From the NCBI GenBank assembly GCA_965198005.1, contig CBDAOI010000003.1, forward strand, positions 640,001 to 704,000: a stretch of DNA of 64,000 nt, in the 5' to 3' direction. The DNA is from Spirochaetia bacterium (lineage in GTDB: Bacteria; Spirochaetota; Spirochaetia; SZUA-6; Bin103). Of the stretch, positions 1-64,000 are shown piece after piece (within the stretch, counting starts at the first letter, position 1; every line of letters starts with the position of its first letter). The notes beneath the pieces are model-generated. The model had not been told where the DNA came from, did not search any database, and saw nothing but the letters and a program-made list of their open reading frames with translations. A program made the translations under genes and the position numbers.

Positions 1-195
1 GAGCGAGCCGCGTAGTGCGGTCTCGTCGATCTGCCGTTCGGGGCGCCGACGCTGGGCGCCGGCCTGACTCTCGGCCACGCACTCCTCCACGGTTTCCACG
101 CGGTAGCCTCCGGTGAGCGCACGCCACGCCGCCACCCGGTGCGACTCTATGATGACGTTGGTGTCGACCAGTACCGGGCCACGGTGGCGCTCCAT
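1..195 (-). CDS. PIN-domain protein, N-terminal part (runs off the window edge)
   Basis: Not in the ORF track. Manual translation from ATG at 195 gives MERHRGPVLVDTNVIIESHRVAAWRALTGG..., with the PIN-type VLVDTNV..E motif. Starts 4 bp after the XRE/ImmA gene stop. Confidence 0.7.
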   Translation of the reverse strand, partial: MERHRGPVLVDTNVIIESHRVAAWRALTGGYRVETVEECVAESQAGAQRRRPERQIDETALRGSL

Positions 196-199
196 GGGC

Positions 200-1336
200 C
201 TACAGCTCGACCGCCTGTTCGATCCCATGTGAGGTGAACACGTCCGCGAGATCGTCGACCGCGACGTCCAGCAGGCTGGCCATACGACGAACGGAGACGT
301 GTCCTCCGTCCAGGGCGAGGCCCATCACTTCCATGAATGGTCTGGAAAACCGGGGTGGGGGGACATTTTCCGGCACGGCACGGCCGTTGTTGCGGAGCGC
401 CGCGTCGGGCACGGTACGCGCGACTGCCGGCGACAACTCGTCGAGTGCGACCAGGCGCCACTTCAGCGCCGAAGCGGTCACCTGCAACTCGTCGGCTACC
501 CGGTTCAGCCGCCGGATCAGTTCATCTCCGGACAGACGCGACCAACTCCCGAAGCGGGTCAGCTTGGCCGCGGGCATGAGTGCCGCCGAGGCGAAATTGT
601 TGGCGAGTTGTTCCACCCGGTTGCCACCGGTGTCGTTTGCCTCCTCGTAGTGATCGGGCGGCATCGCATCCCAGGTGAGGATGTGGAACAGCTCGTGAGC
701 GAGATCGAAGTGGCGGCGTCCGGCGACTTCACCCCGCGCGATCAGGACGGCGTCCAGGTCCGGAAGGCGGCAGGCCGCCCCCGAGATGCCGCGCTGCGCA
801 TCCACCACGAGGACGAGGACTGCGAATTCGCGTTCCATGACTTCGCGCAGGCGGATTGCGGGCACATCGCCAAGGCCGAATTCGGCGGCGAACCGTTCAC
901 CGGCCAGCATCGCAGCCTCGAAACTGGACCGCCGGTCGAGCCCGAGGGTGCGGCGCATGAGTGGTGTGCTGCGTCCGACGGCCGGTGCCAAGGTTCGGAA
1001 CGCAGCGATCCAGCGTCCGGCGTTGCGTTCGTACGCTACGAGCTGCTCGGCCTCGACTCCGGTGTGCCGCCAGCAGAAGCGACCCTCGCCGACCAGCCGG
1101 AAAGGATCCGTGAAGTAGTCCAGGGGAGCCCCCAACACCTCCACCGCGAGCACCAGTTCCTCGGCGGTGACTCTCCGGTTGCCGGTCTCGATGGCCGAGA
1201 CGGTCTGCCGATCCTTGAAGCCGAGAGAGCGGGCAAGGCGCTCCTGCGAGAGTCTGCGCTCTTGGCGCAACGCCTTGAGGCGCGCGCCAATGGGCGACTT
1301 CGACGTACGATCCTGGAATCTTGCACCTTCCATCAT
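200..1336 (-). CDS. XRE-family HTH regulator fused to ImmA/IrrE (M78) metallopeptidase
   Basis: N-terminal HTH (IGARLKALRQERRLSQERLA...TVSAIETGNRR), HEXXH motif in RRHFDLAHELFH, then EQLANNFASAALMP. Confidence 0.9.
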   Translation of the reverse strand: MMEGARFQDRTSKSPIGARLKALRQERRLSQERLARSLGFKDRQTVSAIETGNRRVTAEELVLAVEVLGAPLDYFTDPFRLVGEGRFCWRHTGVEAEQLVAYERNAGRWIAAFRTLAPAVGRSTPLMRRTLGLDRRSSFEAAMLAGERFAAEFGLGDVPAIRLREVMEREFAVLVLVVDAQRGISGAACRLPDLDAVLIARGEVAGRRHFDLAHELFHILTWDAMPPDHYEEANDTGGNRVEQLANNFASAALMPAAKLTRFGSWSRLSGDELIRRLNRVADELQVTASALKWRLVALDELSPAVARTVPDAALRNNGRAVPENVPPPRFSRPFMEVMGLALDGGHVSVRRMASLLDVAVDDLADVFTSHGIEQAVEL

Positions 1337-1384
1337 GCAACAAATATATGCAAATTGTCGTTCGTGTGTCGAGCCGATACTCCA

Positions 1385-1647
1385 GCGGCGCTACACCGAA
1401 GGCTATAGGTCCCGTGCAGGAAAACACCTCCCAGCCAGCGTCCATACTGCACGTAGACGGGCACGTCCAATCCCAGCATCCGCTCAACAGCCGCGCGGTC
1501 AACCTCGAAGGTCAGAAATGCCGTATTGGCTACTATGTGGTCTATGACATCGCCGGGGATGAAGCGGACCGAGAGAAAGACCAGGATGCTCGGTATGAAC
1601 AGGGTGGGGATTACCAGCAATAACCGCCTGATGATATAGGCTCTCAT
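1385..1647 (-). pseudogene. OppB/DppB-like permease, 5' stub only
   Basis: MRAYIIRRLLLVIPTLFI...MLGLDVPVYVQYGRW matches the intact paralogs at 17618 and 42687 but breaks off after about 85 codons. Confidence 0.85.
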
Positions 1648-1728
1648 GTCCCACACCTCAAAGAGAGCTGGAAAGATCACGCCTCCCAGCTCCCTTCTCC
1701 CTGAAACCAGCCACGAGGGGCGAGTCCC

Positions 1729-2368
1729 CTAATGTCCCATTTCTTCCTTCAGTTCATTATCAACCCAGAGGCGCGAGAAGACCGTCAGGTTTTGCATAGA
1801 TCCCATGCCGCCCTCGCCGCTGTAGCCTATTATCCACGGCTGGTGGACGTTGAACGCCGGAGGCAAAGGCCCCCATACCATCCAGTGCCGCTCGATGCTG
1901 AGCATGTCCATGTCCCTTATCGGGCGTTGCTGCTCCTCGACGGTGGTAGCCGCCAACATTTCTTCATACCAGGCTTCGTACTGCGGGTCGTTGATTATCG
2001 CCTTTGACTCGGCGGAGCAGCCTTGACGCCCGCTTCCTGGGACGTGGTACCCAGCCATTTCCCTGCCGATCTTTCCCCGAGGTATGATGTCAGCATAGCC
2101 CTTGAAGTAGGTGTTGTTCATGCTCTCGAGGTCCAGCGCCATCTGCATGCCATGGCGCACCCTTATGTCGTCATAGGGCGGTTTGGTCACGTTCATGAGC
2201 GTAGCGTTGTTCGACCGTTCCGACCACGGGACTAGCACGAGTTCCGGGTTGGTCCGCCGGAGGCTCTCTGCCTGGTCTACCGTGTTCAATTGAGCGGCGC
2301 CCTGCCAGCCGATGTAGTCGATCGTACCGGAGCGCAGTCCCGCCAGCATGGTTGGCACTTCCACGATA
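1729..2368 (-). pseudogene. OppA/DppA-like substrate-binding protein, C-terminal fragment with internal deletion
   Basis: LAGLRSGTIDYIG...DIRVRHGMQMALDLE...SRLWVDNELKEEMGH matches the intact paralogs. The N-terminal half and the segment at about 2030 are missing. Confidence 0.85.
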
Positions 2369-2371
2369 ATG

Positions 2372-2588
2372 AGACGAACGCATGGTTGCTCACCAGCGAG
2401 TGCATCGAGGCTGCCGCCTTCTCCGACAAAGACACGTAGAGATCCTGACCGGCAAAGGACGCGGCGGGCCGCGCCAGCGCCGATTGCAGCATCCCTCGAT
2501 CCCTCAGGCCGTCGGCTCCGCCGGTGTCGGCGAGCAGCGACCGATGGAGGTCCAGGATCTGCTGGTCACTGAGATACTCGATCATCAT
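2372..2588 (-). pseudogene. Doc/Fic family (death-on-curing) toxin, truncated
   Basis: MIEYLSDQQILDLH...GLRDRGMLQSALARP...KAAASMHSLVSNHAFV ends inside the Fic motif (expected HxFxDGNKR). Confidence 0.85.
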
Positions 2589-2838
2589 CACTGCCGCCGG
2601 CGAGGCGTTCGTACAACTCTCGCCGCTCCTCAACGAGACGGTCCACCATTTTCCGGTACCGTGGTGAAACTTTGCCCGCCTCGAATGACCTGACTCCGCT
2701 GCGCACGACGAAGCTCCCGTCACGCGCATCAACCGTCGCGTCGACCTCCATGCCGGGCCGCAATGCGAACTCCTTCACCAAGTCGTGTGGTAGGGTGACG
2801 GCAAGGCTATTGCCGACGCGTACGAGCTTACGCTTCAT
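2566..2838 (-). CDS. AbrB/MazE-type antitoxin
   Basis: MKRKLVRVGNSLAVTLP swapped-hairpin motif; overlaps the start of the doc gene. Confidence 0.85.
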   Translation of the reverse strand: MKRKLVRVGNSLAVTLPHDLVKEFALRPGMEVDATVDARDGSFVVRSGVRSFEAGKVSPRYRKMVDRLVEERRELYERLAGGSDDDRVSQ

Positions 2839-2931
2839 ACGTACAAAGTACTAACGACAGGAGGCGGATATCAAGCTGGCGGCGTCCGCGCGACGCGGTG
2901 CGGGATCGGCTCGACCCAAGGCTAAGGCTAA

Positions 2932-3128
2932 GCCGCCACCCGGTGCGACTCGATGATGTCGTTGGTGTCGACCAGTACCGGGCCACGGTGGCGCGCCATG
3001 GGCCTACAGCTCGACCGCCTGTTCGATCCCATGTGAGGTGAACACCTCTGCGAGATCGTCGACCGCGACGTCCAGCAGGCTGCCCGGCGACTTCACCCCG
3101 CGCGATCAGGACGGCGTCCAGTTCCGGA
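2932..3128 (-). repeat. Deleted second copy of the XRE/ImmA-PIN junction
   Basis: 2932-3082 is near-identical to 128-279 and is joined to 3084-3128, which is near-identical to about 720-763. Confidence 0.9.
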
Positions 3129-3212
3129 CCAAGCCAAACAAACGCCGTAGGTGGCGAAGCCGGCATCGTCCGTAACAAGCCGTGACCCGCCTGATAGGGT
3201 AGTCTGTAGCGC

Positions 3213-3644
3213 ATGGAACGCGTATCGACCTCGCCGGACGAGTACCTCGCGGCGCTGCCGGAGGAGATTCGCGGCGACATGATTGCGCTGGATGGACGTA
3301 TCGCGGCGGCGCTGCCCGGACACCGGCGCAGCCTGTGGGAAGGAGTGTTCTGGGGCGGCAGCGCCCAGTCGATCATCGGCTACGGCGACTACTCCTACGT
3401 GCGCTCGGACAAGAAGCCGGTGGAGTGGTTCATCGCCGGCTTGGCGCGGCAGAAGAACTACTACAGCGTCTACGTCAACGCCGCCGACGGCCGCGGTTAC
3501 CTCACCGAGGCGTACGCCGATCGGCTCGGCAAGGTGAGGGTGGGCAAGAGCAGCATCAGCTTCAGACAGCTCGCCGACGTCGAGATGGAGGTGCTGATGG
3601 AGTTGGTGGAGCGGGCCGGCGTGCTGATGACACGAACAGCTTGA
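3213..3644 (+). CDS. DUF1801 (YdhG-like) domain protein
   Basis: SPDEYLAALP...IIGYG.Y.Y...EWFIAGLARQKNYYSVY...LGKVRVGKSSISF pattern. Confidence 0.75.
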   Translation: MERVSTSPDEYLAALPEEIRGDMIALDGRIAAALPGHRRSLWEGVFWGGSAQSIIGYGDYSYVRSDKKPVEWFIAGLARQKNYYSVYVNAADGRGYLTEAYADRLGKVRVGKSSISFRQLADVEMEVLMELVERAGVLMTRTA

Positions 3645-3692
3645 AGTGACGACGCGACGATCTTCCTATGCGCGCCACCGTAACGATTGACG

Positions 3693-4108
3693 ATGGTGTT
3701 CTCGCCGGTCAGCTCATCGAGCGCGCCACATGCCTTCGACACGCTCAAGGCGGCGACTCGGCTGCAGGAAGAAGCGGGCTTCGACGAGACCAAGGCGCGC
3801 GTGCTGGTCTCGACCTTTGCCGAGGGCATGGTCGAGAACCTCGCCACCAAGGACGACATCGCCGGCATCCGCAACCCTTGCGACCAAGGAAGGCGAGCGA
3901 GGTGGCAACCCTTGCGACCAAGGAAGAGCTTGCAACCCTGCGCGGCGATATGAATGAGATGGGTGCCAGCCTGCGCGGCGAGATGCATGAGATGGCGGCC
4001 AGCCTGCGCGGCGAGATCAGCAAGGTCCAGGAGCGGCTGACCATCCGTCTGGGAGCCGCTATCGCTGCTGCCGTGGCGATCCTGGTTGCCGTAGATAAGC
4101 TGTTGTAA
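3693..4108 (+). pseudogene. DUF1640/CCDC90-like coiled-coil protein, frameshifted in tandem repeats
   Basis: FDTLKAATRLQEEAGFDE.KA...NLATKDDI in one frame; ATKEELATLRG repeats and a hydrophobic C-terminus in other frames. The shifts fall at about 3870-3905. Confidence 0.7.
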
Positions 4109-4246
4109 GCAAGCACGCACTGCCCACGTGACGATCATTCGTGTCGAAGTTCTACCAGGAGCACCTGTGCGACCAGGGCCTGCCACCGGGTGGGCGACGT
4201 GTCCGCGGACTGAAGCCGGATTTGTACGCGTTTAGCCTCGCTGCGA

Positions 4247-6436
<2,190 letters not shown>

Positions 6437-6519
6437 TCAACTGATTCGCCGCCGGGCCGCCGGCTCCGGCGGCATAGACCGCACGACCGCTGTCCGGTAG
6501 ATTAGGCATCGGCAAGATC

Positions 6520-8433
6520 ATGGCACAGTCATACACGCGACTCACGGAACCGCTGGTGCGCGCCGGCGGCACGCTCCGCCCGGCAACCTGGGATGAGGCG
6601 CTGCGGCGCGCGGCGCACGGGCTGCAGGCGGCCATCGGGCGCGGCCCCACCCGGTCGTTCGGGCTGTTCAGCTGCTCGAAGGCGACCAACGAGATGAACT
6701 TTCTGGCGCAGAAGTTCGCCCGGGTGGCGGTCGGCAGCAACAACGTCGATAGCTGCAACCGCACCTGACACGCACCGAGCGTCGTCGGTCTGGCGGCGGT
6801 ATTCGGTGCCGGGGGCGGTACCAGCTCCTATCGGGAAGTGGAGGATACCGACCTCATCATCCTGTGGGGCTCCAATGCGCGCGAGACCCATCCGATTTTT
6901 TTCCACCATGTGTTGAAGGGGATCAATCAGGGCGCGCGGATGATGGCCGTGGACCCGCGCCGCACCAGCTCGGCGCAGTGGGCGGATCTGTGGCTGGGCG
7001 TCGACGTCGGCTCCGACGTGGCACTGTCCAACGCGGTGGCGCGCGAGATCATCGCCGCCGGCCTGGAGAATCGCGCCTTCATCGAGCACGCCACCTGCGG
7101 GTTCGACCAGTATCGCCGCTCGGTCGAGCCGTTTACCCTGGAGCGCGGCGAGGAGCTGACCGGCGTCCCGGCGGCGGCGATCCGCACGCTGGCCCATGCC
7201 TACGCCTCCGCCGACCGCGCCCAGTTGTGCTGGACCCTGGGCATCACCGAGCACCACAACGCGGTCGACAACGTGCTGGCGCTGATCAATCTCGGGCTGC
7301 TCACCGGCCACGTCGGGCGCTACGGCTCGGGGCTCAACCCGCTGCGCGGCCAGAACAACGTGCAAGGCGGCGGCGACATGGGCGCGTTGCCCAACAAGCT
7401 GCCCGGCTTCCAGGACGTGGAGGACGCCGCCTTGCGCGCCAGGTTCGAGGCCGCCTGGGGCGTGCCGGTGCCGGCTGCCAACGGCTGGCACCTGTCGCAG
7501 ATGTTCGAGGCGATGGAGCACGGCGACCTCACCACGCTGTACGTGATCGGCGAGAATCCGGCGCAGTCGGAGGCGGACGGAGAGCGCGCCCGCAGGCTGC
7601 TGGCCGGCCTCGACCACCTGATCGTGCAGGATATCTTCCTCACGCGGACCGCCGCGATGGCGGACGTGGTGCTGCCGGCGGCGGCCTCGTGGGCGGAAGC
7701 GGAAGGCACCGTGACCAGCAGCGAGCGGCGCGTGCAGCGGGTGCGCAGGGCGCTGCCGCCGCCCGGTCAGGCGCGCGATGACATGGCGATCCTGTGCGAC
7801 CTGGCGCGCCTGCTCGGACACGACTGGGGGTCGCCGACCGCCGAGCAGGTGTGGGACGAGTTGCGGTCGCTGTCCCCGATGCACGGCGGCATGAGCTACG
7901 CGCGTCTGGACGAGCAGGGCGGCATTCAGTGGCCGTGCCCGCACGAACGGCATCCCGGCACCCCGATCCTGCACGAGCGTCTGTGGCGGGTCCCGCTCGA
8001 GGGTCCTCCGGCGCCGTTCCACGCGCTGGAGCATCAGCCGCCGGTGGACGTGCTGGATGACCAGTTCCCGTTGCGCCTGACCACCGGGCGCACGCTCGAT
8101 TCCTTCAACACCGGCGTGCAGAGCGGCGGCTTCCGGTCGCCGATTCGGCGCGGCGACACGGTCGACCTCTGCCGGGAGGATGGGCGGCGGTTCGGCGTTG
8201 CGGACGGCGAGCGGGTGCAGGTGAGCTCGCGCCGGGGCGCGCTCGAGGTCACCGCGCGGTACGCTGACGGGCTGCGTCCCGGGCTGGTGTTCATGACCCT
8301 GCACTTTCCCGATCGGGTGGATACCAACCGGCTCACCATCGACGCCTGGGACCCCAAGTCGGGCACCGCCGAGTTCAAGGCGACCGCGGTCCGGATCGAC
8401 AAGCTGGCCGAGCCGGCAGGCGCCGCCCGCTGA
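6520..8433 (+). CDS. Selenocysteine-containing Mo/W-bisPGD formate dehydrogenase catalytic subunit (637 aa, TGA at 6766-6768)
   Basis: Track ORFs 6520-6768 and 6838-8433 are in the same frame, separated only by TGA in NNVDSCNRT-U-HAPSV (compare FdhF CARV-U-HGPSV). Also has PLRGQNNVQG, and a SECIS-like hairpin follows the TGA. Confidence 0.92.
6766..6809 (+). promoter_or_regulatory. Bacterial SECIS element
   Basis: After the TGA, GCACCGA(6772-6778) pairs with TCGGTGC(6803-6809). The upper stem CGTCGTC/GGCGGCG closes a GGTCT loop, resembling the E. coli fdhF apical GGUCU. Confidence 0.8.
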
Positions 8434-10454
8434 TGGATCTGCATCTCGCCGCCACTGCCCCGACCGACGCGGAACGGGCGGCCGTCGATGGCGTAGTGGA
8501 CGGCGCCGCGCAGGCTGCGGCCGGCGGCACGGTGCAGGAGTCGGCGGCTGGCGGCGCGGTGCTGCGGGCGGCCGGCGGGCGGGTCGGGGTGGGCGGCGTG
8601 CGGGTTCGCCGGAGCATTCGGCACCTGCTGCTGCCGGCGCTGCACGGGGTGCAGGACGCGATCGGCTGGATCAGTCCGGCGGCGCTGAACTACGTCAGCG
8701 AGCGTCTGGGCGTGCCGCCGGCCGAGGCATACGGCGTGGCCACCTTCTACGCGCTGCTGTCCACTACCGAGCAGCCGCCGCGGGTGGCCCACGTGTGCGA
8801 CGACATCGTGTGCCGCGGCGCCGGCGCGCTGGACCTCTGCCGCCAGCTCGAGGAGCGGCTCGGACCCGCGCACCATGCCGGCGGCCCGGTCGGGGCGGCA
8901 GTGGCCGGCACCGGTCTGGCAGCACCGGGCGGGTCCGCCACGTGCGCTGCTGCACCGCCCGGCGCCGCGGCAGGTGGCGCCGGTGCAGGCGCAGCCGCCT
9001 CAGGCGGCCAGGCCGCGTGGGTCACCAGCCCCTGCCTGGGGCTGTGCGAGGCCGCGCCCGCGGTGCTGCTGCAACTGGCCGGGGAAGCCGACGCCACTCT
9101 GGCCCCGGCCACGGCCGCTGCGGTCTGCGCTGCGCTCGCTACTGCGCCCGCGACCGCAGGGCCCGCGACTGGCGCGGCGCTGGCCGGCGCCCGCTCCGCG
9201 CCGCAGGTGGCCGATCCCGCCGCCGCGGCGCGACTCACCCTGCTGCGCCGCGTCGGCCGGGCCGATCCCGAGAGCATCAGCGACTACCGCCGGCACGGCG
9301 GCTGTGCCGCGTTGCGCCGCGCCGTCGAGCTCGGCCCTGACGGCGTGTTGCGCGAGCTGCGCGACTCCGGACTGCAGGGGCGCGGCGGCGCCGCCTTCCC
9401 CACCGCCGCCAAGTGGGAGGCGGTGGCCCGCGCCGCGGCGCGGCCCCACTACGTGGTGTGCAACGCCGACGAGTCGGAGCCGGGCACCTTCAAGGACCGG
9501 GTGGTGATGGAGCAGGATCCGTTCGCCGTGATCGAGGCGATGGTGATCGCCGGCTTCACCACCGGCGCCACGGTCGGCTACCTGTACGTCCGCGGCGAGT
9601 ACCCGCTGGCCACCCGCCGCCTGCAGGCCGCCATCGCCCAGGCCTGCGACTGGGGCCTGCTCGGCCGCGACATCATGGGCCTGGGGGTCGACTTCGAGCT
9701 CGAGCTGCGGCGCGGCGCCGGCGCCTACGTCTGCGGCGAGGAGACCGCGCTGTTCAACTCGCTGGAGGGCTTCCGCGGCGAGCCGCGCAGCAAGCCGCCC
9801 TACCCCACCGAGGCGGGCCTGTTCGGCAAGCCGACCGCGGTCAACAACGTGGAGACGCTGATCAACCTGCCACCGATCCTGCTCGTGGGCGGCCGCGCCT
9901 ATGCCGCGGTCGGCACCGAGCACTCCACCGGCCCCAAGCTGTTCTGTCTGTCGGGCGCAGTGGCGCAGCCGGGCGTCTACGAGGTGGAGTTCGGGACCAC
10001 TCTGCGGGAACTGCTGGAGCTGGCCGGCGGCACCATCGGCGGCGAGCCGCGCGCCGTCCTGCTCGGCGGCGCGGCGGGCAGCTTCGTCGGCCCGGAGCAG
10101 CTCGACCTGCCGCTCACCTTCGAGGACACCCGCGCCGCCGGCACCGGCCTCGGCTCCGGCGTGGTGATGCCGTTCGCACCCGGCACCGACTTCCTCGACG
10201 TCACGCGCCGCATCGCGCAATTCTTCCGCGACGAGTCGTGCGGCCAGTGCGTGCCGTGCCGGGTGGGTACCGTGCGCCAGGAAGAGGCGCTGGCGCGGCT
10301 GGGCGCCGGCGGCTGCGCCGAACGGGAGCTGCTGGCCGACTTGGCGCAAGTGATGGGCGACGCGTCGATCTGCGGCCTGGGCCACACCGCGGCGTCCGCG
10401 TTGCAGTCGGCGCTGGCCCTCGGACTGCTCGATCCAAACGGAGGCGGACGATGA
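8433..10454 (+). CDS. NuoE-NuoF (FdsG-FdsB-like) fusion, NAD(H)/FMN diaphorase subunit
   Basis: LLPALHGVQDAIGWIS...VATFY, C-x4-C...CLGLC; SGLQGRGGAAFPT, CNADESEPGTFKDR, GAGAYVCGEETAL, ESCGQCVPCR. Confidence 0.93.
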   Translation: MDLHLAATAPTDAERAAVDGVVDGAAQAAAGGTVQESAAGGAVLRAAGGRVGVGGVRVRRSIRHLLLPALHGVQDAIGWISPAALNYVSERLGVPPAEAYGVATFYALLSTTEQPPRVAHVCDDIVCRGAGALDLCRQLEERLGPAHHAGGPVGAAVAGTGLAAPGGSATCAAAPPGAAAGGAGAGAAASGGQAAWVTSPCLGLCEAAPAVLLQLAGEADATLAPATAAAVCAALATAPATAGPATGAALAGARSAPQVADPAAAARLTLLRRVGRADPESISDYRRHGGCAALRRAVELGPDGVLRELRDSGLQGRGGAAFPTAAKWEAVARAAARPHYVVCNADESEPGTFKDRVVMEQDPFAVIEAMVIAGFTTGATVGYLYVRGEYPLATRRLQAAIAQACDWGLLGRDIMGLGVDFELELRRGAGAYVCGEETALFNSLEGFRGEPRSKPPYPTEAGLFGKPTAVNNVETLINLPPILLVGGRAYAAVGTEHSTGPKLFCLSGAVAQPGVYEVEFGTTLRELLELAGGTIGGEPRAVLLGGAAGSFVGPEQLDLPLTFEDTRAAGTGLGSGVVMPFAPGTDFLDVTRRIAQFFRDESCGQCVPCRVGTVRQEEALARLGAGGCAERELLADLAQVMGDASICGLGHTAASALQSALALGLLDPNGGGR

Positions 10455-11380
10455 GCGAAGCGGAGCGCAGCCTGACGCTGACGGTGGATGGCCGCCCGGT
10501 ACAGGTGGCGGAGGGCGCCACCATTCTCGGTGCCTGCCGCCAGTTGGAGATAGACACCCCGACCCTGTGCTTCGCGGACAACCTGACCCCGGTCAATGCC
10601 TGCCGGGTGTGCGTGGTCGAGCTGGAAGGCTCGCGCACCCTGGTGCCGGCCTGCGCTCGCGCCGCCGCGGAGGGCATGCAGGTGCGCACCGACTCCGAGC
10701 GCGTGCGCCACAGCCGCCGCCTGGTGCTGGAGCTGCTCGCCTCGTCGGTGGACCTGAGCTGCGCCGGCGGGGCGGTGCGCCGCTGGCAGGCCGCCTACGG
10801 CGCCGAGCCGGAGCGCTTCGGACCGCGGGCGCCCGACGCCGCGCCGGGCGAGCGGGAGCGGCAGCACGCCGGCCACCACGCCGCGCCGGACGGGCAGAGC
10901 GCGGCCACGGTCGGCCAGCCGGCCAAGGTGCAGGACGACCTCTACGTGCGCGACTACAAACGCTGCATCCTCTGCTACAAGTGCGTGGAGGCGTGCGGCG
11001 AGGACGCCCAGAACACCTTCGCCATCGCCGTGGCGGGGCGCGGCTTCGATGCCCGCATCGCCACCGAATACGAGCAGCCGCTGCCCGAGTCGGCGTGCGT
11101 CTACTGCGGCAACTGCATCGGCGTGTGCCCCACCGGCGCGCTGATGTTCAAGAGCGAATGGGACCACCGTGCCGCCGGCACCTGGGACGAGTCGCGGCAG
11201 AGCGTCACCCGCACCGTCTGCCCCTACTGCGGCGTGGGCTGCAACTTGGAACTGCACGTGCAGGATGAGGAGATCGTCAAGGTCACCTCGCCGACGGACC
11301 ATTCGGTGACCCACGGCCACCTGTGCATCAAGGGGCGGTTCGGCTTCCAGTTCGTGCAGAATCGGCCGCCGCCGGAGTAG
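10451..11380 (+). CDS. Fe-S subunit: 2Fe-2S + 2x4Fe-4S + molybdopterin-oxidoreductase Fe4S4 domain (N-terminal portion of FdsA/NuoG-like proteins)
   Basis: ATG at 10451 overlaps the upstream stop. PTLC...ACRVCVVE, CILCYKC, CVYCGNCIGVCP, and C-terminal TVCPYCGVGC...LCIKGRFG. Confidence 0.92.
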   Translation: MSEAERSLTLTVDGRPVQVAEGATILGACRQLEIDTPTLCFADNLTPVNACRVCVVELEGSRTLVPACARAAAEGMQVRTDSERVRHSRRLVLELLASSVDLSCAGGAVRRWQAAYGAEPERFGPRAPDAAPGERERQHAGHHAAPDGQSAATVGQPAKVQDDLYVRDYKRCILCYKCVEACGEDAQNTFAIAVAGRGFDARIATEYEQPLPESACVYCGNCIGVCPTGALMFKSEWDHRAAGTWDESRQSVTRTVCPYCGVGCNLELHVQDEEIVKVTSPTDHSVTHGHLCIKGRFGFQFVQNRPPPE

Positions 11381-12356
11381 TCGGCGCCACCCCGCGCCCG
11401 CGGCTGCCGTTGCCGCCGGCCTGCAGCCCCGCCACCTCCCGAACCCGCCGCGCGCCGCAGTAGATGTTGAAGCGCCGGTCGCGCAGAAAACCGATCAGGG
11501 TCAGGCCGAGCCCGTCGGCCAGCTCGCACGCCAGGCTGGAGGGGGCCCCCACCGCGGCCAGAAACCGAATCCCGGCGCGGGCCGCCTTCTGCACCAGCTC
11601 GAACCCGGTACGGCCGCTGAACAGCACCACCGCATGGTCCAGGGGAAGCGTCGCCTCCAGCACCGCGCGCCCGATCAGCTTGTCGAGCGCGTTGTGGCGG
11701 CCGACGTCCTCGCGCAGTCGCAGCAGGCGGCCGCCGGCATCGAACAGCGCTGCCGCGTGCAAGCCGCCGGTGCGGTCGAAGGTCGCCTGGTGGCGGCGCA
11801 ACTCGTCCGGCAGCCGGTGCAGCACTGCTGCCGCCACCGCCGGCGTCGCCTCGCTCCCAGCCGGCAAACGCGCCGGGACCGTCGCCATCACCTCCGCAAT
11901 CGACGCCTTGCCGCACACCCCGCAACTGGCACTGGCCACCAGCTCACGCCCGCGGCCGTCCACCCCGCGCGCGCTCTCCCGCGGCGCTGCCCCGAGCAGC
12001 GTGGCGCGCACCACGTTCCGCTCGTGGCCACAGTAACTGACGTCCCGGAGCTGTTCCGGCCGATCGATGAACCCCTCGGTGAGCAGGAATCCGGCGGCCA
12101 GCTCGTAGTCGTCGCCCGGCGTGCGCATGGTCACCGCCACGTTGTGCTCCGCCTCCACCACGTGCTCCGCCGCCGCCGTCCCGGACGCGTAGCTGACCCT
12201 GATTTCGAGCGGCTCTTCCACAGTCAGCACGTCCCGGTCGGCGCGGCCGGTCTGCCCGTCCACCCGCATCAGCGCGATCGCTTGCGCGCGTCCGTCGCCA
12301 CCGAGGTCCACCGGCACGGCCTGCATCCGCCGATTGCTCAGCGCGTCGCCCATCAC
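11328..12356 (-). CDS. fdhD: Formate dehydrogenase sulfurtransferase
   Basis: VEEPLEIR, TMRTPG, SSCGVCG-like, TGGLHAAA, REDVGRHNALDK. Confidence 0.93.
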   Translation of the reverse strand: MMGDALSNRRMQAVPVDLGGDGRAQAIALMRVDGQTGRADRDVLTVEEPLEIRVSYASGTAAAEHVVEAEHNVAVTMRTPGDDYELAAGFLLTEGFIDRPEQLRDVSYCGHERNVVRATLLGAAPRESARGVDGRGRELVASASCGVCGKASIAEVMATVPARLPAGSEATPAVAAAVLHRLPDELRRHQATFDRTGGLHAAALFDAGGRLLRLREDVGRHNALDKLIGRAVLEATLPLDHAVVLFSGRTGFELVQKAARAGIRFLAAVGAPSSLACELADGLGLTLIGFLRDRRFNIYCGARRVREVAGLQAGGNGSRGRGVAPTTPAAADSARTGSRTAP

Positions 12357-12446
12357 GTGATAGTGGGACTGGCCGCGCGCCCGGTCAACCGGCCGGCCGG
12401 CGCCGCGGGCGATCTCGCCGAGGATGGCGTGAGCCTGATCGGCCCG

Positions 12447-13427
12447 CTACCAGCGGACGAGGTTGCCGCCGTAGGTGAGCCCGGCCCCGAATCCGGCGGT
12501 CACGATCAGATCGCCGCGCTGCAGCTGGCCCTGCTCGACCAGATCGTTCAGGGCGATCGGAATGGTGGCGGCGGAGGTGTTGGCGTATTCGGCGATGTTG
12601 ACGTAGAACTTCTCGCGCGGGATGCCGCTACGTTTGGCCGCCGCCTCGATGATGCGCTCGTTGGCCTGGTGGGGGACGATGAACCTGACGTCGTCGATGC
12701 TGACGCGGTTGCGCTCGAGGATGGTGCGTACCGTATCCACGATCACCTGGACCGCGAAGTTGTACACCGCGCGTCCCTCCATCTTCAGCAGCAAGTCGCG
12801 CTGATCGGTCTCGCCGGGTTTGAACGGCGTTCGCGTGCCCCCTGCCTCGCGCGCCAGGGTCATGGCCCGCGAGCCGTCGGAGCGCAGAAACGAATCGAGG
12901 ATCCCGTGGCCGTTGTTCGAATGGGAGATCACCGCCGCACCGGCGCCGTCGCCGAACAGCACGCAGGTGTTGCGGTCGCTCCAGTCCATGATACGGGTGA
13001 GCACCTCGCTGCCGACCAGCAGGACGTGCTTGGCGGAACCGGCGGCGATCAACCCTCGGGCGGTCTCGAGCCCGTAGACGAACCCGGTACAGCCCACCAC
13101 CAAGTCCATGGCGGCGGAATTGGTGGCGCCGAGCTTGTCCTGAATGAGGCACGCGGTGGAGGGAAAGCCGACGTGGTCCGCGGTCGCGGTGGCCACCAGC
13201 ACCATGCCCAACTGCTCGGCACCGATCCCGGCGCGCTCCAGGGCCTGCAGCGCGGCGCGGTGTCCGAGATCGGAGGCGGCTTCCCCCTCACCCGCAACGT
13301 GGCGAAACTTGATTCCGGTGTGCGACTGGATCCATTCGTCCGAGGTGTCGAGAAACGCCTCGAATTCATGGTTTGCCATCCGTCGCTCCGGCACGTAGGC
13401 ACCGAGCGACCGAATCTCCGCCCCCAT
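12447..13427 (-). CDS. fabH: Beta-ketoacyl-ACP synthase III
   Basis: DTSDEWI, GCTGF, LFGDGAGA, PHQAN.RII, NTSAA, GFGAGLT. Confidence 0.95.
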   Translation of the reverse strand: MGAEIRSLGAYVPERRMANHEFEAFLDTSDEWIQSHTGIKFRHVAGEGEAASDLGHRAALQALERAGIGAEQLGMVLVATATADHVGFPSTACLIQDKLGATNSAAMDLVVGCTGFVYGLETARGLIAAGSAKHVLLVGSEVLTRIMDWSDRNTCVLFGDGAGAAVISHSNNGHGILDSFLRSDGSRAMTLAREAGGTRTPFKPGETDQRDLLLKMEGRAVYNFAVQVIVDTVRTILERNRVSIDDVRFIVPHQANERIIEAAAKRSGIPREKFYVNIAEYANTSAATIPIALNDLVEQGQLQRGDLIVTAGFGAGLTYGGNLVRW

Positions 13428-13520
13428 CAGCTACCCAAAGCTCCTCCGGCTGGGATTCAAGTGGCCCCCAGTATAGCAGTACCCGCCTGCTCCCGTCAAC
13501 CGTGCCGTTGCGGCCGGCGG

Positions 13521-14594
13521 TCAGGAGTCTTCCAGGCGCGCCAACTCGTCGTCGATGATCGCCGCCAGACTCTCGAACGGCACCGCTCCGGACAGAAAGC
13601 GCCCGTTCACGAACAGCGCCGGTGTGCCCGATACGCCGACAGCCGTGCCCGCGCGGAGGTCGTTGCGCACCGTTTCATAGTGGCGATCGGAGTCCAGGCA
13701 GCGGTCGAACGCGTCCTGATCCAGACCGAGGCGGCCGGCCTTCTCCTGGAGCGCGGGGACCGAGAGCGCGCCCTGCTCCGCGAACATCAGATCATGCATC
13801 TCCCAGAACTTGCCCTGGTCTCCGGCGCACAGCGAGGCTTCGGCCGCCTTCTGGGCATGCGGGTGAATGCCGGTCAGCGGATAGTGGCGGTACACCACGC
13901 GCAGGCGGCCGGCGTACTCCTCCTGGGCCCGCTTCAGGGTGGGCAGAAAGCGGGCGCAGAAGGGACACTCGAAGTCCGAGAACTCGACCAGCGTCACTGG
14001 TGCGTCCGCAGGACCGGTGGCGGCGAACCCGTCGGTGGCTACCGCGAACCGCAGCGGCTGCAGCAGATACTCGACCGCGAACCGATCTTCCAGCAGGGTG
14101 AAGAAGTCATTTCGAGCGAGCCGTAGCGCCTGCCGTTCCAGATAAGCGCGGATCTGGCCCCCCACGTTGGCAAACGGATCTCTGATACGCGCCTTGTTCC
14201 GTTCATAGAACTGCTCGACGTCCTCGTCGCTGATCGGTTGCGCCGCGTCCTGAATCCGCGCCTGGACCGCGGCGACCGTGGTACCGGTCCGCTCTGCTTC
14301 CCGCTCCAGCAATCGCCGGCGCACCAACTCTTGCAGGGATGCTTCGAGCACTTCCTGGCGGCCGCGGTCGGCCTCGGCCTGACACCGCAGGCGCGCCATC
14401 TCGTTCTCTTCGAGCGCCTGCGTCGCGGTGGCGAGAAGCTCGGCGCGCATGACCTCCTGCTCGCCAATGGTCGCTATCACGTCGCCCTGGTCCGCGCACA
14501 GCAACGGCGCCGCCCCAGCCAGCAATACCACGCCACACCACAGCGCCTTTGCCTTGCCGCCGCAGGTCGACCAGAATCGTTCGAAGACCGTCAC
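13521..14594 (-). CDS. DsbA/thioredoxin-4 family protein with N-terminal helical domain
   Basis: Signal-peptide-like N-terminus; VEFSDFECPFC and GTPALFVNG. Confidence 0.88.
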   Translation of the reverse strand: MTVFERFWSTCGGKAKALWCGVVLLAGAAPLLCADQGDVIATIGEQEVMRAELLATATQALEENEMARLRCQAEADRGRQEVLEASLQELVRRRLLEREAERTGTTVAAVQARIQDAAQPISDEDVEQFYERNKARIRDPFANVGGQIRAYLERQALRLARNDFFTLLEDRFAVEYLLQPLRFAVATDGFAATGPADAPVTLVEFSDFECPFCARFLPTLKRAQEEYAGRLRVVYRHYPLTGIHPHAQKAAEASLCAGDQGKFWEMHDLMFAEQGALSVPALQEKAGRLGLDQDAFDRCLDSDRHYETVRNDLRAGTAVGVSGTPALFVNGRFLSGAVPFESLAAIIDDELARLEDS

Positions 14595-14909
14595 TTCACA
14601 AGCCAGCGTACGCCGCGAAGCGCTCCGCCGTCAAGGTGGGCGGCGATTCTGCAGCAATTCTCGGTGAACGGCTGGTAGAGGGGCAGAGTGTCATAAGCTC
14701 AAGCCCTCCGAGTGTGAAACGCGACCATGCCCACCTGTTGGCCCACCGAGTGAACTCCCGTGAAAGGCAAGCACGCACGGTCCGACCGGCAGAAATTCTG
14801 TAACTGATTGCAGGTGATGTATTTAGCCACCGTCAAGCAGCCCCGTGCGATGACCTGACCACCGTCAGCCACCGCCGCTCGGCCGATGCCGCGGGCTGGC
14901 GCGGTGCAG

Positions 14910-15392
14910 CGACACCCAGGCGTTTTGATAGGTGGTCGTGCCGGCACGTACGATGCGGTAGTGCACGAAGTTGATCTTGGGACTGCGGGGGTTGCCGTTC
15001 AGCGGCACCCCGGTAACCCACGTCGATGGTGCCGCGGTGGTCCAGCAGCCGACCGCGGCGCAGCCCGTCGATATCCTGGTACAGGCTGGTGTGATCCTCC
15101 GGCTTGGCCACCAGCAGAAACGAGCAGCGGGCGGCGCGCACCTGTTCGATGAACGGTTGCTTGGAGTACAGACTATCGGCGACGATCACCGCAGCCAGCC
15201 GGGGATGGTCGTTACGGATGCGCTGCAAGGCACGGTAGCCGGCTTTTATTTCACAGTCTTGCTTGCGGCGTTTGGCATTCTTGGCGCCAGAGTCATCGGC
15301 GTTGTGAATGAACCCGGGAGCCAACGGCAGCACCTGCCGCTTGTCGGGGTGGACGATGGCGGTCTGCAGGATGTCGTGGTGGTAGCGTACGG
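14910..15392 (-). pseudogene. ISNCY-like DDE transposase internal fragment
   Basis: AIVHPDKRQVLPLAPGFI...KQDCEIKA...VIVADSLYSKQPF...FLLVAKPEDH. Confidence 0.7.
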
Positions 15393-15570
15393 TGAGGTGG
15401 TCCTGGAAAATTGGACAGGAGGTTAAGGTGTATTCGAGGCCATGAGGAGGGCCAAGGAGATGGCGACGACACGACGTCGATTCACAGCGGAGTTCAAGGC
15501 ACGGGTAGTGGTGGAAGCGTTGCGCGGTGACCGCACGATCCAGGAGATCGGGGCCAAGCACCGCGTTGAT
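15393..15570 (+). mobile_element. IS3-family left end and truncated OrfA
   Basis: TG-initiated end TGAGGTGGTCCTGGAAAATTGGACA followed by MATTRRRFTAEFKARVVVEALRGDRTIQEIGAKH. Confidence 0.75.
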
Positions 15571-15724
15571 CATCGCGCCGCAAAAGGTCGCCCGACGACT
15601 GGTAGGCGATCACCGCTGCGGTTCTCACCTTGTTCCCGGCAGCCTCGTTGTAGAAGCTTTGGATGGTAGGTGAGGTGGACGGTCACCCGCGCGCAGGCGC
15701 GTGGCCCCCATGCGGGCTCCTCTT

Positions 15725-16621
15725 TCAAACCGACCTGGCGGCATCGGCACCCAGGCGGCCCCCACCACCCCTCAGCCGCGGGTCGAGCAGATCCCGCACC
15801 GCATCGCCGAACATGTTCAGGCAGTAAACGGTGAGAGTCAGAGCGAGACCAGGCCACAGAGCCAGCCATGGGGCAATTTCCATGAACTGACGCCCTTCCC
15901 GGCTGAGCATGCCACCCCAGCTCGGAACACTCGGCGGCAGACCGAATCCGAGAAAGCTCAAGGACGCCTCGCTGATGATCACTCCACCGATGTTGATGGT
16001 GAATATGACGATTACGACCGGCATGATATTGGGCAGGACGTGTCGGATGAATGTTCTCCATTTTGAGGAGCCAACCGACTCCGCCGCATCAAAATACGCA
16101 TTCTCCTTTATGTCGATAACGGCGCCTCTTACGGTTCTCGAGCCGACGATGCCTCCCGTTAATCCCAGCACCGCTATGATCTGTGGCATACCCCGCCCCA
16201 CTATCGACATTACGGTCAACAACAGGAGCAGTCCCGGAAAAGCCATCCAGGCGTCGACAAATCTCTGCACGGCCAGGTCCAGTTTGCCGCCAAGGAATCC
16301 AGAAATGCCGCCTATCAGGACAGCGACGACAGCATTGAGAGCGGTCGCCGCCAGACCGACCGTGAGCGAAAGACGAGCTCCGTGGATAAGGCGGCTCAGG
16401 AAGTCTCGCCCCACGTAGTCGGTACCCAGGAGAAATTTGGCTGACGGGCCCTGCAGAATGTCTGACTTGTGTATTTCCATATGACCATAGGGAGACAAAA
16501 CATCAGCAAGGATACTGACAAGAATCAGCATCAATATGATGATCCCGCAGGCGGTGCCCAGTGGCTTCGTCCGCCACATCCTGGTAAGGAAATCAGCGAG
16601 GTTGTTACGTTCTCTATTCAT
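15725..16621 (-). CDS. Peptide/nickel ABC permease (OppC/DppC-like), cassette 1
   Basis: LGTD..GRD.LSRLI.GAR.SL, EAA loop, RHVLPN, EASLSFLGFG. Confidence 0.93.
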   Translation of the reverse strand: MNRERNNLADFLTRMWRTKPLGTACGIIILMLILVSILADVLSPYGHMEIHKSDILQGPSAKFLLGTDYVGRDFLSRLIHGARLSLTVGLAATALNAVVAVLIGGISGFLGGKLDLAVQRFVDAWMAFPGLLLLLTVMSIVGRGMPQIIAVLGLTGGIVGSRTVRGAVIDIKENAYFDAAESVGSSKWRTFIRHVLPNIMPVVIVIFTINIGGVIISEASLSFLGFGLPPSVPSWGGMLSREGRQFMEIAPWLALWPGLALTLTVYCLNMFGDAVRDLLDPRLRGGGGRLGADAARSV

Positions 16622-17618
16622 AGCGGACCCGGGGGTCCAAGTAGGGATAAATCAGGTCAATCGCCAGATTGATCCCGATGACCGCGGTGGCGAACAATAG
16701 GTTGATTCCGGAAACCACTGGGTAGTCCCTCGCATTGAGGGCAAGCACGAAGACACGACCTATCCCCGGCAGGTTGAAGATGTTCTCCATGATGACGGAG
16801 CCGCCTACCAGGATAGGCATCTGCAGGCCTATCAGCGTAACCACCGGGATGAGGGCATTCTTGACGGCGTGCCTGATAACAACTGCCCTCTCCTTGAGTC
16901 CTTTTGACCAGGCGGTCCGGATATAGTCTTGCCTGAGCACCTCCAGCATCATGGTGCGCGTCATCCGCATTGTGGCTGCAGCCATGCCCGTCCCCAGAAT
17001 CAGGCTGGGAATGATGAACACCCCCAGATTCTCCAGCGGCTCTTCCGTGAAACGAATCCACTCCATCGGTGGCGACCAGCCCCACCAGACTACCGGGTAG
17101 ACCATGACCATGGTTCCGAGCCAGAAGTTAGGCGTTGCCAGGCCGATGATGGCGGCCGAGCGCCCCGCGTAGTCGGCGGCCGTATCCTGGCGAATCGCAG
17201 CGTAGATGCCCACCGGCAGGGCGATCACCAGCCCAATCACGATTGCCAGGAGGCCAAGCTCGATGGTTACCGGCAATCTACCGACTATCTTCCTCTCTAC
17301 CGGCAAACGGCCGCTTACCAGCGAGCGCCCGAGACTGCCCTGAAGGAGACCGGTGAAATGAGACTCACCGGTACGCCAGTCAGGGGTCGGCAACACTCCT
17401 ATCCAGCGTCCATACTGCACGTGGACGGGCACGTCCAGTCCCAGCATACGCTCGAGAGGTTCACGGTCCCTGCCGCCCGCTCTGTACACCGCCGCTTCAG
17501 ACTCCATTACGTCGATGACATCGCCGGGGATGAAGCGCACCGAGAGGAAGACCAGGATGCTCAATATAAACAAGGTGGGGATTATCAGCAATAACCGCCT
17601 GATGATGTAGGCTCTCAT
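16614..17618 (-). CDS. Peptide/nickel ABC permease (OppB/DppB-like), cassette 1
   Basis: MRAYIIRRLL, RMTRTMMLEVLRQDYIRTAWSKGL, LDPRVRY. Confidence 0.93.
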   Translation of the reverse strand: MRAYIIRRLLLIIPTLFILSILVFLSVRFIPGDVIDVMESEAAVYRAGGRDREPLERMLGLDVPVHVQYGRWIGVLPTPDWRTGESHFTGLLQGSLGRSLVSGRLPVERKIVGRLPVTIELGLLAIVIGLVIALPVGIYAAIRQDTAADYAGRSAAIIGLATPNFWLGTMVMVYPVVWWGWSPPMEWIRFTEEPLENLGVFIIPSLILGTGMAAATMRMTRTMMLEVLRQDYIRTAWSKGLKERAVVIRHAVKNALIPVVTLIGLQMPILVGGSVIMENIFNLPGIGRVFVLALNARDYPVVSGINLLFATAVIGINLAIDLIYPYLDPRVRYE

Positions 17619-17634
17619 ATCCTTCGTGGTAAAT

Positions 17635-17666
17635 GGGCGCCGGGAAGCCCGAGGCTCCCGGCGCCC
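17635..17666 (-). terminator. GC-rich hairpin between the SBP and permease genes
   Basis: GGGCGCCGGGA / TCCCGGCGCCC inverted repeat. Confidence 0.55.
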
Positions 17667-17750
17667 TTCGATGCAGCCAGAACGAGCGCGAAAACGCTCG
17701 TGGACCCCGCCCCTAGGCGCGGTCCCGGCTGCAACGCCGCAGGCGTTGCG

Positions 17751-19541
17751 TCAGAAACCCATTCCTCTCTTCAGATCCTGGTCGATCCAGAGGCGAGGAA
17801 CGACGACTCCAGCGTCTATCGTTTCACCGTTAAAGCCGGTGACCCACGGCTGCGTCACAGTAAATACCAGCGCTCTACCAAGCCATAGATGCCAGTGGTT
17901 CTCTACGAGGTACATATTTGCCTCTCTGACTAACCTCTGCTGCTCCTCATGGGTAGGGGCGCTTTCTGCGGCTTCAACCATGGCGTCATAGGCCGGTTCC
18001 CGCACACCGGCGGGGTTCCATGTCGAGGTCGATACATTCTGTCCGAGCGGGCCGAGTATGCTATGATAAAACCCGATGGCTTCACTCGTCATGCCCTCAT
18101 AGGTATGTTCTCGTAGACGGCCAGCCCAAGTCGCCGAATCCATTGGTTGGAGCTCGACCTCAACGCCAATCTCACTAAAGTATGCTACGGCCAATTCGTG
18201 AAGGCCTAGATCACCTATATCTCTAAAGTCCAGGCCAGTCTTGAATCTAATGCCGTCGGCGCCGCGAGGATATCCGGCCTCATCAAGCAGCGCTTCTGCC
18301 CCTTTCGGGTCGTAGGTATAGTACTGCTGGATGTCTTCGGGCCAATCTTCAAACGGCAGCACATACCCGACCACTGCGTCCGACATATACCCTACAGGTA
18401 CCCCTAATGACCAACCCTTCATGTAGGTATTGCTCACTGTCTCACTGTCCCATGCCATCTGCATTGCGTGGCGTACCCTGATGTCGTTAAAGGGCGGATT
18501 TTGCGCGGACAGAGCAATACCCAGCCCCCAAAGGTAATGGGGAACGACTTGGATGTCGGGGTTGATCTGCTGGAGATTCGCTACCGTATTGACGTCCTGT
18601 ATTTGAGAACCGAAAAGAAAACCTAGGTAGTCGGTCTTACCCGAGCGCAGCGCCGCCAGACGTGTTGCCTCGTCGGGCATAATCATCACCTTCAACTCGT
18701 CAACATAGGGCAAGCGGTTCTCCGGGTATTTCTCATCGAATCCCCAGTAGTTGGGATTCTTCTTGAAGGTAATGGAGCTGCCTTCGACCCAATCAGCGAG
18801 TTCGAAGGGCCCGGTACCGACCAAGTTCCTCCAGTCCGTAACGTCGCCGTGTTGCTCGATTACTTCGGGGGGCAATATGCACATAGGGTACCCAAAGACG
18901 ATTTCACGAAAGGCCTGCAGGTTTGGCTTTTCTATGGTAAAGACAACCGTATGTTGGTCGGTTGCCGTTATCGATTCGATTCCCGCTTCGTCGACTCCTC
19001 CCCACTGGGCAATGTTGGGGCTGAATTCGGTATAGCCGCTGCCCAGACCCGTATAGCGATGCCAGTTATATTCGACATCCTTGGCAGTGAGCTCCCGACC
19101 GTTCATCGGCGCCTTGTCATGCCAGTTAACGCCCTGGCGGATGTGAAAGGTAAAGGTGAGGCCGTCGGCGGAAATGTCCCAGCTTTCCACCAGACGACCT
19201 GTTCTGGCAGAGTCAGGTATGTAGGCGCCTGCAAGGTCAAATTCGTCCCTATCTACTGCCCAGTCGAGATTGCCCAGCTGCTCGCACACGAACTCGTTAG
19301 CACCTCTTGTAGGATGTCCGAAGAAGGCGTCGGAACCCGCAGGGTCGGACAGCCGGGTCGCGGTGAATGTCCCGCCATACTGTGGCGCGGACACCAGCTT
19401 GCCGGTGGTCGGGTCGAGCACGATTTCCCTTTCGGCTGCCGCTGCCGGCTCCGTGTCTGTGGCGCCACCCGCCCAGAGGCCGGTCGCGGTCAGAACGAGG
19501 ACCAACGCAATCGCGAAGGTCCTTGAAAAAAATATCTTCAT
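17751..19541 (-). CDS. Family 5 ABC substrate-binding protein (OppA/DppA-like), cassette 1
   Basis: Start at MKIFFSRTF (ATG 19541, purine-rich RBS). Signal peptide ...TGLWAGG; LVESWDIS.DGLT.TF.IR, GTGPF. Confidence 0.93.
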   Translation of the reverse strand: MKIFFSRTFAIALVLVLTATGLWAGGATDTEPAAAAEREIVLDPTTGKLVSAPQYGGTFTATRLSDPAGSDAFFGHPTRGANEFVCEQLGNLDWAVDRDEFDLAGAYIPDSARTGRLVESWDISADGLTFTFHIRQGVNWHDKAPMNGRELTAKDVEYNWHRYTGLGSGYTEFSPNIAQWGGVDEAGIESITATDQHTVVFTIEKPNLQAFREIVFGYPMCILPPEVIEQHGDVTDWRNLVGTGPFELADWVEGSSITFKKNPNYWGFDEKYPENRLPYVDELKVMIMPDEATRLAALRSGKTDYLGFLFGSQIQDVNTVANLQQINPDIQVVPHYLWGLGIALSAQNPPFNDIRVRHAMQMAWDSETVSNTYMKGWSLGVPVGYMSDAVVGYVLPFEDWPEDIQQYYTYDPKGAEALLDEAGYPRGADGIRFKTGLDFRDIGDLGLHELAVAYFSEIGVEVELQPMDSATWAGRLREHTYEGMTSEAIGFYHSILGPLGQNVSTSTWNPAGVREPAYDAMVEAAESAPTHEEQQRLVREANMYLVENHWHLWLGRALVFTVTQPWVTGFNGETIDAGVVVPRLWIDQDLKRGMGF

Positions 19542-19562
19542 CGTTTCTTCCTTGAATGTTAT

Positions 19563-19727
19563 TTCGAGAGTATTGCGGAGCGGATTGCCTCCCTGGCTAC
19601 TCTCGGGCCCGCAATGCGGACGGCCAGTCTGAGTCAATTTGTGAAGCGCGCGGCGTGTGACTCGGCGGGTTCACCCCAGGGCTCACGCCGCGCGCCTACG
19701 GTTCTTTGAGTATCATTCGACCTCCTT
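19563..19727 (-). promoter_or_regulatory. Type-1 SBP leader: SD + micro-ORF MILKEP (19716-19696) + 12-bp hairpin + GAGAG/CTCTC stem
   Basis: AAGGAGGT precedes the ATG. Inverted repeats at 19646-19657/19684-19695 and 19565-19572/19598-19605. Homologous to 44862-45051 and 36474-36532. Confidence 0.65.
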
Positions 19728-20003
19728 CTTCTCTAGATCTACGTCGGGATCTGCGTTATAACGCCACGCGTGGTGGTGGTCTGAGCAGCAGCGAGTCTGA
19801 ATGGCCGGCAACGCTGGGGGTGTCGCCGGCCGGGATCCGGGACGGTTGCGGTCGCCGGGAAGGGCGCGGGCGGCCCGCATGCCGGTTCGGCGATGGGCGG
19901 AGCCGGCGCCACCGATAGCTACGGCGGTGGTGAAGGCGACGGCGTGCGCGGGGGGGGGCGGGGCATAAGCGCTAACTTGTTGTGGGGGCCTACAGGGGCC
20001 ATG

Positions 20004-20148
20004 CATGACTTTACTGTGCGACCGTACCACGGACGTGCGACTCGGATCAACCAGCCGCGTCGAAAAAATCGAAGAAATCTGACCGCTCATGGCCCTACGG
20101 TGCGACCGTATCACGGCCCCGCGACTCGCGTCAACCACCTGCGTCGAA
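20004..20148. repeat. Two imperfect ~60-bp direct repeats, period 84 bp
   Basis: GTGCGACCGTA(C/T)CACGG...GCGACTCG...TCAACCA..GCGTCGAA at 20004-20064 and 20088-20148. Confidence 0.75.
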
Positions 20149-20151
20149 GAA

Positions 20152-20649
20152 CAGCGATTCTGGGGGAACGGCTGTGTAGAGGAGCAGAGGTGCATCACGA
20201 ACAGTAGCAACATTGGAAGCGAAAGGTTACAGAAAAGTTTCGAGGGCGAGATCGCAAGCCCGGTCATAAGCTCAAGCCCTCCGAGTGTGAAACGCGACCA
20301 TGCCCACCTGTTGGCCCACCGAGTGAATGCACGCACGGTCCGACCGGCAGAAATTCTGTAACTGATTGCAGGTGATGTATTTAGCCACCGTCAAGCCAGC
20401 CCGGTGCGATGACCTGACCACCGTCAGCCACCGCCGCTCGGCCGATGCCGCTGGCTGGCGCGGTGCAGCGTTCGGCCCTTCGGGGCCGGTTGCCCGCGCG
20501 CCGCCGGCACACCTGCGCCGCAGCCCCAGTCAGGGATCGTTCAGGGAGCAGGTTCAGTTCTCCAGGGAGCGGCTACCCGGACAGCGGCTGCGGCGGCGAG
20601 TTCATCCGCACCAGCACCTGGTCCCACGTCCGTTCACCGAGAATTGCTG
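20152..20649. mobile_element. MITE-like copy forming the right end of the composite element
   Basis: Degenerate IR CAGCGATTCTGGGGGAACGG at 20152. 20263-20470 is near-identical to 14690-14910. Perfect IR at 20630-20649; no transposase. Confidence 0.75.
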
Positions 20650-20750
20650 GCGATTCTGCGATTCGAGAGATTCGACGGCCTTCCTGGTTGTCTTACCGCG
20701 TTGATCAAGGTCCCGTCGTATGGTCATGATGGTGCGCACCGACCACCACC

Positions 20751-21686
20751 ATGAAGACCTGTTTTCTGTTTCCCGGGCAGGGGGCGCAGTACCCCGGCAT
20801 GGGCAAGGACCTGTGGGAGGCGAGCGCCGCCGTGAGGGAGCTGTTCCGCCTCGCATCGGACGTGACCGGGATCGATCCGGAGGCCCTCCTGTTCAGCGGC
20901 AGTGAGGCCGACCTGCAGGCGACCAACCGCACCCAGATCGCGGTTACGCTGGTGAATCTGGCGGCGGCCCGGGTGCTGGCGGAACGCGGCGCCGTCGCGC
21001 ACGGCTACGCGGGCTTCAGCGTCGGCGAATACGCGGCGCTGGCGGCCGCCGAGGTGATCTCCACCCGTGACCTGTTCGCGATCGTCCAGGCGCGCGGTGA
21101 GCTGATGGAGAGCGCCAGCCGCGACGCCGATACCGCCGGCGGCCGCGCCGGCATGGCGGCGGTGATCGGGCTGGCGCCGGATCGGGTGACCGCCGCGGTG
21201 GCCCGCGCCGGGGCCGGCGTGTACGCCGCCAACTACTCCAGTCCCAGGCAGGTGGTGCTGGCGGGCACGGCCGAGGGGCTGGCGCGCGCCGAGGAAGAGT
21301 GCACGGCGGCCGGTGCCCGGCGGTTCATCCGGCTGAAGGTCTCGGGGCCGTTTCACTCACCGTTGATCGACTCCGCCCGGCAGCGGTTCGCGCAGGTGGT
21401 CGAGGGATTCGAATTCCGCGATCCGGTGACGCCGGTGTACGCCAACGTGACCGGAAAGCGTGTCACGCGCGGCAGCGACGCCAAGCGCCTGTGTGTCGAC
21501 CAGATCGTCTCGAGCGTGCAGTGGGTGACGGAGATCGACACGTTGCTCGGCGACGGCTACCTCAGGTTCGTCGAGAGCGGCCCCGGCACCGTGTTGACCG
21601 GGCTCATGCGGGCGTTCGATACTGATGCGCGATGCGTTCCCGGGGGAACCCTGAAGGATGTGGAAGCGGTGGCAGCCGCGGATTGA
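20751..21686 (+). CDS. fabD: Malonyl-CoA:ACP transacylase
   Basis: FLFPGQGAQYPGMG, GFSVGEY, ANYSSP.Q.V, VSGPFHS. Confidence 0.95.
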   Translation: MKTCFLFPGQGAQYPGMGKDLWEASAAVRELFRLASDVTGIDPEALLFSGSEADLQATNRTQIAVTLVNLAAARVLAERGAVAHGYAGFSVGEYAALAAAEVISTRDLFAIVQARGELMESASRDADTAGGRAGMAAVIGLAPDRVTAAVARAGAGVYAANYSSPRQVVLAGTAEGLARAEEECTAAGARRFIRLKVSGPFHSPLIDSARQRFAQVVEGFEFRDPVTPVYANVTGKRVTRGSDAKRLCVDQIVSSVQWVTEIDTLLGDGYLRFVESGPGTVLTGLMRAFDTDARCVPGGTLKDVEAVAAAD

Positions 21687-21694
21687 GGCGGGTG

Positions 21695-22438
21695 GTGGAG
21701 CTGGAAGGAAAGATCGCACTGGTAACCGGTGGCTCGCGCGGCATCGGCGTCGCGACGGTCACCGCATTGCTGCGCGCGGGGGCCGAGGTGCACTATCTGT
21801 CGCGCTCCCGGGCCGCCGCCCACGACCAGTTGGCGCGGCAGGCGGCGGACGCCGGCGGCGCGGTGACCTGGCATCGGACCGACGTAACCGACGAGGCGGC
21901 CACCGTGGCCGCGGTCGACGAGGTGGCCGGCATGCACGGCCGCATCGACATCCTGGTGAACAACGCGGGCATCACCCGTGACGGGTTGCTGATGCGCATG
22001 GCGCGCGCGGATTGGGACGCGGTGCTGCTGGCCAATCTCACGAGCGTGTTCGTGATCTCGCGCCAAGTGGCGCGCGCCATGATCCGCGCCCGGTCGGGGG
22101 TGATCGTCAACGTCTCGTCGATCAGCGGCGTGCGCGGCAACGCGGGACAGACCAACTATGCCGCGTCCAAGGCCGGCATCATCGGATTCTCCAAGAGTCT
22201 GGCGCGGGAGGTGGCGGCGCGGGGCGTGCGCGTCAACGTGGTGGCCCCGGGGTTCATCGATACCGACATGACCGGGGCCATTCCGGAGCAGATGCGCCAG
22301 GCGATGATCGACATGATCCCGCTCAAACGCACCGGCAGCGCGGCCGAGGTGGCGGAGTTGATCTGCTTTCTGGCCAGCGAGCGGGCGTCGTACGTCACCG
22401 GGCAGGTGATTCAGGTCGACGGTGGCCTGGCGATTTAG
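21695..22438 (+). CDS. fabG: 3-oxoacyl-ACP reductase
   Basis: TGGSRGIG, NNAGITRD, GQTNYAASKAG, APGFIDTDMT; lies between fabD and fabF. Confidence 0.95.
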   Translation: MELEGKIALVTGGSRGIGVATVTALLRAGAEVHYLSRSRAAAHDQLARQAADAGGAVTWHRTDVTDEAATVAAVDEVAGMHGRIDILVNNAGITRDGLLMRMARADWDAVLLANLTSVFVISRQVARAMIRARSGVIVNVSSISGVRGNAGQTNYAASKAGIIGFSKSLAREVAARGVRVNVVAPGFIDTDMTGAIPEQMRQAMIDMIPLKRTGSAAEVAELICFLASERASYVTGQVIQVDGGLAI

Positions 22439-22456
22439 GAGTCTGTGGAGGAGCGC

Positions 22457-23701
22457 ATGAACAGGCGCGTAGTAGTTACCGGTCTGGGGACGGCGAACCC
22501 GCTCGCGAACGACGCCGGCACGTTCTGGCAACGGGTCCGGGCGGGTGCATCGGGGATCGGTCCCGTGACCCGATTCGACGCCGCCGACTTCTCCAGCCGG
22601 ATTGCGGGCGAAGTCAAGGATCTGGACCTGACCGGCGTGCTGGAGGCGCGGGAGGCGCGGCGGATGGACGCCTTCGCGCGGTTTGCGGTGTTTGCCGGCC
22701 TGCAGGCGCTGGCCGACGCCGGGCTGCAGCCGGACAGCCTGGACCCGGAACGGCTCGGGGTTCTGTTGGGGGTCGGGTTCGGCGGGCTGGACACGCTCGA
22801 GGCGGAGTTCAGGCATCTGTTCGCGCGCGGCCCCAAGGGGGTGCATCCGCTGCTGGTGCCCAAGATGATCAGCAACATCGCCGCGGGTCACATTGCGATC
22901 CGGATCAATGCCCGCGGTCCCTCCTACACCGTGGTCTCCGCCTGCGCATCGGCCAACGACGCGATCGGGGAGTCGTATCGGTGGATCAAGGACGGCGCCT
23001 CCGACGTGATCCTGAGCGGCGGCACCGAGGCTCCGGTGTCACCGCTGGCGCTGGCCGGATTCTGCGTGCTGCAGGCGGTCACCAGCACCCACAACGACGA
23101 TCCGCAACGCGCCAGCCGGCCGTTCGACCGCGGGCGCGACGGCTTCGTGCTCAGCGAGGGGGCCGGGGTCCTGGTGCTGGAGGAGCTGGAGCACGCCCGC
23201 AGCCGCGGCGCCACGATCTACGCCGAGGTGGTCGGATACGGCGCCACCTGCGACGCGAATCACCTGACCGCGCCCCATCCCGAAGGCCTGGGCGCGCGCG
23301 CGGCGATGCGCATGGCGTTGCAGATGGGCGACCTGCGGCCGGACCAGGTGGACTACGTCAATGCCCACGGCACCTCGACGTCACTCAACGACGCCACCGA
23401 GACCACCGCCATCAAGCACGTGTTCGCCGACCACGCGGCCAATCTCAAGGTGTCTTCCACCAAGTCGATGGTCGGGCACCTGCTCGGTGCCGCCGGCGCG
23501 GTGGAGGCGATCGTGACCGTCATGGCGCTGCACGACCAGTTCTTTCCCCCCACCATCAACTACGAGGAGTCCGATCCGGCCTGTGACCTGGACTACGTCC
23601 CGAACGCCGGCTACGCGGGCAGGATCGACGTCGCCATCTCCAACTCGTTCGGTTTCGGGGGGCACAACGCGGTGCTGGCGTTCCGGCGCTATACCGAATA
23701 G
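22457..23701 (+). CDS. fabF: Beta-ketoacyl-ACP synthase II
   Basis: RRVVVTGLG, SACAS, NAHGTST, KSMVGHLLGAAG, SNSFGFGGHN. Confidence 0.96.
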   Translation: MNRRVVVTGLGTANPLANDAGTFWQRVRAGASGIGPVTRFDAADFSSRIAGEVKDLDLTGVLEAREARRMDAFARFAVFAGLQALADAGLQPDSLDPERLGVLLGVGFGGLDTLEAEFRHLFARGPKGVHPLLVPKMISNIAAGHIAIRINARGPSYTVVSACASANDAIGESYRWIKDGASDVILSGGTEAPVSPLALAGFCVLQAVTSTHNDDPQRASRPFDRGRDGFVLSEGAGVLVLEELEHARSRGATIYAEVVGYGATCDANHLTAPHPEGLGARAAMRMALQMGDLRPDQVDYVNAHGTSTSLNDATETTAIKHVFADHAANLKVSSTKSMVGHLLGAAGAVEAIVTVMALHDQFFPPTINYEESDPACDLDYVPNAGYAGRIDVAISNSFGFGGHNAVLAFRRYTE

Positions 23702-23721
23702 CGCCCTCCGACCGTGGTCGT

Positions 23722-23805
23722 TGCCGGCGCTCGGACTCGAACCGAGACGGTGTTGCCACCACCAGATTTTGAGTCTGGCATGTCTACCAATTTCATCACG
23801 CCGGC
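23722..23805 (-). tRNA. tRNA-Leu (anticodon CAA), CCA not encoded
   Basis: Minus strand GCCGGCGTGATGAAATTGGTAGACATGCCAGACTCAAAATCTGG...GGTTCGAGTCCGAGCGCCGGCA: acceptor stem, long variable arm, TTCGA T-loop. Confidence 0.95.
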
Positions 23806-23877
23806 GAACGGAGCGCAGCGAGCCCCACCTTAGGAGGTGGCGCCTGCGCTGTCAACGCGGCCGCTCGGCTGCCCGGT

Positions 23878-24570
23878 TCACCCGGGGCCGACGATGGTGC
23901 CGGTGTACGGGGAATGCTCGACGATGCGGCGCAGGTTGGCCGGATCGCTGCCGGCGACGATCAGGGTCAGCGACCGGTCGGCCGCGCGCCGGGTGGCGAC
24001 GGGGTCGAACGGTGCGTGGTGGCCGGGGTGCCAGCGATCACCCGTGAGCCGTCGCAACTCACTCCAGGAGAGGCGGTCGAACGGGCGCGCGGCGGGGTCG
24101 GTGCGCGGGTCGGCGCTGTAGATCCGGGCGACGTTGGACAGCTTGACGAGGTGCGTGGCGCCCAGGCGCTCGGCCAGGATCACCGCGTCGAAGTCGTGCG
24201 AGAAACCGGGTTTCCAGCCGGCGGCGACCAGCACCGGCGCCCGCAGCCCGGTTACCACGGTGGGGTCGGTAACCACCGGGTCCGGCGCCAGCGGTCCGAA
24301 CAGATGCTTGATCAGCTCGGCGTTGAGCCGGGTGGCGGCGATGCCGACCCAGTCGATCCGGTCGGGCTCGGCATCCCCGGCCAACGCCCGCAGCGCGGCC
24401 TGGTACTGGCGGGCGGGCGCGCCGCCGCCGCACACCACCACGAACCGGCGCCCCGCGTCCGCCGCCGCCAGCGCCCGTACTTCGGCGCAGAACTCCGCCA
24501 CGAACGCGGTGTCCACCTGATCGGGCGCGATCAACGACCCCCCCAGCGAGACTATCCAGATCCCGTTCAC
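23878..24570 (-). CDS. pyrH: UMP kinase (archaeal/spirochaete type)
   Basis: VSLGGSLIAP, VCGGG..AR.YQ, D.VGIAATRLNA, GWKPGFS.D.DAV, NV..IYSADP. Confidence 0.88.
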   Translation of the reverse strand: MNGIWIVSLGGSLIAPDQVDTAFVAEFCAEVRALAAADAGRRFVVVCGGGAPARQYQAALRALAGDAEPDRIDWVGIAATRLNAELIKHLFGPLAPDPVVTDPTVVTGLRAPVLVAAGWKPGFSHDFDAVILAERLGATHLVKLSNVARIYSADPRTDPAARPFDRLSWSELRRLTGDRWHPGHHAPFDPVATRRAADRSLTLIVAGSDPANLRRIVEHSPYTGTIVGPG

Positions 24571-24658
24571 GGCGCCACCTTAGCCGCGTGCCCGGCGCGG
24601 GACAACCGCTCTCGCACGCTTGAAGCTGTTCGCCGGGTTGGGCTATACCTGCCCGATC

Positions 24659-25654
24659 ATGCGCGGCGGTCCTGACAGCGCCACCTGCCAGCGCATCCTG
24701 GTGGCCGACGCCATCGAGGAGGCCGGGATGCGTGCACTGCGGTGCTTTCCCAACCTCGAGGTAGAAGAGCGCACCGCCTTGACCGCGGACCGGTTGGCCG
24801 AAGAAATCATCCCGTACGCGGGTTTGCTGGTGCGCTCCCGAACCCGGGTGCCGAGGTCGCTGATCGCCGCCGCTCCGCGCCTGCGGGTGATCGGCCGCGC
24901 GGGCACGGGCGTGGACAACATCGACGTGGCCGCGGCCAGCGAGCACGGGGTGCTGGTGCTGAGCGCGGCGGGAGCCAACGCGGAGGCCGCCGCCGAGCTC
25001 ACCATCGGCCTGATGTTCGCGGTGGCGCGCCGGATTGCGGCGGCGGCCGCCGCGCTCAAGGCGGGGCGCTGGGAGCGCGCCGAATTCCGCGGCACTCAAC
25101 TCCTCGGCAAGACCCTGGGAATCATCGGCATCGGCCACGTCGGCCGCGCCGTGGCCTGGCGCGCGCGCGGTCTGGGAATGAACACGATCGCCTACGATCC
25201 GTACGTTGCCGCCGACGCGCTGCCGGACCGCAGGATCGCTCTGGTGGCGCTCCCCGACCTCCTGGCGCAGGCGGACTACATATCCGTGCACACCCCGCTC
25301 ACCACGGCCTCGCAGGGGTTGATCGGCGCCGGCGAAATCGCCCGCATGAAGCGCGGCGTCTACCTGATCAACTGCGCCCGCGGGGGCGTGATCGACGAGC
25401 AGGCGCTGCTGGCCGGGCTCGACGGCGGCCGGGTGGCGGCGGCCGCGCTGGACGTGTTCTCGCGCGAGCCGCCGGGCGCGCTGGAGATCGTGCACCATCC
25501 GCGGGTTGTGGCCACGCCCCACGTCGGCGCGCTCTCCGCCGAGGCGCAGTACGGCGTGGCGATGACCATCGCCCGCCGCATGGGCCGGTATCTGACCGAG
25601 GGCGATACCGAGGGGGCGGTCAACCCGGAGGCGATCGAGGCGATCAGGACCTGA
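24659..25654 (+). CDS. D-3-phosphoglycerate dehydrogenase-like 2-hydroxyacid dehydrogenase (no ACT tail)
   Basis: IGRAGTGVDNID, GIIGIGHVG, INCARGG, TPHVGA. Start uncertain (24620-24659). Confidence 0.85.
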   Translation: MRGGPDSATCQRILVADAIEEAGMRALRCFPNLEVEERTALTADRLAEEIIPYAGLLVRSRTRVPRSLIAAAPRLRVIGRAGTGVDNIDVAAASEHGVLVLSAAGANAEAAAELTIGLMFAVARRIAAAAAALKAGRWERAEFRGTQLLGKTLGIIGIGHVGRAVAWRARGLGMNTIAYDPYVAADALPDRRIALVALPDLLAQADYISVHTPLTTASQGLIGAGEIARMKRGVYLINCARGGVIDEQALLAGLDGGRVAAAALDVFSREPPGALEIVHHPRVVATPHVGALSAEAQYGVAMTIARRMGRYLTEGDTEGAVNPEAIEAIRT

Positions 25655-25761
25655 TCGTTGCCCGCATTGCCTTCCGTGCGGTGCGGCAGCTGCGGCACCG
25701 CGGGTCTTGTACCGCGGCAGCATGCTTCCTATATTTGACCGGACTGGGTTCTCCGCGGCAG

Positions 25762-26523
25762 ATGAGCGCTGACATCACCCATATTCTCGATGCATGGGAG
25801 TTCGATCCCGACGATCAGTACCGCCTGGTGCAGGCGCGCGACGGGCGTGAGGTGTTGCAGGTGCGCCAGCCGCTCGGGATCGAGCAGTACGAGTTGGACG
25901 GACGCCCCGACGGCGGCATGCCGTTCGGCAAGACGAGCGTGCTCGAGGAGATGTACGACCGTCTCTCCGCGCATCGCCGGCGGTACGGGAAGGACACCGG
26001 TTTCGAGCTCGACCGGGAGGACTTCGGCCTGCTGCGCAACGAGGGGATTCTGTTCTACTACCGTTACTTCGTGCTGTTCCAGATCGGCGACTACGAGCGC
26101 ACGTGGGCGGATACCAATCACAACCTCAAGATCTGCGAGCTGGTCGAGCGCTACGGCCGCGGCGATCTCGCGAAGGAAGAGATCCTCCAGTACCGCCCCT
26201 ACATGTTGCGCATGAATGCCACCGCACGCGCGATGGTGCTCCTGGAGGAGGGGTTGCATGCGCAGGCGTGCGCGATCCTGGAGCGCACCATCAAGGATGT
26301 CCAACGCCTGGAGGAAGTGGATACCCCGACCTTCCAGTTCGAGCGGGTGCGTTCGCTGCAGTACCTGCGCGCCGCGTTGCGGGAGATCAAGCTCAACAAG
26401 ACCCGCGCTCCGGTCGCCCAGTTGCGGCGGGCGCTGCGCGAAGCGGTCAACAACGAAGAGTATGAACGGGCGGCGCAGTTGCGGGATCGGATCCGTGACA
26501 TGACCCGGGCGGACGACGATTAG
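25762..26523 (+). CDS. Conserved protein with C-terminal UVR (UvrB/UvrC) motif
   Basis: Start at MSADITHILDAWEFDP within the longer track ORF; C-terminal LREAVNNEEYERAAQLRDRI. Confidence 0.8.
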   Translation: MSADITHILDAWEFDPDDQYRLVQARDGREVLQVRQPLGIEQYELDGRPDGGMPFGKTSVLEEMYDRLSAHRRRYGKDTGFELDREDFGLLRNEGILFYYRYFVLFQIGDYERTWADTNHNLKICELVERYGRGDLAKEEILQYRPYMLRMNATARAMVLLEEGLHAQACAILERTIKDVQRLEEVDTPTFQFERVRSLQYLRAALREIKLNKTRAPVAQLRRALREAVNNEEYERAAQLRDRIRDMTRADDD

Positions 26524-26533
26524 CCCGCGCAGG

Positions 26534-27211
26534 ATGGTGCCGGCGGCGCTCCTGGGGCTGGCGGCGCTGGCAGTGGCGCCGGCGCTGTCGGCCCAGGCGG
26601 TGGTTACGGCCGAGCGGTTCTTCGATCGCGTGTCCGAGACCTACGGCGGTATCGTCGACTACGAAGCCGACATCCGCATCACCCAGGGCGACACCGTGAT
26701 GGAGGGCGCACTCTCCTACAAGCGCCCGAATCTGCTCCGCATCGACTTTAGCCGGCCGGCGGGCCAGGTGCTGGTCAGCGACGGCCGGCTGCTCACGATC
26801 TACTACCCGGACCTGGAGGTGATTTTCGAGCAGACCCTCCGGCGCCCGGGCGACGACGGGGCGGCCGGGCTGGCGTCCCGGCAGGGCTTGCACTTCCTGA
26901 AGAGCAACTATGCCATCGCCTACGTGGTGGGGCCCGATCCGGTGCCGCTGGACGGCCCGGCGGGCGAGCCGGTGGTGAAGCTGATGCTGACCAGCCGTTC
27001 CGCCACCGAGGGATTCCGCCAGCTCGAGCTGGCGGTGGCGGCGGGCAACCTGATCCGCCGGATTTCGGGAATCACCGTCGGGTTCGAGGAACATCGGTTC
27101 GACTTCTTCAACGTCCGCACCAACCAGAACATCCCCGATACGCGCTTCGCGTACGACTCGCCGCCGTTCGCCAACGTCTACCGGGACTTCCTGTTCGAGT
27201 CGGACGAGTAG
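26534..27211 (+). CDS. lolA: Outer-membrane lipoprotein carrier LolA-like protein
   Basis: Signal peptide; YKRPNLLRIDFSRPAGQVLVSDG...NQNIPDTRF. Confidence 0.75.
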   Translation: MVPAALLGLAALAVAPALSAQAVVTAERFFDRVSETYGGIVDYEADIRITQGDTVMEGALSYKRPNLLRIDFSRPAGQVLVSDGRLLTIYYPDLEVIFEQTLRRPGDDGAAGLASRQGLHFLKSNYAIAYVVGPDPVPLDGPAGEPVVKLMLTSRSATEGFRQLELAVAAGNLIRRISGITVGFEEHRFDFFNVRTNQNIPDTRFAYDSPPFANVYRDFLFESDE

Positions 27212-27213
27212 CG

Positions 27214-29499
27214 ATGCCTCCGGCCAGCGACGCGCCCGCCCGCGGCCCGCGGCCCGGACTGGATCTCAGCGACCTCAACGACCGCCAGCGGCAGGCGGTG
27301 CTGCACGCGGGCTCACCGCTGCTGATTCTTGCCGGCGCCGGCTCCGGCAAGACGCGGGTGATCGCCACCAAGGTCGCGCACCTGATCGCGACCGGCGCGG
27401 TGGCACCGCACGACGTCCTGGCGGTGACCTTCACCAACAAGGCGGCGGCGGAAATGCGTTCCCGGATCCGCGGCCTGGTGGCGGCGAGCGGCCGCGGCGC
27501 CGCCGGGGCGCGCGTGATGGTCCGCACCTTCCATGCCTTCGGCGCCTGGCTGCTGCGCGTGCACGGCGCGCGCCTGGGGTTCGAGCCGCAGCGCCTCTCG
27601 ATCTACGACGACGGCGACGTGCGCCAGGTGCTGCGCGGACTGCTGGGTCGGGGCTACGCCGCCAGCGACCTGCGGGCGGTGGCGGCCTGGATCTCCACCG
27701 CCAAGGATCGCGCAGTGACCGCGGACGGCGACTATTCCCGCCTGCGCCGCGGGCCGTTTCAGATGCAGGACATCTACCCCCGCTACCAGGCCCGCCTGGC
27801 GACCATGAACGCGGCGGACTTCGGCGATCTGATTCTGCTCCCGGTCACGCTGCTGCGCGCCGACCGGGCGCTGTGCGAGGAGCTGCGGCAACGGTTCCGG
27901 GTGGTGCTGGTGGACGAGTTCCAGGACGCCAACCGGGCGCAGTTCGAGCTGCTGCGCCTGCTGCACGGGCCGCACACCTACCTGTGCGTGGTCGGGGACG
28001 ACGACCAGTCGATCTACCGGTTTCGCGGCGCCGACCTCGACGGGTTTCTGTCGTTTCCCAAACGGTTCGCCGGCACCGAGGTGATCCGGCTGGAGCAGAA
28101 CTACCGGTCGACCGGAGCGATCCTGGAACTGGCGTCGGCGGTGGTGCGTCACAACCGAAGACGCATGGGGAAGACCCTGTGGACCGAACAGGAGCAGGGT
28201 GCGCTGCCGGTGGTCACGGTGGTGGCGGACCAGGAGCAGGAGGCGCGCTACTGCGCGGATGCGGTGCGCCGGCTGCCCGGCGGCCCGGTCGCGATCCTGT
28301 ACCGCATGAACTTCCAGTCGCGCACGTTCGAGACCCTGTTCCAGAGCCTGCGCATTCCCTACCGGGTGGTGGGGACCGTGCGGTTCTACGAGCGCGCGGA
28401 GGTCAAGGACGCGCTCGCCTACCTGACCCTGTTGCTCAACCCGCGCGACCAGGTGGCGTTCCGGCGGGCCGTCACCCGGCCGCGGCGCGGGGTGGGGGAG
28501 AAAACCGTGGAGCGGGTGCTGGACCACGCGGCTGCGGCGGCGGCCGGTCCCGAGGCCGGGCCCGGCGGGGAGCCGGTTGCCGTCGAGGCCGCCGGCGACG
28601 GCGTGGGAGCCGGCGGAGGCGGGCGTAATCTGCTGACCGCGGCTGCCCAGGTGGCCGCCGCCGGCGGCAGGCGCCGCGGCGCGGGACTGGCGCGCTTCGT
28701 CGAGTTGATGGATGGTCTGGCGCAGGCGCAGGCGGGCAGCACGGTGGCGGAGTTGGTGCGGGCCACGCTCGACCGCTCCGGGCTCTACCAGCAGGTGCTG
28801 GCCGAGGACCAGGAGGAGCGCACCGGCCGCGTGTTCAACCTCGAAGAGCTGGTGACCGCCGCCGGTCCCTACGGCGCCGGCAGCGCGGGGCTGGCGTCGC
28901 TCCTGGAGGACGCGCGCCTGGCCGGTACCGAGGGCTCCGGCGCGGACACCGGCACCGGCACCGGGCAATCCGCGGCCGCCGGTGCGCCCGTCGCCGAACC
29001 GGTGACGCTGATTACCGCGCACAACACCAAGGGCCTGGAGTTCGATCACGTGATCGTCACGGGGCTGGAGGAGGGCATCTTCCCCGCGGCCGAACCGGGC
29101 GCGCCGTACGCCGCCCTGCCGCCCGCCGAGGAGGAGGAGGAACGCCGCCTGTTCTACGTGGCGGTGACCCGGGCGCGGTTTACGCTGCAGCTCACCGCCT
29201 GTCGCCGGCGCGCGGCGTTCGGTTTTTTCCGGGAACGGGAGCCGAGCCGCTTCCTGGACGAGATTCCGCCGGAGTGTGTCCGGTCCGCTGCCGCCGGCAC
29301 GCCGCCGGCAGCGCCGGATGAGCCGTGCGCGCTGCCGGTCGGGCAGGCGGTGTCGCATCTCGATTACGGCGTGGGCGTGATCAGCCGCCGCTACCGGCGC
29401 GCGGGACAACAGGTGGTGGACGTTCAGTTCCAGTCGGGGCGCGGCGGCACCTTCATCGAGCGCTACGCGGACCTCGACCGGATCAGCAACGATGAGTGA
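27214..29499 (+). CDS. UvrD/PcrA/Rep superfamily 1 DNA helicase
   Basis: AGAGSGKT, VTFTNKAA, VDEFQD, VGDDDQSIY.FRGA, EEERRLFYVAVTRA. Confidence 0.95.
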   Translation: MPPASDAPARGPRPGLDLSDLNDRQRQAVLHAGSPLLILAGAGSGKTRVIATKVAHLIATGAVAPHDVLAVTFTNKAAAEMRSRIRGLVAASGRGAAGARVMVRTFHAFGAWLLRVHGARLGFEPQRLSIYDDGDVRQVLRGLLGRGYAASDLRAVAAWISTAKDRAVTADGDYSRLRRGPFQMQDIYPRYQARLATMNAADFGDLILLPVTLLRADRALCEELRQRFRVVLVDEFQDANRAQFELLRLLHGPHTYLCVVGDDDQSIYRFRGADLDGFLSFPKRFAGTEVIRLEQNYRSTGAILELASAVVRHNRRRMGKTLWTEQEQGALPVVTVVADQEQEARYCADAVRRLPGGPVAILYRMNFQSRTFETLFQSLRIPYRVVGTVRFYERAEVKDALAYLTLLLNPRDQVAFRRAVTRPRRGVGEKTVERVLDHAAAAAAGPEAGPGGEPVAVEAAGDGVGAGGGGRNLLTAAAQVAAAGGRRRGAGLARFVELMDGLAQAQAGSTVAELVRATLDRSGLYQQVLAEDQEERTGRVFNLEELVTAAGPYGAGSAGLASLLEDARLAGTEGSGADTGTGTGQSAAAGAPVAEPVTLITAHNTKGLEFDHVIVTGLEEGIFPAAEPGAPYAALPPAEEEEERRLFYVAVTRARFTLQLTACRRRAAFGFFREREPSRFLDEIPPECVRSAAAGTPPAAPDEPCALPVGQAVSHLDYGVGVISRRYRRAGQQVVDVQFQSGRGGTFIERYADLDRISNDE

Positions 29500-30400
29500 A
29501 CCAACGCCCGGCGAACCAACGCCCGGCGAACCAGCGCCCGGTGAACCGCCGGCGAGCGGGTTGCCCCTGCCGCGCATCCGCCGCGCGCGCGGCTATCGCC
29601 TCTACACCACGGACGGCCGCCGCCTGCTCGACCTGTACCTGGACGGCGGCGGCGCGCTGCTCGGCCACCGTCCCGACCTGCTCGGGCGTCATCTCAAGGC
29701 GGTGCTCGGGCGCGGGCTGACCGCGGCGCTGCCGAGCCGGTACGGGGCGCACCTGCTGCGGGCGTTGCGCCAGGCGCTGCCCGGCCAGCGCTGGTTCGGG
29801 GTGGCCGTCACGCGCGCGGAGGCACTGCGCCTGCTGTGCGCCCGGCTCGGCCTCGCAACCGTGCCGCGGGTGGCGGACCCGCTGCTCGACCCGGACTGGC
29901 GGCGCGCGCCGGTGGCCTGGTGGCGGCCGCTCAGTGCCGAGCAGCCGCCGGCCGCCGCCTGGCCGGAGCCGGGCCCGGCCGCTCTGGTGCACCGGCTGCC
30001 GTTCGCGCTCGGCGCCGGGCCGGTAACCGTGAGCACCGGCGCCGGCGGCGATCCGGGTGCGGCCGGCGCCGCACCGCACCTGGCGGGCGCCGATACCGTC
30101 TCGCCGCTGCTGCTGGCCGGCGCCGCGGTGGCGCTGCAGCGCCTGCAGCGGTCCCCCGAGGCGCGACCTCCCGGACCCGCGGCCGGCTGGCCGGCGCCCG
30201 CCCCCGGTTGGCGGCGCAACGGGGTGTACGTGGTCGCGGAGTTTCCGGAACGGCACTACCCGGCGGTGCATGCCGCTTTTCTGGCCGCCGGCGTCCTGCT
30301 CAACCCGCACTATCCGGGACCGAGCATCCTGCCCGGCAGCGCGAGCCCCGGCGAACGGGCGCTGCTGCGCCGCCTGTTCCGTACCCGCCCGGGCGCCTGA
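29492..30400 (+). CDS. Hypothetical protein, degenerate class III aminotransferase-like fold
   Basis: RRARGYRLYTTDGRRLLDLYLDGGGALLGH resembles the class III aminotransferase N-terminus. No recognisable PLP-lysine motif. Start overlaps the helicase stop. Confidence 0.6.
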   Translation: MSEPTPGEPTPGEPAPGEPPASGLPLPRIRRARGYRLYTTDGRRLLDLYLDGGGALLGHRPDLLGRHLKAVLGRGLTAALPSRYGAHLLRALRQALPGQRWFGVAVTRAEALRLLCARLGLATVPRVADPLLDPDWRRAPVAWWRPLSAEQPPAAAWPEPGPAALVHRLPFALGAGPVTVSTGAGGDPGAAGAAPHLAGADTVSPLLLAGAAVALQRLQRSPEARPPGPAAGWPAPAPGWRRNGVYVVAEFPERHYPAVHAAFLAAGVLLNPHYPGPSILPGSASPGERALLRRLFRTRPGA

Positions 30401-30479
30401 GCCAGGGCCGCACCCTACGACCGTCGTGTAGTCGGCCCGTCGCGGCTCGTTGATAATGGATGTACGATGGAAGTTCCGT

Positions 30480-31580
30480 CTATGACGACCTTGTCCATCC
30501 CCAAATGTCGACGGCGAGATCCGCGAGATCCGCCGACCTTGCCTGGATGGCGGCAAAGTTCCAGGGCGCTGAACGGCTCGTGATGTCGAGCGCAAGCCGA
30601 CTAGGAGACTGCCCGAAAAGGTGCTTTTTCCGTTCGAAAGGAAGCCTTCCCATCTCAGAGTTCCTCTCACGCTTGCGCAAGCAGAGGTTCCCGACCGTAT
30701 TGATGATCCTTGAGTAATTCTCACTGTCGGCGTCGCCACCCATTTCGGACCTCCAGGCATCGCTGCTTTCGATATTTTGCGGTGCGATGTGTTCTACCGT
30801 GTCGAGCGTGGAGTAGTCCGGCAGCTCGCCAACGTGTTCCTGAGCCAGATGACGATCAAGCTCTTCGAGTATAAGCCGTGTGAAACCGAGCTCTCGTGAG
30901 CGATAGACAGGCCGGCCCATAAGAGCTTCTTTGAATTCATCGTCACTGACCCACAGTTGTTCTTTTTTGATCGTTTGGTGGAGAACGGCGGTCGAATGGG
31001 GGCCACCGGCGTCCCTTAACCTGTCGATGAGTGCGGGAAAGAACGAATCATATCGAGTTACTGACAATTCAGCTACTTTGCGACGTACCAGCAGCACATA
31101 TACCTCTCGGAGCAGCGATTCTGCTTCTTCCAGCATGAAGCCGTGGTCCCGTTCCTCTCTCAGAACCGCCAGCAAGAAAGGGCGACAGGAGGTCATGTTG
31201 GTCTCTCCTATTCTTCTTAGCAGCGTATCGAGGGTGCTCGTGCCATCTTTTGATTCGCCGAGTATTCGTCTATACAGCGGCGCCGACTCCGCGACGTTGT
31301 CTAAATGGCGGGTGGCGGAATTCGCATTGAGGTTCTTGTTGTGTTGCTTGAAGAACACGTAAAGCCGACGGCCCTTCCCAATGATCTTGTTCTGTCCGAT
31401 GGAGAACAGATGGCGCAGATACTCCTCGAAATCGAAGGAATCGACAACCGGTGACGAGCGGTCGATCTGTTGCACGTTGAGCCACTTTGATCGGTGCAAA
31501 TCCTCATGGTCACCGTTAGCCGCGATAAGTGGTCGGAACAGGTAATTGCATAACAGTTCGTGCGCCGTAAGCTGTATTCC
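30480..31580 (-). pseudogene. GmrSD-like (DUF262-DUF1524) nuclease, 5'-truncated
   Basis: The frame extends upstream of the track start to GIQLTAHELLCNYLF. HNH-type TVEHIAPQ...NTVGNLCL...RNS. The DUF262 N-terminus is absent. Confidence 0.75.
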
Positions 31581-31729
31581 TTCGCATCCGGCCCAAGAAA
31601 ATGTCCGAGAAACTTCGATTGATTATCTCTCCTCTTTCAGGCATTGGTCTTCTCCTTCATCTACGCGAGGCAATTCAACCACCGCTCGTCTGCCCGAGTG
31701 TACCACGTATGAGGTGGCACCGACATGGT

Positions 31730-31836
31730 GCCGCGGTGAGCACCAGGCCGCCGCTCATCCACAGGTACACGTTGCGCAGGATGCGATTTTCGCGGATGGC
31801 CCGCACCGCGCTGAAACTGAGATCTCGTTGTGACAT
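31730..31836 (-). pseudogene. Bax inhibitor-1/YccA family, 5' stub
   Basis: RBS then MSQRDLSFSAVRAIRENRILRNVYLWMSGGLVLTAA. Confidence 0.55.
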
Positions 31837-31924
31837 GCCTCTCTCCTTGCCCGACACCGTAAGGTGCCGCGCTCAGGGGGCCGGGTCAACCGAACGCACG
31901 GTGGTCACTGTGGACGTCGGTCAG

Positions 31925-32139
31925 TGTCGCCATCCCGCTGATCATCATCTTCTCGATCAACATTGGCGGGGTCATCATTGCCGAAGCGTCGCTGAGCTTT
32001 CTCGGATTTGGACTGCCTCCCGAAGTGCCGAGCTGGGGCGGCATGCTGAGCCGGGAAGGGCGCAAGTACATGGAGCAGGCGCCATGGCTGGCTCTCTGGC
32101 CCGGCCTGTGCCTGACCATCGTCGTCTACAGTCTGAACT
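31925..32139 (+). pseudogene. OppC-like permease, internal/3' fragment
   Basis: Encodes IIIFSINIGGVIIAEASLSFLGFGLPPEVPSWGG...VYSLN, matching paralogs in the window. Confidence 0.85.
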
Positions 32140-33340
32140 GGCCCGAATACCCGCTGTTCTGCCGGGCGGTGCGCGACTCTCGGACTATCTGAGCGTCGGC
32201 GTCATCGCGCAGGTGTTTCCGTTGCCGGCCGTGCGGGCAGCGCTTGATGAGAGCGGTCGGCGCAGCCAGCGACAGCGGTCACTGCCGGCGGAGGTGATGG
32301 TCTACTACGTCATCGCGATGGCGCTGTTTCGGTCGGTATCGGCGCGTGAAGTATTGCGCTGCCTGGTGGACGGGTTGCGCTGGATGGCGACCAGTATGCC
32401 GGTCCGGGTATCGGGCAAGTCGTCGATTTCGCGGGCGCGGACGCGGCTGGGCACGGCGCCGTTCGAGGCGCTGTGCCGCGCGCAGGTGGAGGTAGTGGCG
32501 GACTCCCAGACGCGCGGGGCATGGTACCGTGGACGGCGGCTGGTGGCGTTCGACGGATCGACGCTGGACGTGCCGGATGAGAGCGAGAATCGGGAGACCT
32601 TCGGGTTGCCGGGCAGTGGCCGCGGGCAAGCGGCGTTTCCCCAGGTACGGCTGACCGCGATGGTGGAAGTGGGCACGCGGGCGGCCTTTGCCTGGCACCG
32701 GGGGCCGTTGCGGGAATCGGAGGAGGAGCAAGCGGAAGCGTTACTCAGCCATTTGACGGCCGGGATGCTGGTGCTGGCGGATCGGGGCTACTTCGGGTTC
32801 CCGCTGTGGCTACGAGCAACGCAGACCGGTGCCGACCTGCTATGGCGGGTGATGGCTCGGAACCACTTGCCGGTCCTGGAACGGCTTGCTGACGGGTCCT
32901 TTCGCAGTATCGTCCGTGGCAGCGGCCAGGACCGTAGGCGCAGCCGGGGAGAGTGTCCGATCCGGGTCGTGGAGTATCGGATCGCAGGTGAAAGCGACGA
33001 AGTGTTCCGGCTCGCCACCACCCTGCTCGATCCCGAGCAAGCCCCGGCCACCGAATTGGCGGCCCTCTATCACGAACGCTGGGAGAGCGAGAACGCCTAT
33101 GACGAGGTCAAGACTCACCTGCTCGGACCCGGCGCAGTGCTGCGCAGCAAGACCCCGAACCTCGTGCGCCAGGAGGTGGACGGACTGATGCTGGCGTATT
33201 ACGCGGTGCGCCGTCTGATCCACGCTGCGGCCCGCCAAGCCGACGAGGACCCGGATCGACTATCGTTCGTGCATGCCGTCCAGGTCGTGCGCCGCCGGGT
33301 TCAGAACCCCGGCGCTTTTCCCCCCGGCGGATCAGGGTAA
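32140..33340 (+). mobile_element. IS4-family transposase, start codon and left end lost
   Basis: ARIPAVLPGGARLSDYLSVG..., VAFDGSTL, LADRGY, LYHERWESE.AYDEVK (DDE/YREK). Confidence 0.88.
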
Positions 33341-33479
33341 ACGGCTTGGTACGATCTGGGTCTAAGATACCGGTACTTCCTTCCCGCCCTATGTCCATCA
33401 GCTGTTCGCGATGGTATCGATACGGGGATACGGGAAACTATCCTGTCCGGTCTTGGGGTTGCTTCCAGGCCGGACACCT

Positions 33480-34033
33480 GGGATAGGAGCCTGGCTGATT
33501 GGGAATGGATAATGGGCGTGAATTTCTGGGGTGTGCTCTACGGGGTACGCACATTCATCCCCATCATGATGAAACAGGAGACCGACTGTCACATCATTAA
33601 TGTCTCGTCAGGTGCTGGACTTGCACCGGGAGGACGGAATACGCTCTATGCTGTTTCAAAGCACGGTGTAGTCGTCCTTTCGGAAGCGCTCTACTTTCAA
33701 CTTGCCAAGCAAGCTCCTCATATCAAAGTGTCGGTCTATTGTCCTATGTGGGTCAGTAGCGAGCTAGATGATACTGTTGAGCGTAACCGCCCTAGTGACC
33801 AGCCGCCCCCTCCACTAACTCCAGAAGCGAAAGCAGAGTGGCGGAAGTCACTCGCCACGGGTATATCTATCGAGGAATCGGCAGATGTTCTCTTTAGGGG
33901 TATTGTGGAAGACAAGTTGTACATCGGGCCAAAAGGGTTCCCCGCCAGTGCCGACCCGGAATCGTTGATATCGGCGATACGAACAAGGGCGGAGAACATT
34001 ATCGACGAGCGCAACCCGGAACTGCCGTCCTGA
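33480..34033 (+). pseudogene. SDR oxidoreductase, 5'-truncated
   Basis: WEWIMGVNFWGV...IINVSSGAG...YAVSKHGV; the Rossmann TGxxxGxG motif is missing. Confidence 0.75.
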
Positions 34034-34115
34034 TGCGTAAGGACAATATTCAGGTCAACGCCATTCTGCCCAGTGGCGAACACCCAAAAAAACAGCCAAA
34101 CATGGAGGTAACACT

Positions 34116-35135
34116 ATGGCAAAGACAGTATCGACGCTTTCCGACGACCTTGCGTCGGCGATCGAATCGGCAGGACCCGGGGTCGTGCGTGTGGAGGCGA
34201 CACGTCGCCTGGGGGCATGCGGCCTGGCAACTGGCTTCGTCTGGTCGCCTGATGGGGTCATCGTCACTGCTCACCACGTCGTTGAACGAGACGACAACAT
34301 TAAGGTTGGCCTTGCCGACGACCCCGCCAGTTCGGTGCCCGCAACCCTTGTGGGGCGCGACCCGACTAGCGATATCGCGGTCCTGCGCACCGACGCCAGG
34401 GACCTCACGCCGCTATCATGGGCCGATCAGAGAGTCCCTGCCAACGATATTTCTATCGCCGGTTACACCGAATTCGCGGACAACATACGAGTCGGGCACG
34501 TGGTGTTTGCTCTGGGAAGACCCAGCAAGACCGTCCAGGCAAACCTGGGAATCGTCGGCGCGTTCGGGTTTGCGGGTCGCTACTTGGTGACCGATGTCGT
34601 GATGGACCCCGGGTTCCCCGGCGGGCCTCTGGTCGATGCCAACGGAAAGTTGTTGGGATTGAACACCACCGCTCGTCAGCGGTACGGATTCAACGTCGCA
34701 CTGGGGAAGCCTATGTTGAGCCCTGTCGTCGATGCGCTGCTATCCGAGGGGCACATCCGCAGGGGCCAGATCGGGGTTGGGACTCAGCCAGCCCGGTTGC
34801 CCGACGGGCTCGCAAAGGAGCTGGGTCAGGAGAGCGGACTGCTACTGGTCTCGGTGGAGCCGGGCAGTCCTGCCGATAAGGGCGGCCTGCTCCTGGGCGA
34901 CATCATCGTCGGCCTGCACGGGGTTCCTGTGGGGAGCCATTATGACACTGGTCACAAGCTGGACGACCTCCTCAGTCACCAGGGTGCCCCAACCGCTCGT
35001 TGGTTATGGGCGATGACTTACTTGATCCATTCACAGTTGCTGAGCGACGCGACGACTGGGAAAGAACTGTCAGTAGAGATAGTGCGTGGAGGCACAGTCC
35101 GGGCGCTTCGGGTGGTAATCGACGAGCAGAGCTAG
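34116..35135 (+). CDS. Trypsin-like (S1C/HtrA) protein with PDZ domain; catalytic Ser replaced by Pro
   Basis: RBS GGAGG; VTAHHVV, DPTSDIAVL, PGFPGGPLVD, VEPGSPADKGGL..GDII. Confidence 0.8.
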   Translation: MAKTVSTLSDDLASAIESAGPGVVRVEATRRLGACGLATGFVWSPDGVIVTAHHVVERDDNIKVGLADDPASSVPATLVGRDPTSDIAVLRTDARDLTPLSWADQRVPANDISIAGYTEFADNIRVGHVVFALGRPSKTVQANLGIVGAFGFAGRYLVTDVVMDPGFPGGPLVDANGKLLGLNTTARQRYGFNVALGKPMLSPVVDALLSEGHIRRGQIGVGTQPARLPDGLAKELGQESGLLLVSVEPGSPADKGGLLLGDIIVGLHGVPVGSHYDTGHKLDDLLSHQGAPTARWLWAMTYLIHSQLLSDATTGKELSVEIVRGGTVRALRVVIDEQS

Positions 35136-35137
35136 GT

Positions 35138-36346
35138 GGGTCGACAGGCAAGCAATAACGGCCCCGCTCTCCACAGAAATCGCCGAAGTTGTGGAGTAAG
35201 TGTGCGGCAGCCTCGTGCAGATATAGTAGCGTAGCCAGGCTCAGGGATAGTGCGTTCTTGAGGCGCGCTTGGCTTGATATGGAAATCTCAGTTATGGAGG
35301 TAACAGATGTCAGGAGCACTCGAACAACGCCCCTTCGGAAACACCGGTGAGAAGGTCACCGTTATCGGTTTGGGAGGCGCTTTTCTCTACAAACACTCCT
35401 TTGAGCAAGGGGTAGAAACGGTCAAACATGCGTTGGAGCTAGGTGTCAACTATTTCGATACCTCTCCAGCGTACGGAAGACGGAGGGATGGCAAGTGGAT
35501 CAGCAGGGGTGAATCGCAGTTAATCATGGGTGAGGGTCTTGACGGGAGTACGAAACCGCATCTACTTGCGACCAAGCTACATAAGTGCCGCTCAGTAGAA
35601 GATTTCCGCGCCCAAATACAAGAGAACCTACATGCCCTGCGTCGTGATAGGGTCGATATACTCCAGGCGCACGACATCGAGCGGGCATACTTATGGAAGC
35701 CCGACCGCCAGAGTACTGACATGCTGAACCTTGATGAGGAGCTAGACTTCGAGAACGCCCCGGTGATACAGGCGATGCGTGAAGCAAAGAAGCAAGGGCT
35801 CTGCAGTTTCATTGGTATCAGCTCACAGTGGTCCGAAATGATAGTCCACGTCCTGAAGCATGTAAGGCTAGACATGTGTCTCTCTGCCATGGAGTATTCG
35901 CTGTATAACCGACGTTCCCCGCATGTGGTGTTGCCGTTCATTCGTGAGCAGGGGGTTGCTTATGTCGTAGGAGGGATATTCGCCATACATCGTAGACATT
36001 TGCAGCCTTCCGCAGAAGATATTTGTGGATCGGCATTCTCCGATGAGCGCCTGCTCAAGTTGGCGGAGACGACGGGCATGTCGATCGCGACGTTGACGGT
36101 TCGTTTCTTGATAGCGAATCAGGAGGTTTCGACCATTCTGGTGGGTGCGTCCACACCCGAGGAGATCGAGGAAAGCGTCGTGGCCGCGCAGGCAGGTCCG
36201 CTACCGCCCGACCTTCATCAGACCCTTGAGGAAGTGGGATCGAATACCGGCTTCTATGATATAGTCTCGTAGGATAATGATGAGAGATTATGTCAGGAAG
36301 AGGGTCGACATGCAAGCAATAACGGCACAGCTCCCCACAGAAATCG
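35138..36346. repeat. 45-bp direct repeats flanking the aldo/keto reductase gene
   Basis: 35138-35182 and 36302-36346 match at 41/45 positions. Confidence 0.8.
35307..36272 (+). CDS. Aldo/keto reductase
   Basis: RPFGNTG..VTVIGLGG, GVNYFDTSPAYG, LATK, DILQAHD, ILVGAST. Confidence 0.9.
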   Translation: MSGALEQRPFGNTGEKVTVIGLGGAFLYKHSFEQGVETVKHALELGVNYFDTSPAYGRRRDGKWISRGESQLIMGEGLDGSTKPHLLATKLHKCRSVEDFRAQIQENLHALRRDRVDILQAHDIERAYLWKPDRQSTDMLNLDEELDFENAPVIQAMREAKKQGLCSFIGISSQWSEMIVHVLKHVRLDMCLSAMEYSLYNRRSPHVVLPFIREQGVAYVVGGIFAIHRRHLQPSAEDICGSAFSDERLLKLAETTGMSIATLTVRFLIANQEVSTILVGASTPEEIEESVVAAQAGPLPPDLHQTLEEVGSNTGFYDIVS

Positions 36347-36420
36347 ATTAAGACGACCGCGGTGTCCACCGAACCGGGGGCGCTACAATTGGAACCGCTC
36401 AGCAAGGTATTGAATAGACG

Positions 36421-36470
36421 ATGAAGACCTATATAATAAGAAGATTATTGCTATTCATACCCACCCTTTT
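36421..36470 (+). pseudogene. OppB-like 5' stub (about 16 codons)
   Basis: MKTYIIRRLLLFIPTL then unrelated sequence. Confidence 0.7.
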
Positions 36471-36473
36471 AAC

Positions 36474-36532
36474 ACCCCGGGCTCACGCCGCGCGTGCGTG
36501 CGGTTCTTTCAGTATCATGTTCACCTCCTTCT
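36474..36532 (-). promoter_or_regulatory. Orphan partial type-1 leader with micro-ORF MILKEPHARAA (36518-36483)
   Basis: Near-identical to about 44995-45075; AAGGAGGT SD. Confidence 0.65.
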
Positions 36533-36584
36533 TGGGGCACAGAGTGCCCTGCCAGCACCTCAGTTGGGGCCCCAAAAAGAGGGA

Positions 36585-37008
36585 GCAACTTGCGCGTGCT
36601 GTGTTGGAGATCCCCGGCACATCAATCACGAAGCGGCGCATCGCTGGTTCCGGGGCTGGCACCGGCGTGTCGCGCTGGGCGACCTGTTCAGTGACGGAGA
36701 ACGGCTGTGTGCGTATTCTCACCAACCCCGCCTACCCGACGGTCTCTGCCACACCCTCGGAGGTGCTGACGCGTTTGCAGCGGTTTTGCGATTCGGGGGG
36801 ACATTCTTTCTGGTCGGATGATGTCGCGCTGCGCACCGCCCTGGATGGCGCCGGCAAGGAGCGCCTCCACGGTTATCGACAGGTCACCGACTTTCACCTT
36901 GCAGCGCTGTCTGCTGCACGCGGCGGACAGCTGGCCACATTCGACGGCCGGCTGGAACGCTCCCTTGCCGGCACCGGCCTCGCGAACGCGGTGGCGCTGG
37001 TCCAGTAG
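36585..37008 (+). pseudogene. VapC/PIN ribonuclease toxin, 5'-truncated and frameshifted
   Basis: H..HEAAHRWF in one frame, then WATCSVTENGCVRILTNPAY...QVTDFHLAAL..ARGGQLATFD. Confidence 0.75.
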
Positions 37009-38067
37009 TCATCCGGCCAGCGCGATGTCCCCAGTTTGGGCGGGCGAGATTCTCATTGACACCGCCGCCGGCAAGATCTGGCTGATGTGGCCGAGCCGAG
37101 GCTGCATCGAGACAGGGACAATGGCGGACGAGGGGGACTGGAGCCGGGCCACATTCGAGGGGATTCGTAGGCGCCACCGCGCTGTGAATCGGCAGGCAAA
37201 GTGACCCCAGGTCGGCATCCAAAGGGACCCCCCTTCCCGGCTGGTCGTTTAGGTTGTACTACCGGGCGAGTATTGAGTCAACCCTGACCTCTCGTTCGGG
37301 GACTGCGGTCTGTCGTCATTGGGAGATAAACAGCGATCGGCGATTGTCGTCTGGTAGCGTGCGTGTGTAGATCGAATCCAAGCAGTGCAGCACACGCCGG
37401 GGAATCCGCGCGGGACGAGCCCCTGCGTGGCGGCGGAGAGGGTAGCGCACGGCAGTGGAGGTGCGCGCATCGGAGCGAGCGCGGCAAGGTTGGTGTTGCG
37501 ACCGGGCAGAAGATACCCGGACCGGTGGGAGACGCCTGCGGGATCGAGGGTGAAACCCACGGTTTTGGGCGATTCTGCGTGGCGCGACAATCAGGATGAG
37601 AATCGGGCGACAATCACGATGAGAATCAATGTCGCAACGAGACACCGGGTGGCGTAGGTCGGTTGGGTTGTGCAAGGGGGGTCGGGTCCGAGGCCGAGAT
37701 CGTCGGCGTAGCGGCGCGCGGTGCTGCCTGTCCGAGCAGCCTCGAACTCGACCGGCGAGCGGCTCGCGGTTGGACCTCCGGAGCGCCGCGCCGCGCCCCT
37801 CCTGTACGGATTTGGGAGGAGCGTAGCGGAGGGTCGGACCTGACCCCGTCCGGAAATCAGCCTCCAAGTGGCTTGTTCGCGCCAGACGGGTGGCTTTTTT
37901 TTCTGGACGGCTGGCTCTCTCAAATCGGAATCAGGGGCTTTGCACGGGAGAATCTGCACGTAGCGACCGTGAGGAGTCCCTGGCGGCACCGTAGCGGCCC
38001 CAGGGGCCGCCGGGGGCCGGCCAAGTCAGGACTTGAGGAACTAAAGCGGGCGTGCTGCGGGTTTCCC

Positions 38068-38290
38068 TCAGTCACGCCCGAACCCGCGCGGCGGTTCGAC
38101 GCTCTCCAGTTCGGCAAGCTCAAGGGCGCAAATCGCCTGCAGCTGGTGAGCGAGCGCGGACTCCCCGAGATTGTCGGGCAGGTTGTCGAGCCACGCCTGG
38201 TACTCACCCTGGAGGTCGAGCAGGGTGCGCACCGCCTCCTGCCAGCGCTGCGGTCGCGACCTGCGGTCCTGCGGCGTGCGGTAATGCAGG
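38068..38290 (-). pseudogene. Small mobile-element-associated hypothetical protein, 5'-truncated
   Basis: DRRSRPQRWQEAV..LLDLQ.EYQAWLDNLP...EPPRGFGRD is protein-like and resembles a small family I recall from plasmid/IME contexts (unverified). Confidence 0.5.
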
Positions 38291-38297
38291 CGCGGCT

Positions 38298-38956
38298 GAG
38301 TGGGACGGGACTTCCTCAGCCGCAACATCTACGGTGCGCGCCTGTCGCTGCTGGTCGGCTTCGCGGCCACCGCGGTGGCGGTGCTGGTGGCCACCGCCGT
38401 CGGCGGCCTGTCGGGGTTCGTCGGCGGGCGACTCGACCTGCTGACGCAGAGATTCGTCGATGCCTGGATGGCGTTTCCGGGACTTCTCCTGCTCATGACC
38501 ATCATGTCGATCCTGGGTACCGGTGCGCCGCAAATCATCATCGTGCTGGGCCTGACCTACGGCATCGGCAGCTCGCGCGTCATCCGGGGCGCGGTGATCG
38601 CCGTCAAGGAGAACGCCTACTTCCAGGCCGCCAGGGCCGTCGGCAATCCTGGGTGGCGCACGATGCTGCGCCATGTGCTGCCGAACGTGTTCGCCCCCAT
38701 CATCATCACCGAGGCCAGCTTGAGCTTTCTCGGCTTCGGGCTGCCCTTGAGCGTTCCCAGCTGGGGCGGCCTGCTGAGCCGTGAGGGGCGCCGCTACATG
38801 CAGGTGGCGCCGTGGCTGGCCATGTGGCCCGGCATCTTCCTCACCATCGTGGTGTACAGCTTCAACATGTTCGGAGACGCGGTGCGCGACCTGCTCGACC
38901 CGAGGCTGCGGGGTGGTGGCGGGCGGCTGGGTGCCGATGCCGCCAGGGCGGTTTGA
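38298..38956 (+). pseudogene. OppC-like permease, 5'-truncated, with 33-bp in-frame deletion
   Basis: Very close to 62015-62660; lacks VIFSITIGAVI. Confidence 0.88.
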
Positions 38957-38981
38957 CAGCGCGCGCATGCGCTCCGCACCC

Positions 38982-39200
38982 GGTGTCACGCCGGATGCAC
39001 GCTGACCTGGACCCGTGGTTCTATCCGCTGCCCGCGGGTGGCATGGTTGTTGCTGTTCCGGAGGCGTGACCGGAACGCGGCCGACCAGGTCGACGAGCGC
39101 CGGGCTGTGCATGGGCGTGACCTGGCCGCTCAGCTCGAAGCAGCGCCTGGCATCGTAGTGTCGGCGCATCATCGGGCACCGTAGACCGAGTCGGCGAAGT
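38982..39200 (-). repeat. Dispersed non-coding repeat, copy 1 (inverted relative to 40321-40581)
   Basis: Reverse complement shares CTTCGCCGACTCGGTCT..., GGCGCTGCTTCGAGCTGA.CGGCCAGGTCACGCC and GTGCATCCGGCGTGACACC. Confidence 0.75.
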
Positions 39201-39429
39201 AGGTGGTCCCGTAGAGCTGCTCCGACAAGCGCGCCAGGTACTCGCCCGAGCGACCGTTGGATAAGCCGTGTGACCAAGGACTGCGGGCGCTGCTGTCATG
39301 ACTTCCGTCGATACCCGAAATCCCCAATCCTATGTGTTGTGGACCGAGCGCTGAACGAGATCGTGTTCAGCGAAACACAGGGCAGACGGACGTCGTCATG
39401 CAGGCCGTTGAGGAGGTTCTTGAGCGAGC

Positions 39430-39850
39430 GTGAGCGTGCGTGTGGTGCTCGACACTGGGATCCTCATTGCCGCTCTGATCACACGGGACACACCGCCAGA
39501 CCAAATGTACCAGCTCTGGCGTAAGCGACGGTTTACACTGATCACGTCGGAACCGCAGCTGAGCGAGTTCCGGCGCGTCACCCGCTATCCGAAGTGTATC
39601 GTTTCTGAAGCCTCACGAAGCAGGAACGCTGCTAAGGCTAAGGGGGTTGCGCGCCAGAGCCGACATCGTCTCAGAGCTTCCACAGATCGACCTTGTCGAT
39701 GACGCCGGCGACAATCTCTTGCTCGCCACTGCGGTCGCCGGCGATGCTGATCATCTCGCCAACGGAGATCGGCGTCACCTCTTGCGCCTGAAGAAGGTGC
39801 AGCGGGCGAGGATCCTGACGGCACGCGAGTTTGGCAGCGCTGCTCGACTG
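39430..39850 (+). pseudogene. PIN-family putative toxin, internally deleted/frameshifted
   Basis: VRVVLDTGILIAALIT...LSEFRRVTRYPK, then in another frame DAGDNLLLATAVAGDADHL..GDRRHLL. Confidence 0.75.
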
Positions 39851-40094
39851 ACCGGTCCCGACGAACGGGCCGGCGCCGCCAGCGGGCCTTTTCCCCAAAG
39901 TCGCTGGTCGCGCCGCTTATGCCACAGTTTCGTGCGTGGCGGCCGATGAGAGGGATGGGCACGGTTGCAGGAGCGGTGGCGATTCCCCGAGGTCAGTGGT
40001 GTTGTTCCCCGAGCGGCCTGCCGACGGTCGGTGGGGAGCGGGTTCACGGCTCGTGTGTCGTGGCCTCCCAGCCGCCGGCTACTGCCGGGTGGTG

Positions 40095-40581
40095 GCCTCC
40101 GACCTTCGCCACGATGATGCACAGACCCTGCAATGCCAGTCGCCGCTTTCAGACTGACCGGTTCGGTCAGCGGGTTCCATGACCCGTCGCTGGTGAGCGT
40201 GATGGGTGGTGACTCCGGACGCGCGCAATCGCCCCGCCCTCCATGGCGCGGGAACGCCTGTGTTGGGCCCCATGGACGGGGCCCACGAAACGGACGACGC
40301 CTCAGTCGTGTGATGAGTCACTTCGCCGACTCGGTCTGCGGTGCCTAATGACGCGCCGACACTACGATGCCTGGCGCTGCTTCGAGCTGACCGGCCAGGT
40401 CACGCCTATACACAGTGCGGCGCTCCGTCGACCTGGTCGGGCGCGTTCCGGGCGCGCCTCCGGAGTTGCCAACGGGCTCCCAGCCCACGACGTCCCTGTC
40501 GCGGTCCGCGAGCTACATGCCACCCGTGGCGGCAGGGAGGGCGCCATCGGGTGGAGGTCACCGTGCATCCGGCGTGACACC
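40095..40581 (+). repeat. Dispersed non-coding repeat, copy 2
   Basis: 40095-40140 and 40328-40405 match 48253-48372; 40321-40581 matches 38982-39200 inverted. Confidence 0.75.
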
Positions 40582-40773
40582 GCGGGGCTGCCGGTCGGCC
40601 GCGCACGCACAGGTCGGTGCGGCGGCGGTGGCGAAGCCGAAGGATGCCCGCGCCGGGGTGATCGAGCGCGAAGACATCTGGGGCCGATCCGTCGCACCTC
40701 GCCTTGCTGACTGGGCTGGACGGGCACCCACGCGCAGGCGCGTGCTCACCTGCGCTGCCGCAGGTGGGCCTTC

Positions 40774-41706
40774 TTAGACCGACCTGGCGGCAGCGTCACC
40801 GACACGGCCCCCACCACCCCGCAGCCGCGGGTCGAGCAGGTCGCGCATGGCATCACCGAACATGTTCAGACTGTACACGACGAGGGTCAGGCAGAGACCT
40901 GGCCAGATTGCGAGCCAAGGCGCCTGCTCCATGTACCGCCGGCCCTCCCAGCTGAGCAGAGTACCCCAGCTAGGAACCTCGGGAGGCAGACCGAATCCGA
41001 GGAAGCTCAGAGAAGCCTCACTCATAATCGCCCCCCCGATGTTGATGCTGAAGATGATGATCAGCGGCGCCCCGATATTGGGCAGGACGTGGCGGGTAAA
41101 TGCTCTCCATTTTGCAGAGCCAATCGACGCTGCCGCCTGAAAATAGTCGTTCTCCTTTACGGTGATAACGGCGCCTCTGACTACTCTCGAGCCACCGATG
41201 CCTCCTGATATCCCCAGGACCAGGATCATCTGGGGCACACCCTGCCCCAACATGGACATGATGGTCAGCAGCAGGAGCAGTCCCGGAAAAGCCATCCAGG
41301 CATCGACAAATCTCTGCACACCCAGGTCCAGCTTACCACCGAGGAATCCGGAAATGCCGCCGATGAGGACGGCGACGACGACATTGAGCGTGGTCGCGGA
41401 CAGCCCGACAAGCATCGAAAGACGAGCCCCGTAGATGAGGCGGCTCAAGTAGTCTCGCCCCAACTGGTCGGTACCCAGCAGATACCGGGCCGATGCGCCC
41501 TGCAGCCTGTCTACCAGGTGCATTTCAGTGTAGCCATAGGGAGCCAGAACATCGGCGAAGACGGCCACCAGAATCAACAGCAATACGATAATCCCGCAGG
41601 CAGTACCCAGTGGCTTCTCTCTCCACAGACTGACAAAGAAATCGGCCAGCCCGGTAGCTCTCCTTGGCTCGCTTGCTACTGTGCGTATACCCGAGGCGTT
41701 ACTCAT
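40774..41706 (-). CDS. OppC/DppC-like permease, cassette 2
   Basis: Same motifs as 15725-16621. Confidence 0.93.
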   Translation of the reverse strand: MSNASGIRTVASEPRRATGLADFFVSLWREKPLGTACGIIVLLLILVAVFADVLAPYGYTEMHLVDRLQGASARYLLGTDQLGRDYLSRLIYGARLSMLVGLSATTLNVVVAVLIGGISGFLGGKLDLGVQRFVDAWMAFPGLLLLLTIMSMLGQGVPQMILVLGISGGIGGSRVVRGAVITVKENDYFQAAASIGSAKWRAFTRHVLPNIGAPLIIIFSINIGGAIMSEASLSFLGFGLPPEVPSWGTLLSWEGRRYMEQAPWLAIWPGLCLTLVVYSLNMFGDAMRDLLDPRLRGGGGRVGDAAARSV

Positions 41707-41721
41707 GATCGCTGCTTTCTC

Positions 41722-42687
41722 TCATTGATAGCGGACTCTAGGATCCAAGAAAGGGTAGATCAGGTCGATCAGGAGATTGAACAGCACCACCGCGGTGCCG
41801 AAAAACAGGTTTACTCCGGAGACCACCGGGTAGTCTCTCTGCTCGAGCGCAAGCACCATGAGACGACCGAGCCCCGGCAGATTGAATATGTTCTCCATGA
41901 TAACGGCGCCACCCACCAGGATCGGCAACTGCAGACCGATCAGCGTGACAACCGGGATGAGGGCATTCTTGATGGCGTGCCGCATGACGACGACCCGCTC
42001 CCTCAGTCCCTTGGACCAGGCGGTCCTGATAAAATCCTGCCGGAGCACCTCCAGCATCATGGTGCGCGTCATCCGCATGGTGGCTGCAGCCGAGGCAGTC
42101 CCCAGAATCAGGCTGGGAATGAGGAGCACCCCCAGGTTCCCCAGCGGGTCTTCGGCGAACGGAACCCACAGCACCGGTGGGGACCAGCCCCACCAGAGTG
42201 CCGGGAACAGCATGACCATGAGTCCCAGCCAGAAGTTCGGCGTAGCCAGGCCGACGATGGCGATGGAGCGCCCCAGGTAGTCGGCGGCCGTATCCTGTCG
42301 AATCGCCGAGTAGATGCCGACGGGGAGGGCGATCAACAGCCCGATTACGATTGCCATGACACCAAGCTGAATGGTCAACGGCAATCTGCCTACTATCCTC
42401 TCCTCCACCGTCCAACCGCCAAGCAGTGATTCGCCAAGAGTGCCGTGCAGTAACATATTTCCTATCCAGCGTCCATACTGCACGTAGACAGGCACGTCTA
42501 ATCCCAGCATACGCTCAAGAGCTTCACGGTCAATCTCCGCGCCCCCGGCACCTAGCAGTATCATCTCAGAAACCATTCTGTCTATTATATCGCCGGGGAT
42601 GAAGCGGATCGAGAGAAATACGAGGACGGTCAATATGAACAGGGTGGGGATTATCAGCATTAACCGCCTGATGATATAGGCTCTCAT
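41722..42687 (-). CDS. OppB/DppB-like permease, cassette 2
   Basis: Same motifs as 16614-17618. Confidence 0.93.
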   Translation of the reverse strand: MRAYIIRRLMLIIPTLFILTVLVFLSIRFIPGDIIDRMVSEMILLGAGGAEIDREALERMLGLDVPVYVQYGRWIGNMLLHGTLGESLLGGWTVEERIVGRLPLTIQLGVMAIVIGLLIALPVGIYSAIRQDTAADYLGRSIAIVGLATPNFWLGLMVMLFPALWWGWSPPVLWVPFAEDPLGNLGVLLIPSLILGTASAAATMRMTRTMMLEVLRQDFIRTAWSKGLRERVVVMRHAIKNALIPVVTLIGLQLPILVGGAVIMENIFNLPGLGRLMVLALEQRDYPVVSGVNLFFGTAVVLFNLLIDLIYPFLDPRVRYQ

Positions 42688-42702
42688 GTCACACCCCTCC
42701 TT

Positions 42703-42985
42703 GTCATTGCGAGCCCCGATTTATCGGGGCGCGGCACTCTCTTAAGGTGCGAATGACCCCTGCCAAGAAACTCGCCTCTCACCGTTTTTGGGGAGTCCAG
42801 AGGGGTGAAACCCCTTTGAAACGGGGGTTCAAGGGGGTGTCCCCCTTGATTCCGCCGAAAGGCGGAATCAAGAGTAATTTCAAATGGTTGCGTTTTCCGG
42901 ATTCCAGGTCTCCGCCCGGAATGACAAATTGACCTCTCATTATTCAACGAGTATGGAAAAATTGGGGGGCTTGAGCCCCCCAGTT
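42703..42985. repeat. Cluster of REP-like palindromes and hairpins
   Basis: GCCCCGATTTATCGGGGC, GAGGGGTGAAACCCCT, GATTCCGCCGAAAGGCGGAATC (42848-42869), GGATTCC...GGAATGAC (42899-42925), TGGGGGGCTTGAGCCCCCCA. Confidence 0.65.
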
Positions 42986-43027
42986 CCCTTAGACGTTTCA
43001 GTTATCCCCGAGAGTAACCAGCAAATA

Positions 43028-44839
43028 CTAATGACCCATTGCCTCCTTCAGCTCACTATCAATCCAGAGGCGGGCGAAAAGTGGAATACTGTCCCCGGTT
43101 GGGTCATTTTCACCGTCATAACCTATGATCCACGGCTGGGACACATTAAAACTTGGAACTCTCGGACCCGCGAACCACCAGTGATTCTCTATGAGGTACA
43201 TATTTGCCTCGTTGACCAGCCTCTTCTGCTCCTCAATGGTGGTAGCGGCTTCGGCGGCTTCATACATGGCGTCATAAACCGTGTCGTTGACGTTGGGGGG
43301 GTTCCATCCTGAGGCCGAGTAAGCTCCCGTTAACGGCAGAAGCGCGGGCTGATAGTCGGCGTTTGAAACTTGAGTAACCAGACCTTGCTGCTTATGCTCT
43401 CGCACAAGAGCCGTATAAGCAGTTCCGTCAACTACCTGCACCTCTACAGCAATGCCAATGGCACGCAAGTATTCGATGACTATCTGGTAATAGTCTAAAT
43501 CGAATGGCCCGTAGTGGTCATAGACGGTGCGGAATCTTACGCCGTCCGCGCCGCGAGGTAATCCAGCCTCATCAAGCAACGCTTCTGCCCCTTCCGGGTC
43601 ATAGGTATAGTATCTCTTGAGCTCTTCGGGCCAGTCTTCAAATGGGGTGAAATACCCGATAAGACCTGTCCCTATCTGCCCTGCAGGCGTCGTATCTGCC
43701 CAACCGTGGAAGTAGGTATCGTTAATTGTCTCAAGGTCGACTGCCATCTGTATTGCGCGGCGCACCGTGACGTCGTTCCAGGGTGGCATCTGCACGTTAA
43801 AAGTCATAGCCGTATCCGCACGAAATGAAAATGGCCACAGGTTCAGTTCGGGGTTGGTCCGCTGGAGGCTTACCGCCGTATCGATGCTCCTTATTATTGT
43901 GCCGCCCGCCCGACCGATGTAATCAGCCTTACCTGTACGCATTAACGCCAGATTTGTCGCTTGTTCCGTCGATATCAGGGACCTTATCTCGTCAACATAG
44001 GGCAGGCGGTTCTCGGGGTACTTTTCGTCGTAGCCCCAGTAGTCAGGATTCTTGGTATAGGTGAGGGAACTGCCCTCGACATGGTCAGTCAGCTCAAAGG
44101 GCCCGGTGCCGACCACGTTCCTCCAATCCGTAACGTCGCCGTATTGCTCGACTACCTCGCGGGCCATTATCCATCCGAGACTTCCAAGGAGGATTTCCTT
44201 CAGCGCTTCGAGGCGTATCGACTTCAGCTTAAAGACAACCGTCCATTTGTCGGTGGCCGTTATCGATTCAACATTCATCTTTTCGAGGGGATGAGCGGCA
44301 GCGGCAACATCAAAGCTAGGTTCGGCTTCACTGAAGTCGCCCAGGCCCAATATACGCTGAAAGCTATATTCTATATCCTCGGCAGTTAGCTCCCGACCGT
44401 TCACGGGTGGCTTGTTGTGCCAGTGAACGTCCTGGCGGATGTTGAAGGTATAGGTGAGGCCGTCCGGGGAAATATCCCAGCTTTCAGCCAGCCTCCCTGT
44501 TACGGCAGACAGAGGGACGAAACCTGTCAAAAAGTCAAATACGTCCCTATCTAATGCCCAGTTCCAGTAGCCTAGCTTCTCATTAACACCCGAGATAGTG
44601 TTTGTCGCGGTGTACGAGAAATAGGGGTCAATATTCTTACCGATGTTAGACTGGACTTGGGTGAATGTCCCGCCGTACTCCGGCGCGGTCACCACCTTGC
44701 CGTTGGTGGGGTCGGTCACATACTTCTTGTCGGCGGCGGCTGCCGAGCCCTCCTCTGCGCCACCCGCCCAGAGGCCGGTTGCGGTCAACACGAGGACCAA
44801 CGCAACCGCGAAGGTCATTCTAATTCTTACAATATTCAT
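43028..44839 (-). CDS. Family 5 ABC substrate-binding protein, cassette 2
   Basis: Signal peptide ...TGLWAGG; LAESWDISPDGLTYTF, GTGPF. Confidence 0.93.
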   Translation of the reverse strand: MNIVRIRMTFAVALVLVLTATGLWAGGAEEGSAAAADKKYVTDPTNGKVVTAPEYGGTFTQVQSNIGKNIDPYFSYTATNTISGVNEKLGYWNWALDRDVFDFLTGFVPLSAVTGRLAESWDISPDGLTYTFNIRQDVHWHNKPPVNGRELTAEDIEYSFQRILGLGDFSEAEPSFDVAAAAHPLEKMNVESITATDKWTVVFKLKSIRLEALKEILLGSLGWIMAREVVEQYGDVTDWRNVVGTGPFELTDHVEGSSLTYTKNPDYWGYDEKYPENRLPYVDEIRSLISTEQATNLALMRTGKADYIGRAGGTIIRSIDTAVSLQRTNPELNLWPFSFRADTAMTFNVQMPPWNDVTVRRAIQMAVDLETINDTYFHGWADTTPAGQIGTGLIGYFTPFEDWPEELKRYYTYDPEGAEALLDEAGLPRGADGVRFRTVYDHYGPFDLDYYQIVIEYLRAIGIAVEVQVVDGTAYTALVREHKQQGLVTQVSNADYQPALLPLTGAYSASGWNPPNVNDTVYDAMYEAAEAATTIEEQKRLVNEANMYLIENHWWFAGPRVPSFNVSQPWIIGYDGENDPTGDSIPLFARLWIDSELKEAMGH

Positions 44840-44861
44840 ACGTATCTCCGTATGTAGATGT

Positions 44862-45051
44862 TTCGAGAGTATTGCGTAGCGGATTGCCGCTCCCTGGCTA
44901 CTCTAACGCCCGCAACCGCGGGCGCGCCCGCAAACGCGGACGGCCAGTCAGAGTCAAATTCCTGAAAGCGCGCGGCGTGTGACTCAGCGGGTTCACCCCG
45001 GGCTCACGCCGCGCGCGCGTGCGGTTCTTTCAGTATCATCTTCACCTCCTT
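44862..45051 (-). promoter_or_regulatory. Type-1 SBP leader: SD + micro-ORF MILKEPHARAA (45039-45004) + hairpins
   Basis: AAGGAGGT SD; stem 44968-44979/45005-45016; AGAGTA...TACTCTCGAAA before the RBS. Confidence 0.65.
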
Positions 45052-45414
45052 CTCGGGGCACAGGGTGCCGTGCCAGATGGCTGACGTAAGATGGGATCCG
45101 CGTGCGCGCCCCATCATGCAAACGCCCACCGCTCGGCGGAGGTCGGGACCTGCGTCACAACGCCACGCGGGGCGGTGGTCGGCCGAGCAACGCATGTGGT
45201 TGACCGGCGACGTGGGCGGTCGGTTCTGTGACGGTGAGTTGGGGGGCGGGGATCCAGGACCGCTGCGGTCGCAGCCGGCCGCTACCCCGGTGCTGAAGGC
45301 GACGGCGTGCGCGGGGGCACGTACGGGGCGATCAGCCGGAGCGGTTAGTTGTTTCTCGGTTCGAAAAAGTGTGTGTGTGTGTGTGGGGGGGGGGGGGTAG
45401 GAAGCATCGGTTGC

Positions 45415-46100
45415 GTCACCACCAACCGGTCACTGCGCTGACTGTCGTCGTGGCGCATCATCCTCATCCGTTCGATCCCCGAACTCCCTATCGTTTCACG
45501 GTCGCCCAATGATATCAAGCGCGGACTCCGGCGCTTCCGGCCGCCCGCCAGCGTCGCCGCCACCGGACACCGCCAACCCGTCACTGCGCTGCCTGTCGTC
45601 ATGGCGCTTCATCACCGATCCGTCGAACCCCAGGCGAGGCACGTTAGCATAGGGGCCGCGCGCCGTCAACGACTCGTCGGGGTCACCGAAGGTCACCGCC
45701 AACCGGTCACCGCGCTGACTGTCATCATGGCGTTTCATCACCGATCCGTTGAATCGTGAGCTCGAAGTATGGGGCCCAGCGCAAGAAACGTCAACAGCGA
45801 TTCTGGCCTCGTGCACCTTACCTCGCCCGGCTGTGCAAACGGTTGATGTTGCGCGCGTCACCAACCGGTCACTGCGCTCACTGTCGCCATCGCGCCTCAT
45901 GACCATCCGTTCGATCCCAAAACTCCCTATCGTCACAGGCTCGCCTGACCATGTCAAGCGCGGACTCCGGCCGTTCCGGCCGCCCGTCAGCGTCGCCGCC
46001 ACCGGAGGTTGTGACGTTGCGGGCACCGCCAACCGTCCACTGCGCTGACTGTCATCATGGCGCTTCATCATCGATCCGTCGAACCGCAGCCGAGGCAAGC
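45415..46100. repeat. Array of five degenerate ~55-bp direct repeats
   Basis: Core CCAACCGGTCACTGCGCTGACTGTC.TCATGGCGCTTCATCA..GATCCGT starts at 45422, 45573, 45699, 45861 and 46029. Confidence 0.8.
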
Positions 46101-46196
46101 TTGCTACTGGGCTGGGTCATGTCGTCACCCATACACATGCGAGCATAGACCAGCGCGAGAGGCGTGGCAAGCGCTTTGGGCAGCGTGGGCAGCGTG

Positions 46197-46366
46197 CACC
46201 GCTTCTCGGTGAACGGCTGGTAGAGGGGCAGAGTGTCATAAGCTCAAGCCCTCCGAATGTGAAATGCGACCATACCCACCTGTTGGCCCACCGAGTGAAT
46301 GCACGGCCCAATACTATAACTTATTGTAGGTGATGTAGTTAGCACCGTCAAGCAGCCCGGTGCGAT
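46197..46366. mobile_element. Third copy of the transposon end sequence
   Basis: TTCTCGGTGAACGGCTGGTAGAGGGGCAGAGTGTCATAAGCTCAAGCCCTCC... matches 14658-14851; the outer IR bases have diverged. Confidence 0.8.
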
Positions 46367-46524
46367 GGGGTGCATTCCGTCTGTGTGGTAGCGCACGGGA
46401 CCGACAAGAGCGGTGTCACCGAGATCGAGCATGGCGGCCAGCGCGGCCAGGGAACCGCCAACTCCGCCGGCGATGGGCGTTGACACCGAAGAAGCCGCGC
46501 GGATATGTTCGCCATCGGGTCGTC

Positions 46525-47559
46525 ATGGCTGACGAGCGGGCAGCACAGCAACCGGACGGTGGCGCATCGGAGACGGCGGTCAGCCAGCCGCACGACAAGT
46601 ACTTCCAGCGCGTGTTCTCGAACGCGAAGGACGCGGCCAGTCTGCTGCGCACCTGTGTGCCGGGCGCGCTCGCCGACACCTTGAAGTGGTCGACGCTGAG
46701 CCTGCTGCGGGGTCGCTTCGTGGATGACGACTGGCGGCGCAACGAGACCGATATGCTGTATTCGGTGGAGCGGGAGGGTACGGAGCCGGCGGTGCTGGTG
46801 TACGTACTGCTGGAGCATCAGTCGACGCCGGACCCGTGGCTGCGGCTGCGGTTGCTCGGCTACTGCGTACAGGTGTGGCAGGAGTGGCGGCGGAAGCACC
46901 GGAACGAGGAACGATTGCCGCTGCTGGTGCCGCTGGTATTCTACCAGGGAGCGCGACGGTGGGAGTATACGCGGGAATTTGCGGACTTGGTAACGGAGGC
47001 GGCGCCGGAGTGGCGGTGGGTGCCGAGGTTCGAGCATCTGCTGATCGACCAGACGGAGAAGAGCGCGGAATCGGTGACGGGCGCGGTAGCGGCGCGGCTG
47101 TTGCAGATCGCGATGATGGCGGCGTTTCGGGAAGCGCCGGGGAAGTTGCTGGAACGGGCGACGCGGTTGATCGGGGAATTGTACCGCGCAGCGGGGTTTG
47201 AGGAAGTGACGCAGCACGTGGAGTACGTGCTGGCGACGCAGCCGGAAGCACAGCGGAAGCTGTTTGCGGAGGCGTTGCAGAGGAACGTGCCGGGCCGCGG
47301 AGGAGAGGTGATGAATTACGTGGAAGAAATGATCGAGCGAGGGCGCCGGGAAGGGCGTCAGGAAGGGCGCCGGGAAGGCCGCCAGGAAGGGCGCCGGGAA
47401 GGCCGCCGGGAAGGGCAGGTGCGAGCCATCGAGGGGTTCGTGGCACGAGATATATCGTGGTCCACCATCGAAGAGGCCACGGGCATCGACGAGGCCACAT
47501 ACCGGCGCCTCAGGCAGCGAATCGACGCGGAAGACAACGGGGCAGATTCCACCGTCTGA
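46525..47559 (+). CDS. Rpn/YhgA family PD-(D/E)XK nuclease (putative transposase_31)
   Basis: PHDKYFQRVFS, TDMLYSV, YVLLEHQSTPD, LVPLVFYQG, C-terminal GRREG/GRQEG repeats. Confidence 0.92.
   Translation: MADERAAQQPDGGASETAVSQPHDKYFQRVFSNAKDAASLLRTCVPGALADTLKWSTLSLLRGRFVDDDWRRNETDMLYSVEREGTEPAVLVYVLLEHQSTPDPWLRLRLLGYCVQVWQEWRRKHRNEERLPLLVPLVFYQGARRWEYTREFADLVTEAAPEWRWVPRFEHLLIDQTEKSAESVTGAVAARLLQIAMMAAFREAPGKLLERATRLIGELYRAAGFEEVTQHVEYVLATQPEAQRKLFAEALQRNVPGRGGEVMNYVEEMIERGRREGRQEGRREGRQEGRREGRREGQVRAIEGFVARDISWSTIEEATGIDEATYRRLRQRIDAEDNGADSTV
47311..47559 (+). CDS. Putative intragenic small Rpn antitoxin (in-frame internal start, 82 aa)
   Basis: GGAGGAGAGGTG immediately before the in-frame ATG of MNYVEEMIERGRREG. 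Confidence 0.6.
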   Translation: MNYVEEMIERGRREGRQEGRREGRQEGRREGRREGQVRAIEGFVARDISWSTIEEATGIDEATYRRLRQRIDAEDNGADSTV

Positions 47560-47619
47560 GGCCGCTGCAGCAACCTGCACGGCCGCCTGCGCGCCGCTCG
47601 CGGTCCGCAGTAACCGTAA

Positions 47620-47745
47620 AGCGCACGTCCGCGCCTCGGCTGCTTGAAGCCCGCCGCGGGCACAGCCGCAACGACTATCCGGTGCGCCCGATGTGGAACT
47701 CGCTCATCGCCGCCTTCGTCTTCCAGCATCCCAGCGTCGCGGCTC
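47620..47745 (+). pseudogene. Transposase N-terminal fragment (IS5/IS1182-like)
   Basis: LEARRGHSRNDYPVRPMWNSLIAAFVFQHPS. Confidence 0.55.
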
Positions 47746-47830
47746 GGTGATCATGGAGAGCATCTTCAGCATACCGGGGCTCGGTCGCCTGATGCTCGAC
47801 GCCCTCACCGACCGCGACTACCCGGTGGTC
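47746..47830 (+). pseudogene. OppB-like internal fragment
   Basis: Encodes VIMESIFSIPGLGRLMLDALTDRDYPVV. Confidence 0.75.
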
Positions 47831-48085
47831 TTGGCCGTCTGCTGCGCCGTGTCCTGCACCAGTTGACTCAGCAGAACCCCATTCAGGCTCTGGCGCACCT
47901 CCCGGTTCGGATAGCCCAGCCGGTACAGCGCCATGCCCCCCAGCTCCTCCTCCCCCGTAATCGTCAGGTAGCCGGTCTGGAACAGCAGCGCCTCGGTACC
48001 GATCTTGCCTACGTCGAACGTCGACAGCAGCTCCGCCGTGCCCACCATCCGGTCCAGCCCCACCGACGCGGCGTGGAGAATGTCC
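47831..48085 (-). pseudogene. AAA-ATPase/PD-(D/E)XK family internal fragment
   Basis: LLSTFDV..I..EALLFQTGYLTI...YRLGYPNREVRQSL signature. Confidence 0.7.
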
Positions 48086-48371
48086 CAGATTATGGTGTCT
48101 GAACTGAAATCCTGCTCATGTGGCCACAAGATGGCATGGTGGGCAGGGCGAACCGAACGAGCATAGGACTCATCCTCGAGTTCGTTGACGCGGCAGCGAC
48201 TAGGACATGGTGAGTGACGTCGCGTTGTTCGAGTGCGGACGCCGGGGATTCGGCCTCCGACCTTCGCTACGATGATGCACAGACCCTGCGATGCCAGACT
48301 CGGCCTGCGGTGCCCGTTGATGCGCCGACACCACAATGCCAGGCGCTGCTTCGAGCTGACCGGCCAGGTCA

Positions 48372-49050
48372 CGGCCAGCCAGGTTCGTCTCTTTGGCTCA
48401 CTTGCTGGTGGTGGTATCCCTGTGGCGTCACTCATACTCGTGATTTTCCCCCTTTATCTATAACGGACCCTGGGGTCCAAATAAGGATAGATCAGGTCGA
48501 TCATTAGATTGGCCCCCATAACCGCGGCGCCGAAAACCAGGTTTACTCCGGAGACCACCGGGTAGTCTCTGTCATCGAGGGCAGTCACCATGAGACGACG
48601 TCATCCGCATTGTGGCTGCGGACATGGCTGTCCCCAGAATCAGGCTGGGAATGATATCAAGAGCCCGATGATGATTGCTATGAAACCAAGCTCGATGGTT
48701 ACCGGCAATCCATCTATTATCCTCTCCTCTATCGTAAAAGCGCCCATCAGTGATTCGCCGAGGGTGCCCTGGAGGAGACCTCTAAAGTGGGACTCACCGG
48801 TAACCCAGTCAGGGGTCGGCAACACTCCTATCCAGCGTCCATACTGCACGTGGACAGGCACGTCCAATCCCAGCATATGCTCAAGAGCTTCACGGTCAAC
48901 CCCCCCCACGCTTGGGAGTATAGCCGTTGAGGTAGAAATCACCGTTAAACCCTATGACCCACGGCTGGGTTCCGCCAAATTGGGGAACTTTAGGACCCCA
49001 TATGTACCAATGCTGCTCTATGATGTACATATCTGCCTCTGCAACCAGCA
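48372..49050 (-). pseudogene. Collapsed remnant of a further SBP-OppB-OppC cassette (multiple deletions)
   Basis: In cassette order: SBP C-terminal piece (48900-49050), three OppB pieces (48455-48900), OppC start MSDATGIPPPASEPKRR (48435-48375). Confidence 0.8.
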
Positions 49051-49753
49051 TGCCGGCGCTGAATTGCGGGTCGCCGAGCTTGCCCATGAGGTTCCTCTCG
49101 AACATCGCACGCGTTACGGGGCTGCCGTCGCGGTCCATGTACTCCCGGAAGGCGGACACGATCCGCCGGGGATCGCACCGCTCATCGGCGATTCCGGTTG
49201 CCACGTCGAACAGATCCCGTGCCTTCTTGCGCTGGTACAGTGCTCTGAGCTTCGTCGCCATCAGCTCGTCGAGTTCAAACGTCTTGATATGGGCTACTCC
49301 GGAATACCACCGTGATTGCACCGAGAACGACCTCTTGGCAAAGCCGAAAACCGTAAAACGCTCGCGGGTATTGATCTCGATCTTGAGACGCAGACGCATT
49401 GGGGCGACGTCCTCCGACATGAAGCGGTACCGGAACGTCACGCGACCTCGCGACTGCTTCCACTGCGCTTCCCCAAGCCAGGGATCGAGGACGCTCCGCA
49501 TGGCATCCATAACCGGCCCGGCAGCTTCGGGCACGACCTGAATCAGATCGATTTCCTCAGAGTAGCGTGCGGGCGGCGTAAGGTAGAGCTTGTAGAGTGC
49601 TGTCCCGCCCCGAAAGGCCAGTGCCTCGGCCAGAACAGAGTTGGAGAACATTTCGACCAGGGCACGGCTGATGATCAGGTCCTGCTCCACCTGGAAATCC
49701 TCGATCCACGGTGCCCGCGTCCGCCATTCGGTGATGTAATCTCGAGGGATCAC
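49051..49753 (-). pseudogene. AbiEii-type nucleotidyltransferase toxin, 3'-truncated and fused in frame to an SBP fragment
   Basis: GTG at 49753; QVEQDLIISRAL, LAFRGGTALYK, RYSEEIDL, KIEIN, TKLRALYQRKKARDLFD. Confidence 0.85.
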
Positions 49754-50235
49754 GCGTCTGTCTGGATTTCTGCGTTGACGTACAACCGCCAATCGCTGGA
49801 TCGCTGCGCACCGATGGCATCTGCGGCTGGCACGAGCTTCGTGTAGTTTCGCACCGTTCTTCGCACGTGCTCCTTGAGGAGCGCGGTCTTGTCTCCCGCT
49901 CCGACATGCTCGAGAAGGTAGCCCAAACGCTGAGCCCAACGGATCGACGCCGATTTCGATGCCTCGACGAGGCGGTGCGGGTCCAGAGCCTCACCGAGCT
50001 CGGCAAGAAGGCTGGCCACCTGATCCACCCCGCCGGAGCGATGCATGTACCCGACAAGGTCCACCGCTGTCCCTTCGACCGTCGAAACCCGAACGGTTCC
50101 CCGCGGATTGTTGAAACCTTGGACCGGCACTGCACGCATGTTCCGGCGCGCAACGAAGGTGACCTTGACGGAACCACACGCGATCGCCGGCCGGTTCCGC
50201 TCCAGGACGACCTGGAACTCTTGCGGACGATGATG
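49750..50235 (-). pseudogene. AbiEi-type antitoxin, 5'-truncated
   Basis: HHRPQEFQV...VRVSTVEGTAVDLVGY...AQRLGYLLE; its stop overlaps the AbiEii start. Confidence 0.78.
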
Positions 50236-50465
50236 GTCCGCCGAAAGGTGGCTTGGCATACACCACCCACTCTTTGCTGCGCAGTTGATCAGCTAGCGAT
50301 CCGAAGCGACCCGGATCGATCCGCAAGGTCAGAGAGGGCGCCGTGGAATTGGAGACGATCGGCAACGAAGCTTTTCGTGAGTGCCGCGAGCAGCCCGGCA
50401 CGGAACCATTAGCCGTGGCCAGGTTACGGATGACGTCGGCCACCTCGAAGGGCGGCTGGTGCACC
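50236..50465 (-). pseudogene. IS91-family (Y2) transposase remnants
   Basis: FEVADVIR (N-terminus) and LRSKEWVVYAKPPFGGP, with most of the gene deleted; directly downstream of an integrase. Confidence 0.7.
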
Positions 50466-50470
50466 GTCGC

Positions 50471-50830
50471 TCAGCGCAGCGGTGGCAACGACTCTAGTGG
50501 GCTCTCCACCCCCGCGATGAGCTTGTGCGTCACGTGGGTGTAGATCACGGTGCTCTTGATTGAGGCGTGTCCGAGCAGCGCCTGGACGGTGCGCAGATCG
50601 GTGCCAGCTTCCAGCAGATGGGTAGCGAAACAGTGGCGCATGGTATGCGGGGTCACCCGCTTGCCCACGACGGGGCGCACTGCGGTGATGGCGTGTGCCA
50701 CCCCCTCCACACTGACGTGTCGGTCGGGGAATTGCGGGCTGGGAAACAGCCAAGAGTGGGGCCGATAACGTCTGAAGTGGTAGCGCAAGTGTTGCAGCAG
50801 GACCGGCGACAAGCTGCATGTAGAGACGGT
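50471..50830 (-). pseudogene. Tyrosine recombinase C-terminal fragment
   Basis: [42 protein letters not shown]. Confidence 0.85.
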
Positions 50831-50834
50831 CGCA

Positions 50835-51050
50835 TAGGAGCACAGAAGCTGCGCTGTCGGCTTTCGAATGGCGATCGAAGTGGAGGATATGGATGAGGCT
50901 GTGGAATATCTCACCGGCAAGGGAATAGAAGTAAACAGAGCGCACAAGGCTAATCCAGCCAGGTGGATCAAAGACCCGGACGGCAATATGCTCGTCTTGT
51001 TTCCCTCGATCGTGTATGAGAATTATAAGAGATTAGACAAATCGAATTAG
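50835..51050 (+). pseudogene. VOC/glyoxalase family C-terminal fragment
   Basis: [17 protein letters not shown]...[11 protein letters not shown]. Confidence 0.6.
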
Positions 51051-51079
51051 AGCGCGACCCGGTTTGGGTTACCCGAGCG

Positions 51080-51520
51080 TCAGAGCAGCTGGAGCCACCC
51101 GGCGTCCAGCTCCTCGAAGCGACGGTGGAGCTCATCGACGACCTCGGCCGCGAGGGACAGGCCGTTTTCGACCACCTCGATGTTCGACCGCAGGTGCGAC
51201 AGGTTGTTGGTGCCGACCAGCGCCGCGTCCACCTCCAGATGGGCGAGGACGAAGCCCAACGACAACGCAATGGGGTCGTCGGGGGCCCCCCCCCGAGACC
51301 GGCCCGGCCCGCTCCATCGCCTGCACCCGCTCGACATAGGGGCCCAGGTTGGCGTACACGGCGCGGTCTTTTCCCCACATCCCGTTGGCCAGCGGCCGCT
51401 TGATGATAACCCCTATGTTTCTGGCCCTGGCCTCGGCGAACAGGCCGTGACGGGCGCGCTGGTCCACCAGGTTGAAGGTTGTCTGGAGCGTGTCGAAGAC
51501 GCCGCTTTCGACCGCCCAAC
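51080..51520 (-). pseudogene. Aldo/keto reductase C-terminal fragment, frameshifted at a homopolymer
   Basis: FNLVDQRAR...GVIIKRPLANG and ALVGTNNLSHLRSN in different frames across the C-run at about 51286-51294. Confidence 0.7.
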
Positions 51521-51554
51521 GGGCAGCCTCGTTGTCCCCACTGAAGCCCAGGAA

Positions 51555-52189
51555 CCTTCGACCGCGACGAGGTCCAGGCGTTGCTCGAGGCCCCCGCCAC
51601 CCACACGGTCACCGGCCTGCGGGATCGCGCCATGCTGTGCCTGGCCTACAATGCCGGCCTGCGCGTCTCGGAACTGGTCGGCCTGGCCCTGGACGACCTC
51701 CAGGCACCGGGACTCGACCGCATCCGGATCCTGGGCAAGGGCCGCCGCGGGCGCGCCCTGCCGCTGTGGAAGCAAACCCGCGGCGCGCTGCGCACCTGGC
51801 TCGGTGTCCGGCCGGACTGCCCCGACCGGCATCTGTTCCTGAACGCCTTCGGAACCGGCCTGACGCGACGCGGCTTCGCCAAGAGACTCGCCTTGCACGC
51901 CAAGGCCGCGGCACGCGCAGTACCTTCGATCGCGGGCAAGGCCATCACGCCACACGCCCTGCGCCACGCCTGCGCACTTCATACCCTCGAGGCTACCGGC
52001 GACATCCGGCAGGTTGCTCTTTGGCTCGGCCATGCCAGCCTGCGATCGACCGAACTGTACCTGCGGGTCGATCCAGCCAACAAGCTCGACATCCTGGCAG
52101 CGCAGCGGCCGCCGAACCTCCGCAAGGGCTCCTTCAAAGGCGCCCATGACGAGTTGCTCGCTCTGCTTGGAGACGTCGCAGTGCCCTAG
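51555..52189 (+). pseudogene. Tyrosine recombinase (RIT third-gene-like), 5'-truncated
   Basis: RDRAML.LAYNAGLRVSEL, GKGRR.R, TPHALRHAC, ALWLGHAS..STELY. Confidence 0.82.
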
Positions 52190-52299
52190 CGTTATGGGAA
52201 CCTGCTCAGCCCCTAACCGCTTGCCACGCAACGGCTCATGGCGCCCAGGTTCCCATATTGGCGGGGGGCCCATGATGGCTGAAGGCCGGGGTATCGGAA

Positions 52300-52863
52300 G
52301 ACAACCAGTGGTCGAGCACAGTGGTCGGGATACCACAAGGGGCGACGATTTCGCCGCTGCTGGCGAACGTCTACCTGCACTATGTGCTGGATCTATGGGT
52401 GGAAGCGTGGCGCAAGCGCCATGCCCGCGGCGAGGTCTATATCGTGCGCTACGCCGACGATTACATAACGGCGTTTCAGTACCGGTTTCACCCACATCTG
52501 CGCGCGCCGTCGCACGGACGGGCGCTATACCGTTCTGAGGAAAACCCTCGCCAAGCGGCTCAGGACGAAAGTCCTTGCAGTCACCAGGGAGCTGAAGCGG
52601 AGACGACACGCCCCCGTGCCTCAGCAGGGCAGGTGGATCCGAAGTGTCGTGCGTGGGTACTTCAACTACCACGCAGTGCCAGGCAACTTTCGAGCGCTGT
52701 ACCGGTTTCGTCAGCTGGTAGCGTGCGCATGGCTGCGCGCGCTCCGGCGACGGAGTCAGAAAGGCAGGCGCTTGACCTGGTCTCGGATGCAAAAGCACCT
52801 CGACACGTGGCTGCCGCCGGCCCGAATTCTGCACCCCTATCCCAATGAGCGCCTTCGCGTTGA
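52300..52863 (+). pseudogene. ltrA: Group II intron reverse transcriptase/maturase remnant
   Basis: GIPQGATISPLLANVYLHYVLD, VRYADD, and maturase X-domain RGYFNYHAVPGN...LRRRSQK...RILHPYP in another frame. Confidence 0.85.
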
Positions 52864-52864
52864 C

Positions 52865-53410
52865 GGCGCGCGCGGTGCTGTTTGCCGGCAGCCGCCGCGG
52901 GCAGGTGGAGCCGCCGGTCTGCCGTGCGCTGGTCGAGCGGTTCCGCCGCCACGGGTTCGGGTTCTTCGTGGGCTGCGCGACCGGCGTCGATGCGGCGTTC
53001 CGCGCGGCGCTGGCCCACTCAGCGTGCGGCCCCGACGAGGTGTTCGTCGGCTGCGCGTTCGGCAAGCGCGCACGGCGCTGCCGGGCCGAGGGGCGGTTCG
53101 CCTCGGCGGTGGTGCCCGAGGGCATCCCGCCCAACGCAGCGCTGGCGCGGCGCACCCGGTGGCTGGTCAAGCGCAGCTCGCTGGTGGTGCTGTTCCCCGA
53201 GCGCCCTGCCGACCGGCAGTGGGGGCCGGCTCGCGGCACGTGTTTCGATCGAGTCTCTACCATCTTAAGCCGACCTTCGTGGTGGCCTCACGGCCGCCTG
53301 TCGCTCCGGCGTTCTGTCGGGTGGCGGCCGCCGACCTGTTCGCCACGGTCGACGGCTACTGGGTGGTGCCGCACACCTTCCGCGACGGCCTCTGCGACGA
53401 CGAGTACTGA
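52865..53410 (+). pseudogene. SLOG/DprA-like nucleotide-binding protein remnant
   Basis: VLFAGSR...FVGCATGVD...ALARRT..LV; frameshift near 53230. Confidence 0.5.
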
Positions 53411-53520
53411 GGGTCGAGATCGGAGCATCGGCTTCCCGCTGACCGGCAAGGCCACCCTCGTCGGCGAATGGGTACTATCGCGCTCCACCCCAGCACCGGC
53501 AGCCGAACGCGCCGAAGCGC

Positions 53521-53549
53521 TTGCTACATCTCTCGCGCTGGTCTAAGCT
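53521..53549 (+). promoter_or_regulatory. Sigma70-like promoter
   Basis: TTGCTA-17 bp-TAAGCT; identical at 58463-58491. Confidence 0.6.
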
Positions 53550-53858
53550 GCAGGTGTATGGGTAACGACATGCCCCCCCCCAGCCACCGCGTAGCGCGGA
53601 GGCACCCGACTACCGACTACCGCGCGCCGCTAGCCGCTCAGCCAACCACCCAGCGGCCGACCGCTCGGCGCCAGTGCTGAGCGCGGCACCATCGATCCGC
53701 GTGGCGCACAGCCGCCACGCATCCGTGCGTCCACCGGCCGACCCCGTCGGCCGCCACTTCCACCAGTCCACACCAACATGCGTAGCGACCCTTGCCGGCC
53801 GCCACCACGCGTGGCGTGCGCAGGCTTGCCCTTCGGCGCGGCGCGCGCGCGTCAACAA

Positions 53859-53995
53859 AAGGAGGCATGGGATGAAACACCCGACCGGGTACGACTAACT
53901 CGGACCCCAGGATGTCGCCCTTCGCTCGACTATGAGAGCGCGCTCGCGGGAGCGAGCGTTGCGAGGGGCCGGCAGTGGAATCAGTGCTCTCGAAA
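53859..53995 (+). promoter_or_regulatory. Type-2 leader: SD + micro-ORF MKHPTGYD (53872-53898) + structured RNA
   Basis: AAGGAGG 6 nt before the ATG. GAGAGCG...TGCTCTC stem enclosing the hairpin CGCTCGC-GGGA-GCGAGCG. Confidence 0.6.
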
Positions 53996-54014
53996 CTATT
54001 GTAAGGAGATCTCA

Positions 54015-55811
54015 ATGAGATTTTTCAAAACAGGCCTCGCGATACTGTGCGGCCTGGTTCTGACCGCGACCGGCCTCTGGGCCGCTGGCGCAGAAGAGGC
54101 ACCGGCAGCCGCCGCCGACAAGAGGTATGTGACGGACCCCAGCACAGGGGAGCTAGTGGTCGCGCCAGAGTACGGCGGGACATTGACCTTCCCCACTACT
54201 AAGGAGTTTGAGATTGCCGACGCCTGGTTCATTAGTGGCAACGCCAGTTCGTTCGTCTCCGGCGTTCTAGAGAAGCTAGTTATAGGAGACTGGGCAGTAG
54301 ATAGGGACGAATGGGACTGGCAAGGTCCAAACGTACCTCCAGAATACTTGATAGGGCAACTGGCGGAAAGCTGGGAACAGCCCGACGACACAACTTATGT
54401 GTTCAATATCCGTAAAGGCGTTCACTGGCATGATAAGGCGCCGATGAACGGGCGGGAGCTAACTGCCAAGGATGTCGAATATAACTATCACCGCATATTG
54501 GGTGTGGGCAGCGGCTTCACCGAACCTAGCCCATCATTACATGATATGAGGTCTGTGCAATTCGAATCGATAACGGCCACCGACGACTATACCGTTGTTT
54601 TCAAGCTGAAGCGGCCACACATCAATCCGCTCCCGCTTATCACGGACTGGTGGACAAATTACATATACCCCCCCGAGGTAATCGAGCAATACGGCGACGC
54701 CAAGGATTGGAGGAACCTGGTCGGCACCGGGCCCTGGATGCTGACTGATTGGGTCGAGGCCAGTTCCTATAACTTCATCAAGAATCCTGACTACTGGGGG
54801 TTCGACGAAAAATACCCGGAGAACCGCTTGCCCTATGCTGACGAGTTAAAGGCCCTCGTTATGCCAGACGAGGCAACACGTCTGGCAGCAATCCGCTCGG
54901 GTCGGGTTGATCTGGGAAGTTCGGTGGGCACTATCTCCACTGACATCAAGTCTATCGACCAGGTCGAGAGCCTCCAGCGGAGCAATCCCGAAATCGAGCT
55001 GCACAAGGTTTCCATCCGCTCGAACCATGCTTTTAGTATGAACCTGAATAACCCGCTTTTTAGCGACATTCGAGTGCGTATTGCATTGCAGAAGGCACTG
55101 GACCTCGAGACAATTGCCAATACCTTCTTCAAGGGATATGCAAACTGGGAACCTCGCGGGGTAGTAGGGACTTCTCTCAAGGGCTATTACGAACCATATG
55201 AGGAGTGGCCCGAGGAGATCAAGGAACGCTATACCTATGACCCGGCAGCGGCAGAAGCGTTACTCGATGAGGCCGGATTTCCTCGTGGTGCCGACGGCAT
55301 TAGATTCGAGACTACCAGCCTTGCCTGGGGGCACGCACCCACAGGCTATCAAGAATTGGCCTCTGCATACTGGCGTGAGATTGGCGTTGCTGTAGAGATC
55401 GAGGCAATGGAGTCCGCTCAGTTAGCCAAAATAGCGAGCTCCTCAATGCATGAAGATATGCGCAGCGGGGAGATGAGCCATCATTATCTCGCTGAGCACC
55501 TTGTGGGTCGCTGGTCCGGCAACGTGTGGAACCCCGCCGGCCAATTTTCGGACCCGACTTTTGACGCCAAGCTTGAGACCATGCGAGCTACTACTGACCT
55601 CGAGGAGTACAAGAGGCTGTTTAGAGAGCTGGATATGTACGCGACTGAGAAGCACTGGTATATATGGGGGCCCGAGTCCCCACAGTTTAACTGGAATCAG
55701 CCGTGGGTCATAGGTTATAATGGTGAAACCACGCTGGGTTATGGTCAAGCTTATCAGATGTTGGCCCGCCTCTGGATTGATAGTGAGCTGAAGAGCGCAA
55801 TGGGTCAATAG
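54015..55811 (+). CDS. Family 5 ABC substrate-binding protein, cassette 3
   Basis: RBS AAGGAG, start MRFFKTGL, signal peptide; LAESWEQPD, GTGPW. Confidence 0.93.
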   Translation: MRFFKTGLAILCGLVLTATGLWAAGAEEAPAAAADKRYVTDPSTGELVVAPEYGGTLTFPTTKEFEIADAWFISGNASSFVSGVLEKLVIGDWAVDRDEWDWQGPNVPPEYLIGQLAESWEQPDDTTYVFNIRKGVHWHDKAPMNGRELTAKDVEYNYHRILGVGSGFTEPSPSLHDMRSVQFESITATDDYTVVFKLKRPHINPLPLITDWWTNYIYPPEVIEQYGDAKDWRNLVGTGPWMLTDWVEASSYNFIKNPDYWGFDEKYPENRLPYADELKALVMPDEATRLAAIRSGRVDLGSSVGTISTDIKSIDQVESLQRSNPEIELHKVSIRSNHAFSMNLNNPLFSDIRVRIALQKALDLETIANTFFKGYANWEPRGVVGTSLKGYYEPYEEWPEEIKERYTYDPAAAEALLDEAGFPRGADGIRFETTSLAWGHAPTGYQELASAYWREIGVAVEIEAMESAQLAKIASSSMHEDMRSGEMSHHYLAEHLVGRWSGNVWNPAGQFSDPTFDAKLETMRATTDLEEYKRLFRELDMYATEKHWYIWGPESPQFNWNQPWVIGYNGETTLGYGQAYQMLARLWIDSELKSAMGQ

Positions 55812-55847
55812 GGGTTAAAGCCCCTTGCTACTGACCTTAGGGAAAGA

Positions 55848-55880
55848 GGGAGCCGGGGAGGTGCAAACCTACCGGCTCCC
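55848..55880 (+). terminator. Hairpin downstream of the SBP gene
   Basis: GGGAGCCGG / CCGGCTCCC. Confidence 0.5.
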
Positions 55881-55953
55881 GATACTCCTTGAGAGGGCGA
55901 CGACATTGCCACGCTTTCAGTAGAAGGGCTCCAGTAACAGGGAGAAGTATCAC

Positions 55954-56907
55954 ATGAAGGCCTATATCATCAGGCGTTTATTGTTGATGGTCCCTAGCTT
56001 GCTCATATTGACCGTACTGGTCTTTCTCTCGGTCCGCTTCATCCCCGGCGATGCAATAGACCTAATGACTATGGAGTACGGGGCTGGCCAGGTAGACCGT
56101 GAAGCCCTGGAGCGTGAGCTGGGATTGGACGTGCCTTTCTACGTGCAGTATGGACGCTGGATGGAAGGCATTGTCCTGCACGGCACCCTTGGCAAATCAC
56201 TGTTTGGCGGCGCTTTTTCGGTGGAGGAAAAGATTCTGGATAGATTGCCGGTAACCATTGAGCTCGGTGTCCTGGCGATCGCGATTGGGCTGGTGATAGC
56301 CCTGCCCGTCGGCATCTACTCCGCGATTCGTCAGGATACGGCCGCCGATTACCTGGGGCGCTCGGTTGCCATCATCGGCCTGGCAACGCCTAACTTCTGG
56401 CTGGCCCTGATGGTCATGCTCTACCCGGCAATCTGGTGGGGCTGGTCGCCACCGATGCAGTGGGTTCCTCTCACGGAAGACCCGCTGGGAAGTCTCGGGG
56501 TGTTCATCATTCCCAGCTTGATTCTTGGGACCTACCTTTCTGCAGCCACCATGCGGATGATCCGCACCATGATGCTGGAGGTGCTCAGGCAGGACTATAT
56601 CAGGACGGCCTGGTCCAAGGGGCTGAAGGAGAGGGTCGTTATTATCAGACACGCCGTCAAGAATGCCCTCATCCCGGTAGTTACCCTGATAGGCCTGCAG
56701 ATGCCTATCCTGGTAGGCGGCTCCGTTATCATGGAGAACATATTTAACCTGCCGGGGCTGGGTCGTCTCATGGTGGCGGCACTCGAAGACAGAGACTACC
56801 CGGTGGTCTCCGGAGTAAACCTGTTTTTCGCCACCATGGTTATGGGGATCAATCTATTGATCGACCTGATATATCCTATTTTGGATCCCAGGGTCCGTTA
56901 TAAATAG
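55954..56907 (+). CDS. OppB/DppB-like permease, cassette 3
   Basis: Same motifs as the paralogs. Confidence 0.93.
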   Translation: MKAYIIRRLLLMVPSLLILTVLVFLSVRFIPGDAIDLMTMEYGAGQVDREALERELGLDVPFYVQYGRWMEGIVLHGTLGKSLFGGAFSVEEKILDRLPVTIELGVLAIAIGLVIALPVGIYSAIRQDTAADYLGRSVAIIGLATPNFWLALMVMLYPAIWWGWSPPMQWVPLTEDPLGSLGVFIIPSLILGTYLSAATMRMIRTMMLEVLRQDYIRTAWSKGLKERVVIIRHAVKNALIPVVTLIGLQMPILVGGSVIMENIFNLPGLGRLMVAALEDRDYPVVSGVNLFFATMVMGINLLIDLIYPILDPRVRYK

Positions 56908-56917
56908 AAGAGCGAGT

Positions 56918-57817
56918 ATGAGTAGCGACATAGGGATACCATCAACAGCAAGCGATCCAAAGAGACGTACCGGGCTGGCTGATTTCTTCATCAGGCTGTG
57001 GAAGGAGAAGCCGATGGGTACTGCCAGCGGGATTGTCGTATTGTTATTGATTTTTGTGGCTATCTTTGCCGATTTCCTGGCTCCTTATCCATATTGGGAA
57101 CAACACGTAGTAGACAGGCTTCAGGGCTCATCGGCCCAGTATCTCCTGGGTACCGACCACTTGGGGCGAGATTTTTTGAGCCGCCTTATCTACGGAGCTC
57201 GCATTTCGTTACTTGTCGGTCTGGCGGCGACCGCTCTCAATGTTGTGGTCGCTGTCCTGATAGGCGGCATTTCGGGATTCTTTGGTGGTAAATTGGACCT
57301 GGTGGTGCAGAGATTTGTCGATGCCTGGATGGCTTTCCCGGGACTGCTCCTGTTGTTGACCGTAATGTCCATAGTGGGGCGGGGTATGCCACAGATGATA
57401 GTGGTCCTGGGGATAACAGGAGGCATCGTCAGCTCAAGAACAGTCAGAGGCGCGGTTATTGGTGTCAAAGAGAATGTCTATTTTCAGGCAGCGGCGGCGA
57501 TTGGCAGCTCGAAAGGGAGGACACTCATCCGACATGTCCTGCCCAATATTATGCCTATCGTAATCATTACATTTAGCATCAGCATCGGGGGCGTAATCCT
57601 GAGTGTGGCCGCTCTGAGCTTCCTCGGATTCGGTCTGCCATTGGAGATTCCTGAGTGGGGCGGGCTGCTTAGCAGGGAAGGGCGCAGATACATGGAACAG
57701 GGGCCATGGCTGGCTCTTTGGCCTGGTCTTTGCCTGACTATTACCGTTTACAGTCTCAACATGTTCGGCGACGCCCTGCGCGACCTGCTCGACCCGCGGT
57801 TGCGCGGCGCGACCTAG
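56918..57817 (+). CDS. OppC/DppC-like permease, cassette 3
   Basis: Same motifs as the paralogs. Confidence 0.93.
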   Translation: MSSDIGIPSTASDPKRRTGLADFFIRLWKEKPMGTASGIVVLLLIFVAIFADFLAPYPYWEQHVVDRLQGSSAQYLLGTDHLGRDFLSRLIYGARISLLVGLAATALNVVVAVLIGGISGFFGGKLDLVVQRFVDAWMAFPGLLLLLTVMSIVGRGMPQMIVVLGITGGIVSSRTVRGAVIGVKENVYFQAAAAIGSSKGRTLIRHVLPNIMPIVIITFSISIGGVILSVAALSFLGFGLPLEIPEWGGLLSREGRRYMEQGPWLALWPGLCLTITVYSLNMFGDALRDLLDPRLRGAT

Positions 57818-57828
57818 CCGGGCAACGA

Positions 57829-58040
57829 ATGGCTAGCGCCGAGATCGGCAGCACCGGATTGTCGGTGACGCGCCTCGGGCTGGGCGGGCAGGTCCACCCG
57901 GCGGCAGCTTCCACGGCACCACGGCGGCGGCGGCTCATGCCACGCTGGAGCGAGCCTATGAGCTAGGGGTGCGCTATTTCGACACTGCGCCTACCGACGA
58001 TCGTGGCAGGAGCGAGATCTGCTCGGCCTCCGCCAACAGA
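57829..58040 (+). pseudogene. Aldo/keto reductase 5' remnant
   Basis: IGSTGLSVTRLGLGG then, frameshifted, LERAYELGVRYFDTAP. Confidence 0.7.
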
Positions 58041-58420
58041 CGGTCGAGTGGGGCCGGGGGCCCCGAATCCTCTTCGTCGGCTGCCCGGGCGCCTTCGAGC
58101 GCGTGCAGCAGACCGAAGTCTGGCTCCAGCGGTGGCGCCGAGTGATGGGTCCAGGCGCCGCGACCCGCACGGCCAGGGAGCTGGGCGAGGTAGGCGATGG
58201 TTGAGAACTCACCCGGCCAGTCTACCCGGCTGTCGATCGCCGTCGAATCACGCGACCACCCAAACGTTGTTTTTGTTGGGGCCCCAACTGAAGTGCACCC
58301 GATCCACCATGGGCACGTGCGCGGGCTTGCGGGACCAGACGACCGTGCTGTCGGTGCTTCCAGAGAAGTGTTTGCCATAACCCGGGCGGCCGGCTATAGT
58401 AGTCCGCGTATGGGGACCCA

Positions 58421-59040
58421 CGCGCTCCACCCCAGCACCGGCAGCCGAACGCGCCGAAGCGCTTGCTACATCTCTCGCGCTGGTCTAAGCTGCAGGTGTA
58501 TGGGTAACGACATGACCCAGCCCAGCCGCCGCGTAGCGCGGAGGCACCCGACTACCCGACTACCCGACTACCGCGCACCGCTAGCCGCTCAGCCGACCAC
58601 ACAGCGGCCTACCGCTCGGCGCCGGTGCTGAGCGCAGCATCGATCCATGTGGCGCACAGTCGCCACGCCTCCGTGCGTCCAGCGGCCGACCCCGTCGGCC
58701 GCCACTTCCACCAGTCCACACCAACATGCGTAGCGACGCTTGCCGGCCGCCACCACGCGTGGCGTGCGCAGGCATGCCCTTTCGGCGCGGCGCGCGCGCG
58801 TCAAAGGAGGCATGGGATGAAACACCCGACCGGGTACGACTAGCTCGGACCCCAGGATGTCGCCCTTCGCTCGACTATGAGAGCGCGCTCGCGGGAGCGA
58901 GCGTTGCGAAGGGCCGGCAGTGGAATCAGTGCTCTCGAAACTATTGTAAGGAGATCTCGATGAGATTTTTCAAAACAGGCCTCGCGATACTGTGCGGCCT
59001 GGTTCTGACCGCAACCGGCCTGTGGGCCGCCGGCGCAGAT
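58421..59040 (+). repeat. Type-2 SBP upstream module, copy 2 (promoter 58463-58491; micro-ORF 58817-58843)
   Basis: Direct repeat of 53479-54095. Confidence 0.92.
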
Positions 59041-60753
59041 GAAGAGGGGTCGGCTGCTGCTGCCGAGAAGGAGTACGTGACCGATCCGTCCACCGGCAAG
59101 CAGGTGCTCAAGCCGGCGTACGGCGGGACCATTACCGTTGCGCAGCGACCCCTTGGGTTTGACCACGCCGACACGTGGATCAGTCACGCCGGCGGAGTGT
59201 ACGCGGGAGCGGCTCTGGACAAGTTGGGCCAAGCCGACTGGGCAGTCGACCGCAGCGTCAACAAAATGGTGACCTACTATCCGGAGAGCGTCGTCACCGA
59301 CCACCTGGCCGAGAGCTGGGAGAACCCGGATCCGTTGACCTACATCTACAAGATCCGCGACAACGTCTTCTTTCACGACAAGCCGCCGGTGAACGGTCGC
59401 CAGTTTACCGCTGACGATATGGCCGCGAACTACGAGCGCCTGTTCGGCATCGGCAGGTTTGCCGGCCAGGAGCCCGCGGTGCATACGTGGGGGACAAAAG
59501 CCCTGCCTTTCGAGTCGGTAACGGCCACCGACAAGCTGACATTGGTGATCAAGCTGTCGCGGCCAGCCGCGGACACCCATCGGCAACTGTTCGACGACTG
59601 CCACGTCCGGGCATATCCGCCCGAGACCTTCGACATGCTCGGCAACGTCAACAACCTGATCGGCACCGGGCCCTTCATGGTGAACGAGTACGTCAGTGGC
59701 ACCTCGATCACATGGGACAGGAACCCCAACTACTGGAAGGACGACGAGAAGTACCCGGGGAACCGCCTGCCCTACGCCGACAAGCTCGTGATGCTGTTCA
59801 TGAGCGACGAGGCGACCATACTTGCGGCACTGCGGTCGGGCCAGATCGATATCGCCGGGGCGACCGGTAACGTGCTGATCAAGTCGATCGCCAACGCGGT
59901 GCAGCTGCAGAAAGATGTCCCGGGCACGCAGCTCTTCCCGATCGCGCGCCGATCGGAGACGTCGTTGGGGATGAGAATGGATAAGCCTCCCCTTAACGAC
60001 ATCAGGGTGCGCCACGCGCTGCAGATGGCGCTCGACCTGGAGACCGTCAGGGATAACTATTTCTTGGGCTTCGGCGAGTGGCAGCCGATGGGGTCAATCG
60101 GGCCTGCGGTGATCGGTTACAACAACCCCTTCGATACTTGGCCCGAGGAGCTCAAGAAGTTCTGGTCCTACGACCCGGCGGGTGCCGAGCGACTGCTCGA
60201 TGAGGCCGGATACCCACGCGGCGCGGACGGCGTCCGCTTCCAGACCTCGATCTTGATCAGAGGCGACCGGAGCGACGTGGGCTATATGGAGCTGGTAGCC
60301 GGCTACTGGAAGGAGATCGGCGTGGAGGCCGAGATCGAGGCGGTGGACACCGCCACGTACGAGAGACGGCGCCAGGCGTTAGATTTCGACGGATTGAAAG
60401 ACTTCTGGGCCGTCGGCGCCGACTACGGGGATCTCAACAGTACCCTCGGCCAGTTTCGCGACGACTCAACTTTCAGGGCCGGCACCTTTAGTGACCCGGT
60501 GTTCGAGGCCAAATATGACGAGTTACAGGCTGCCGCTGGTGACGCGGAGGAGCACCGACGGCTGGCGAAGGCGCTCGACATGTACGTCATCGAGCAGCAC
60601 CCCTACATCTATGGTCCGCGGGTTGCAACGTTCAACGTTGCGCAGCCATGGATCGTCGGCTACAACGGCGAGATGGCGATCGGCAACTGCGCCTGGAACG
60701 GGCCGTACGCGCGCATGTGGAACGATAGTCAGCTCAAGGCCGAGTTGAACTAA
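58960..60753 (+). CDS. Family 5 ABC substrate-binding protein, cassette 4
   Basis: Start MRFFKTGL; LAESWENPD, GTGPF. Confidence 0.93.
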   Translation: MRFFKTGLAILCGLVLTATGLWAAGADEEGSAAAAEKEYVTDPSTGKQVLKPAYGGTITVAQRPLGFDHADTWISHAGGVYAGAALDKLGQADWAVDRSVNKMVTYYPESVVTDHLAESWENPDPLTYIYKIRDNVFFHDKPPVNGRQFTADDMAANYERLFGIGRFAGQEPAVHTWGTKALPFESVTATDKLTLVIKLSRPAADTHRQLFDDCHVRAYPPETFDMLGNVNNLIGTGPFMVNEYVSGTSITWDRNPNYWKDDEKYPGNRLPYADKLVMLFMSDEATILAALRSGQIDIAGATGNVLIKSIANAVQLQKDVPGTQLFPIARRSETSLGMRMDKPPLNDIRVRHALQMALDLETVRDNYFLGFGEWQPMGSIGPAVIGYNNPFDTWPEELKKFWSYDPAGAERLLDEAGYPRGADGVRFQTSILIRGDRSDVGYMELVAGYWKEIGVEAEIEAVDTATYERRRQALDFDGLKDFWAVGADYGDLNSTLGQFRDDSTFRAGTFSDPVFEAKYDELQAAAGDAEEHRRLAKALDMYVIEQHPYIYGPRVATFNVAQPWIVGYNGEMAIGNCAWNGPYARMWNDSQLKAELN

Positions 60754-60771
60754 GCTCGTTTTGGCTTTTGG

Positions 60772-60809
60772 GGTCTGGGGCCCGCATCCGCGGGCCCCAG
60801 ACCTTTCTT
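60772..60809 (+). terminator. Intrinsic-terminator-like hairpin between SBP and permease
   Basis: Perfect 14-bp stem GGTCTGGGGCCCGC/GCGGGCCCCAGACC followed by TTTCTT. Confidence 0.7.
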
Positions 60810-60814
60810 AGACC

Positions 60815-61774
60815 GTGCGCACCTACCTCATCCGGCGGCTACTGCTGTTCATCCCGACGCTGTTCATCCTGAGCGCGCTGGTGTTCTTCTCGGTGCGCCT
60901 GCTCCCCGGCGACTACATCGACGTCCTGCTGAGCGACTACCAGTTCTTCGGGCCCGGGGTCGACCGGGAGCGGCTGAGCGAGATGCTGGGACTGAACGTG
61001 CCAACCCACATCGCGTACGTGCGCTGGGTGTCGGGGATCCTATTGCGCGGTACGCTCGGTCAGTCTCTACAACGGGACTTGGCGCCCGTGGAGGCGAAGA
61101 TCCTCGCCAGAGTGCCCGTCACCCTGGAGTTGGGGGCGGTGGCGCTGCTCATCGGCCTGGTGATCGCGCTGCCGGTGGGCATCTACTCGGCGGTGCGCCA
61201 GGACAGCGTAGGCGATTACGCGGGCCGCAGCGTCGCCATCTTCGGGCTGGCCACGCCCAACTTCTGGCTGGCCCTCATGGTCCTCATCTTTCCCGGCATC
61301 TGGTGGGGATGGGCGCCACCGCTGCGACTGTATCCCTTCAACGAGGATCCGCTGGCCCATATCGGCGCGTTCCTCATCCCCGGCCTGATCCTGGGCACTG
61401 GCCTATCTGCCGCCACCATGCGGATGACGCGCACCATGATGCTGGAGGTGCTGCGGCAGGACTACGTGCGGACGGCGTGGGCCAAGGGCCTGCGCGAGCG
61501 GCTGGTGGTCGTCCGTCACGCGATGAAGAACGCGCTCATCCCGGTGGTGACGCTCATCGGGCTGCAGCTGCCGATCCTGGTGGGTGGCTCGGTCATCATC
61601 GAGACGCTGTTCAACCTCCCCGGCCTAGGGTCGCTGTTCGTCCAGTCGCTGTCGATCCGTGACTACCCGATGGTATCGGGCATCAACCTGTTCTTTGCGA
61701 CCTTCATCCTGTTCAACAACCTGCTGATCGACCTGCTGTACGGTTACCTCGACCCGAGGATTCGCTACCAGTGA
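60815..61774 (+). CDS. OppB/DppB-like permease, cassette 4
   Basis: Same motifs as the paralogs. Confidence 0.93.
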   Translation: MRTYLIRRLLLFIPTLFILSALVFFSVRLLPGDYIDVLLSDYQFFGPGVDRERLSEMLGLNVPTHIAYVRWVSGILLRGTLGQSLQRDLAPVEAKILARVPVTLELGAVALLIGLVIALPVGIYSAVRQDSVGDYAGRSVAIFGLATPNFWLALMVLIFPGIWWGWAPPLRLYPFNEDPLAHIGAFLIPGLILGTGLSAATMRMTRTMMLEVLRQDYVRTAWAKGLRERLVVVRHAMKNALIPVVTLIGLQLPILVGGSVIIETLFNLPGLGSLFVQSLSIRDYPMVSGINLFFATFILFNNLLIDLLYGYLDPRIRYQ

Positions 61775-62733
61775 GCAACATCGCTGATCCCGTCGGCGCC
61801 GAGGAGCGACGCCGGCGCGGCCCTCTTGCGGACTTCTTTTACCGCCTGGTCAGGGAGAAGCCGTTGGGCCTGCTCGGCGCGGTGATCATTGTGCTGTTCG
61901 TGCTGGTGAGCATCTTCGCCGACGTGGTGGCGCCCGACCCCGACCTGCGCCAGGACGTGACCCGGAGCCTGCAGGGCTCCTCCGCCCAGCATCTGCTGGG
62001 AACCGATCATATCGGGCGCGACTTCCTGAGCCGCAACATCTACGGCGGTCGCCTGTCGCTGTTGGTCGGCTTCGCGGCGACCACGGTGGCGGTGGTGGTG
62101 GCCACCGCCGTCGGCGGGCTGTCGGGGTTCGTCGGTGGCCGACTGGACATGGTGACGCAGAGATTCGTCGATGCCTGGATGGCCTTTCCGGGACTTCTCC
62201 TGCTCATGACCATCATGTCGATCCTGGGTACCGGTGCACCGCAGATCATCATCGTGCTGGGCCTGACCTACGGCGTCGGCAGCTCGCGCGTGGTCCGGGG
62301 CGCGGTGATCGGAGTGAAGGAGAACGCCTACTTTCAGGCCGCGCAGGCCGTTGGCAGCCCGCCCTGGCGCACGGTGCTGCGCCACGTGCTGCCGAACGTG
62401 CTGGCGCCCATCATCGTCATCTTCAGCATCACCATCGGCGCGGTCATCATCACCGAGGCTTCGCTGAGCTTTCTCGGCTTTGGGTTGCCGCTGAGTGTGC
62501 CCAGCTGGGGCGGCCTGCTCAGCCGCGAGGGGCGCAAGTACATGCGGGTGGCGCCGTGGCTGGCCATGTGGCCCGGCATCTTCCTGACCATCGTGGTGTA
62601 CAGCTTCAACATGTTCGGCGACGCGGTGCGCGACCTGCTCGACCCGCGCCTGCGCGGCGGCGTGGGCCGCATGGGTGCCCACGGCGGCAAGGCGCTGCGG
62701 CGTGCGGTGCAGACGCGCTCGTCGCGCAACTGA
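61771..62733 (+). CDS. OppC/DppC-like permease, cassette 4
   Basis: Same motifs as the paralogs. Confidence 0.93.
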   Translation: MSNIADPVGAEERRRRGPLADFFYRLVREKPLGLLGAVIIVLFVLVSIFADVVAPDPDLRQDVTRSLQGSSAQHLLGTDHIGRDFLSRNIYGGRLSLLVGFAATTVAVVVATAVGGLSGFVGGRLDMVTQRFVDAWMAFPGLLLLMTIMSILGTGAPQIIIVLGLTYGVGSSRVVRGAVIGVKENAYFQAAQAVGSPPWRTVLRHVLPNVLAPIIVIFSITIGAVIITEASLSFLGFGLPLSVPSWGGLLSREGRKYMRVAPWLAMWPGIFLTIVVYSFNMFGDAVRDLLDPRLRGGVGRMGAHGGKALRRAVQTRSSRN

Positions 62734-62744
62734 CCGAAGCTGGA

Positions 62745-62891
62745 ACCGAGGCTGCGAAATGCCCTCTCGATCAGTGACAGGCGTTTGTAGGCGCCGACCA
62801 CCTCGTCACTAGCGAACTGCTCTTCAGAGACGTTGGTACGGATGATGTAGAACCCGTCGAGCGCCGCCTCCTGTGAGAGTTTTTTAACCAT
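62745..62891 (-). pseudogene. IS1634-like transposase internal fragment
   Basis: EAALDGFYIIRTNV...VVGAYKRLSLIERAFRSL. Confidence 0.7.
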
Positions 62892-62897
62892 ATCTGG

Positions 62898-63977
62898 TCA
62901 GAATCGGATTACCCCACGGGCAACCTTGCCGTTGAGCATGTCTTCAAACGCCTCATTCACCGCTTCCAACGGATAGGTCCGGGTGATAAGTTCATCCAGC
63001 TTGAGTTTCCCGGCTCGATAGAGCGAGAGGAGGCGAGGTACGTCATAGCGCATCCGCGTCGTGCCGAGGGCGCTGCCCATGATGATCCGTTCACCCCCCA
63101 TGAGTAGGCGAGGCTCCAGACAAATCGGTTCGGACTGCGGTAAACCAATCAAGATCGCTTTGCCCCGCGGTCGGATGGCCCGTATCGCCTGTTCATACGT
63201 CACATTTGTGCCAATCGCTTCAATCGCATAATCGGCGCCAAGACCCTCGGTCAAGTTGTGGATTTCGGGTATCGGGTCACCGTTGGTGGCGTTGATGGTA
63301 TGGGTGGCCCCAAACTGGCGGGCCAGTTCGAGCTTCGCCTCCACCAAATCAACCGCGATGATCTGGGCCGCCCCGGACAGAGCGGCCCCTTGAATCGCAT
63401 TCAACCCGATGCCACCGGCCCCAAAAACCACGACGCTGCTCCCTAGCTTCACCTCCGCTGTGTTGGCCACGCTACCCACGCCGGTGATGACGCTACAACC
63501 ACATAGGGCTGCCTTTTCGAGCGGGAAATCCTGGTCAATTGGGACCGCGGCTTCTTGGGGGACCACCGTATATTCGGCAAAGGAAGCGACGGTGAATTGG
63601 TAGATGCCCTTTCCATTTTTGCTATAGCGCGGGGGGCGCTCTTTCATCTGGGCTGCCTTGCGGCAAAGGCTGGCATAGCCACGCACACAGTAGATACAGT
63701 GACCACAGGCAGGCGAGATCGAAAGCACCACCGGATCACCTGGTTTGACCAGGCTGACACCCGACCCGACCGCCTCGACAACCCCGGCTCCTTCATCGCC
63801 CAACACGACGGGAAGCGGCCACTTCTCCTTACCCGTAATGACGGCATAGCAGCTATGGCAGACACCCGTCGCGGCGATCTTGACCAGGACTTCGCCCGCT
63901 TTGGGACCGTCCACATCAACCTCTTCAACCACAATTGGCTGGTTCTCTTCGTACAAGACAGCGGCTTTCACTTTCAT
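62898..63977 (-). CDS. Zn-dependent alcohol dehydrogenase (MDR family)
   Basis: GVCHS, G(D)EGAG, structural CGHCIYC...C, VFGAGGIG. Confidence 0.9.
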   Translation of the reverse strand: MKVKAAVLYEENQPIVVEEVDVDGPKAGEVLVKIAATGVCHSCYAVITGKEKWPLPVVLGDEGAGVVEAVGSGVSLVKPGDPVVLSISPACGHCIYCVRGYASLCRKAAQMKERPPRYSKNGKGIYQFTVASFAEYTVVPQEAAVPIDQDFPLEKAALCGCSVITGVGSVANTAEVKLGSSVVVFGAGGIGLNAIQGAALSGAAQIIAVDLVEAKLELARQFGATHTINATNGDPIPEIHNLTEGLGADYAIEAIGTNVTYEQAIRAIRPRGKAILIGLPQSEPICLEPRLLMGGERIIMGSALGTTRMRYDVPRLLSLYRAGKLKLDELITRTYPLEAVNEAFEDMLNGKVARGVIRF

Positions 63978-64000
63978 AGATAATTCCTTTCTATACTCAG

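Follow-up and report, generated by a model that had tools for sequence, protein, structure and literature searches.

In the 64-kb window (the whole stretch of DNA that was analysed), a DsbA-like gene and fabD are separated by a 5998-bp unit composed of a truncated insertion sequence (IS) copy, a nutrient-uptake cassette with its leader and a 498-bp IS deletion derivative. The unit is bounded by terminal inverted repeats (TIRs) and a target site duplication (TSD). The two flanking copies are termed IS-L and IS-R, the transposase-distal end of the IS is termed the A end and its other end the B end, and an unrelated IS, represented by its start, is termed IS-X. The substrate-binding protein is abbreviated SBP. 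The features are as follows.

13521-14594, minus strand: DsbA-like gene, left neighbour; SurA_N-like N terminus and thioredoxin/DSBA domain (PF13462, E 4e-27; PF01323, E 8.9e-25)
14605-14634, minus strand: promoter-like target beside the outer left end, directed towards the DsbA-like gene; TTGACG at 14629-14634, 18-nt spacer, TACGCT at 14605-14610
14643-14651, no strand: left TSD copy, GCGATTCTG, as read in the sequence
14652-14912, plus strand: A end of IS-L, with a perfect TIR at 14652-14671 and a subterminal non-coding region; reference IS positions 1-307
14913-15394, minus strand: internal fragment of the IS-L transposase pseudogene; reference IS positions 767-1274
15391-15566, plus strand: start of IS-X, the first 176 bp of an unrelated 1.44-kb IS, with the start of an HTH_Tnp_1 OrfA (PF01527)
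15578-15663, no strand: 86-bp scar fragment between IS-L and the cassette, identical to C3:900476-900561
15725-16621, minus strand: ABC permease 2 (OppC/DppC type), intact; PF00528 and PF12911; 86.5% aa identity to the G001 ortholog
16614-17618, minus strand: ABC permease 1 (OppB/DppB type), intact; PF00528 and PF19300; 85.9% aa identity to the G001 ortholog
17751-19637, minus strand: substrate-binding protein (SBP_bac_5), intact, single copy; PF00496, E 4.8e-68
19638-20151, minus strand: cassette leader of multicopy repeat modules, with two tandem units spaced by 84 bp at 20004-20067 and 20088-20151
20152-20649, plus strand: IS-R, a 498-bp derivative formed by deletion from the same IS and oriented like IS-L
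20650-20658, no strand: right TSD copy, GCGATTCTG, as read in the sequence
20751-21686, plus strand: fabD (malonyl-CoA-ACP transacylase), right neighbour; PF00698; 75-79% aa identity to congeners

Ends, target duplication and flanking IS copies

The 9-bp repeat GCGATTCTG is read on both flanks, at 14643-14651 and 20650-20658. Inside it, the 20-bp TIR CAGCAATTCTCGGTGAACGG lies on the plus strand at 14652-14671 and its exact reverse complement at 20630-20649; the outer TIRs are complementary at 20 of 20 positions and are the same as the ends of full-length IS copies. The perfect TIRs and 9-bp TSD that the original prediction described around a 6-kb unit are thus confirmed, as are its contents: transposase scraps, an intact SBP-permease-permease operon with its leader, and an IS-derived right end. 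With up to 3 mismatches allowed, the 20-mer has four matches in the window against 0.00 expected from 100 shuffles. Genome-wide, a perfect 9-bp flank match accompanies 3 of 69 end pairs no more than 40 kb apart, and none when the flanks are shifted. These shuffle and shifted-flank controls exclude chance for both the ends and the duplication. Short contigs from public data span the left junction (runs X15 and X16) and the right junction (X16).

A third, inner end, CAGCGATTCTGGGGGAACGG, is found at 20152-20171 with 3 mismatches and is oriented like the left end; two IS-derived copies thus flank the cassette in direct orientation. IS-L (14652-15394) and IS-R (20152-20649) are both matched by a single reference IS, and their orientation on it is the same. 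As in a composite transposon, remnants of the same IS lie on both sides, the outer inverted ends are intact and there is a single 9-bp duplication. Read along the minus strand, that of the cassette, the order is IS-R (from B end to A end), promoter-like leader, SBP, permease, permease, scar and IS-L, which ends in an A end.

In IS-L, the transposase fragment is identical at 132 of 178 residues to aa 124-296 of the intact 460-aa transposase, reference positions 308-766 are deleted, and a further deletion near 15020 removes 26 nt that are present in another copy (run X1). IS-X, a 1441-bp element whose length and left terminus are set by four copies of 98-99% identity, inserted into IS-L and was later truncated. 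IS-R holds reference positions 1-462 between an inner A-end TIR at 20152-20171 (17/20) and a perfect B-end TIR at 20630-20649; these positions take in the final 18 codons of the transposase gene (20575-20629, minus strand). IS-R was considered as a multicopy MITE, being short with TIRs, and was rejected: its flanks are unlike (GTCGAAGAA and GCGATTCTG), and its deletion junction is found nowhere else in the genome. In place of the predicted MITE ends, there is a truncated full IS copy on the left and a one-off deletion derivative on the right. Nested insertion into one pre-existing IS, the alternative offered with that prediction, does not fit, as there are two copies of the transposase-distal end region.

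The two copies are not the same at their tips. They differ at 3 of 20 TIR positions, a segment of ~73 bp occurs in the inner copy alone, and a 16-bp segment occurs in the outer copy alone. The repeat that they share is only ~220 bp; they have in common a fully identical 65-nt block and a private deletion of 1 nt.

IS family and target site

The IS, with its 460-aa DDE transposase, fits the ISNCY family, as originally suggested. The transposase is 31-36% identical, over 86-90% of the query, to three cyanobacterial plasmid genes labelled "ISNCY family transposase" (H2, H4 and H5 among 17 matching records, labelled by NCBI PGAP). It scores 27.2 bits against Pfam DDE_Tnp_1 (cut-off 23) and falls far under the cut-offs of the NCBIfam IS701 and IS4 models (22.2 of 150 and 15.8 of 115). 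The Nostoc and Gloeothece elements begin with the same 11 nt, CAGCAATTCTC, as the IS tips here, the Acaryochloris element begins with CAGCAATTGT, and 2 of these 3 ISNCY-labelled elements have direct repeats of 9-10 bp. Within ISNCY, the ISMae2 group comprises elements of 1.4-2.2 kb with a DDE transposase of ~440-460 aa, 9-bp direct repeats and CAG ends. The IS described here is alike in element length, transposase size, 9-bp repeats and CAG ends, in a comparison of general features rather than of sequences, and its copies in this genome have an unusually long (400-660 bp) non-coding region 3′ of the transposase gene. The accessible parts of PMC2779907 and PMC11448079 give neither ends nor direct repeat length for the ISMae2 group, and no description of a target preference for the group was found in the literature.

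Intact transposase genes that could act in trans, a search for which had been proposed as a check, exist in the genome (e.g. C4:393949-395328), with at least one full 460-aa frame free of stops. The 9-bp duplication is a mark of the family: it is observed at a plain IS (C4:1317207-1319087), at the IS at C2:767436-773947 and, in other genomes, at 32 of 44 loci with both ends recognised. About half of the inspected full-length IS copies have flanks that do not match, and some loci, such as C3:712207 and C3:923284, have exchanged flank pairs; IS-IS recombination is clearly frequent in this genome.

The A end of the family lies 17 bp upstream of a −35-like hexamer (TTGAC), in one orientation, and this rule is seen in this genome, in one congener and at 44 loci from other phyla. 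Among distinct flanks, TTGAC is present at positions 17-19 outside the A end in 18 of 50 from this genome and in 12 of 27 from congener G001, the count being 19 of 50 once related flanks are removed, and a weaker TAnnnT signal lies 17-18 bp beyond it. Both A ends of the 5998-bp element obey the rule. At the outer left end, TTGAC begins at position 18 outside, and this end was thus placed by the transposase. The inner A end is followed on the leader side by TTCTTCGAC and then TTGACG, and no matching repeat was found past 20649; the B end of IS-R has therefore left its original flank. Each tandem leader unit has a −35/−10-like pair, the distal one being TTGACG at 20129-20134 and TACGGT at 20105-20110, and the TTGAC sites are probably promoters. 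The target rule of this IS family is reported here as a new result.

The ends of the family are frequent neighbours of ABC operons: the random mean for ends located no more than 800 bp upstream of an SBP gene is 2.0, and 57 of 91 are found there. Each of these 57 has the outer side of its IS turned towards the gene, which means that the cassette adjoins the element and does not lie inside it. Targeted insertion upstream of promoter-like leaders accounts better for this association: insertion at a fixed distance from a promoter-like sequence brings the IS beside many such operons.

Origin of the 5998-bp element

The nutrient-uptake cassette is relocated between two decayed, directly repeated ISNCY-like copies. 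It is single copy in the assembly, its best in-genome SBP paralog has 54% aa identity, and SBP orthologs of 70-73% identity are found at other places in 3 of 10 congeners, the orthologous cassettes of G001, G003 and G006 lying in three different contexts; the cassette has thus moved and not multiplied. The unit does not hold a complete ABC importer operon, as a Pfam search found no ATPase (ABC_tran) gene in it. The genome has 133 SBP_bac_5 matches and 62 ABC_tran matches, so it appears usual here for a cassette to have no ATPase of its own, and the ATPases are probably shared among cassettes. The DsbA-like gene and fabD are not conserved neighbours, being apart in 6 of 6 congeners, where the DsbA-like orthologs (58-68% identity) are far away. 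The cassette is absent upstream of fabD in all six, and the empty site was not recovered from them, their intergenic DNA being unalignable and their fabD only 75-78% identical. A metagenome scan for a close strain gave nothing above 73%, and neither a second copy of the unit nor a donor site was found in the assembly.

The explanation that we favour, at roughly even probability, is that the element is a compound-transposon-like unit moved by composite transposition. IS-R would have been an ordinary family insertion before the cassette leader, with its A end 17 bp upstream of TTGAC and the orientation normal for the family, that of the downstream gene, and IS-L a second copy downstream of the cassette. 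An intact copy, such as C4:393949-395328, would have provided transposase in trans, and this would have acted on the outermost ends, namely the A end of IS-L at 14652 and the B end of IS-R at 20649. The whole unit would have inserted upstream of the TTGACG before the DsbA-like gene, duplicating GCGATTCTG. Internal deletions and the IS-X insertion would have killed both IS copies, with the outer ends staying perfect. We infer the order in which the copies decayed, as well as a last step in which the unit transposed as a whole; the family transposase would have to mobilise all 6 kb with a B end of 27 bp.

In the compound transposons Tn10, Tn5 and Tn9, as in this unit, two copies of the same IS bracket a passenger, the outer inverted ends are intact, there is one target duplication of the length typical of the IS, and transposase can come from one copy or in trans. 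The unit differs in that both of its IS copies are dead (one truncated, one a 498-bp derivative), its passenger is an uptake cassette with its own leader and not a resistance gene, and its movement is deduced from a single copy. Composite transposition needs one event, compared with two or three for its rivals. On the other side, recombination yields an identical product, direct orientation is needed by the recombination and cointegrate routes but is optional for compound transposition, and the 65-nt identical block with the private 1-nt deletion is the expected trace of crossover or gene conversion.

Homologous recombination is a serious possibility, if a lesser one. A simple IS or MITE would first have made the GCGATTCTG TSD upstream of the DsbA-like gene, and an IS-leader-cassette circle, excised elsewhere between two directly repeated IS copies, would have integrated by RecA-type crossover in the 1-307 region of that resident copy. 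This route predicts the order, the direct orientation and the kept outer duplication exactly, and the shared region has two perfect-identity blocks of ~65 nt suitable for crossover. IS-IS exchange is common, as the unmatched and swapped flanks indicate, and direct-orientation IS-leader-cassette-IS arrays (e.g. C4:393849-401154) are possible circle sources. A natural lineage combining a direct-type terminus with an IS-R-like body is found at C4:581196, 96% identical to 20262-20632. However, three events (simple insertion, excision and integration) and survival of a non-replicating circle are needed, neither a simple-IS state of the site nor a donor scar was found, and the subfamily mosaic of the left copy is explicable without crossover. 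In addition, the IS-R junction is unique, so the resident copy would need to have been deleted in place or to have been a one-off MITE. Precedents are the formation of Hfr strains, in which F integrates via IS copies, and the translocatable units of IS26: a circle with one IS and a passenger joins a resident IS, giving direct repeats and keeping the resident TSD. IS26 uses its own transposase, whereas here only RecA-type recombination can be proposed, and neither a circle nor an intermediate was seen.

An unresolved cointegrate is unlikely. A circle with one IS and the cassette would have been fused by replicative transposition, with the IS duplicated and the donor DNA inside one 9-bp TSD, which gives the same topology of direct repeats with an outer duplication and would account for the private variants common to both copies. 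A fresh cointegrate would have identical copies, whereas the tips here differ sharply at the TIR positions and private segments given above; by analogy, the cut-and-paste movement of related DDE_Tnp_1 (IS4-type) transposases would also argue against it.

The broader claim of the original prediction, that MITE ends of this family routinely mobilise ABC cassettes and so drove the expansion to ~135 SBP paralogs, is very unlikely. Although it draws on the 57 ends upstream of SBP genes and on orthologous cassettes in different contexts across four genomes, the cassettes lie outside the IS in every such case. In the proposed genome-wide TIR scan, only 2 of 14 convergent end pairs no more than 20 kb apart enclose an SBP gene, and this element is the only one of them with a duplication, an outcome of the kind that had been named in advance as refuting the prediction. 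Cassette and duplication are combined in only 1 of the 69 end pairs, this element, so there is no support for a general engine of paralog expansion; at C2:767436-773947, the other long pair that has a duplication, the contents are nested ISs without cargo. The cassette has no recent paralog, and paralog coding regions are 72-82% identical in DNA compared with 82-100% for IS copies, so the expansion is much older than the IS activity. As an account of duplication, the claim is close to refuted.

Least probable of all is an assembly artefact, in which the assembler was threaded through the IS repeat into a cassette from elsewhere and the site holds no more than a simple IS or MITE. In its favour, the public contigs reach just 21 and 50 bp into the element from its two outer junctions, and the genome has dozens of repeat copies. 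Against it, the assembly comprises 4 contigs even though the repeat copies number >100, a continuity that implies long reads; the repeat common to both copies is only ~220 bp; each of the five internal junctions tested is unique; and the cassette is nowhere else in the assembly.

A possible promoter-homing IS family

Target-specific insertion is known for Tn7 at attTn7 and for yeast Ty3 at Pol III start sites. REP-targeting ISs (PMC1525189) are a further set of target-specific elements. The family described here resembles all of these in its fixed distance and orientation to a short feature outside the duplicated target and in avoiding coding sequence; it differs in being a one-gene DDE IS and in that the feature resembles an ordinary sigma-70-type promoter.

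We tentatively propose, while regarding it as doubtful, that the ISNCY-like family is a promoter-homing IS. The transposase, alone or via promoter-bound RNA polymerase, would set the A end exactly 17 bp upstream of the −35, co-oriented with the downstream gene, and those operons among the ~135 ABC cassettes, each with a promoter-bearing leader, that became bracketed by direct IS copies would be turned into translocatable units. If so, compound transposition and IS-IS recombination could each move a bracketed operon, the 6-kb element would be the sole case caught with its target duplication intact, and the long-term outcome would be the shuffling of cassettes among congeners.

Architecture and ends of the 6-kb unit

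The unit (5998 bp, 14652-20649) lies between a DsbA-like gene (13521-14594, minus strand) and fabD (20751-21686, plus strand) in an assembly of 4.89 Mb, 66% G+C and four contigs (C1-C4), of which the window covers C3:640001-704000. As read from the sequence, the terminal inverted repeat (TIR) CAGCAATTCTCGGTGAACGG opens the unit at 14652-14671, the exact reverse complement closes it at 20630-20649, and the 9-bp direct repeat GCGATTCTG flanks it on both sides (14643-14651 and 20650-20658), which confirms the perfect ends and the duplication described in the original prediction. With up to three mismatches, the TIR 20-mer has four matches in the window, compared with 0.00 expected from 100 shuffles. 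A third TIR, CAGCGATTCTGGGGGAACGG (20152-20171), previously unnoticed, shares the strand of the left end, and the ~260 bp following the left end recur behind it with 96-100% identity. The alternative raised earlier, a nested insertion into one IS, was rejected because the A-end region is present twice (the A end being the transposase-distal end of the IS and the B end the opposite one). When mapped on the reference IS copy at C3:892492-894379, the unit resolves into two decayed direct copies of one IS, IS-L and IS-R, enclosing a scar, an ABC cassette and its leader:

Parts of the unit
14652-14912: IS-L A end, reference positions 1-307
14913-15394: IS-L transposase fragment, reference positions 767-1274; 132 of 178 residues identical to amino acids 124-296
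15391-15566: first 176 bp of a second IS, IS-X (HTH_Tnp_1; parent element 1441 bp), interrupting IS-L
15578-15663: 86-bp fragment identical to C3:900476-900561
15725-16621 and 16614-17618, minus strand: two intact BPD_transp_1 permeases
17751-19637, minus strand: intact SBP_bac_5 substrate-binding protein (SBP)
19638-20151: cassette leader, assembled from multicopy repeat modules
20152-20649: IS-R, reference positions 1-462, whose final part is the last 18 transposase codons (TWDQVLVRMNSPPQPLSG*), joined to the terminal 27 nt of the B end

Of the five internal junctions tested, four are found once in the genome: the deletion junctions of both IS copies, that between IS-L and IS-X, and the IS-X truncation point. 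The fifth, between leader and IS-R, recurs at C4:1319071 and C2:443497. Because its deletion junction is unique, IS-R is a one-off deletion derivative and not the multicopy MITE that the right end had been taken for. An Rfam scan of 14400-20900 gave no match at E values up to 0.1.

Full copies of IS-X (1441 bp, 98-99% identity) are present at C4:277957-279397, C4:1029592, C4:259147 and C3:31660. The element encodes an HTH_Tnp_1 OrfA with a weak match to IS66 TnpA and is unrelated to the IS of the unit; one copy entered IS-L and was later truncated. In the leader, two units are arranged in tandem 84 bp apart (20004-20151, minus strand), in each of which 18 nt separate a TTGAC(G)/TTGATC hexamer from TACGGT, and look like tandem promoters. 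Similar units occur elsewhere; the distal units of the leaders resemble promoters and act as targets of the IS. Leader modules are 80-97% identical between cassettes, and the coding regions of those cassettes just 72-82%.

Genome-wide, 107 sites match the TIR within four mismatches, 24 of them exactly. Of the 69 pairs of a plus and a minus end no more than 40 kb apart, three agree at all 9 flanking nucleotides and one more at 8 of 9; in a shifted-flank control, none does. The three pairs with identical flanks are:

End pairs with identical 9-nt flanks
C4:1317207-1319087, 1881 bp: plain IS with the perfect duplication TTCTTCGAC
C2:767436-773947, 6512 bp (within the fetched locus L004, C2:765436-775947): long IS copy with the perfect duplication TTCGGTGGC
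14652-20649 of the window: the cassette-bearing unit

The second of these is long only through two nested ISs, one encoding an 860-aa Transposase_29 protein and the other IS1182-like (DUF772, DDE_Tnp_1 and DDE_Tnp_1_6). Of the 14 convergent end pairs within 20 kb, two enclose an SBP gene and only the present unit has a duplication, so the idea that such ends routinely enclose ABC cassettes fails by the outcome that the original prediction had itself set against it. The repeat GCGATTCTG at 14643-14651 agrees at 8 of 9 positions with nucleotides 3-11 of the subfamily-II TIR (CAGCGATTCTCGG...), a likeness that may be due to chance or may be the remnant of an old end.

The IS family and the sequence outside its A end

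Full-length copies of the IS measure 1.88-2.15 kb. The intact transposase that had been sought is present in one of them as an uninterrupted 460-aa frame (1101-2483 of the fetched locus L001), read from the B end toward the A end. It matches Pfam DDE_Tnp_1 (27.2 bits, cut-off 23) and, below threshold, DDE_Tnp_1_assoc; the only NCBIfam matches, to IS701 and IS4, are far below threshold. At least 7358 homologs (E up to 1e-5) are present in a large protein collection, but the names returned, "transposase" or "hypothetical protein", are uninformative. A plasmid search returned 17 records, including three cyanobacterial genes of 31-36% identity labelled "ISNCY family transposase". Two of these three elements share the first 11 nt, CAGCAATTCTC, with the IS, and two of the three have direct repeats of 9-10 bp. 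In addition, a perfect 9-bp duplication is found at 32 of 44 loci of other genomes in which both ends are recognizable. An ISNCY-like IS with 9-bp duplications is thereby supported, and the overall classification proposed earlier is plausible; the narrower group may be ISMae2.

At an E value of up to 1e-30, the transposase has no match in 17 of 24 related genomes. In the congener G001, the protein encoded at C1:825541-826917 is 96% identical to the copy studied here, with housekeeping genes at ~75-79%, suggesting that the two species exchanged the IS recently. Several copies carry traces of further rearrangement. The flanks of the copies at C3:712207 and C3:923284 are reverse complements (ttcggtggcttc and gaagccaccgaa), as are those at C2:8409 and C3:798401 (gactccggcctt and aaggccggagtc), pointing to inversions mediated by the IS or to large duplications in inverted orientation. 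A further A-end fragment in the window, 46197-46216 (C3:686197; CACCGCTTCTCGGTGAACGG and ~170 bp), is duplicated together with its flank at C4:704920. Nested A ends, in which a 104-bp stub holds a second copy, occur three times with identical flanks at C4:176-190 kb and 339 kb, indicating a recent segmental duplication.

The ends of the IS often sit beside ABC operons. Of 91 ends (up to three mismatches), 57 lie no more than 800 bp upstream of the start of an SBP gene; 200 trials with random positions gave a mean of 2.0 and never more than 6. All 57 have the outside of the element toward the gene, and they include none of the 14 B-type ends. Such an end precedes 45 of 135 SBP genes; similarly, 17 of 28 ends in G001 lie upstream, all with the outside toward the gene. 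In an alignment of the flanks, GTCAA precedes the TIR by 22 nt; in the outward direction from the A end, the 9-nt duplication is followed by 8 variable nucleotides and then by TTGAC starting at position 18.

TTGAC or TTG outside IS ends
This genome, 50 distinct non-B flanks: TTGAC at position 18 in 14, 19 in 3, 17 in 1
This genome, 13 B-end flanks (control): TTGAC at positions 17-19 in none
G001, 27 flanks: TTGAC at position 18 in 9, 19 in 3
Both genomes together, 50 flanks left of 104 after removal of those with 60% or more identity over 40 nt: TTGAC at positions 17-19 in 19, at most 1 at any other position
Other genomes, 44 loci, transposase-distal end: TTG at position 18 in 22, any other position at most 3
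Other genomes, 44 loci, opposite end: TTG at position 18 in 4
Other genomes, 32 loci with perfect duplication: TTG at position 18 in 17 (transposase-distal end) and 1 (other end)

The loci of other genomes derive from 79 fetched with relatives of the transposase, of which 35 lacked a recognizable end pair and were dropped; ends were recognized by pattern, and the record titles of the fetched loci name Spirochaetia, Arenicellales, Alphaproteobacteria, Bryobacterales and others. Base counts in the 44 loci are T18 34, T19 30, G20 27 and A42 21, and the information content of the pooled flanks peaks at 18-22 and at 42-43 (T/A, A). TAnnnT at a spacing of 16-19 nt is found in 11 of 44 A-side flanks versus 1 of 44 B-side flanks. 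By its sequence, the pattern resembles a sigma-70-type promoter, in which TTGACA would serve as the -35 element, followed by a 17-18-nt spacer and a -10 element TAnnnT. A simple promoter scan reported three sites versus 2.2 expected, none at the TTGAC sites discussed, because these score 8/12 (e.g. TTGACG-N18-TACGCT), below the 9/12 threshold. Targeting of the 64-nt leader unit as such was also considered and was abandoned for the TTGAC rule, as only 5 of 91 ends abut a leader unit.

Both A ends of the unit obey the rule:

Sequence outside the A ends of the unit
Outside 14652, minus strand: CAGAATCGC, CGCCCACC, TTGACG (14629-14634), 18 nt, TACGCT (14605-14610)
Outside 20152: TTCTTCGAC, GCAGGTGG, TTGACG (20129-20134), 18 nt, TACGGT (20105-20110)

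At the outer left end, TACGCT is followed on the minus strand by the GTG of the DsbA-like gene (14594); this end was put by the transposase at a typical target before that gene. The target at 20152 is the distal one of the two tandem leader units, and IS-R is therefore a typical insertion before the cassette leader; its B end lacks a matching TTCTTCGAC repeat.

Origin of the unit and of its cassette

The route that we favor, at about an even chance, is compound transposition, because it is a single event and fits every feature. The transposase of an intact copy, such as the 460-aa one at C4:393949-395328, would pair the A end of IS-L with the B end of IS-R, and the paired outer ends would carry the whole 6-kb unit into the DsbA-like/fabD gap at once. 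Recombination is possible, though less probable. On this route, insertion of a simple IS or MITE is followed by a crossover of this resident copy with a circle that carries an IS, the leader and the cassette and that was excised when direct IS copies recombined. Its structural fit is equal, the direct orientation of the two copies is obligatory on it, and IS-L and IS-R share two ~65-nt blocks of identity; moreover, IS-IS recombination is abundant, several full-length copies lacking matching flanks and flank pairs being swapped between loci. It requires three events, however. An unresolved cointegrate would also give the structure of the unit but is improbable, given that IS-L and IS-R differ at their tips. 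IS-L is a mix of two subfamilies, but the same mosaic occurs in natural lineages and so does not separate transposition, recombination and cointegrate. An assembly artefact is unlikely too, in view of the short shared repeat, the unique junctions and an assembly that stays contiguous over more than 100 copies of the repeat. The cassette was also considered as native, with two independent insertions on either side; this reading was rejected, since it would need a chance match at 9 of 9 nt and relatives have no cassette here.

The cassette is absent upstream of fabD in all six congeners examined for fabD and its upstream DNA. The same six lack the DsbA-like gene at this place, its orthologs lying far away. 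Congeners carry here an unrelated ORF of ~500 aa that has no homolog anywhere in the present genome (between fabH and fabD at 1577-3088 of locus L018, from G009, and at the same place in G010 and G003); the region upstream of fabD has therefore been rearranged more than once. Because the genomes are only 75-78% identical and the intergenic DNA at fabD does not align, the exact empty site is unreadable in them. Public contigs from runs of two studies, one of them perhaps the sample of origin, bridge both outer junctions of the unit; among the joints listed, none connects 14651 to 20659, an absence that contigs cannot prove. Sponge metagenomes are among the runs that share a small part of the window.

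Opp/Dpp-type uptake cassettes are very largely expanded in this genome, and SBP match numbers in congeners are similar. There are 133-135 SBP_bac_5 genes versus only 62 ABC_tran matches in 4.9 Mb (in the window, for example, 43316-44503, 54351-55442 and 59299-60465), so SBP-permease-permease units without an ATPase of their own appear to be the norm. The best in-genome paralog of the SBP of the unit is 54% identical. G001, G003 and G006 each have one ortholog (70-73%), followed by permeases of 83-87% identity, in three different neighborhoods, none near fabD: the cassette has moved and has not multiplied. Paralogous cassettes are 72-82% identical in DNA and IS copies 82-100%; the paralog expansion thus long predates the IS activity, and its attribution to MITEs is unsupported.

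A metagenome scan with the SBP for closer strains found nothing above 73% identity. The public run X2 contains a cassette of 96-98% identity, and one of its contigs departs from the window sequence beyond 15681. A donor site at C4:1340 kb, suggested by synteny with G001, was discarded as the orthologs of G003 and G006 lie in two other contexts; contexts so different do not point to any one ancestral site. At C2:443336-443566, a truncated copy of the leader/IS junction has only 94% identity and was rejected as a recent donor.

Relation to known systems and implications

By itself, the unit is an ordinary kind of object, compound-transposon-like, with three of the four defining features of such elements; demonstrated movement as a unit is not among the three. 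Its interest lies in showing how uptake operons are reshuffled in the IS-rich genome of a symbiont.

The target rule, in which a one-gene DDE element places one specific end in a fixed orientation, is the more valuable result; it also cautions annotators that a transporter operon beside IS ends need not be cargo. A literature search, which was not exhaustive, returned no prior description of such a preference, and if the rule holds, the family-wide, orientation-specific placement of one IS end 17 bp upstream of a -35-like hexamer is new. The closest parallels are the REP-targeting ISs, Tn7 at attTn7 and Ty3 at Pol III promoters. Promoter-directed integration is known from yeast retrotransposons, and the rule, should it hold, would be its bacterial counterpart and would provide a "safe haven" strategy in which coding sequence is spared, perhaps a route by which ISs rewire or read through into downstream operons, and a simple system for asking how a transposase reads promoter architecture.

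Follow-up and report, generated by a model that had tools for sequence, protein, structure and literature searches.

The window analysed here, a stretch of 64,000 nucleotides (64 kb) from the genome of a Spirochaetia bacterium, contains four intact SBP_bac_5 genes (peptide/nickel-type ABC binding protein), referred to as cassettes 1–4, which encode proteins of 596–603 amino acids and are each followed by two permease genes. There are no other intact SBP genes in the window; two SBP fragments lie at 1732–2565 and 48899–49990. The initial annotation had flagged a stem ending in CTCTC-GAAA before the ribosome-binding site (RBS) of all four intact genes, and this holds at every site: on the gene strand, each leader carries a stem of 6–8 bp, the 3' arm of which ends in CUCUC and is followed by (G)AAA. 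The helix, designated P3, has the consensus (C)GAGAGYR / YRCUCUC(G), then AAA, ahead of all four genes. It is one helix of a predicted H-type pseudoknot with the strand order a-b-a'-b', found at all four window sites and in the alignments described below. The parts are located as follows.

Cassette 1
19623..19627, minus strand: pseudoknot 5' strand CUGGC, complementary to GCCAG at 19593–19597
19607..19621, minus strand: hairpin P2 (GUCCGC-AUU-GCGGGC), in the MFE and centroid folds; covaries across copies
19598..19605, minus strand: P3 5' arm CGAGAGUA (DNA CGAGAGTA), read on the sequence and fold
19593..19597, minus strand: pseudoknot 3' strand GCCAG, which immediately follows the P3 5' arm; pairs with CUGGC
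19577..19592, minus strand: inner hairpin P4 (GGAG...CUCC), type A only; sequence and fold
19565..19572, minus strand: P3 3' arm UACUCUCG (DNA TACTCTCG), then AAA; pairs with 19605–19598
19542..19564, minus strand: AU-rich linker AAAUAACAUUCAAGGAAGAAACG, with the SD at 19547–19553 inside it and the start codon at 19541; GC profile
17751..19541, minus strand: SBP_bac_5 gene (Pfam E 5.3e-68)

Cassette 2
44943..44947, minus strand: pseudoknot 5' strand CUGGC; sequence and fold
44907..44942, minus strand: two tandem P2-like hairpins; MFE fold
44899..44904, minus strand: P3 5' arm AGAGUA (DNA AGAGTA); sequence and fold
44894..44898, minus strand: pseudoknot 3' strand GCCAG; pairs with CUGGC
44878..44891, minus strand: hairpin P4 (AGCGG-CAAU-CCGCU); sequence and fold
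44866..44871, minus strand: P3 3' arm UACUCU (DNA TACTCT), then CGAAA; sequence and fold
43028..44839, minus strand: SBP_bac_5 gene, SD at 44845–44849 (Pfam E 5.8e-67)

Cassette 3
53918..53925, plus strand: pseudoknot 5' strand CCCUUCGC, forming 8 bp with GCGAGGGG, one of them G.U; in the MFE fold
53934..53940, plus strand: P3 5' arm GAGAGCG, read on the sequence
53941..53958, plus strand: extra hairpin CGCUCGC-GGGA-GCGAGCG between the P3 5' arm and the pseudoknot 3' strand; sequence and fold
53961..53968, plus strand: pseudoknot 3' strand GCGAGGGG; pairs with CCCUUCGC
53985..53991, plus strand: P3 3' arm UGCUCUC (DNA TGCTCTC), then GAAA, read on the sequence
54015..55811, plus strand: SBP_bac_5 gene, SD at 54004–54008 (Pfam E 1.4e-65)

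Cassette 4
58863..58870, plus strand: pseudoknot 5' strand CCCUUCGC, forming 8 Watson-Crick pairs with GCGAAGGG
58879..58885, plus strand: P3 5' arm GAGAGCG, read on the sequence
58886..58903, plus strand: inserted hairpin like that of cassette 3; sequence and fold
58906..58913, plus strand: pseudoknot 3' strand GCGAAGGG; pairs with CCCUUCGC
58930..58936, plus strand: P3 3' arm UGCUCUC, then GAAA, read on the sequence
58960..60753, plus strand: SBP_bac_5 gene, SD at 58949–58953 (Pfam E 2.1e-66)

Architecture of the leader element

The predicted element would be built, from 5' to 3', of the pseudoknot 5' strand, an optional hairpin P2, the P3 5' arm, the pseudoknot 3' strand, a loop, and the P3 3' arm. 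In cassettes 1 and 2 (type A), CUGGC just upstream of P2 pairs with the GCCAG that adjoins the 3' end of the P3 5' arm; in cassettes 3 and 4 (type B), the upstream strand CCCUUCGC pairs with GCGARGGG, which opens the P3 loop. The pseudoknot 3' strand begins 0–1 nt after the P3 5' arm or after an inserted hairpin, and the remainder of the P3 loop (loop 3, 16–25 nt) holds a conserved CGGCA and, in type A, hairpin P4. As counted on the sequences, the loops suffice to cross the stems, with loop 1 being at least 8 nt long or containing P2, and the whole knot occupies about 70–110 nt of the 5' untranslated leader of the SBP_bac_5 genes. The subgroup represented by cassettes 3 and 4 is without P2 and has an additional hairpin of 18 nt where the two helices meet; leaders L022, L024, and L039 have this hairpin too. 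The inner hairpins that the initial annotation had listed (GGAG/CTCC, AGCGG/CCGCT, and CGCTCGC-GGGA-GCGAGCG) are present as given, and the pairing-preserving changes it had described are correct, U-A being replaced by C-G at P3 position 6 and A-U by G.U at position 7. The same annotation was mistaken in describing the two leader types as otherwise unalike. Both have the pseudoknot layout, GAGAG/CUCUC, the loop sequence CGGCA, and CARUA before the P3 3' arm; intermediates exist, such as a leader that combines a type A loop with upstream sequence resembling type B; and a single covariance model matches both. Judged by these sequence features, leader types A and B are homologous. In ViennaRNA folds, which are nested only and cannot model pseudoknots, the MFE structures of cassettes 1 and 2 contain P2, P3, and P4, and those of cassettes 3 and 4 contain the pseudoknot helix instead of P3, so that the coexistence of both helices in type B rests on covariation and not on energy. 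The fold z-scores of the four cassettes are -2.5, -1.6, -2.2, and -2.4.

Family size, conservation, and distribution

The genome comprises 4.89 Mb with 66% GC and has 139 reading frames that a profile of the four SBPs in the window scores at >400 bits. Among the SBP clusters of the Atlas, the nearest one is composed mostly of Spirochaetota, which is no more than a hint of the taxon. The sequence CTCTCGAAA occurs 56 times in the genome compared with 21 occurrences of the reversed control, and 43 of these 56 sites lie inside matches of a covariance model that was made from an alignment of 37 diverse leaders of both types and encodes P2 and P3 only. The model has 116 matches in the genome, 79 of which are outside the seed. 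Within the 64-kb window it finds exactly four, all at the flagged sites, with scores that follow by construction since the four window leaders belong to the seed alignment. The link to SBP genes is strict: an SBP-like frame follows directly after 113 of the 116 matches, 96 of these frames being at least 500 amino acids long, and behind the remaining three matches lie truncated frames whose beginnings resemble SBP signal peptides. The distance from the end of the model to the start codon is 4–55 nt, mostly 19–20 nt, and the encoded SBP_bac_5 proteins carry N-terminal signal sequences.

The pairing holds when more sequences are compared. In an alignment of 64 distinct sequences from eight genomes, which was fitted to the covariance model and leans towards it, 96.6% of the cells of P2 and P3 are paired compared with 33–64% with slid partners. 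Changes on both sides are found in 8 of 12 pairs of this alignment compared with 3.1 in shuffles, with 0 of 500 shuffles reaching the observed value, but copies within one genome and one genus are related, so that this and the other shuffle controls overstate the support. Changes on both sides affect 4 of the 7 pairs of P3. The initial annotation had described the stem as covarying, which is true of the two inner pairs (UA:44 and CG:15 at position 6; AU:43, GC:10, and GU:5 at position 7) and not of the outer five, GAGAG/CUCUC, which are nearly invariant (GC 59/61, AU 54/64, GC 62/64, AU 62/64, and GC 64/64). A plain MAFFT alignment of 37 type B leaders, with P2, P3, and the pseudoknot written in, has 91.3% of cells paired against 17–51% in slid controls, and both-side changes in 11 of 21 pairs compared with 4.6 in shuffles (0/500). 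For type A alone (26 sequences, MAFFT), 91.0% are paired and the both-side changes are weak (4 pairs compared with 2.7, a value reached in 110 of 500 shuffles), because the type A sequences are too uniform. G.U cells are only moderately commoner than A.C cells in the type B alignment (about 37 and 27, respectively), which makes the strand-specific support modest.

The seven pairs of the pseudoknot helix are 96–100% paired in type B, and the changes that occur are mostly from C to U, giving G.U; one-sided G.U changes are seen in five pairs and both-side changes in two, in one sequence each. The pseudoknot helix is conserved rather than covarying. Where its 5' strand has gained a U, the 3' strand has gained a partner A (CCUUCGC/GCGAAGG), the classes have pairs of their own (CUGGC/GCCAG, CCCUCGC/GCGAGGG, CCUCGU/ACGAGG, and CCCCUGUU/GGCAGGG), and two related leaders, with UUGCUGUC/GGCAGCGA and CUCUGUC/GGCAGGG, differ by a change from U.G to G-C. 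The longest helix formed with a leader's own upstream region scores 6.39 compared with 5.01 for the upstream regions of other classes, the own region being higher in 56 of 61 cases. Comparative evidence backs both stems of the predicted H-type pseudoknot, weakly so within type A alone.

Ten other genomes of the same genus were searched, seven of which have matches (81, 42, 1, 74, 46, 9, and 3), and the three genomes with no matches are 81%, 95%, and 95% complete. At all 25 matches examined in the seven other genomes the next frame is SBP-like. The genomes with the RNA also carry the expanded SBP subfamily, as scored on the best 32 per genome, and the two complete genus members that have no copy of the RNA contain one close SBP match each. 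Covariance-model searches gave no matches in 13 genomes of the sister genus, in 17 genomes of seven other families of the same order, or in 150 genomes sampled across the phylum. Exact patterns of the type B and type A cores, which would miss diverged copies, had 0 matches each in JGI metagenome contigs; a contig pattern with 15 fixed bases gave chance matches in unrelated taxa and was uninformative. Rfam 15 (4227 models) at gathering scores identified only a single tRNA in the whole window. Down to E=10, one of the leaders of cassettes 1 and 3 gave three noise matches and the other none, the best of these scoring 18.7 bits against a gathering score of 44 and lying on the opposite strand. A known RNA family was rejected on the basis of this Rfam search, in agreement with the earlier statement that the stem is not a known riboswitch, and a full-text literature search found no published description of the motif within the text that it returned. 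The initial proposal of a candidate new cis-regulatory RNA, protein-binding site, or processing site is supported by the lack of an Rfam match and by covariation above that of shuffles, and the motif is probably a shared, previously undescribed control element of this bacterium and its close relatives.

The ribosome-binding window and competing readings

The GC content falls from about 0.67 to 0.30–0.47 between -30 and +19 of the start codon, and the drop starts right after the P3 3' arm. Immediately 3' of the knot, which is located at about -25 to -110, comes an AU-rich, weakly structured window of about 50 nt comprising GAAA, the SD, the AUG, and the first 6–7 codons; a conserved hairpin in the coding region follows at about +20 to +47. 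The knot is the upstream wall of an open ribosome landing window. It borders the 30S footprint on the upstream side, and some 10–12 nt separate its 3' end from the SD. Base pairing between CUCU and GGAG is frequent in the nested MFE folds of type B. Masking of the SD by the pyrimidine-rich P3 3' arm was nevertheless dropped as a general mechanism, since the SD does not open up when P3 is imposed on the partition function (accessibility 0.57 before and 0.57 after in type A, 0.42 and 0.45 in type B). Type A SDs (AAGGAAG) are not complementary to the P3 3' arm, which also counts against masking; the AC/GU match in one type B subgroup reflects common descent and lends it no support, and by inspection no covariation was found between the P3 3' arm and the SD flank. 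No intrinsic terminator or sigma-70 promoter was found in or next to the element (0 sites in 19480–20100 and 53500–54080), and no U run follows P3. A riboswitch expression platform, in the form of an alternative pairing hiding the SD or of a terminator, was not found by the forced-P3 test or the terminator scan of these two leaders. In a different SBP subfamily of this genome, a GC hairpin with no relation to the knot stands before GAAAC and an SD.

We propose that the knot acts in cis on the mRNA, through control of translation or of mRNA stability, and that it may serve as a translational operator at the upstream edge of the 30S footprint. The near-invariance of the outer P3 pairs and of the loop letters goes beyond the needs of pairing, suggesting that something reads the sequence and not only the shape. 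The invariant letters (GAGAG/CUCUC and CGGCA) could be recognised by a single shared factor, be it a small ligand or an abundant protein, and more than 100 uptake genes would then be tuned together via that factor. A factor that reads more than 100 mRNAs would have to be abundant, which counts against this reading. We infer that the element is transcribed and read by a factor, and likewise the direction of its effect. Taken as a whole, the knotted leader as a cis-acting translational operator is the best explanation, to which we assign a probability of roughly 0.55; the odds that the element responds to a factor rather than acting constitutively are about even.

The main rival, possible if somewhat doubtful, takes the knot as a constitutive structural element that together with the coding hairpin walls off the AU-rich landing window, and maybe protects against nucleases, with no sensing involved. 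Such an element would fit with the GC-rich structured segments on both flanks of the landing window and with the unchanged pairing of the SD when P3 is forced, which gives no sign of a switch. The unrelated hairpin of the other SBP subfamily suggests that the design may be general, and the element has multiplied along with the gene family; the result would be high steady expression of binding proteins. However, the invariance of GAGAG/CUCUC and of the loop CGGCA exceeds what pairing needs, a clamp would not need anything as elaborate as a pseudoknot with conserved letters in its loop, and the conserved short frames upstream in the same leaders point to regulation.

A sub-case of the factor-responsive reading, which we consider rather unlikely, is a small-molecule riboswitch in which the knot would be an aptamer that binds a single metabolite or ion inside the cell, with types A and B as two versions of one class. 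As expected of a riboswitch, a conserved, covarying structured domain lies in the 5' leaders of a functionally coherent gene class; the compact H-type pseudoknot is situated beside the RBS, unpaired CGGCA and CARUA are common to both types, and a small ligand would naturally be abundant enough for 116 copies. This is opposed by the failure of the forced-P3 test and the two-leader terminator scan to find an expression platform, by the considerable difference between the types in the loop (hairpin P4 or single strand), and by occurrence in one genus only (0 of 13 + 17 + 150 other genomes and 0 in two metagenome scans). It is unlikely, too, that a single new aptamer class senses one intracellular signal and gates more than 100 transporter operons, with the leader-peptide types as a second input; if true, no other cis-acting RNA would, to our knowledge, have a larger regulon.

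At a distance of 25–59 nt upstream, 51 type A copies and 11 type B copies of the element are preceded by a short reading frame with a strong SD. The type A frame reads MILKEP, often extended by HARAA so that it reaches into the 5' arm of a GC hairpin of 12 bp, and the type B frame reads M-x-P-K-T-G-Y-D, with third codon positions that vary while T-G-Y-D is kept. The flagged stem is outside this short-frame module. In the window leaders, tiny reading frames and C-rich repeats are both present. Translation of, or stalling on, the leader peptide might re-pair the leader and set knot formation or the continuation of transcription, a switch for which the strong SDs, the kept T-G-Y-D, and the entry of the type A frame into the GC hairpin all speak. 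We regard it as improbable, as the ends of the frames are too distant from the pseudoknot 5' strand for that strand to be covered, the ATG is no longer present in many type B copies, the scan of two leaders revealed no U-tract terminator, and the linking GAGUCA/UGACUC pairing upstream in type A shows no variation, both sides being invariant and hence uninformative on pairing.

The leaders could also be functionless passengers, alike merely from recent duplication or gene conversion. In seven pairs, leaders that are at least 95% identical precede bodies that are 40–60% identical, indicating that gene conversion does contribute to leader likeness. The mature SBP bodies of the 96 full-length genes, however, have a median amino-acid identity of 46.5% (4,555 pairs), whereas for the segment formed by the element, linker, and first 25 codons, in the 1,916 pairs that align over at least 120 nt of it, nucleotide identity has a median of 79.6% and hardly correlates with body identity (r=0.11); far-upstream DNA has an identity of 0.52, the background of that aligner. 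Since neutral DNA would be unalignable at such depth and the changes that occur keep pairing, the leader is held by selection, and a passenger origin is highly improbable. The leader RNA family would instead be lineage-specific, copied along with the SBP genes and then held by selection. An inverted repeat acting at the DNA level, as the operator of a dimeric DNA-binding protein or a recombination site, would account for mirrored changes through two identical half-sites and for A.C cells that are not rare, but is rejected because the arm spacing varies widely with whole hairpins inserted between the arms, the interleaved second complementarity of the pseudoknot is meaningless for a DNA dimer site, the element is always on the sense strand between the leader reading frame and the RBS, and G.U is tolerated in both helices.

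The element is very probably a functional cis-acting RNA structure. A given structured leader RNA typically serves only a few genes in a genome, whereas this fold lies ahead of 116 genes in 4.9 Mb (one every 42 kb or so) and of 42–81 genes in four related genomes, tracking a very large expansion of one binding-protein family (139 paralogs >400 bits). As a sensor or operator, it would show post-transcriptional coordination of a huge uptake repertoire; as a constitutive element, it would be a clean natural example of a high-GC genome building an open ribosome landing site. With two variants, natural compensatory mutants, hairpin insertions, and a compact size, the family is ready-made for structure probing.

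Comparison with known leader RNAs and operators

In the SAM-II, preQ1-II, SAM-V, and fluoride riboswitches, the SD is usually part of the knot's 3' strand or immediately adjacent to it. The leader element resembles these in being a small H-type pseudoknot near the RBS with conserved loop letters that possibly line the groove. It differs from them in that the SD is about 10–12 nt further downstream with a predicted accessibility that is independent of P3, that none of their Rfam models matches, and that it is found in one genus only. The E. coli rpsO/S15 pseudoknot and the thrS operator are structured RNAs upstream of the SD, where the bound protein blocks or traps the ribosome; the leader likewise has structured RNA just upstream of the SD, but rpsO and thrS are single-gene feedback loops, whereas one element type here serves more than 100 paralogous genes. 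The ompA 5' UTR hairpins and the cryIIIA STAB-SD are stabilisers of mRNAs for abundant envelope or secreted proteins and act at the very 5' end of the mature mRNA. As in these, stable structure is combined with purine-rich SD-like tracts (GAGAG and GAGGGG) in a long leader of genes for exported proteins; unlike these 5'-end stabilisers, the leader has a reading frame further upstream of the knot. With the tna and trp leader-peptide attenuators the leaders share short conserved frames with strong SDs, but the flagged stem lies 25–59 nt or more downstream of the frames and is without terminator features.

Among documented systems, as far as the cited text describes it, the operator of T4 gene 32 is the closest architectural parallel. 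It consists of a 5' pseudoknot followed by >40 nt of less structured, A/U-rich RNA that holds the RBS; the knot nucleates the repressor, which is the product of the gene itself and then covers the open stretch (PMC535899). The SBP_bac_5 leaders have the same layout of knot, GAAA, and AU-rich window with SD and AUG, and the GC profile, pairing probabilities, and folds agree in placing >40 nt of unstructured A/U-rich RNA with the RBS after the pseudoknot. The likeness proposed is one of architecture. The T4 repressor, according to the same account, is a cooperative single-strand binding protein made by the regulated gene, unlike the product of the SBP_bac_5 leaders' genes, which is a secreted binding protein, so that self-regulation is implausible. 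As described there, T4 has one phage copy with a knot of about 28 nt, whereas the element of the SBP_bac_5 leaders is present in 116 chromosomal copies with a knot of 70–110 nt and extra hairpins.

Short upstream reading frames and the adjoining hairpin

Each of the four leaders in the window carries a short upstream frame with a strong Shine-Dalgarno sequence, encoding one peptide in the type A leaders (cassettes 1 and 2) and another in the type B leaders (cassettes 3 and 4).

19696-19716, minus strand: short frame of cassette 1, MILKEP(HARAA)
45004-45039, minus strand: short frame of cassette 2, MILKEP(HARAA)
53872-53898, plus strand: short frame of cassette 3, MKHPTGYD
58817-58843, plus strand: short frame of cassette 4, MKHPTGYD
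19646-19695, minus strand: 12-bp GC-rich hairpin of cassette 1 (GCGCGCGGCGUG...CACGCCGCGCGC)
about 44968-45018, minus strand: matching stretch of cassette 2, with the 12-bp GC-rich hairpin

Genome-wide, short frames were counted in 51 copies of type A and 11 of type B. In the type B frames the residues T-G-Y-D are retained while third codon positions vary, a pattern that is a coding signature. The end of the type A frame overlaps or abuts the 5' arm of the 12-bp hairpin, the loop of which contains GAGUCA; this motif is complementary to UGACUC, located 11 nt downstream, a candidate pairing of which both sides are invariant.

Sequence flanking the leaders

The best conserved part of the SBP genes is the region coding for the signal peptide, which contains a conserved hairpin at about +17 to +47 relative to the start codon.

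19498-19523, minus strand: hairpin in the signal-peptide coding region, type A, AGGACC...GGUCCU
54031-54056, plus strand: hairpin in the signal-peptide coding region, type B, CAGGCC...GGCCUG

Over their initial 20 nt the genes are only 30% GC, compared with 66% for the genome, and this low-GC start together with the hairpin may be the reason that conservation is highest here.

On the 5' side, the palindrome CCACGCGTGG falls inside a conserved block located some 200-260 nt ahead of the SBP start codons, and simple repeats lie several hundred bases 5' of the leaders of cassettes 1-3.

19764-19773, minus strand: palindrome CCACGCGTGG in the conserved block
53805-53814, plus strand: palindrome CCACGCGTGG in the conserved block
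58753-58762, plus strand: palindrome CCACGCGTGG in the conserved block
19950-19958, minus strand: C9 tract ahead of cassette 1
45369-45397, minus strand: C13 followed by (AC)8, ahead of cassette 2
53573-53581, plus strand: C9 tract ahead of cassette 3

This block may act as a promoter or operator; the exact palindrome occurs in only 11 of the 125 leaders examined, and a simple promoter scan of 19480-20100 and 53500-54080 returned no site. The C-rich and AC repeats are possibly slippage-prone tracts, and ahead of cassette 4 the homologous position is interrupted.

Transporter genes, remnants and an unrelated leader

All four cassettes appear to comprise one SBP and two permeases only. No ABC ATPase domain was found in any of the 12 neighboring frames scanned (12447-16061, 38204-40710, 45496-47580 and 62898-63977), and the ATPases for these transporters may therefore be encoded elsewhere and shared. 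The window also contains two SBP gene fragments, and the leader element is absent at both.

1732-2565, minus strand: SBP gene fragment
48899-49990, minus strand: SBP gene fragment

One of them aligns to profile positions 281-393 and 507-598; the other gives a weak match of 40 residues. Elsewhere in the genome, leader copy L038 (G000:C4:381246-381495) has a tandem pair of elements separated by about 130 nt. Behind the first there is only a 39-codon remnant, the start of which resembles an SBP signal peptide, ahead of the second element, which is followed by an SBP gene that is intact; the arrangement is a scar left by deletion or recombination between cassettes.

The pseudoknot element is absent from the leader of a third SBP subfamily, encoded on other contigs of this genome, with signal peptides ending in ...LALAFALV. 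This unrelated leader consists of two GC hairpins followed by CCCGAAAC and AAGGAGG, and resembles the pseudoknot leader in layout but differs from it in sequence.

What the first reader, a model, noticed from the sequence alone, without database searches (positions are those of the whole stretch)
19646..19727. Conserved leader micro-ORF MILKEP(HARAA) with a hairpin at its stop (three copies)
Seen on the minus strand at 19716-19696 (MILKEP*), 45039-45004 and 36518-36483 (MILKEPHARAA*). Each has a perfect AAGGAGGT SD. The SD-ATG spacer varies, while substitutions in the shared codons are synonymous (CTC/CTG, GCG/GCA). In the two complete copies a perfect 12-bp GC stem starts at or overlaps the stop, 150-200 nt upstream of the SBP start. 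Known: this layout is typical of ribosome-mediated attenuators. Inference: an undescribed leader-peptide control of these transporters.
Basis: partly seen in the sequence, partly recalled or inferred. Interest (0 to 1): 0.75.

Follow-up and report, generated by a model that had tools for sequence, protein, structure and literature searches.

The report
Mini-gene ending repeat-switched transporter leaders
A tiny gene with signs of real translation sits in front of about eighty nutrient-uptake genes of an uncultured spirochaete, usually as the end of a longer reading frame containing an unstable DNA repeat, so it may help switch each transporter on or off at random.

Summary
Confirmed and much larger than reported: 81 copies in this Spirochaetia genome, 70 before family-5 solute-binding-protein (SBP) genes; found only in this genus. 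Codons 3-6 (LKEP) are under amino-acid selection (102 synonymous vs 21 replacement events, 205 leaders), so translation is likely. It is not a classical attenuator: no U-tract, no regulatory codon run, and sister leaders use unrelated mini-ORFs, even start-stop. The mini-ORF is usually the end of a long, C-rich leader frame holding a poly-C or other non-triplet repeat. That frame reaches the mini-ORF in frame or by ATGA overlap in 70 of 88 C-run leaders, while the other frames stop just past the repeat. Best model (inferred): repeat slippage decides whether ribosomes cover the leader; uncovered RNA suffers Rho termination; the mini-ORF parks a ribosome on a GC hairpin ahead of a covarying pseudoknot and sets the basal level. 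Closest known: S. gallolyticus pil1 leader. The third window copy is an orphan fragment. No expression data test the switch. The scan noted this family, pseudoknot and poly-C frame before on other DNA of this genome.

The parts
20105..20134 (-). Copy 1: sigma70-like promoter (a second one at 20050-20021)
   Evidence: Own consensus scan; not experimentally shown
19713..20090 (-). Copy 1: long leader ORF (125 codons) running through the C-run; its TGA overlaps the mini-ORF ATG (ATGA)
   Evidence: no Pfam hit
19950..19958 (-). Copy 1: C9 run inside the long leader ORF
19720..19727 (-). Copy 1: strong Shine-Dalgarno of the mini-ORF
19696..19716 (-). Copy 1: mini-ORF MILKEP*
19646..19695 (-). Copy 1: 12-bp GC hairpin S1 (arms 19695-19684 and 19657-19646) with an inner variable hairpin
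19631..19663 (-). Copy 1: possible pseudoknot 1, loop GAGTCA (19663-19658) pairing with TGACTC (19636-19631); conserved, weak covariation
19566..19627 (-). Copy 1: pseudoknot 2 (P1 19627-19623 with 19597-19593; P2 19604-19598 with 19572-19566), ending 24 nt before the SBP ATG
17751..19541 (-). Copy 1: family-5 ABC solute-binding protein; permease genes follow at 17618-16614 and 16621-15725
45490..45518 (-). Copy 2: imperfect sigma70-like promoter (a better match at 45669-45641)
45345..45467 (-). Copy 2: head ORF (40 codons) through C13 (45397-45385) and a CA repeat; stops just after the repeat, out of frame with the body
45040..45357 (-). Copy 2: open body frame from the conserved post-repeat module to the mini-ORF, in frame with it
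45042..45051 (-). Copy 2: strong Shine-Dalgarno
45004..45039 (-). Copy 2: mini-ORF MILKEPHARAA*; its last codons form the 5' arm of the hairpin
44968..45016 (-). Copy 2: 12-bp GC hairpin S1
44865..44947 (-). Copy 2: pseudoknot 2, ending 25 nt before the SBP ATG
43028..44839 (-). Copy 2: family-5 SBP gene; permeases at 42687-41722 and 41706-40774
36472..36555 (-). Copy 3: orphan fragment (upstream hairpin, SD, mini-ORF 36518-36483, 5' arm only); no 3' arm, pseudoknot or SBP
53872..53993 (+). Sister leader (class II): mini-ORF MKHPTGYD* (53872-53898) and homologous pseudoknot 2 before an SBP; C9 at 53573-53581 in an out-of-frame head ORF
58817..58938 (+). Sister leader (class II): mini-ORF MKHPTGYD* (58817-58843) and pseudoknot 2 before an SBP; 8-nt repeat in an out-of-frame head ORF

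Best explanation
The mini-ORF is the translated last module of a long control region shared by a large SBP gene family. SHOWN (comparative): promoter-like site, short head ORF, poly-C or other non-triplet repeat, about 300 nt of C-rich RNA kept open in one frame, the mini-ORF with its own strong SD, a GC hairpin, a pseudoknot, then the SBP start. INFERRED: slippage of the repeat sets whether ribosomes from the head run through the leader into the mini-ORF (ON) or stop within 12 codons of the repeat (OFF). In OFF the bare C-rich RNA is open to Rho, which ends transcription at or before the hairpin. The mini-ORF (strong SD, Glu-Pro, hairpin ahead) parks a ribosome on the 5' arm of the hairpin, which probably releases or shields RNA polymerase, and its own SD gives a basal level in OFF. 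Each operon is thus a separately switching contingency locus. LKEP acts as a pausing context, not as a nutrient sensor or product.
For: Translation: 106 synonymous vs 48 replacement parsimony events in codons 2-6 (dN/dS about 0.13); 102 vs 21 in codons 3-6; Pro kept in 204 of 205 with all four codons. Median anti-SD pairing -13.2 vs -6.1 kcal/mol for the SBP start, 167 leaders. Long frame: open from C-run to mini-ORF ATG in 29 of 46 (this genome) and 29 of 42 (relatives); with ATGA overlap 70 of 88. Post-repeat module in frame in 45 of 65 over 26 different distances. Indels of 3 nt or more are multiples of three in 36 of 56; all indels 36 of 91 vs 4 of 45 downstream of the stop. Other frames stop within 12 codons in 63 and 59 of 64. 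Head frame open in 29 of 30; all 15 in-frame heads have an in-frame body vs 10 of 15 out-of-frame heads. Repeats: 84 of 121 C-runs of 9 or more lie on the sense strand of these leaders (1.9% of strand length), no G-runs do; 16 of 19 tandem repeats there are non-triplet vs 34 of 60 elsewhere. C>G skew +0.10 to +0.17 upstream only; rho present. Precedents read in passages: PMC3894217, PMC12360218, PMC3985003, PMC9291695.
Against: No data link repeat length to expression, and no within-population length variation was seen; assembly errors in homopolymers could blur frames. Recombination between in-frame paralogues keeps frame without selection, and near-identical SBPs do swap upstream modules, so copies are not independent. 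35 of 91 upstream indels are 1-2 nt. Only 88 of 184 leaders have a C-run of 7 or more. Without that filter, relatives show no stop depletion in the mini-ORF frame (176 vs 153 vs 253 stops). In 27 of 184 an antisense group II intron piece sits close upstream, yet all keep a start and 26 keep LKEP. Class II signal is weaker (13 of 24 in frame; another frame open in 10). Head SDs are weak, the skew is modest, the G-10 pause base is mostly missing, and 11 of 205 copies lack a start codon.
Confidence: 0.5

Rival explanations
1. Autonomous ribosome checkpoint: the mini-ORF alone senses ribosome supply or slow Glu-Pro decoding and, with the hairpin as a polymerase pause, controls Rho-dependent attenuation. 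The upstream frame and repeats are secondary.
For: Own very strong SD. LKEP selected while the long frame shows no codon periodicity (95/109/99 substitutions by position). Intron-interrupted copies keep the mini-ORF, and 9 of 10 in this genome keep an intact SBP. Sister leaders have start-stop or 3-8 codon ORFs in 41 of 46. A U-G step lies 10-13 nt after the stem, near the hisL spacing (PMC9291695, passages).
Against: Does not explain the frame kept over 26 distances, the 3n indel excess, stops fixed right after the repeat, or the concentration of C-runs. No inducer is suggested by the sequence.
Confidence: 0.2
2. Translational control: a ribosome on the mini-ORF opens the hairpin and remodels the pseudoknot beside the SBP RBS; or the pseudoknot is a protein or ligand site (operator, S1 standby site, riboswitch) working independently.
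For: Pseudoknot 2 covaries (P2: 5 of 7 pairs with changes on both sides; 0 of 500 shuffles as high) and ends 24-26 nt before the SBP ATG in 76 of 90 leaders, at the edge of an initiating ribosome.
Against: In folding, RBS access is 0.47 free vs 0.46 with a ribosome at the stop, and the P2 3' strand pairs with the RBS only 2% (the program cannot fold pseudoknots, so the test is indirect). Does not explain the upstream frame.
Confidence: 0.13
3. Vestige and recombination arm: the mini-ORF is an old SBP start cut off by insertion of a structured element, kept alike by gene conversion because the leader is the homology arm for swapping SBP cassettes.
For: SBPs 98-99.9% identical in different species carry unrelated upstream modules. 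One leader without mini-ORF shares 86 nt at 85% with class I upstream DNA and leads straight to an SBP start (1 of 17).
Against: Conversion does not create a 3-nt periodic substitution pattern or TGA-to-TAA changes (5 copies). It can explain origin and spread, not maintenance.
Confidence: 0.08
4. mRNA stabiliser: a ribosome held at a strong SD and the pseudoknot block 5' decay and keep SBP mRNA abundant.
For: Strong SD with minimal ORFs across classes; RNase Y present.
Against: RNase J and RNase E/G not found in this 90% complete genome; no account of the frame or repeats.
Confidence: 0.05
5. Classical amino-acid attenuator with an intrinsic terminator.
For: Stop codon within or next to a strong stem.
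Against: No U-tract in 176 of 197; no regulatory codon run; codon 7 free.
Confidence: 0.04

Closest known systems
Streptococcus gallolyticus pil1/pil3 leader (PMC3894217; passages of abstract, results and discussion read)
   Same: Long leader; ORF with a non-triplet repeat whose length decides whether translation ends early or at a hairpin ahead of surface-protein genes.
   Different: pil1 uses a T-tailed intrinsic terminator at two loci. Here there is no U-tract, the repeat is mostly poly-C, only one of three frames reaches the hairpin, a mini-ORF with its own SD and a pseudoknot follow, and the layout recurs at dozens of paralogues.
uORF-dependent Rho attenuation: tnaC, speFL, cruR, mgtL, corL (review PMC12360218, passages read)
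   Same: Ribosome occupancy of a leader ORF is proposed to gate Rho; TnaC also ends at proline.
   Different: Those respond to a metabolite through a 17-150 residue peptide or codon run (lengths recalled). Here the selected part is four residues, sister leaders use start-stop ORFs, and the input appears to be a DNA repeat. Rho action is untested here.
hisL/trpL/leuL pause hairpins (PMC9291695, passages read)
   Same: Hairpin overlapping the end of a leader ORF, with a U-G step about 10-13 nt downstream.
   Different: No terminator or antiterminator follows, and G-10 is mostly absent.
C-terminal Glu-Pro stalling at stop codons (PMC3985003, passages read)
   Same: 21 of 205 copies end Glu-Pro-stop.
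   Different: Most copies read on through His or another residue; no stall was measured.

Membership tests
Classical ribosome-mediated attenuator (his/trp type) | Translated leader ORF with SD | tested here: met
   Codon-level selection and SD pattern; indirect, no ribosome profiling
Classical ribosome-mediated attenuator (his/trp type) | Run of regulatory codons for the sensed amino acid | tested here: not met
   No run; codon 7 is His 143+3, stop 21, Tyr 15, Arg 8, Trp 5, others
Classical ribosome-mediated attenuator (his/trp type) | Intrinsic terminator (stem plus U-tract) | tested here: not met
   21 of 197 with 5 or more T in 8 nt
Repeat-switched leader-peptide attenuation (pil1 type) | Non-triplet simple repeat inside a leader ORF | tested here: met
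Repeat-switched leader-peptide attenuation (pil1 type) | Repeat frame decides whether the stop is far from or at the hairpin | tested here: met
   Off-frames stop within 12 codons in 63 and 59 of 64; on-frame runs to the hairpin
Repeat-switched leader-peptide attenuation (pil1 type) | Hairpin is an intrinsic terminator | tested here: not met
Repeat-switched leader-peptide attenuation (pil1 type) | Reversible length change in a population, tied to expression | tested here: inconclusive
   Run lengths differ between sister leaders (8 vs 5; 18 vs 15). Only contigs, no raw reads, were available
uORF-gated Rho-dependent attenuation (tna type) | Rho present and C-rich, G-poor RNA in the leader | tested here: met
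   rho over cut-off; skew +0.10 to +0.17, modest
uORF-gated Rho-dependent attenuation (tna type) | Rho-dependent 3' ends and inducer-dependent stalling | not testable with these tools
   Needs Term-seq and toeprinting
Known Rfam cis-regulatory RNAs | Match to a covariance model | tested here: not met
   Window: only a tRNA; class I and II leaders: nothing near threshold
H-type pseudoknot next to the SBP RBS | Two crossing helices with compensatory changes | tested here: met
   Class II, 51 rows: 92.5% paired, P2 5 of 7 and P1 3 of 13 pairs with double changes; slid controls 43-46% paired. Class I: few double changes

The most novel reading that the evidence does not exclude
A genome-wide bank of contingency switches that leaves the genes intact: repeats in leader reading frames decide, through translation-coupled Rho polarity and a selected four-residue ribosome parking signal on a double-pseudoknot RNA, which of 100+ exchangeable SBP cassettes each cell expresses. 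It would be a nutrient-receptor counterpart of antigenic variation in a sponge-associated spirochaete.
Probability: 0.3. Interest if true: 0.88.

Novelty: new variant of a known kind. Interest (0 to 1): 0.7.

Why it matters
If true, a symbiont randomises its uptake repertoire with one reusable leader design at dozens of loci, joining repeat-driven phase variation, translation-transcription coupling and an uncatalogued pseudoknot. The described repeat-in-leader-ORF case that I read concerns two pilus loci with an intrinsic terminator. The model is directly testable: one-base changes in the repeat, and ON/OFF calls per locus against raw metatranscriptome reads. It also gives natural variants for a minimal LKEP pausing signal, from 11 codons down to start-stop.

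Tried and rejected
Promoter reading of the conserved motif: rejected; better -35/-10 matches lie a median 448 nt upstream in 50 of 81 copies, and substitutions follow codon positions. Intrinsic terminator: rejected. -1 frameshift or bypass into the SBP: no slippery heptamer, and leader lengths vary freely. HDV-like ribozyme and REP origin of the hairpin: considered from memory; the helix order does not fit, and no free copies exist outside these leaders. De novo mutual-information search: uninformative, sequences too alike. Anti-SD switch: not supported. Amino-acid selection on the long ORF or head: not seen; the head indel count came from unreliable all-against-all alignments and is not used. 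Reads: only assembled contigs were served. RNA contigs of sponge metatranscriptomes match the SBP gene with 0-1 differences and cover the leader, but leader depth sums paralogues, and cover fades at different upstream places in different runs, so it gives no start site, level or attenuation point. Metagenome scan: 32 loci, one true leader with an SBP (L295), the rest chance. Wider range: no convincing match outside the genus (borderline single hits in G022, G033, G037 not followed up). SBP homologues in Dehalococcoidia and an unclassified bacterium lack the class I leader. Literature: searches returned nothing; listings showed no description of this leader. The library is partial, and no supplements were read.

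Full report
OBSERVATION. The three ORFs, their SDs, the synonymous differences and the two 12-bp stems are as described. Copies 1 and 2 precede family-5 SBP genes and permeases. Copy 3 stops at about 36472, just after the 5' arm, and has no SBP behind it. Rfam finds only a tRNA in the window and nothing credible on the leaders.

FAMILY. A profile seeded on the ORF gives 82 hits in the 4.9-Mb genome, 81 with the ORF. 70 of 81 have an SBP signal-peptide motif within 450 nt and 63 of 81 an intact SBP frame. The closest named SBP relatives are in Spirochaetia MAGs, and the best RNA holders are labelled sponge metagenome (4 runs, one study). The leader occurs in 6 of 10 other genomes of the genus and not convincingly in 20 more distant ones.

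IS IT TRANSLATED? I pooled 205 distinct leaders (77 own, 128 from six relatives). Those of G003, G005, G006 and most of G007 were collected by the hairpin's 3' arm, not by the ORF (20 of 24 mismatched G005 sites fetched). Own and G001 copies were ORF-anchored and so biased. Three rows without a usable anchor were dropped. On a tree built from the DNA behind the ORF, codons 2-6 show 106 synonymous and 48 replacement events (dN/dS about 0.13); codons 3-6 show 102 and 21; Pro6 is kept in 204 of 205 with all four codons. Recombination inflates these counts but should not favour third positions. Starts are ATG 161, GTG 19, TTG 9, CTG 5, none 11. The commonest SD change is GGAGG to GGGGG, which keeps pairing (145 and 19). 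Codon 2 differs: ATC never occurs although it is 52% of SBP Ile codons, while Val and Thr codons ending in A do, so it is constrained as nucleotides. Codon 7 is free, including stop in 21. Only LKEP matters as peptide. Glu-Pro before a stop is a known stalling context (PMC3985003, passages); a stall here is inference.

THE HAIRPIN AND WHAT FOLLOWS. The stem is nearly invariant (2 double changes in 197), and only 21 of 197 have 5 or more T in the next 8 nt, so it is not an intrinsic terminator. Loop GAGTC can pair with GACTC 9-12 nt past the stem (pseudoknot 1: conserved, 1 double change in the core, most variants break it; unproven). A second pseudoknot ends 24-26 nt before the SBP ATG in 76 of the first 90 leaders folded. 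It is shared with a second leader class, where it covaries well: 92.5% of cells paired, P2 5 of 7 pairs with double changes, 0 of 500 shuffles as high, slid controls 43-46% (51 of 55 rows aligned). Its model hits 50 places here, 6 of 10 congeners, and gives only two borderline hits elsewhere. Class II leaders carry other mini-ORFs behind strong SDs in 41 of 46: start-stop 6, MxN, VKP/VKL, MxPKTGYD, MKSPYD and others, 6 of them with non-standard starts. The general feature is a ribosome-loading site ahead of structured RNA. Folding gave no anti-SD switch: RBS access 0.47 free, 0.46 with a ribosome at the stop.

THE UPSTREAM FRAME. Promoter-like sites lie a median 448 nt upstream in 50 of 81 copies, and the RNA between is C-skewed (+0.10 to +0.17). 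Poly-C marks these leaders: 84 of 121 runs of 9 or more C fall on their sense strand (1.9% of strand length), no G-run does, and 16 of 19 tandem repeats there have non-triplet units. In three relatives' copies, 7- or 8-nt repeats stand at or next to the C-run position. A conserved module right after the repeat is in frame with the mini-ORF in 45 of 65 copies, over 26 distinct distances against 9 and 10 for the other frames, and all 45 are stop-free to the ATG. The other two frames stop within 12 codons in 63 and 59 of 64. Of 88 leaders with a C-run of 7 or more (of 184 examined), 58 are open in frame and 70 reach the mini-ORF in frame or by ATGA overlap. Indels are multiples of three in 36 of 91 (36 of 56 for 3 nt or more), against 4 of 45 behind the stop. 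Substitutions show no periodicity (95/109/99; 76 of 303 synonymous): the frame is kept, not the peptide. The commonest head ORF is open in 29 of 30 and in frame with the body in 15 of 30; all 15 of those also reach the mini-ORF, against 10 of the other 15 (P = 0.04). In the window, copy 1 has a 125-codon ORF ending on the mini-ORF ATG, and copy 2 has a head that stops just past C13 while the body is in frame.

RESULTS AGAINST. Copies recombine: SBPs 98-99.9% identical across species carry unrelated upstream modules, and crossovers between in-frame leaders keep frame without selection. 35 of 91 indels are 1-2 nt. Unfiltered, relatives show no stop depletion in the mini-ORF frame. Class II is weaker: 13 of 24 in frame, 17 with overlaps, another frame open in 10. 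In 27 of 184 leaders an antisense group II intron piece (Rfam RF02005) lies close upstream (junction 36-38 nt before the ATG where mapped), yet the mini-ORF is intact, so it may work alone. No call shows length variation within a population or any expression effect; the reads served were contigs.

MECHANISM. Shown: anatomy, selection on LKEP, frame maintenance, repeat enrichment, pseudoknot 2, rho present, RNase J and E/G not found and RNase Y found in a 90% complete genome. Inferred: repeat slippage sets ribosome cover of the C-rich leader; uncovered RNA is terminated by Rho (polarity as reviewed in PMC12360218, passages); the hairpin may pause polymerase as in hisL (PMC9291695, passages; spacing fits roughly, G-10 does not); a ribosome slowed at Glu-Pro covers the 5' arm; the internal SD sets the OFF level. 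Confidence 0.5 for the whole, about 0.9 that the mini-ORF is translated.

COMPARISON AND NOVELTY. It works most like the S. gallolyticus pil1 leader (PMC3894217, passages) but fails that system's terminator feature, and it is not a his/trp-type attenuator. A recent uORF survey (10.64898/2026.05.12.723736, abstract only) covers coupling and RBS occlusion, not this layout. Paper searches found no description (partial library). Earlier scan notes on other DNA of this genome report the same family, pseudoknot and poly-C frame; they are not independent support. One mentioned the C-run before my frame test; I found the pil1 paper before seeing it named. What my calls test directly is selection on LKEP, the 3n indel excess, the missing terminator, the negative RBS-switch test and the intron-interrupted copies. 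Verdict: real feature, new variant of a known kind, interest 0.7.

Noticed in passing
L287:2566-2786 and L288:2612-2831 (G000 C4 and C3); 27 of 184 class I leaders: Antisense group II intron pieces (RF02005) end at a nearly fixed site 36-38 nt upstream of the mini-ORF ATG, next to a small hairpin; in three own copies the rest of the leader lies about 2 kb further up.
   Followed up: partly
G000 C4+686592 vs L010; C4+831052 vs L044 and L096; others: SBP genes 98-99.9% identical in different species sit behind unrelated upstream leader modules, suggesting cassette exchange through the conserved mini-ORF/pseudoknot region.
   Followed up: partly
window 36541-37008 (+): The orphan third copy abuts a frame whose C-terminal half looks like a PIN/VapC toxin by recalled motif (no Pfam hit) and, on its other side, an AT-richer aldo-keto reductase gene (35307-36272).
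   Followed up: partly
G000 C4+700736, C3+925503, C3-737542, C3+748302, C4-755260; L249: Class II mini-ORFs with ATA, CTA or GTA at the start position behind a perfect SD (xKD*, xED*), where a relative has ATG (MKD*): non-canonical starts or decay.
   Followed up: no
class II leaders: Many class II mini-ORFs end in Asp or Asn before the stop (YD*, KD*, PD*, QN*), across unrelated sequences.
   Followed up: no
G000 C2-667169, C2-840309, C4-1219275: In leaders without mini-ORF or pseudoknot, the frame from the C-run runs straight into the SBP start in 3 of 4 MALR-type genes.
   Followed up: partly
L140, L141, L143, L160, L165, L167 (unclassified bacterium): SBP homologues there are preceded by tandem degenerate copies of their own SD, ATG and signal-peptide start.
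   Followed up: no
L139, L146, L150 and other Dehalococcoidia loci: SBP homologues carry long Val/Glu/Lys/Thr/Pro/Gly-rich repeat linkers after the lipoprotein signal, and a REP-like palindrome upstream.
   Followed up: no
whole genome G000: 218 SBP-like reading frames or fragments, many broken; neither RNase J nor RNase E/G found.
   Followed up: partly
window 31601-33340 (+) and 23722-23805 (-): IS4-family transposase and a tRNA gene.
   Followed up: no
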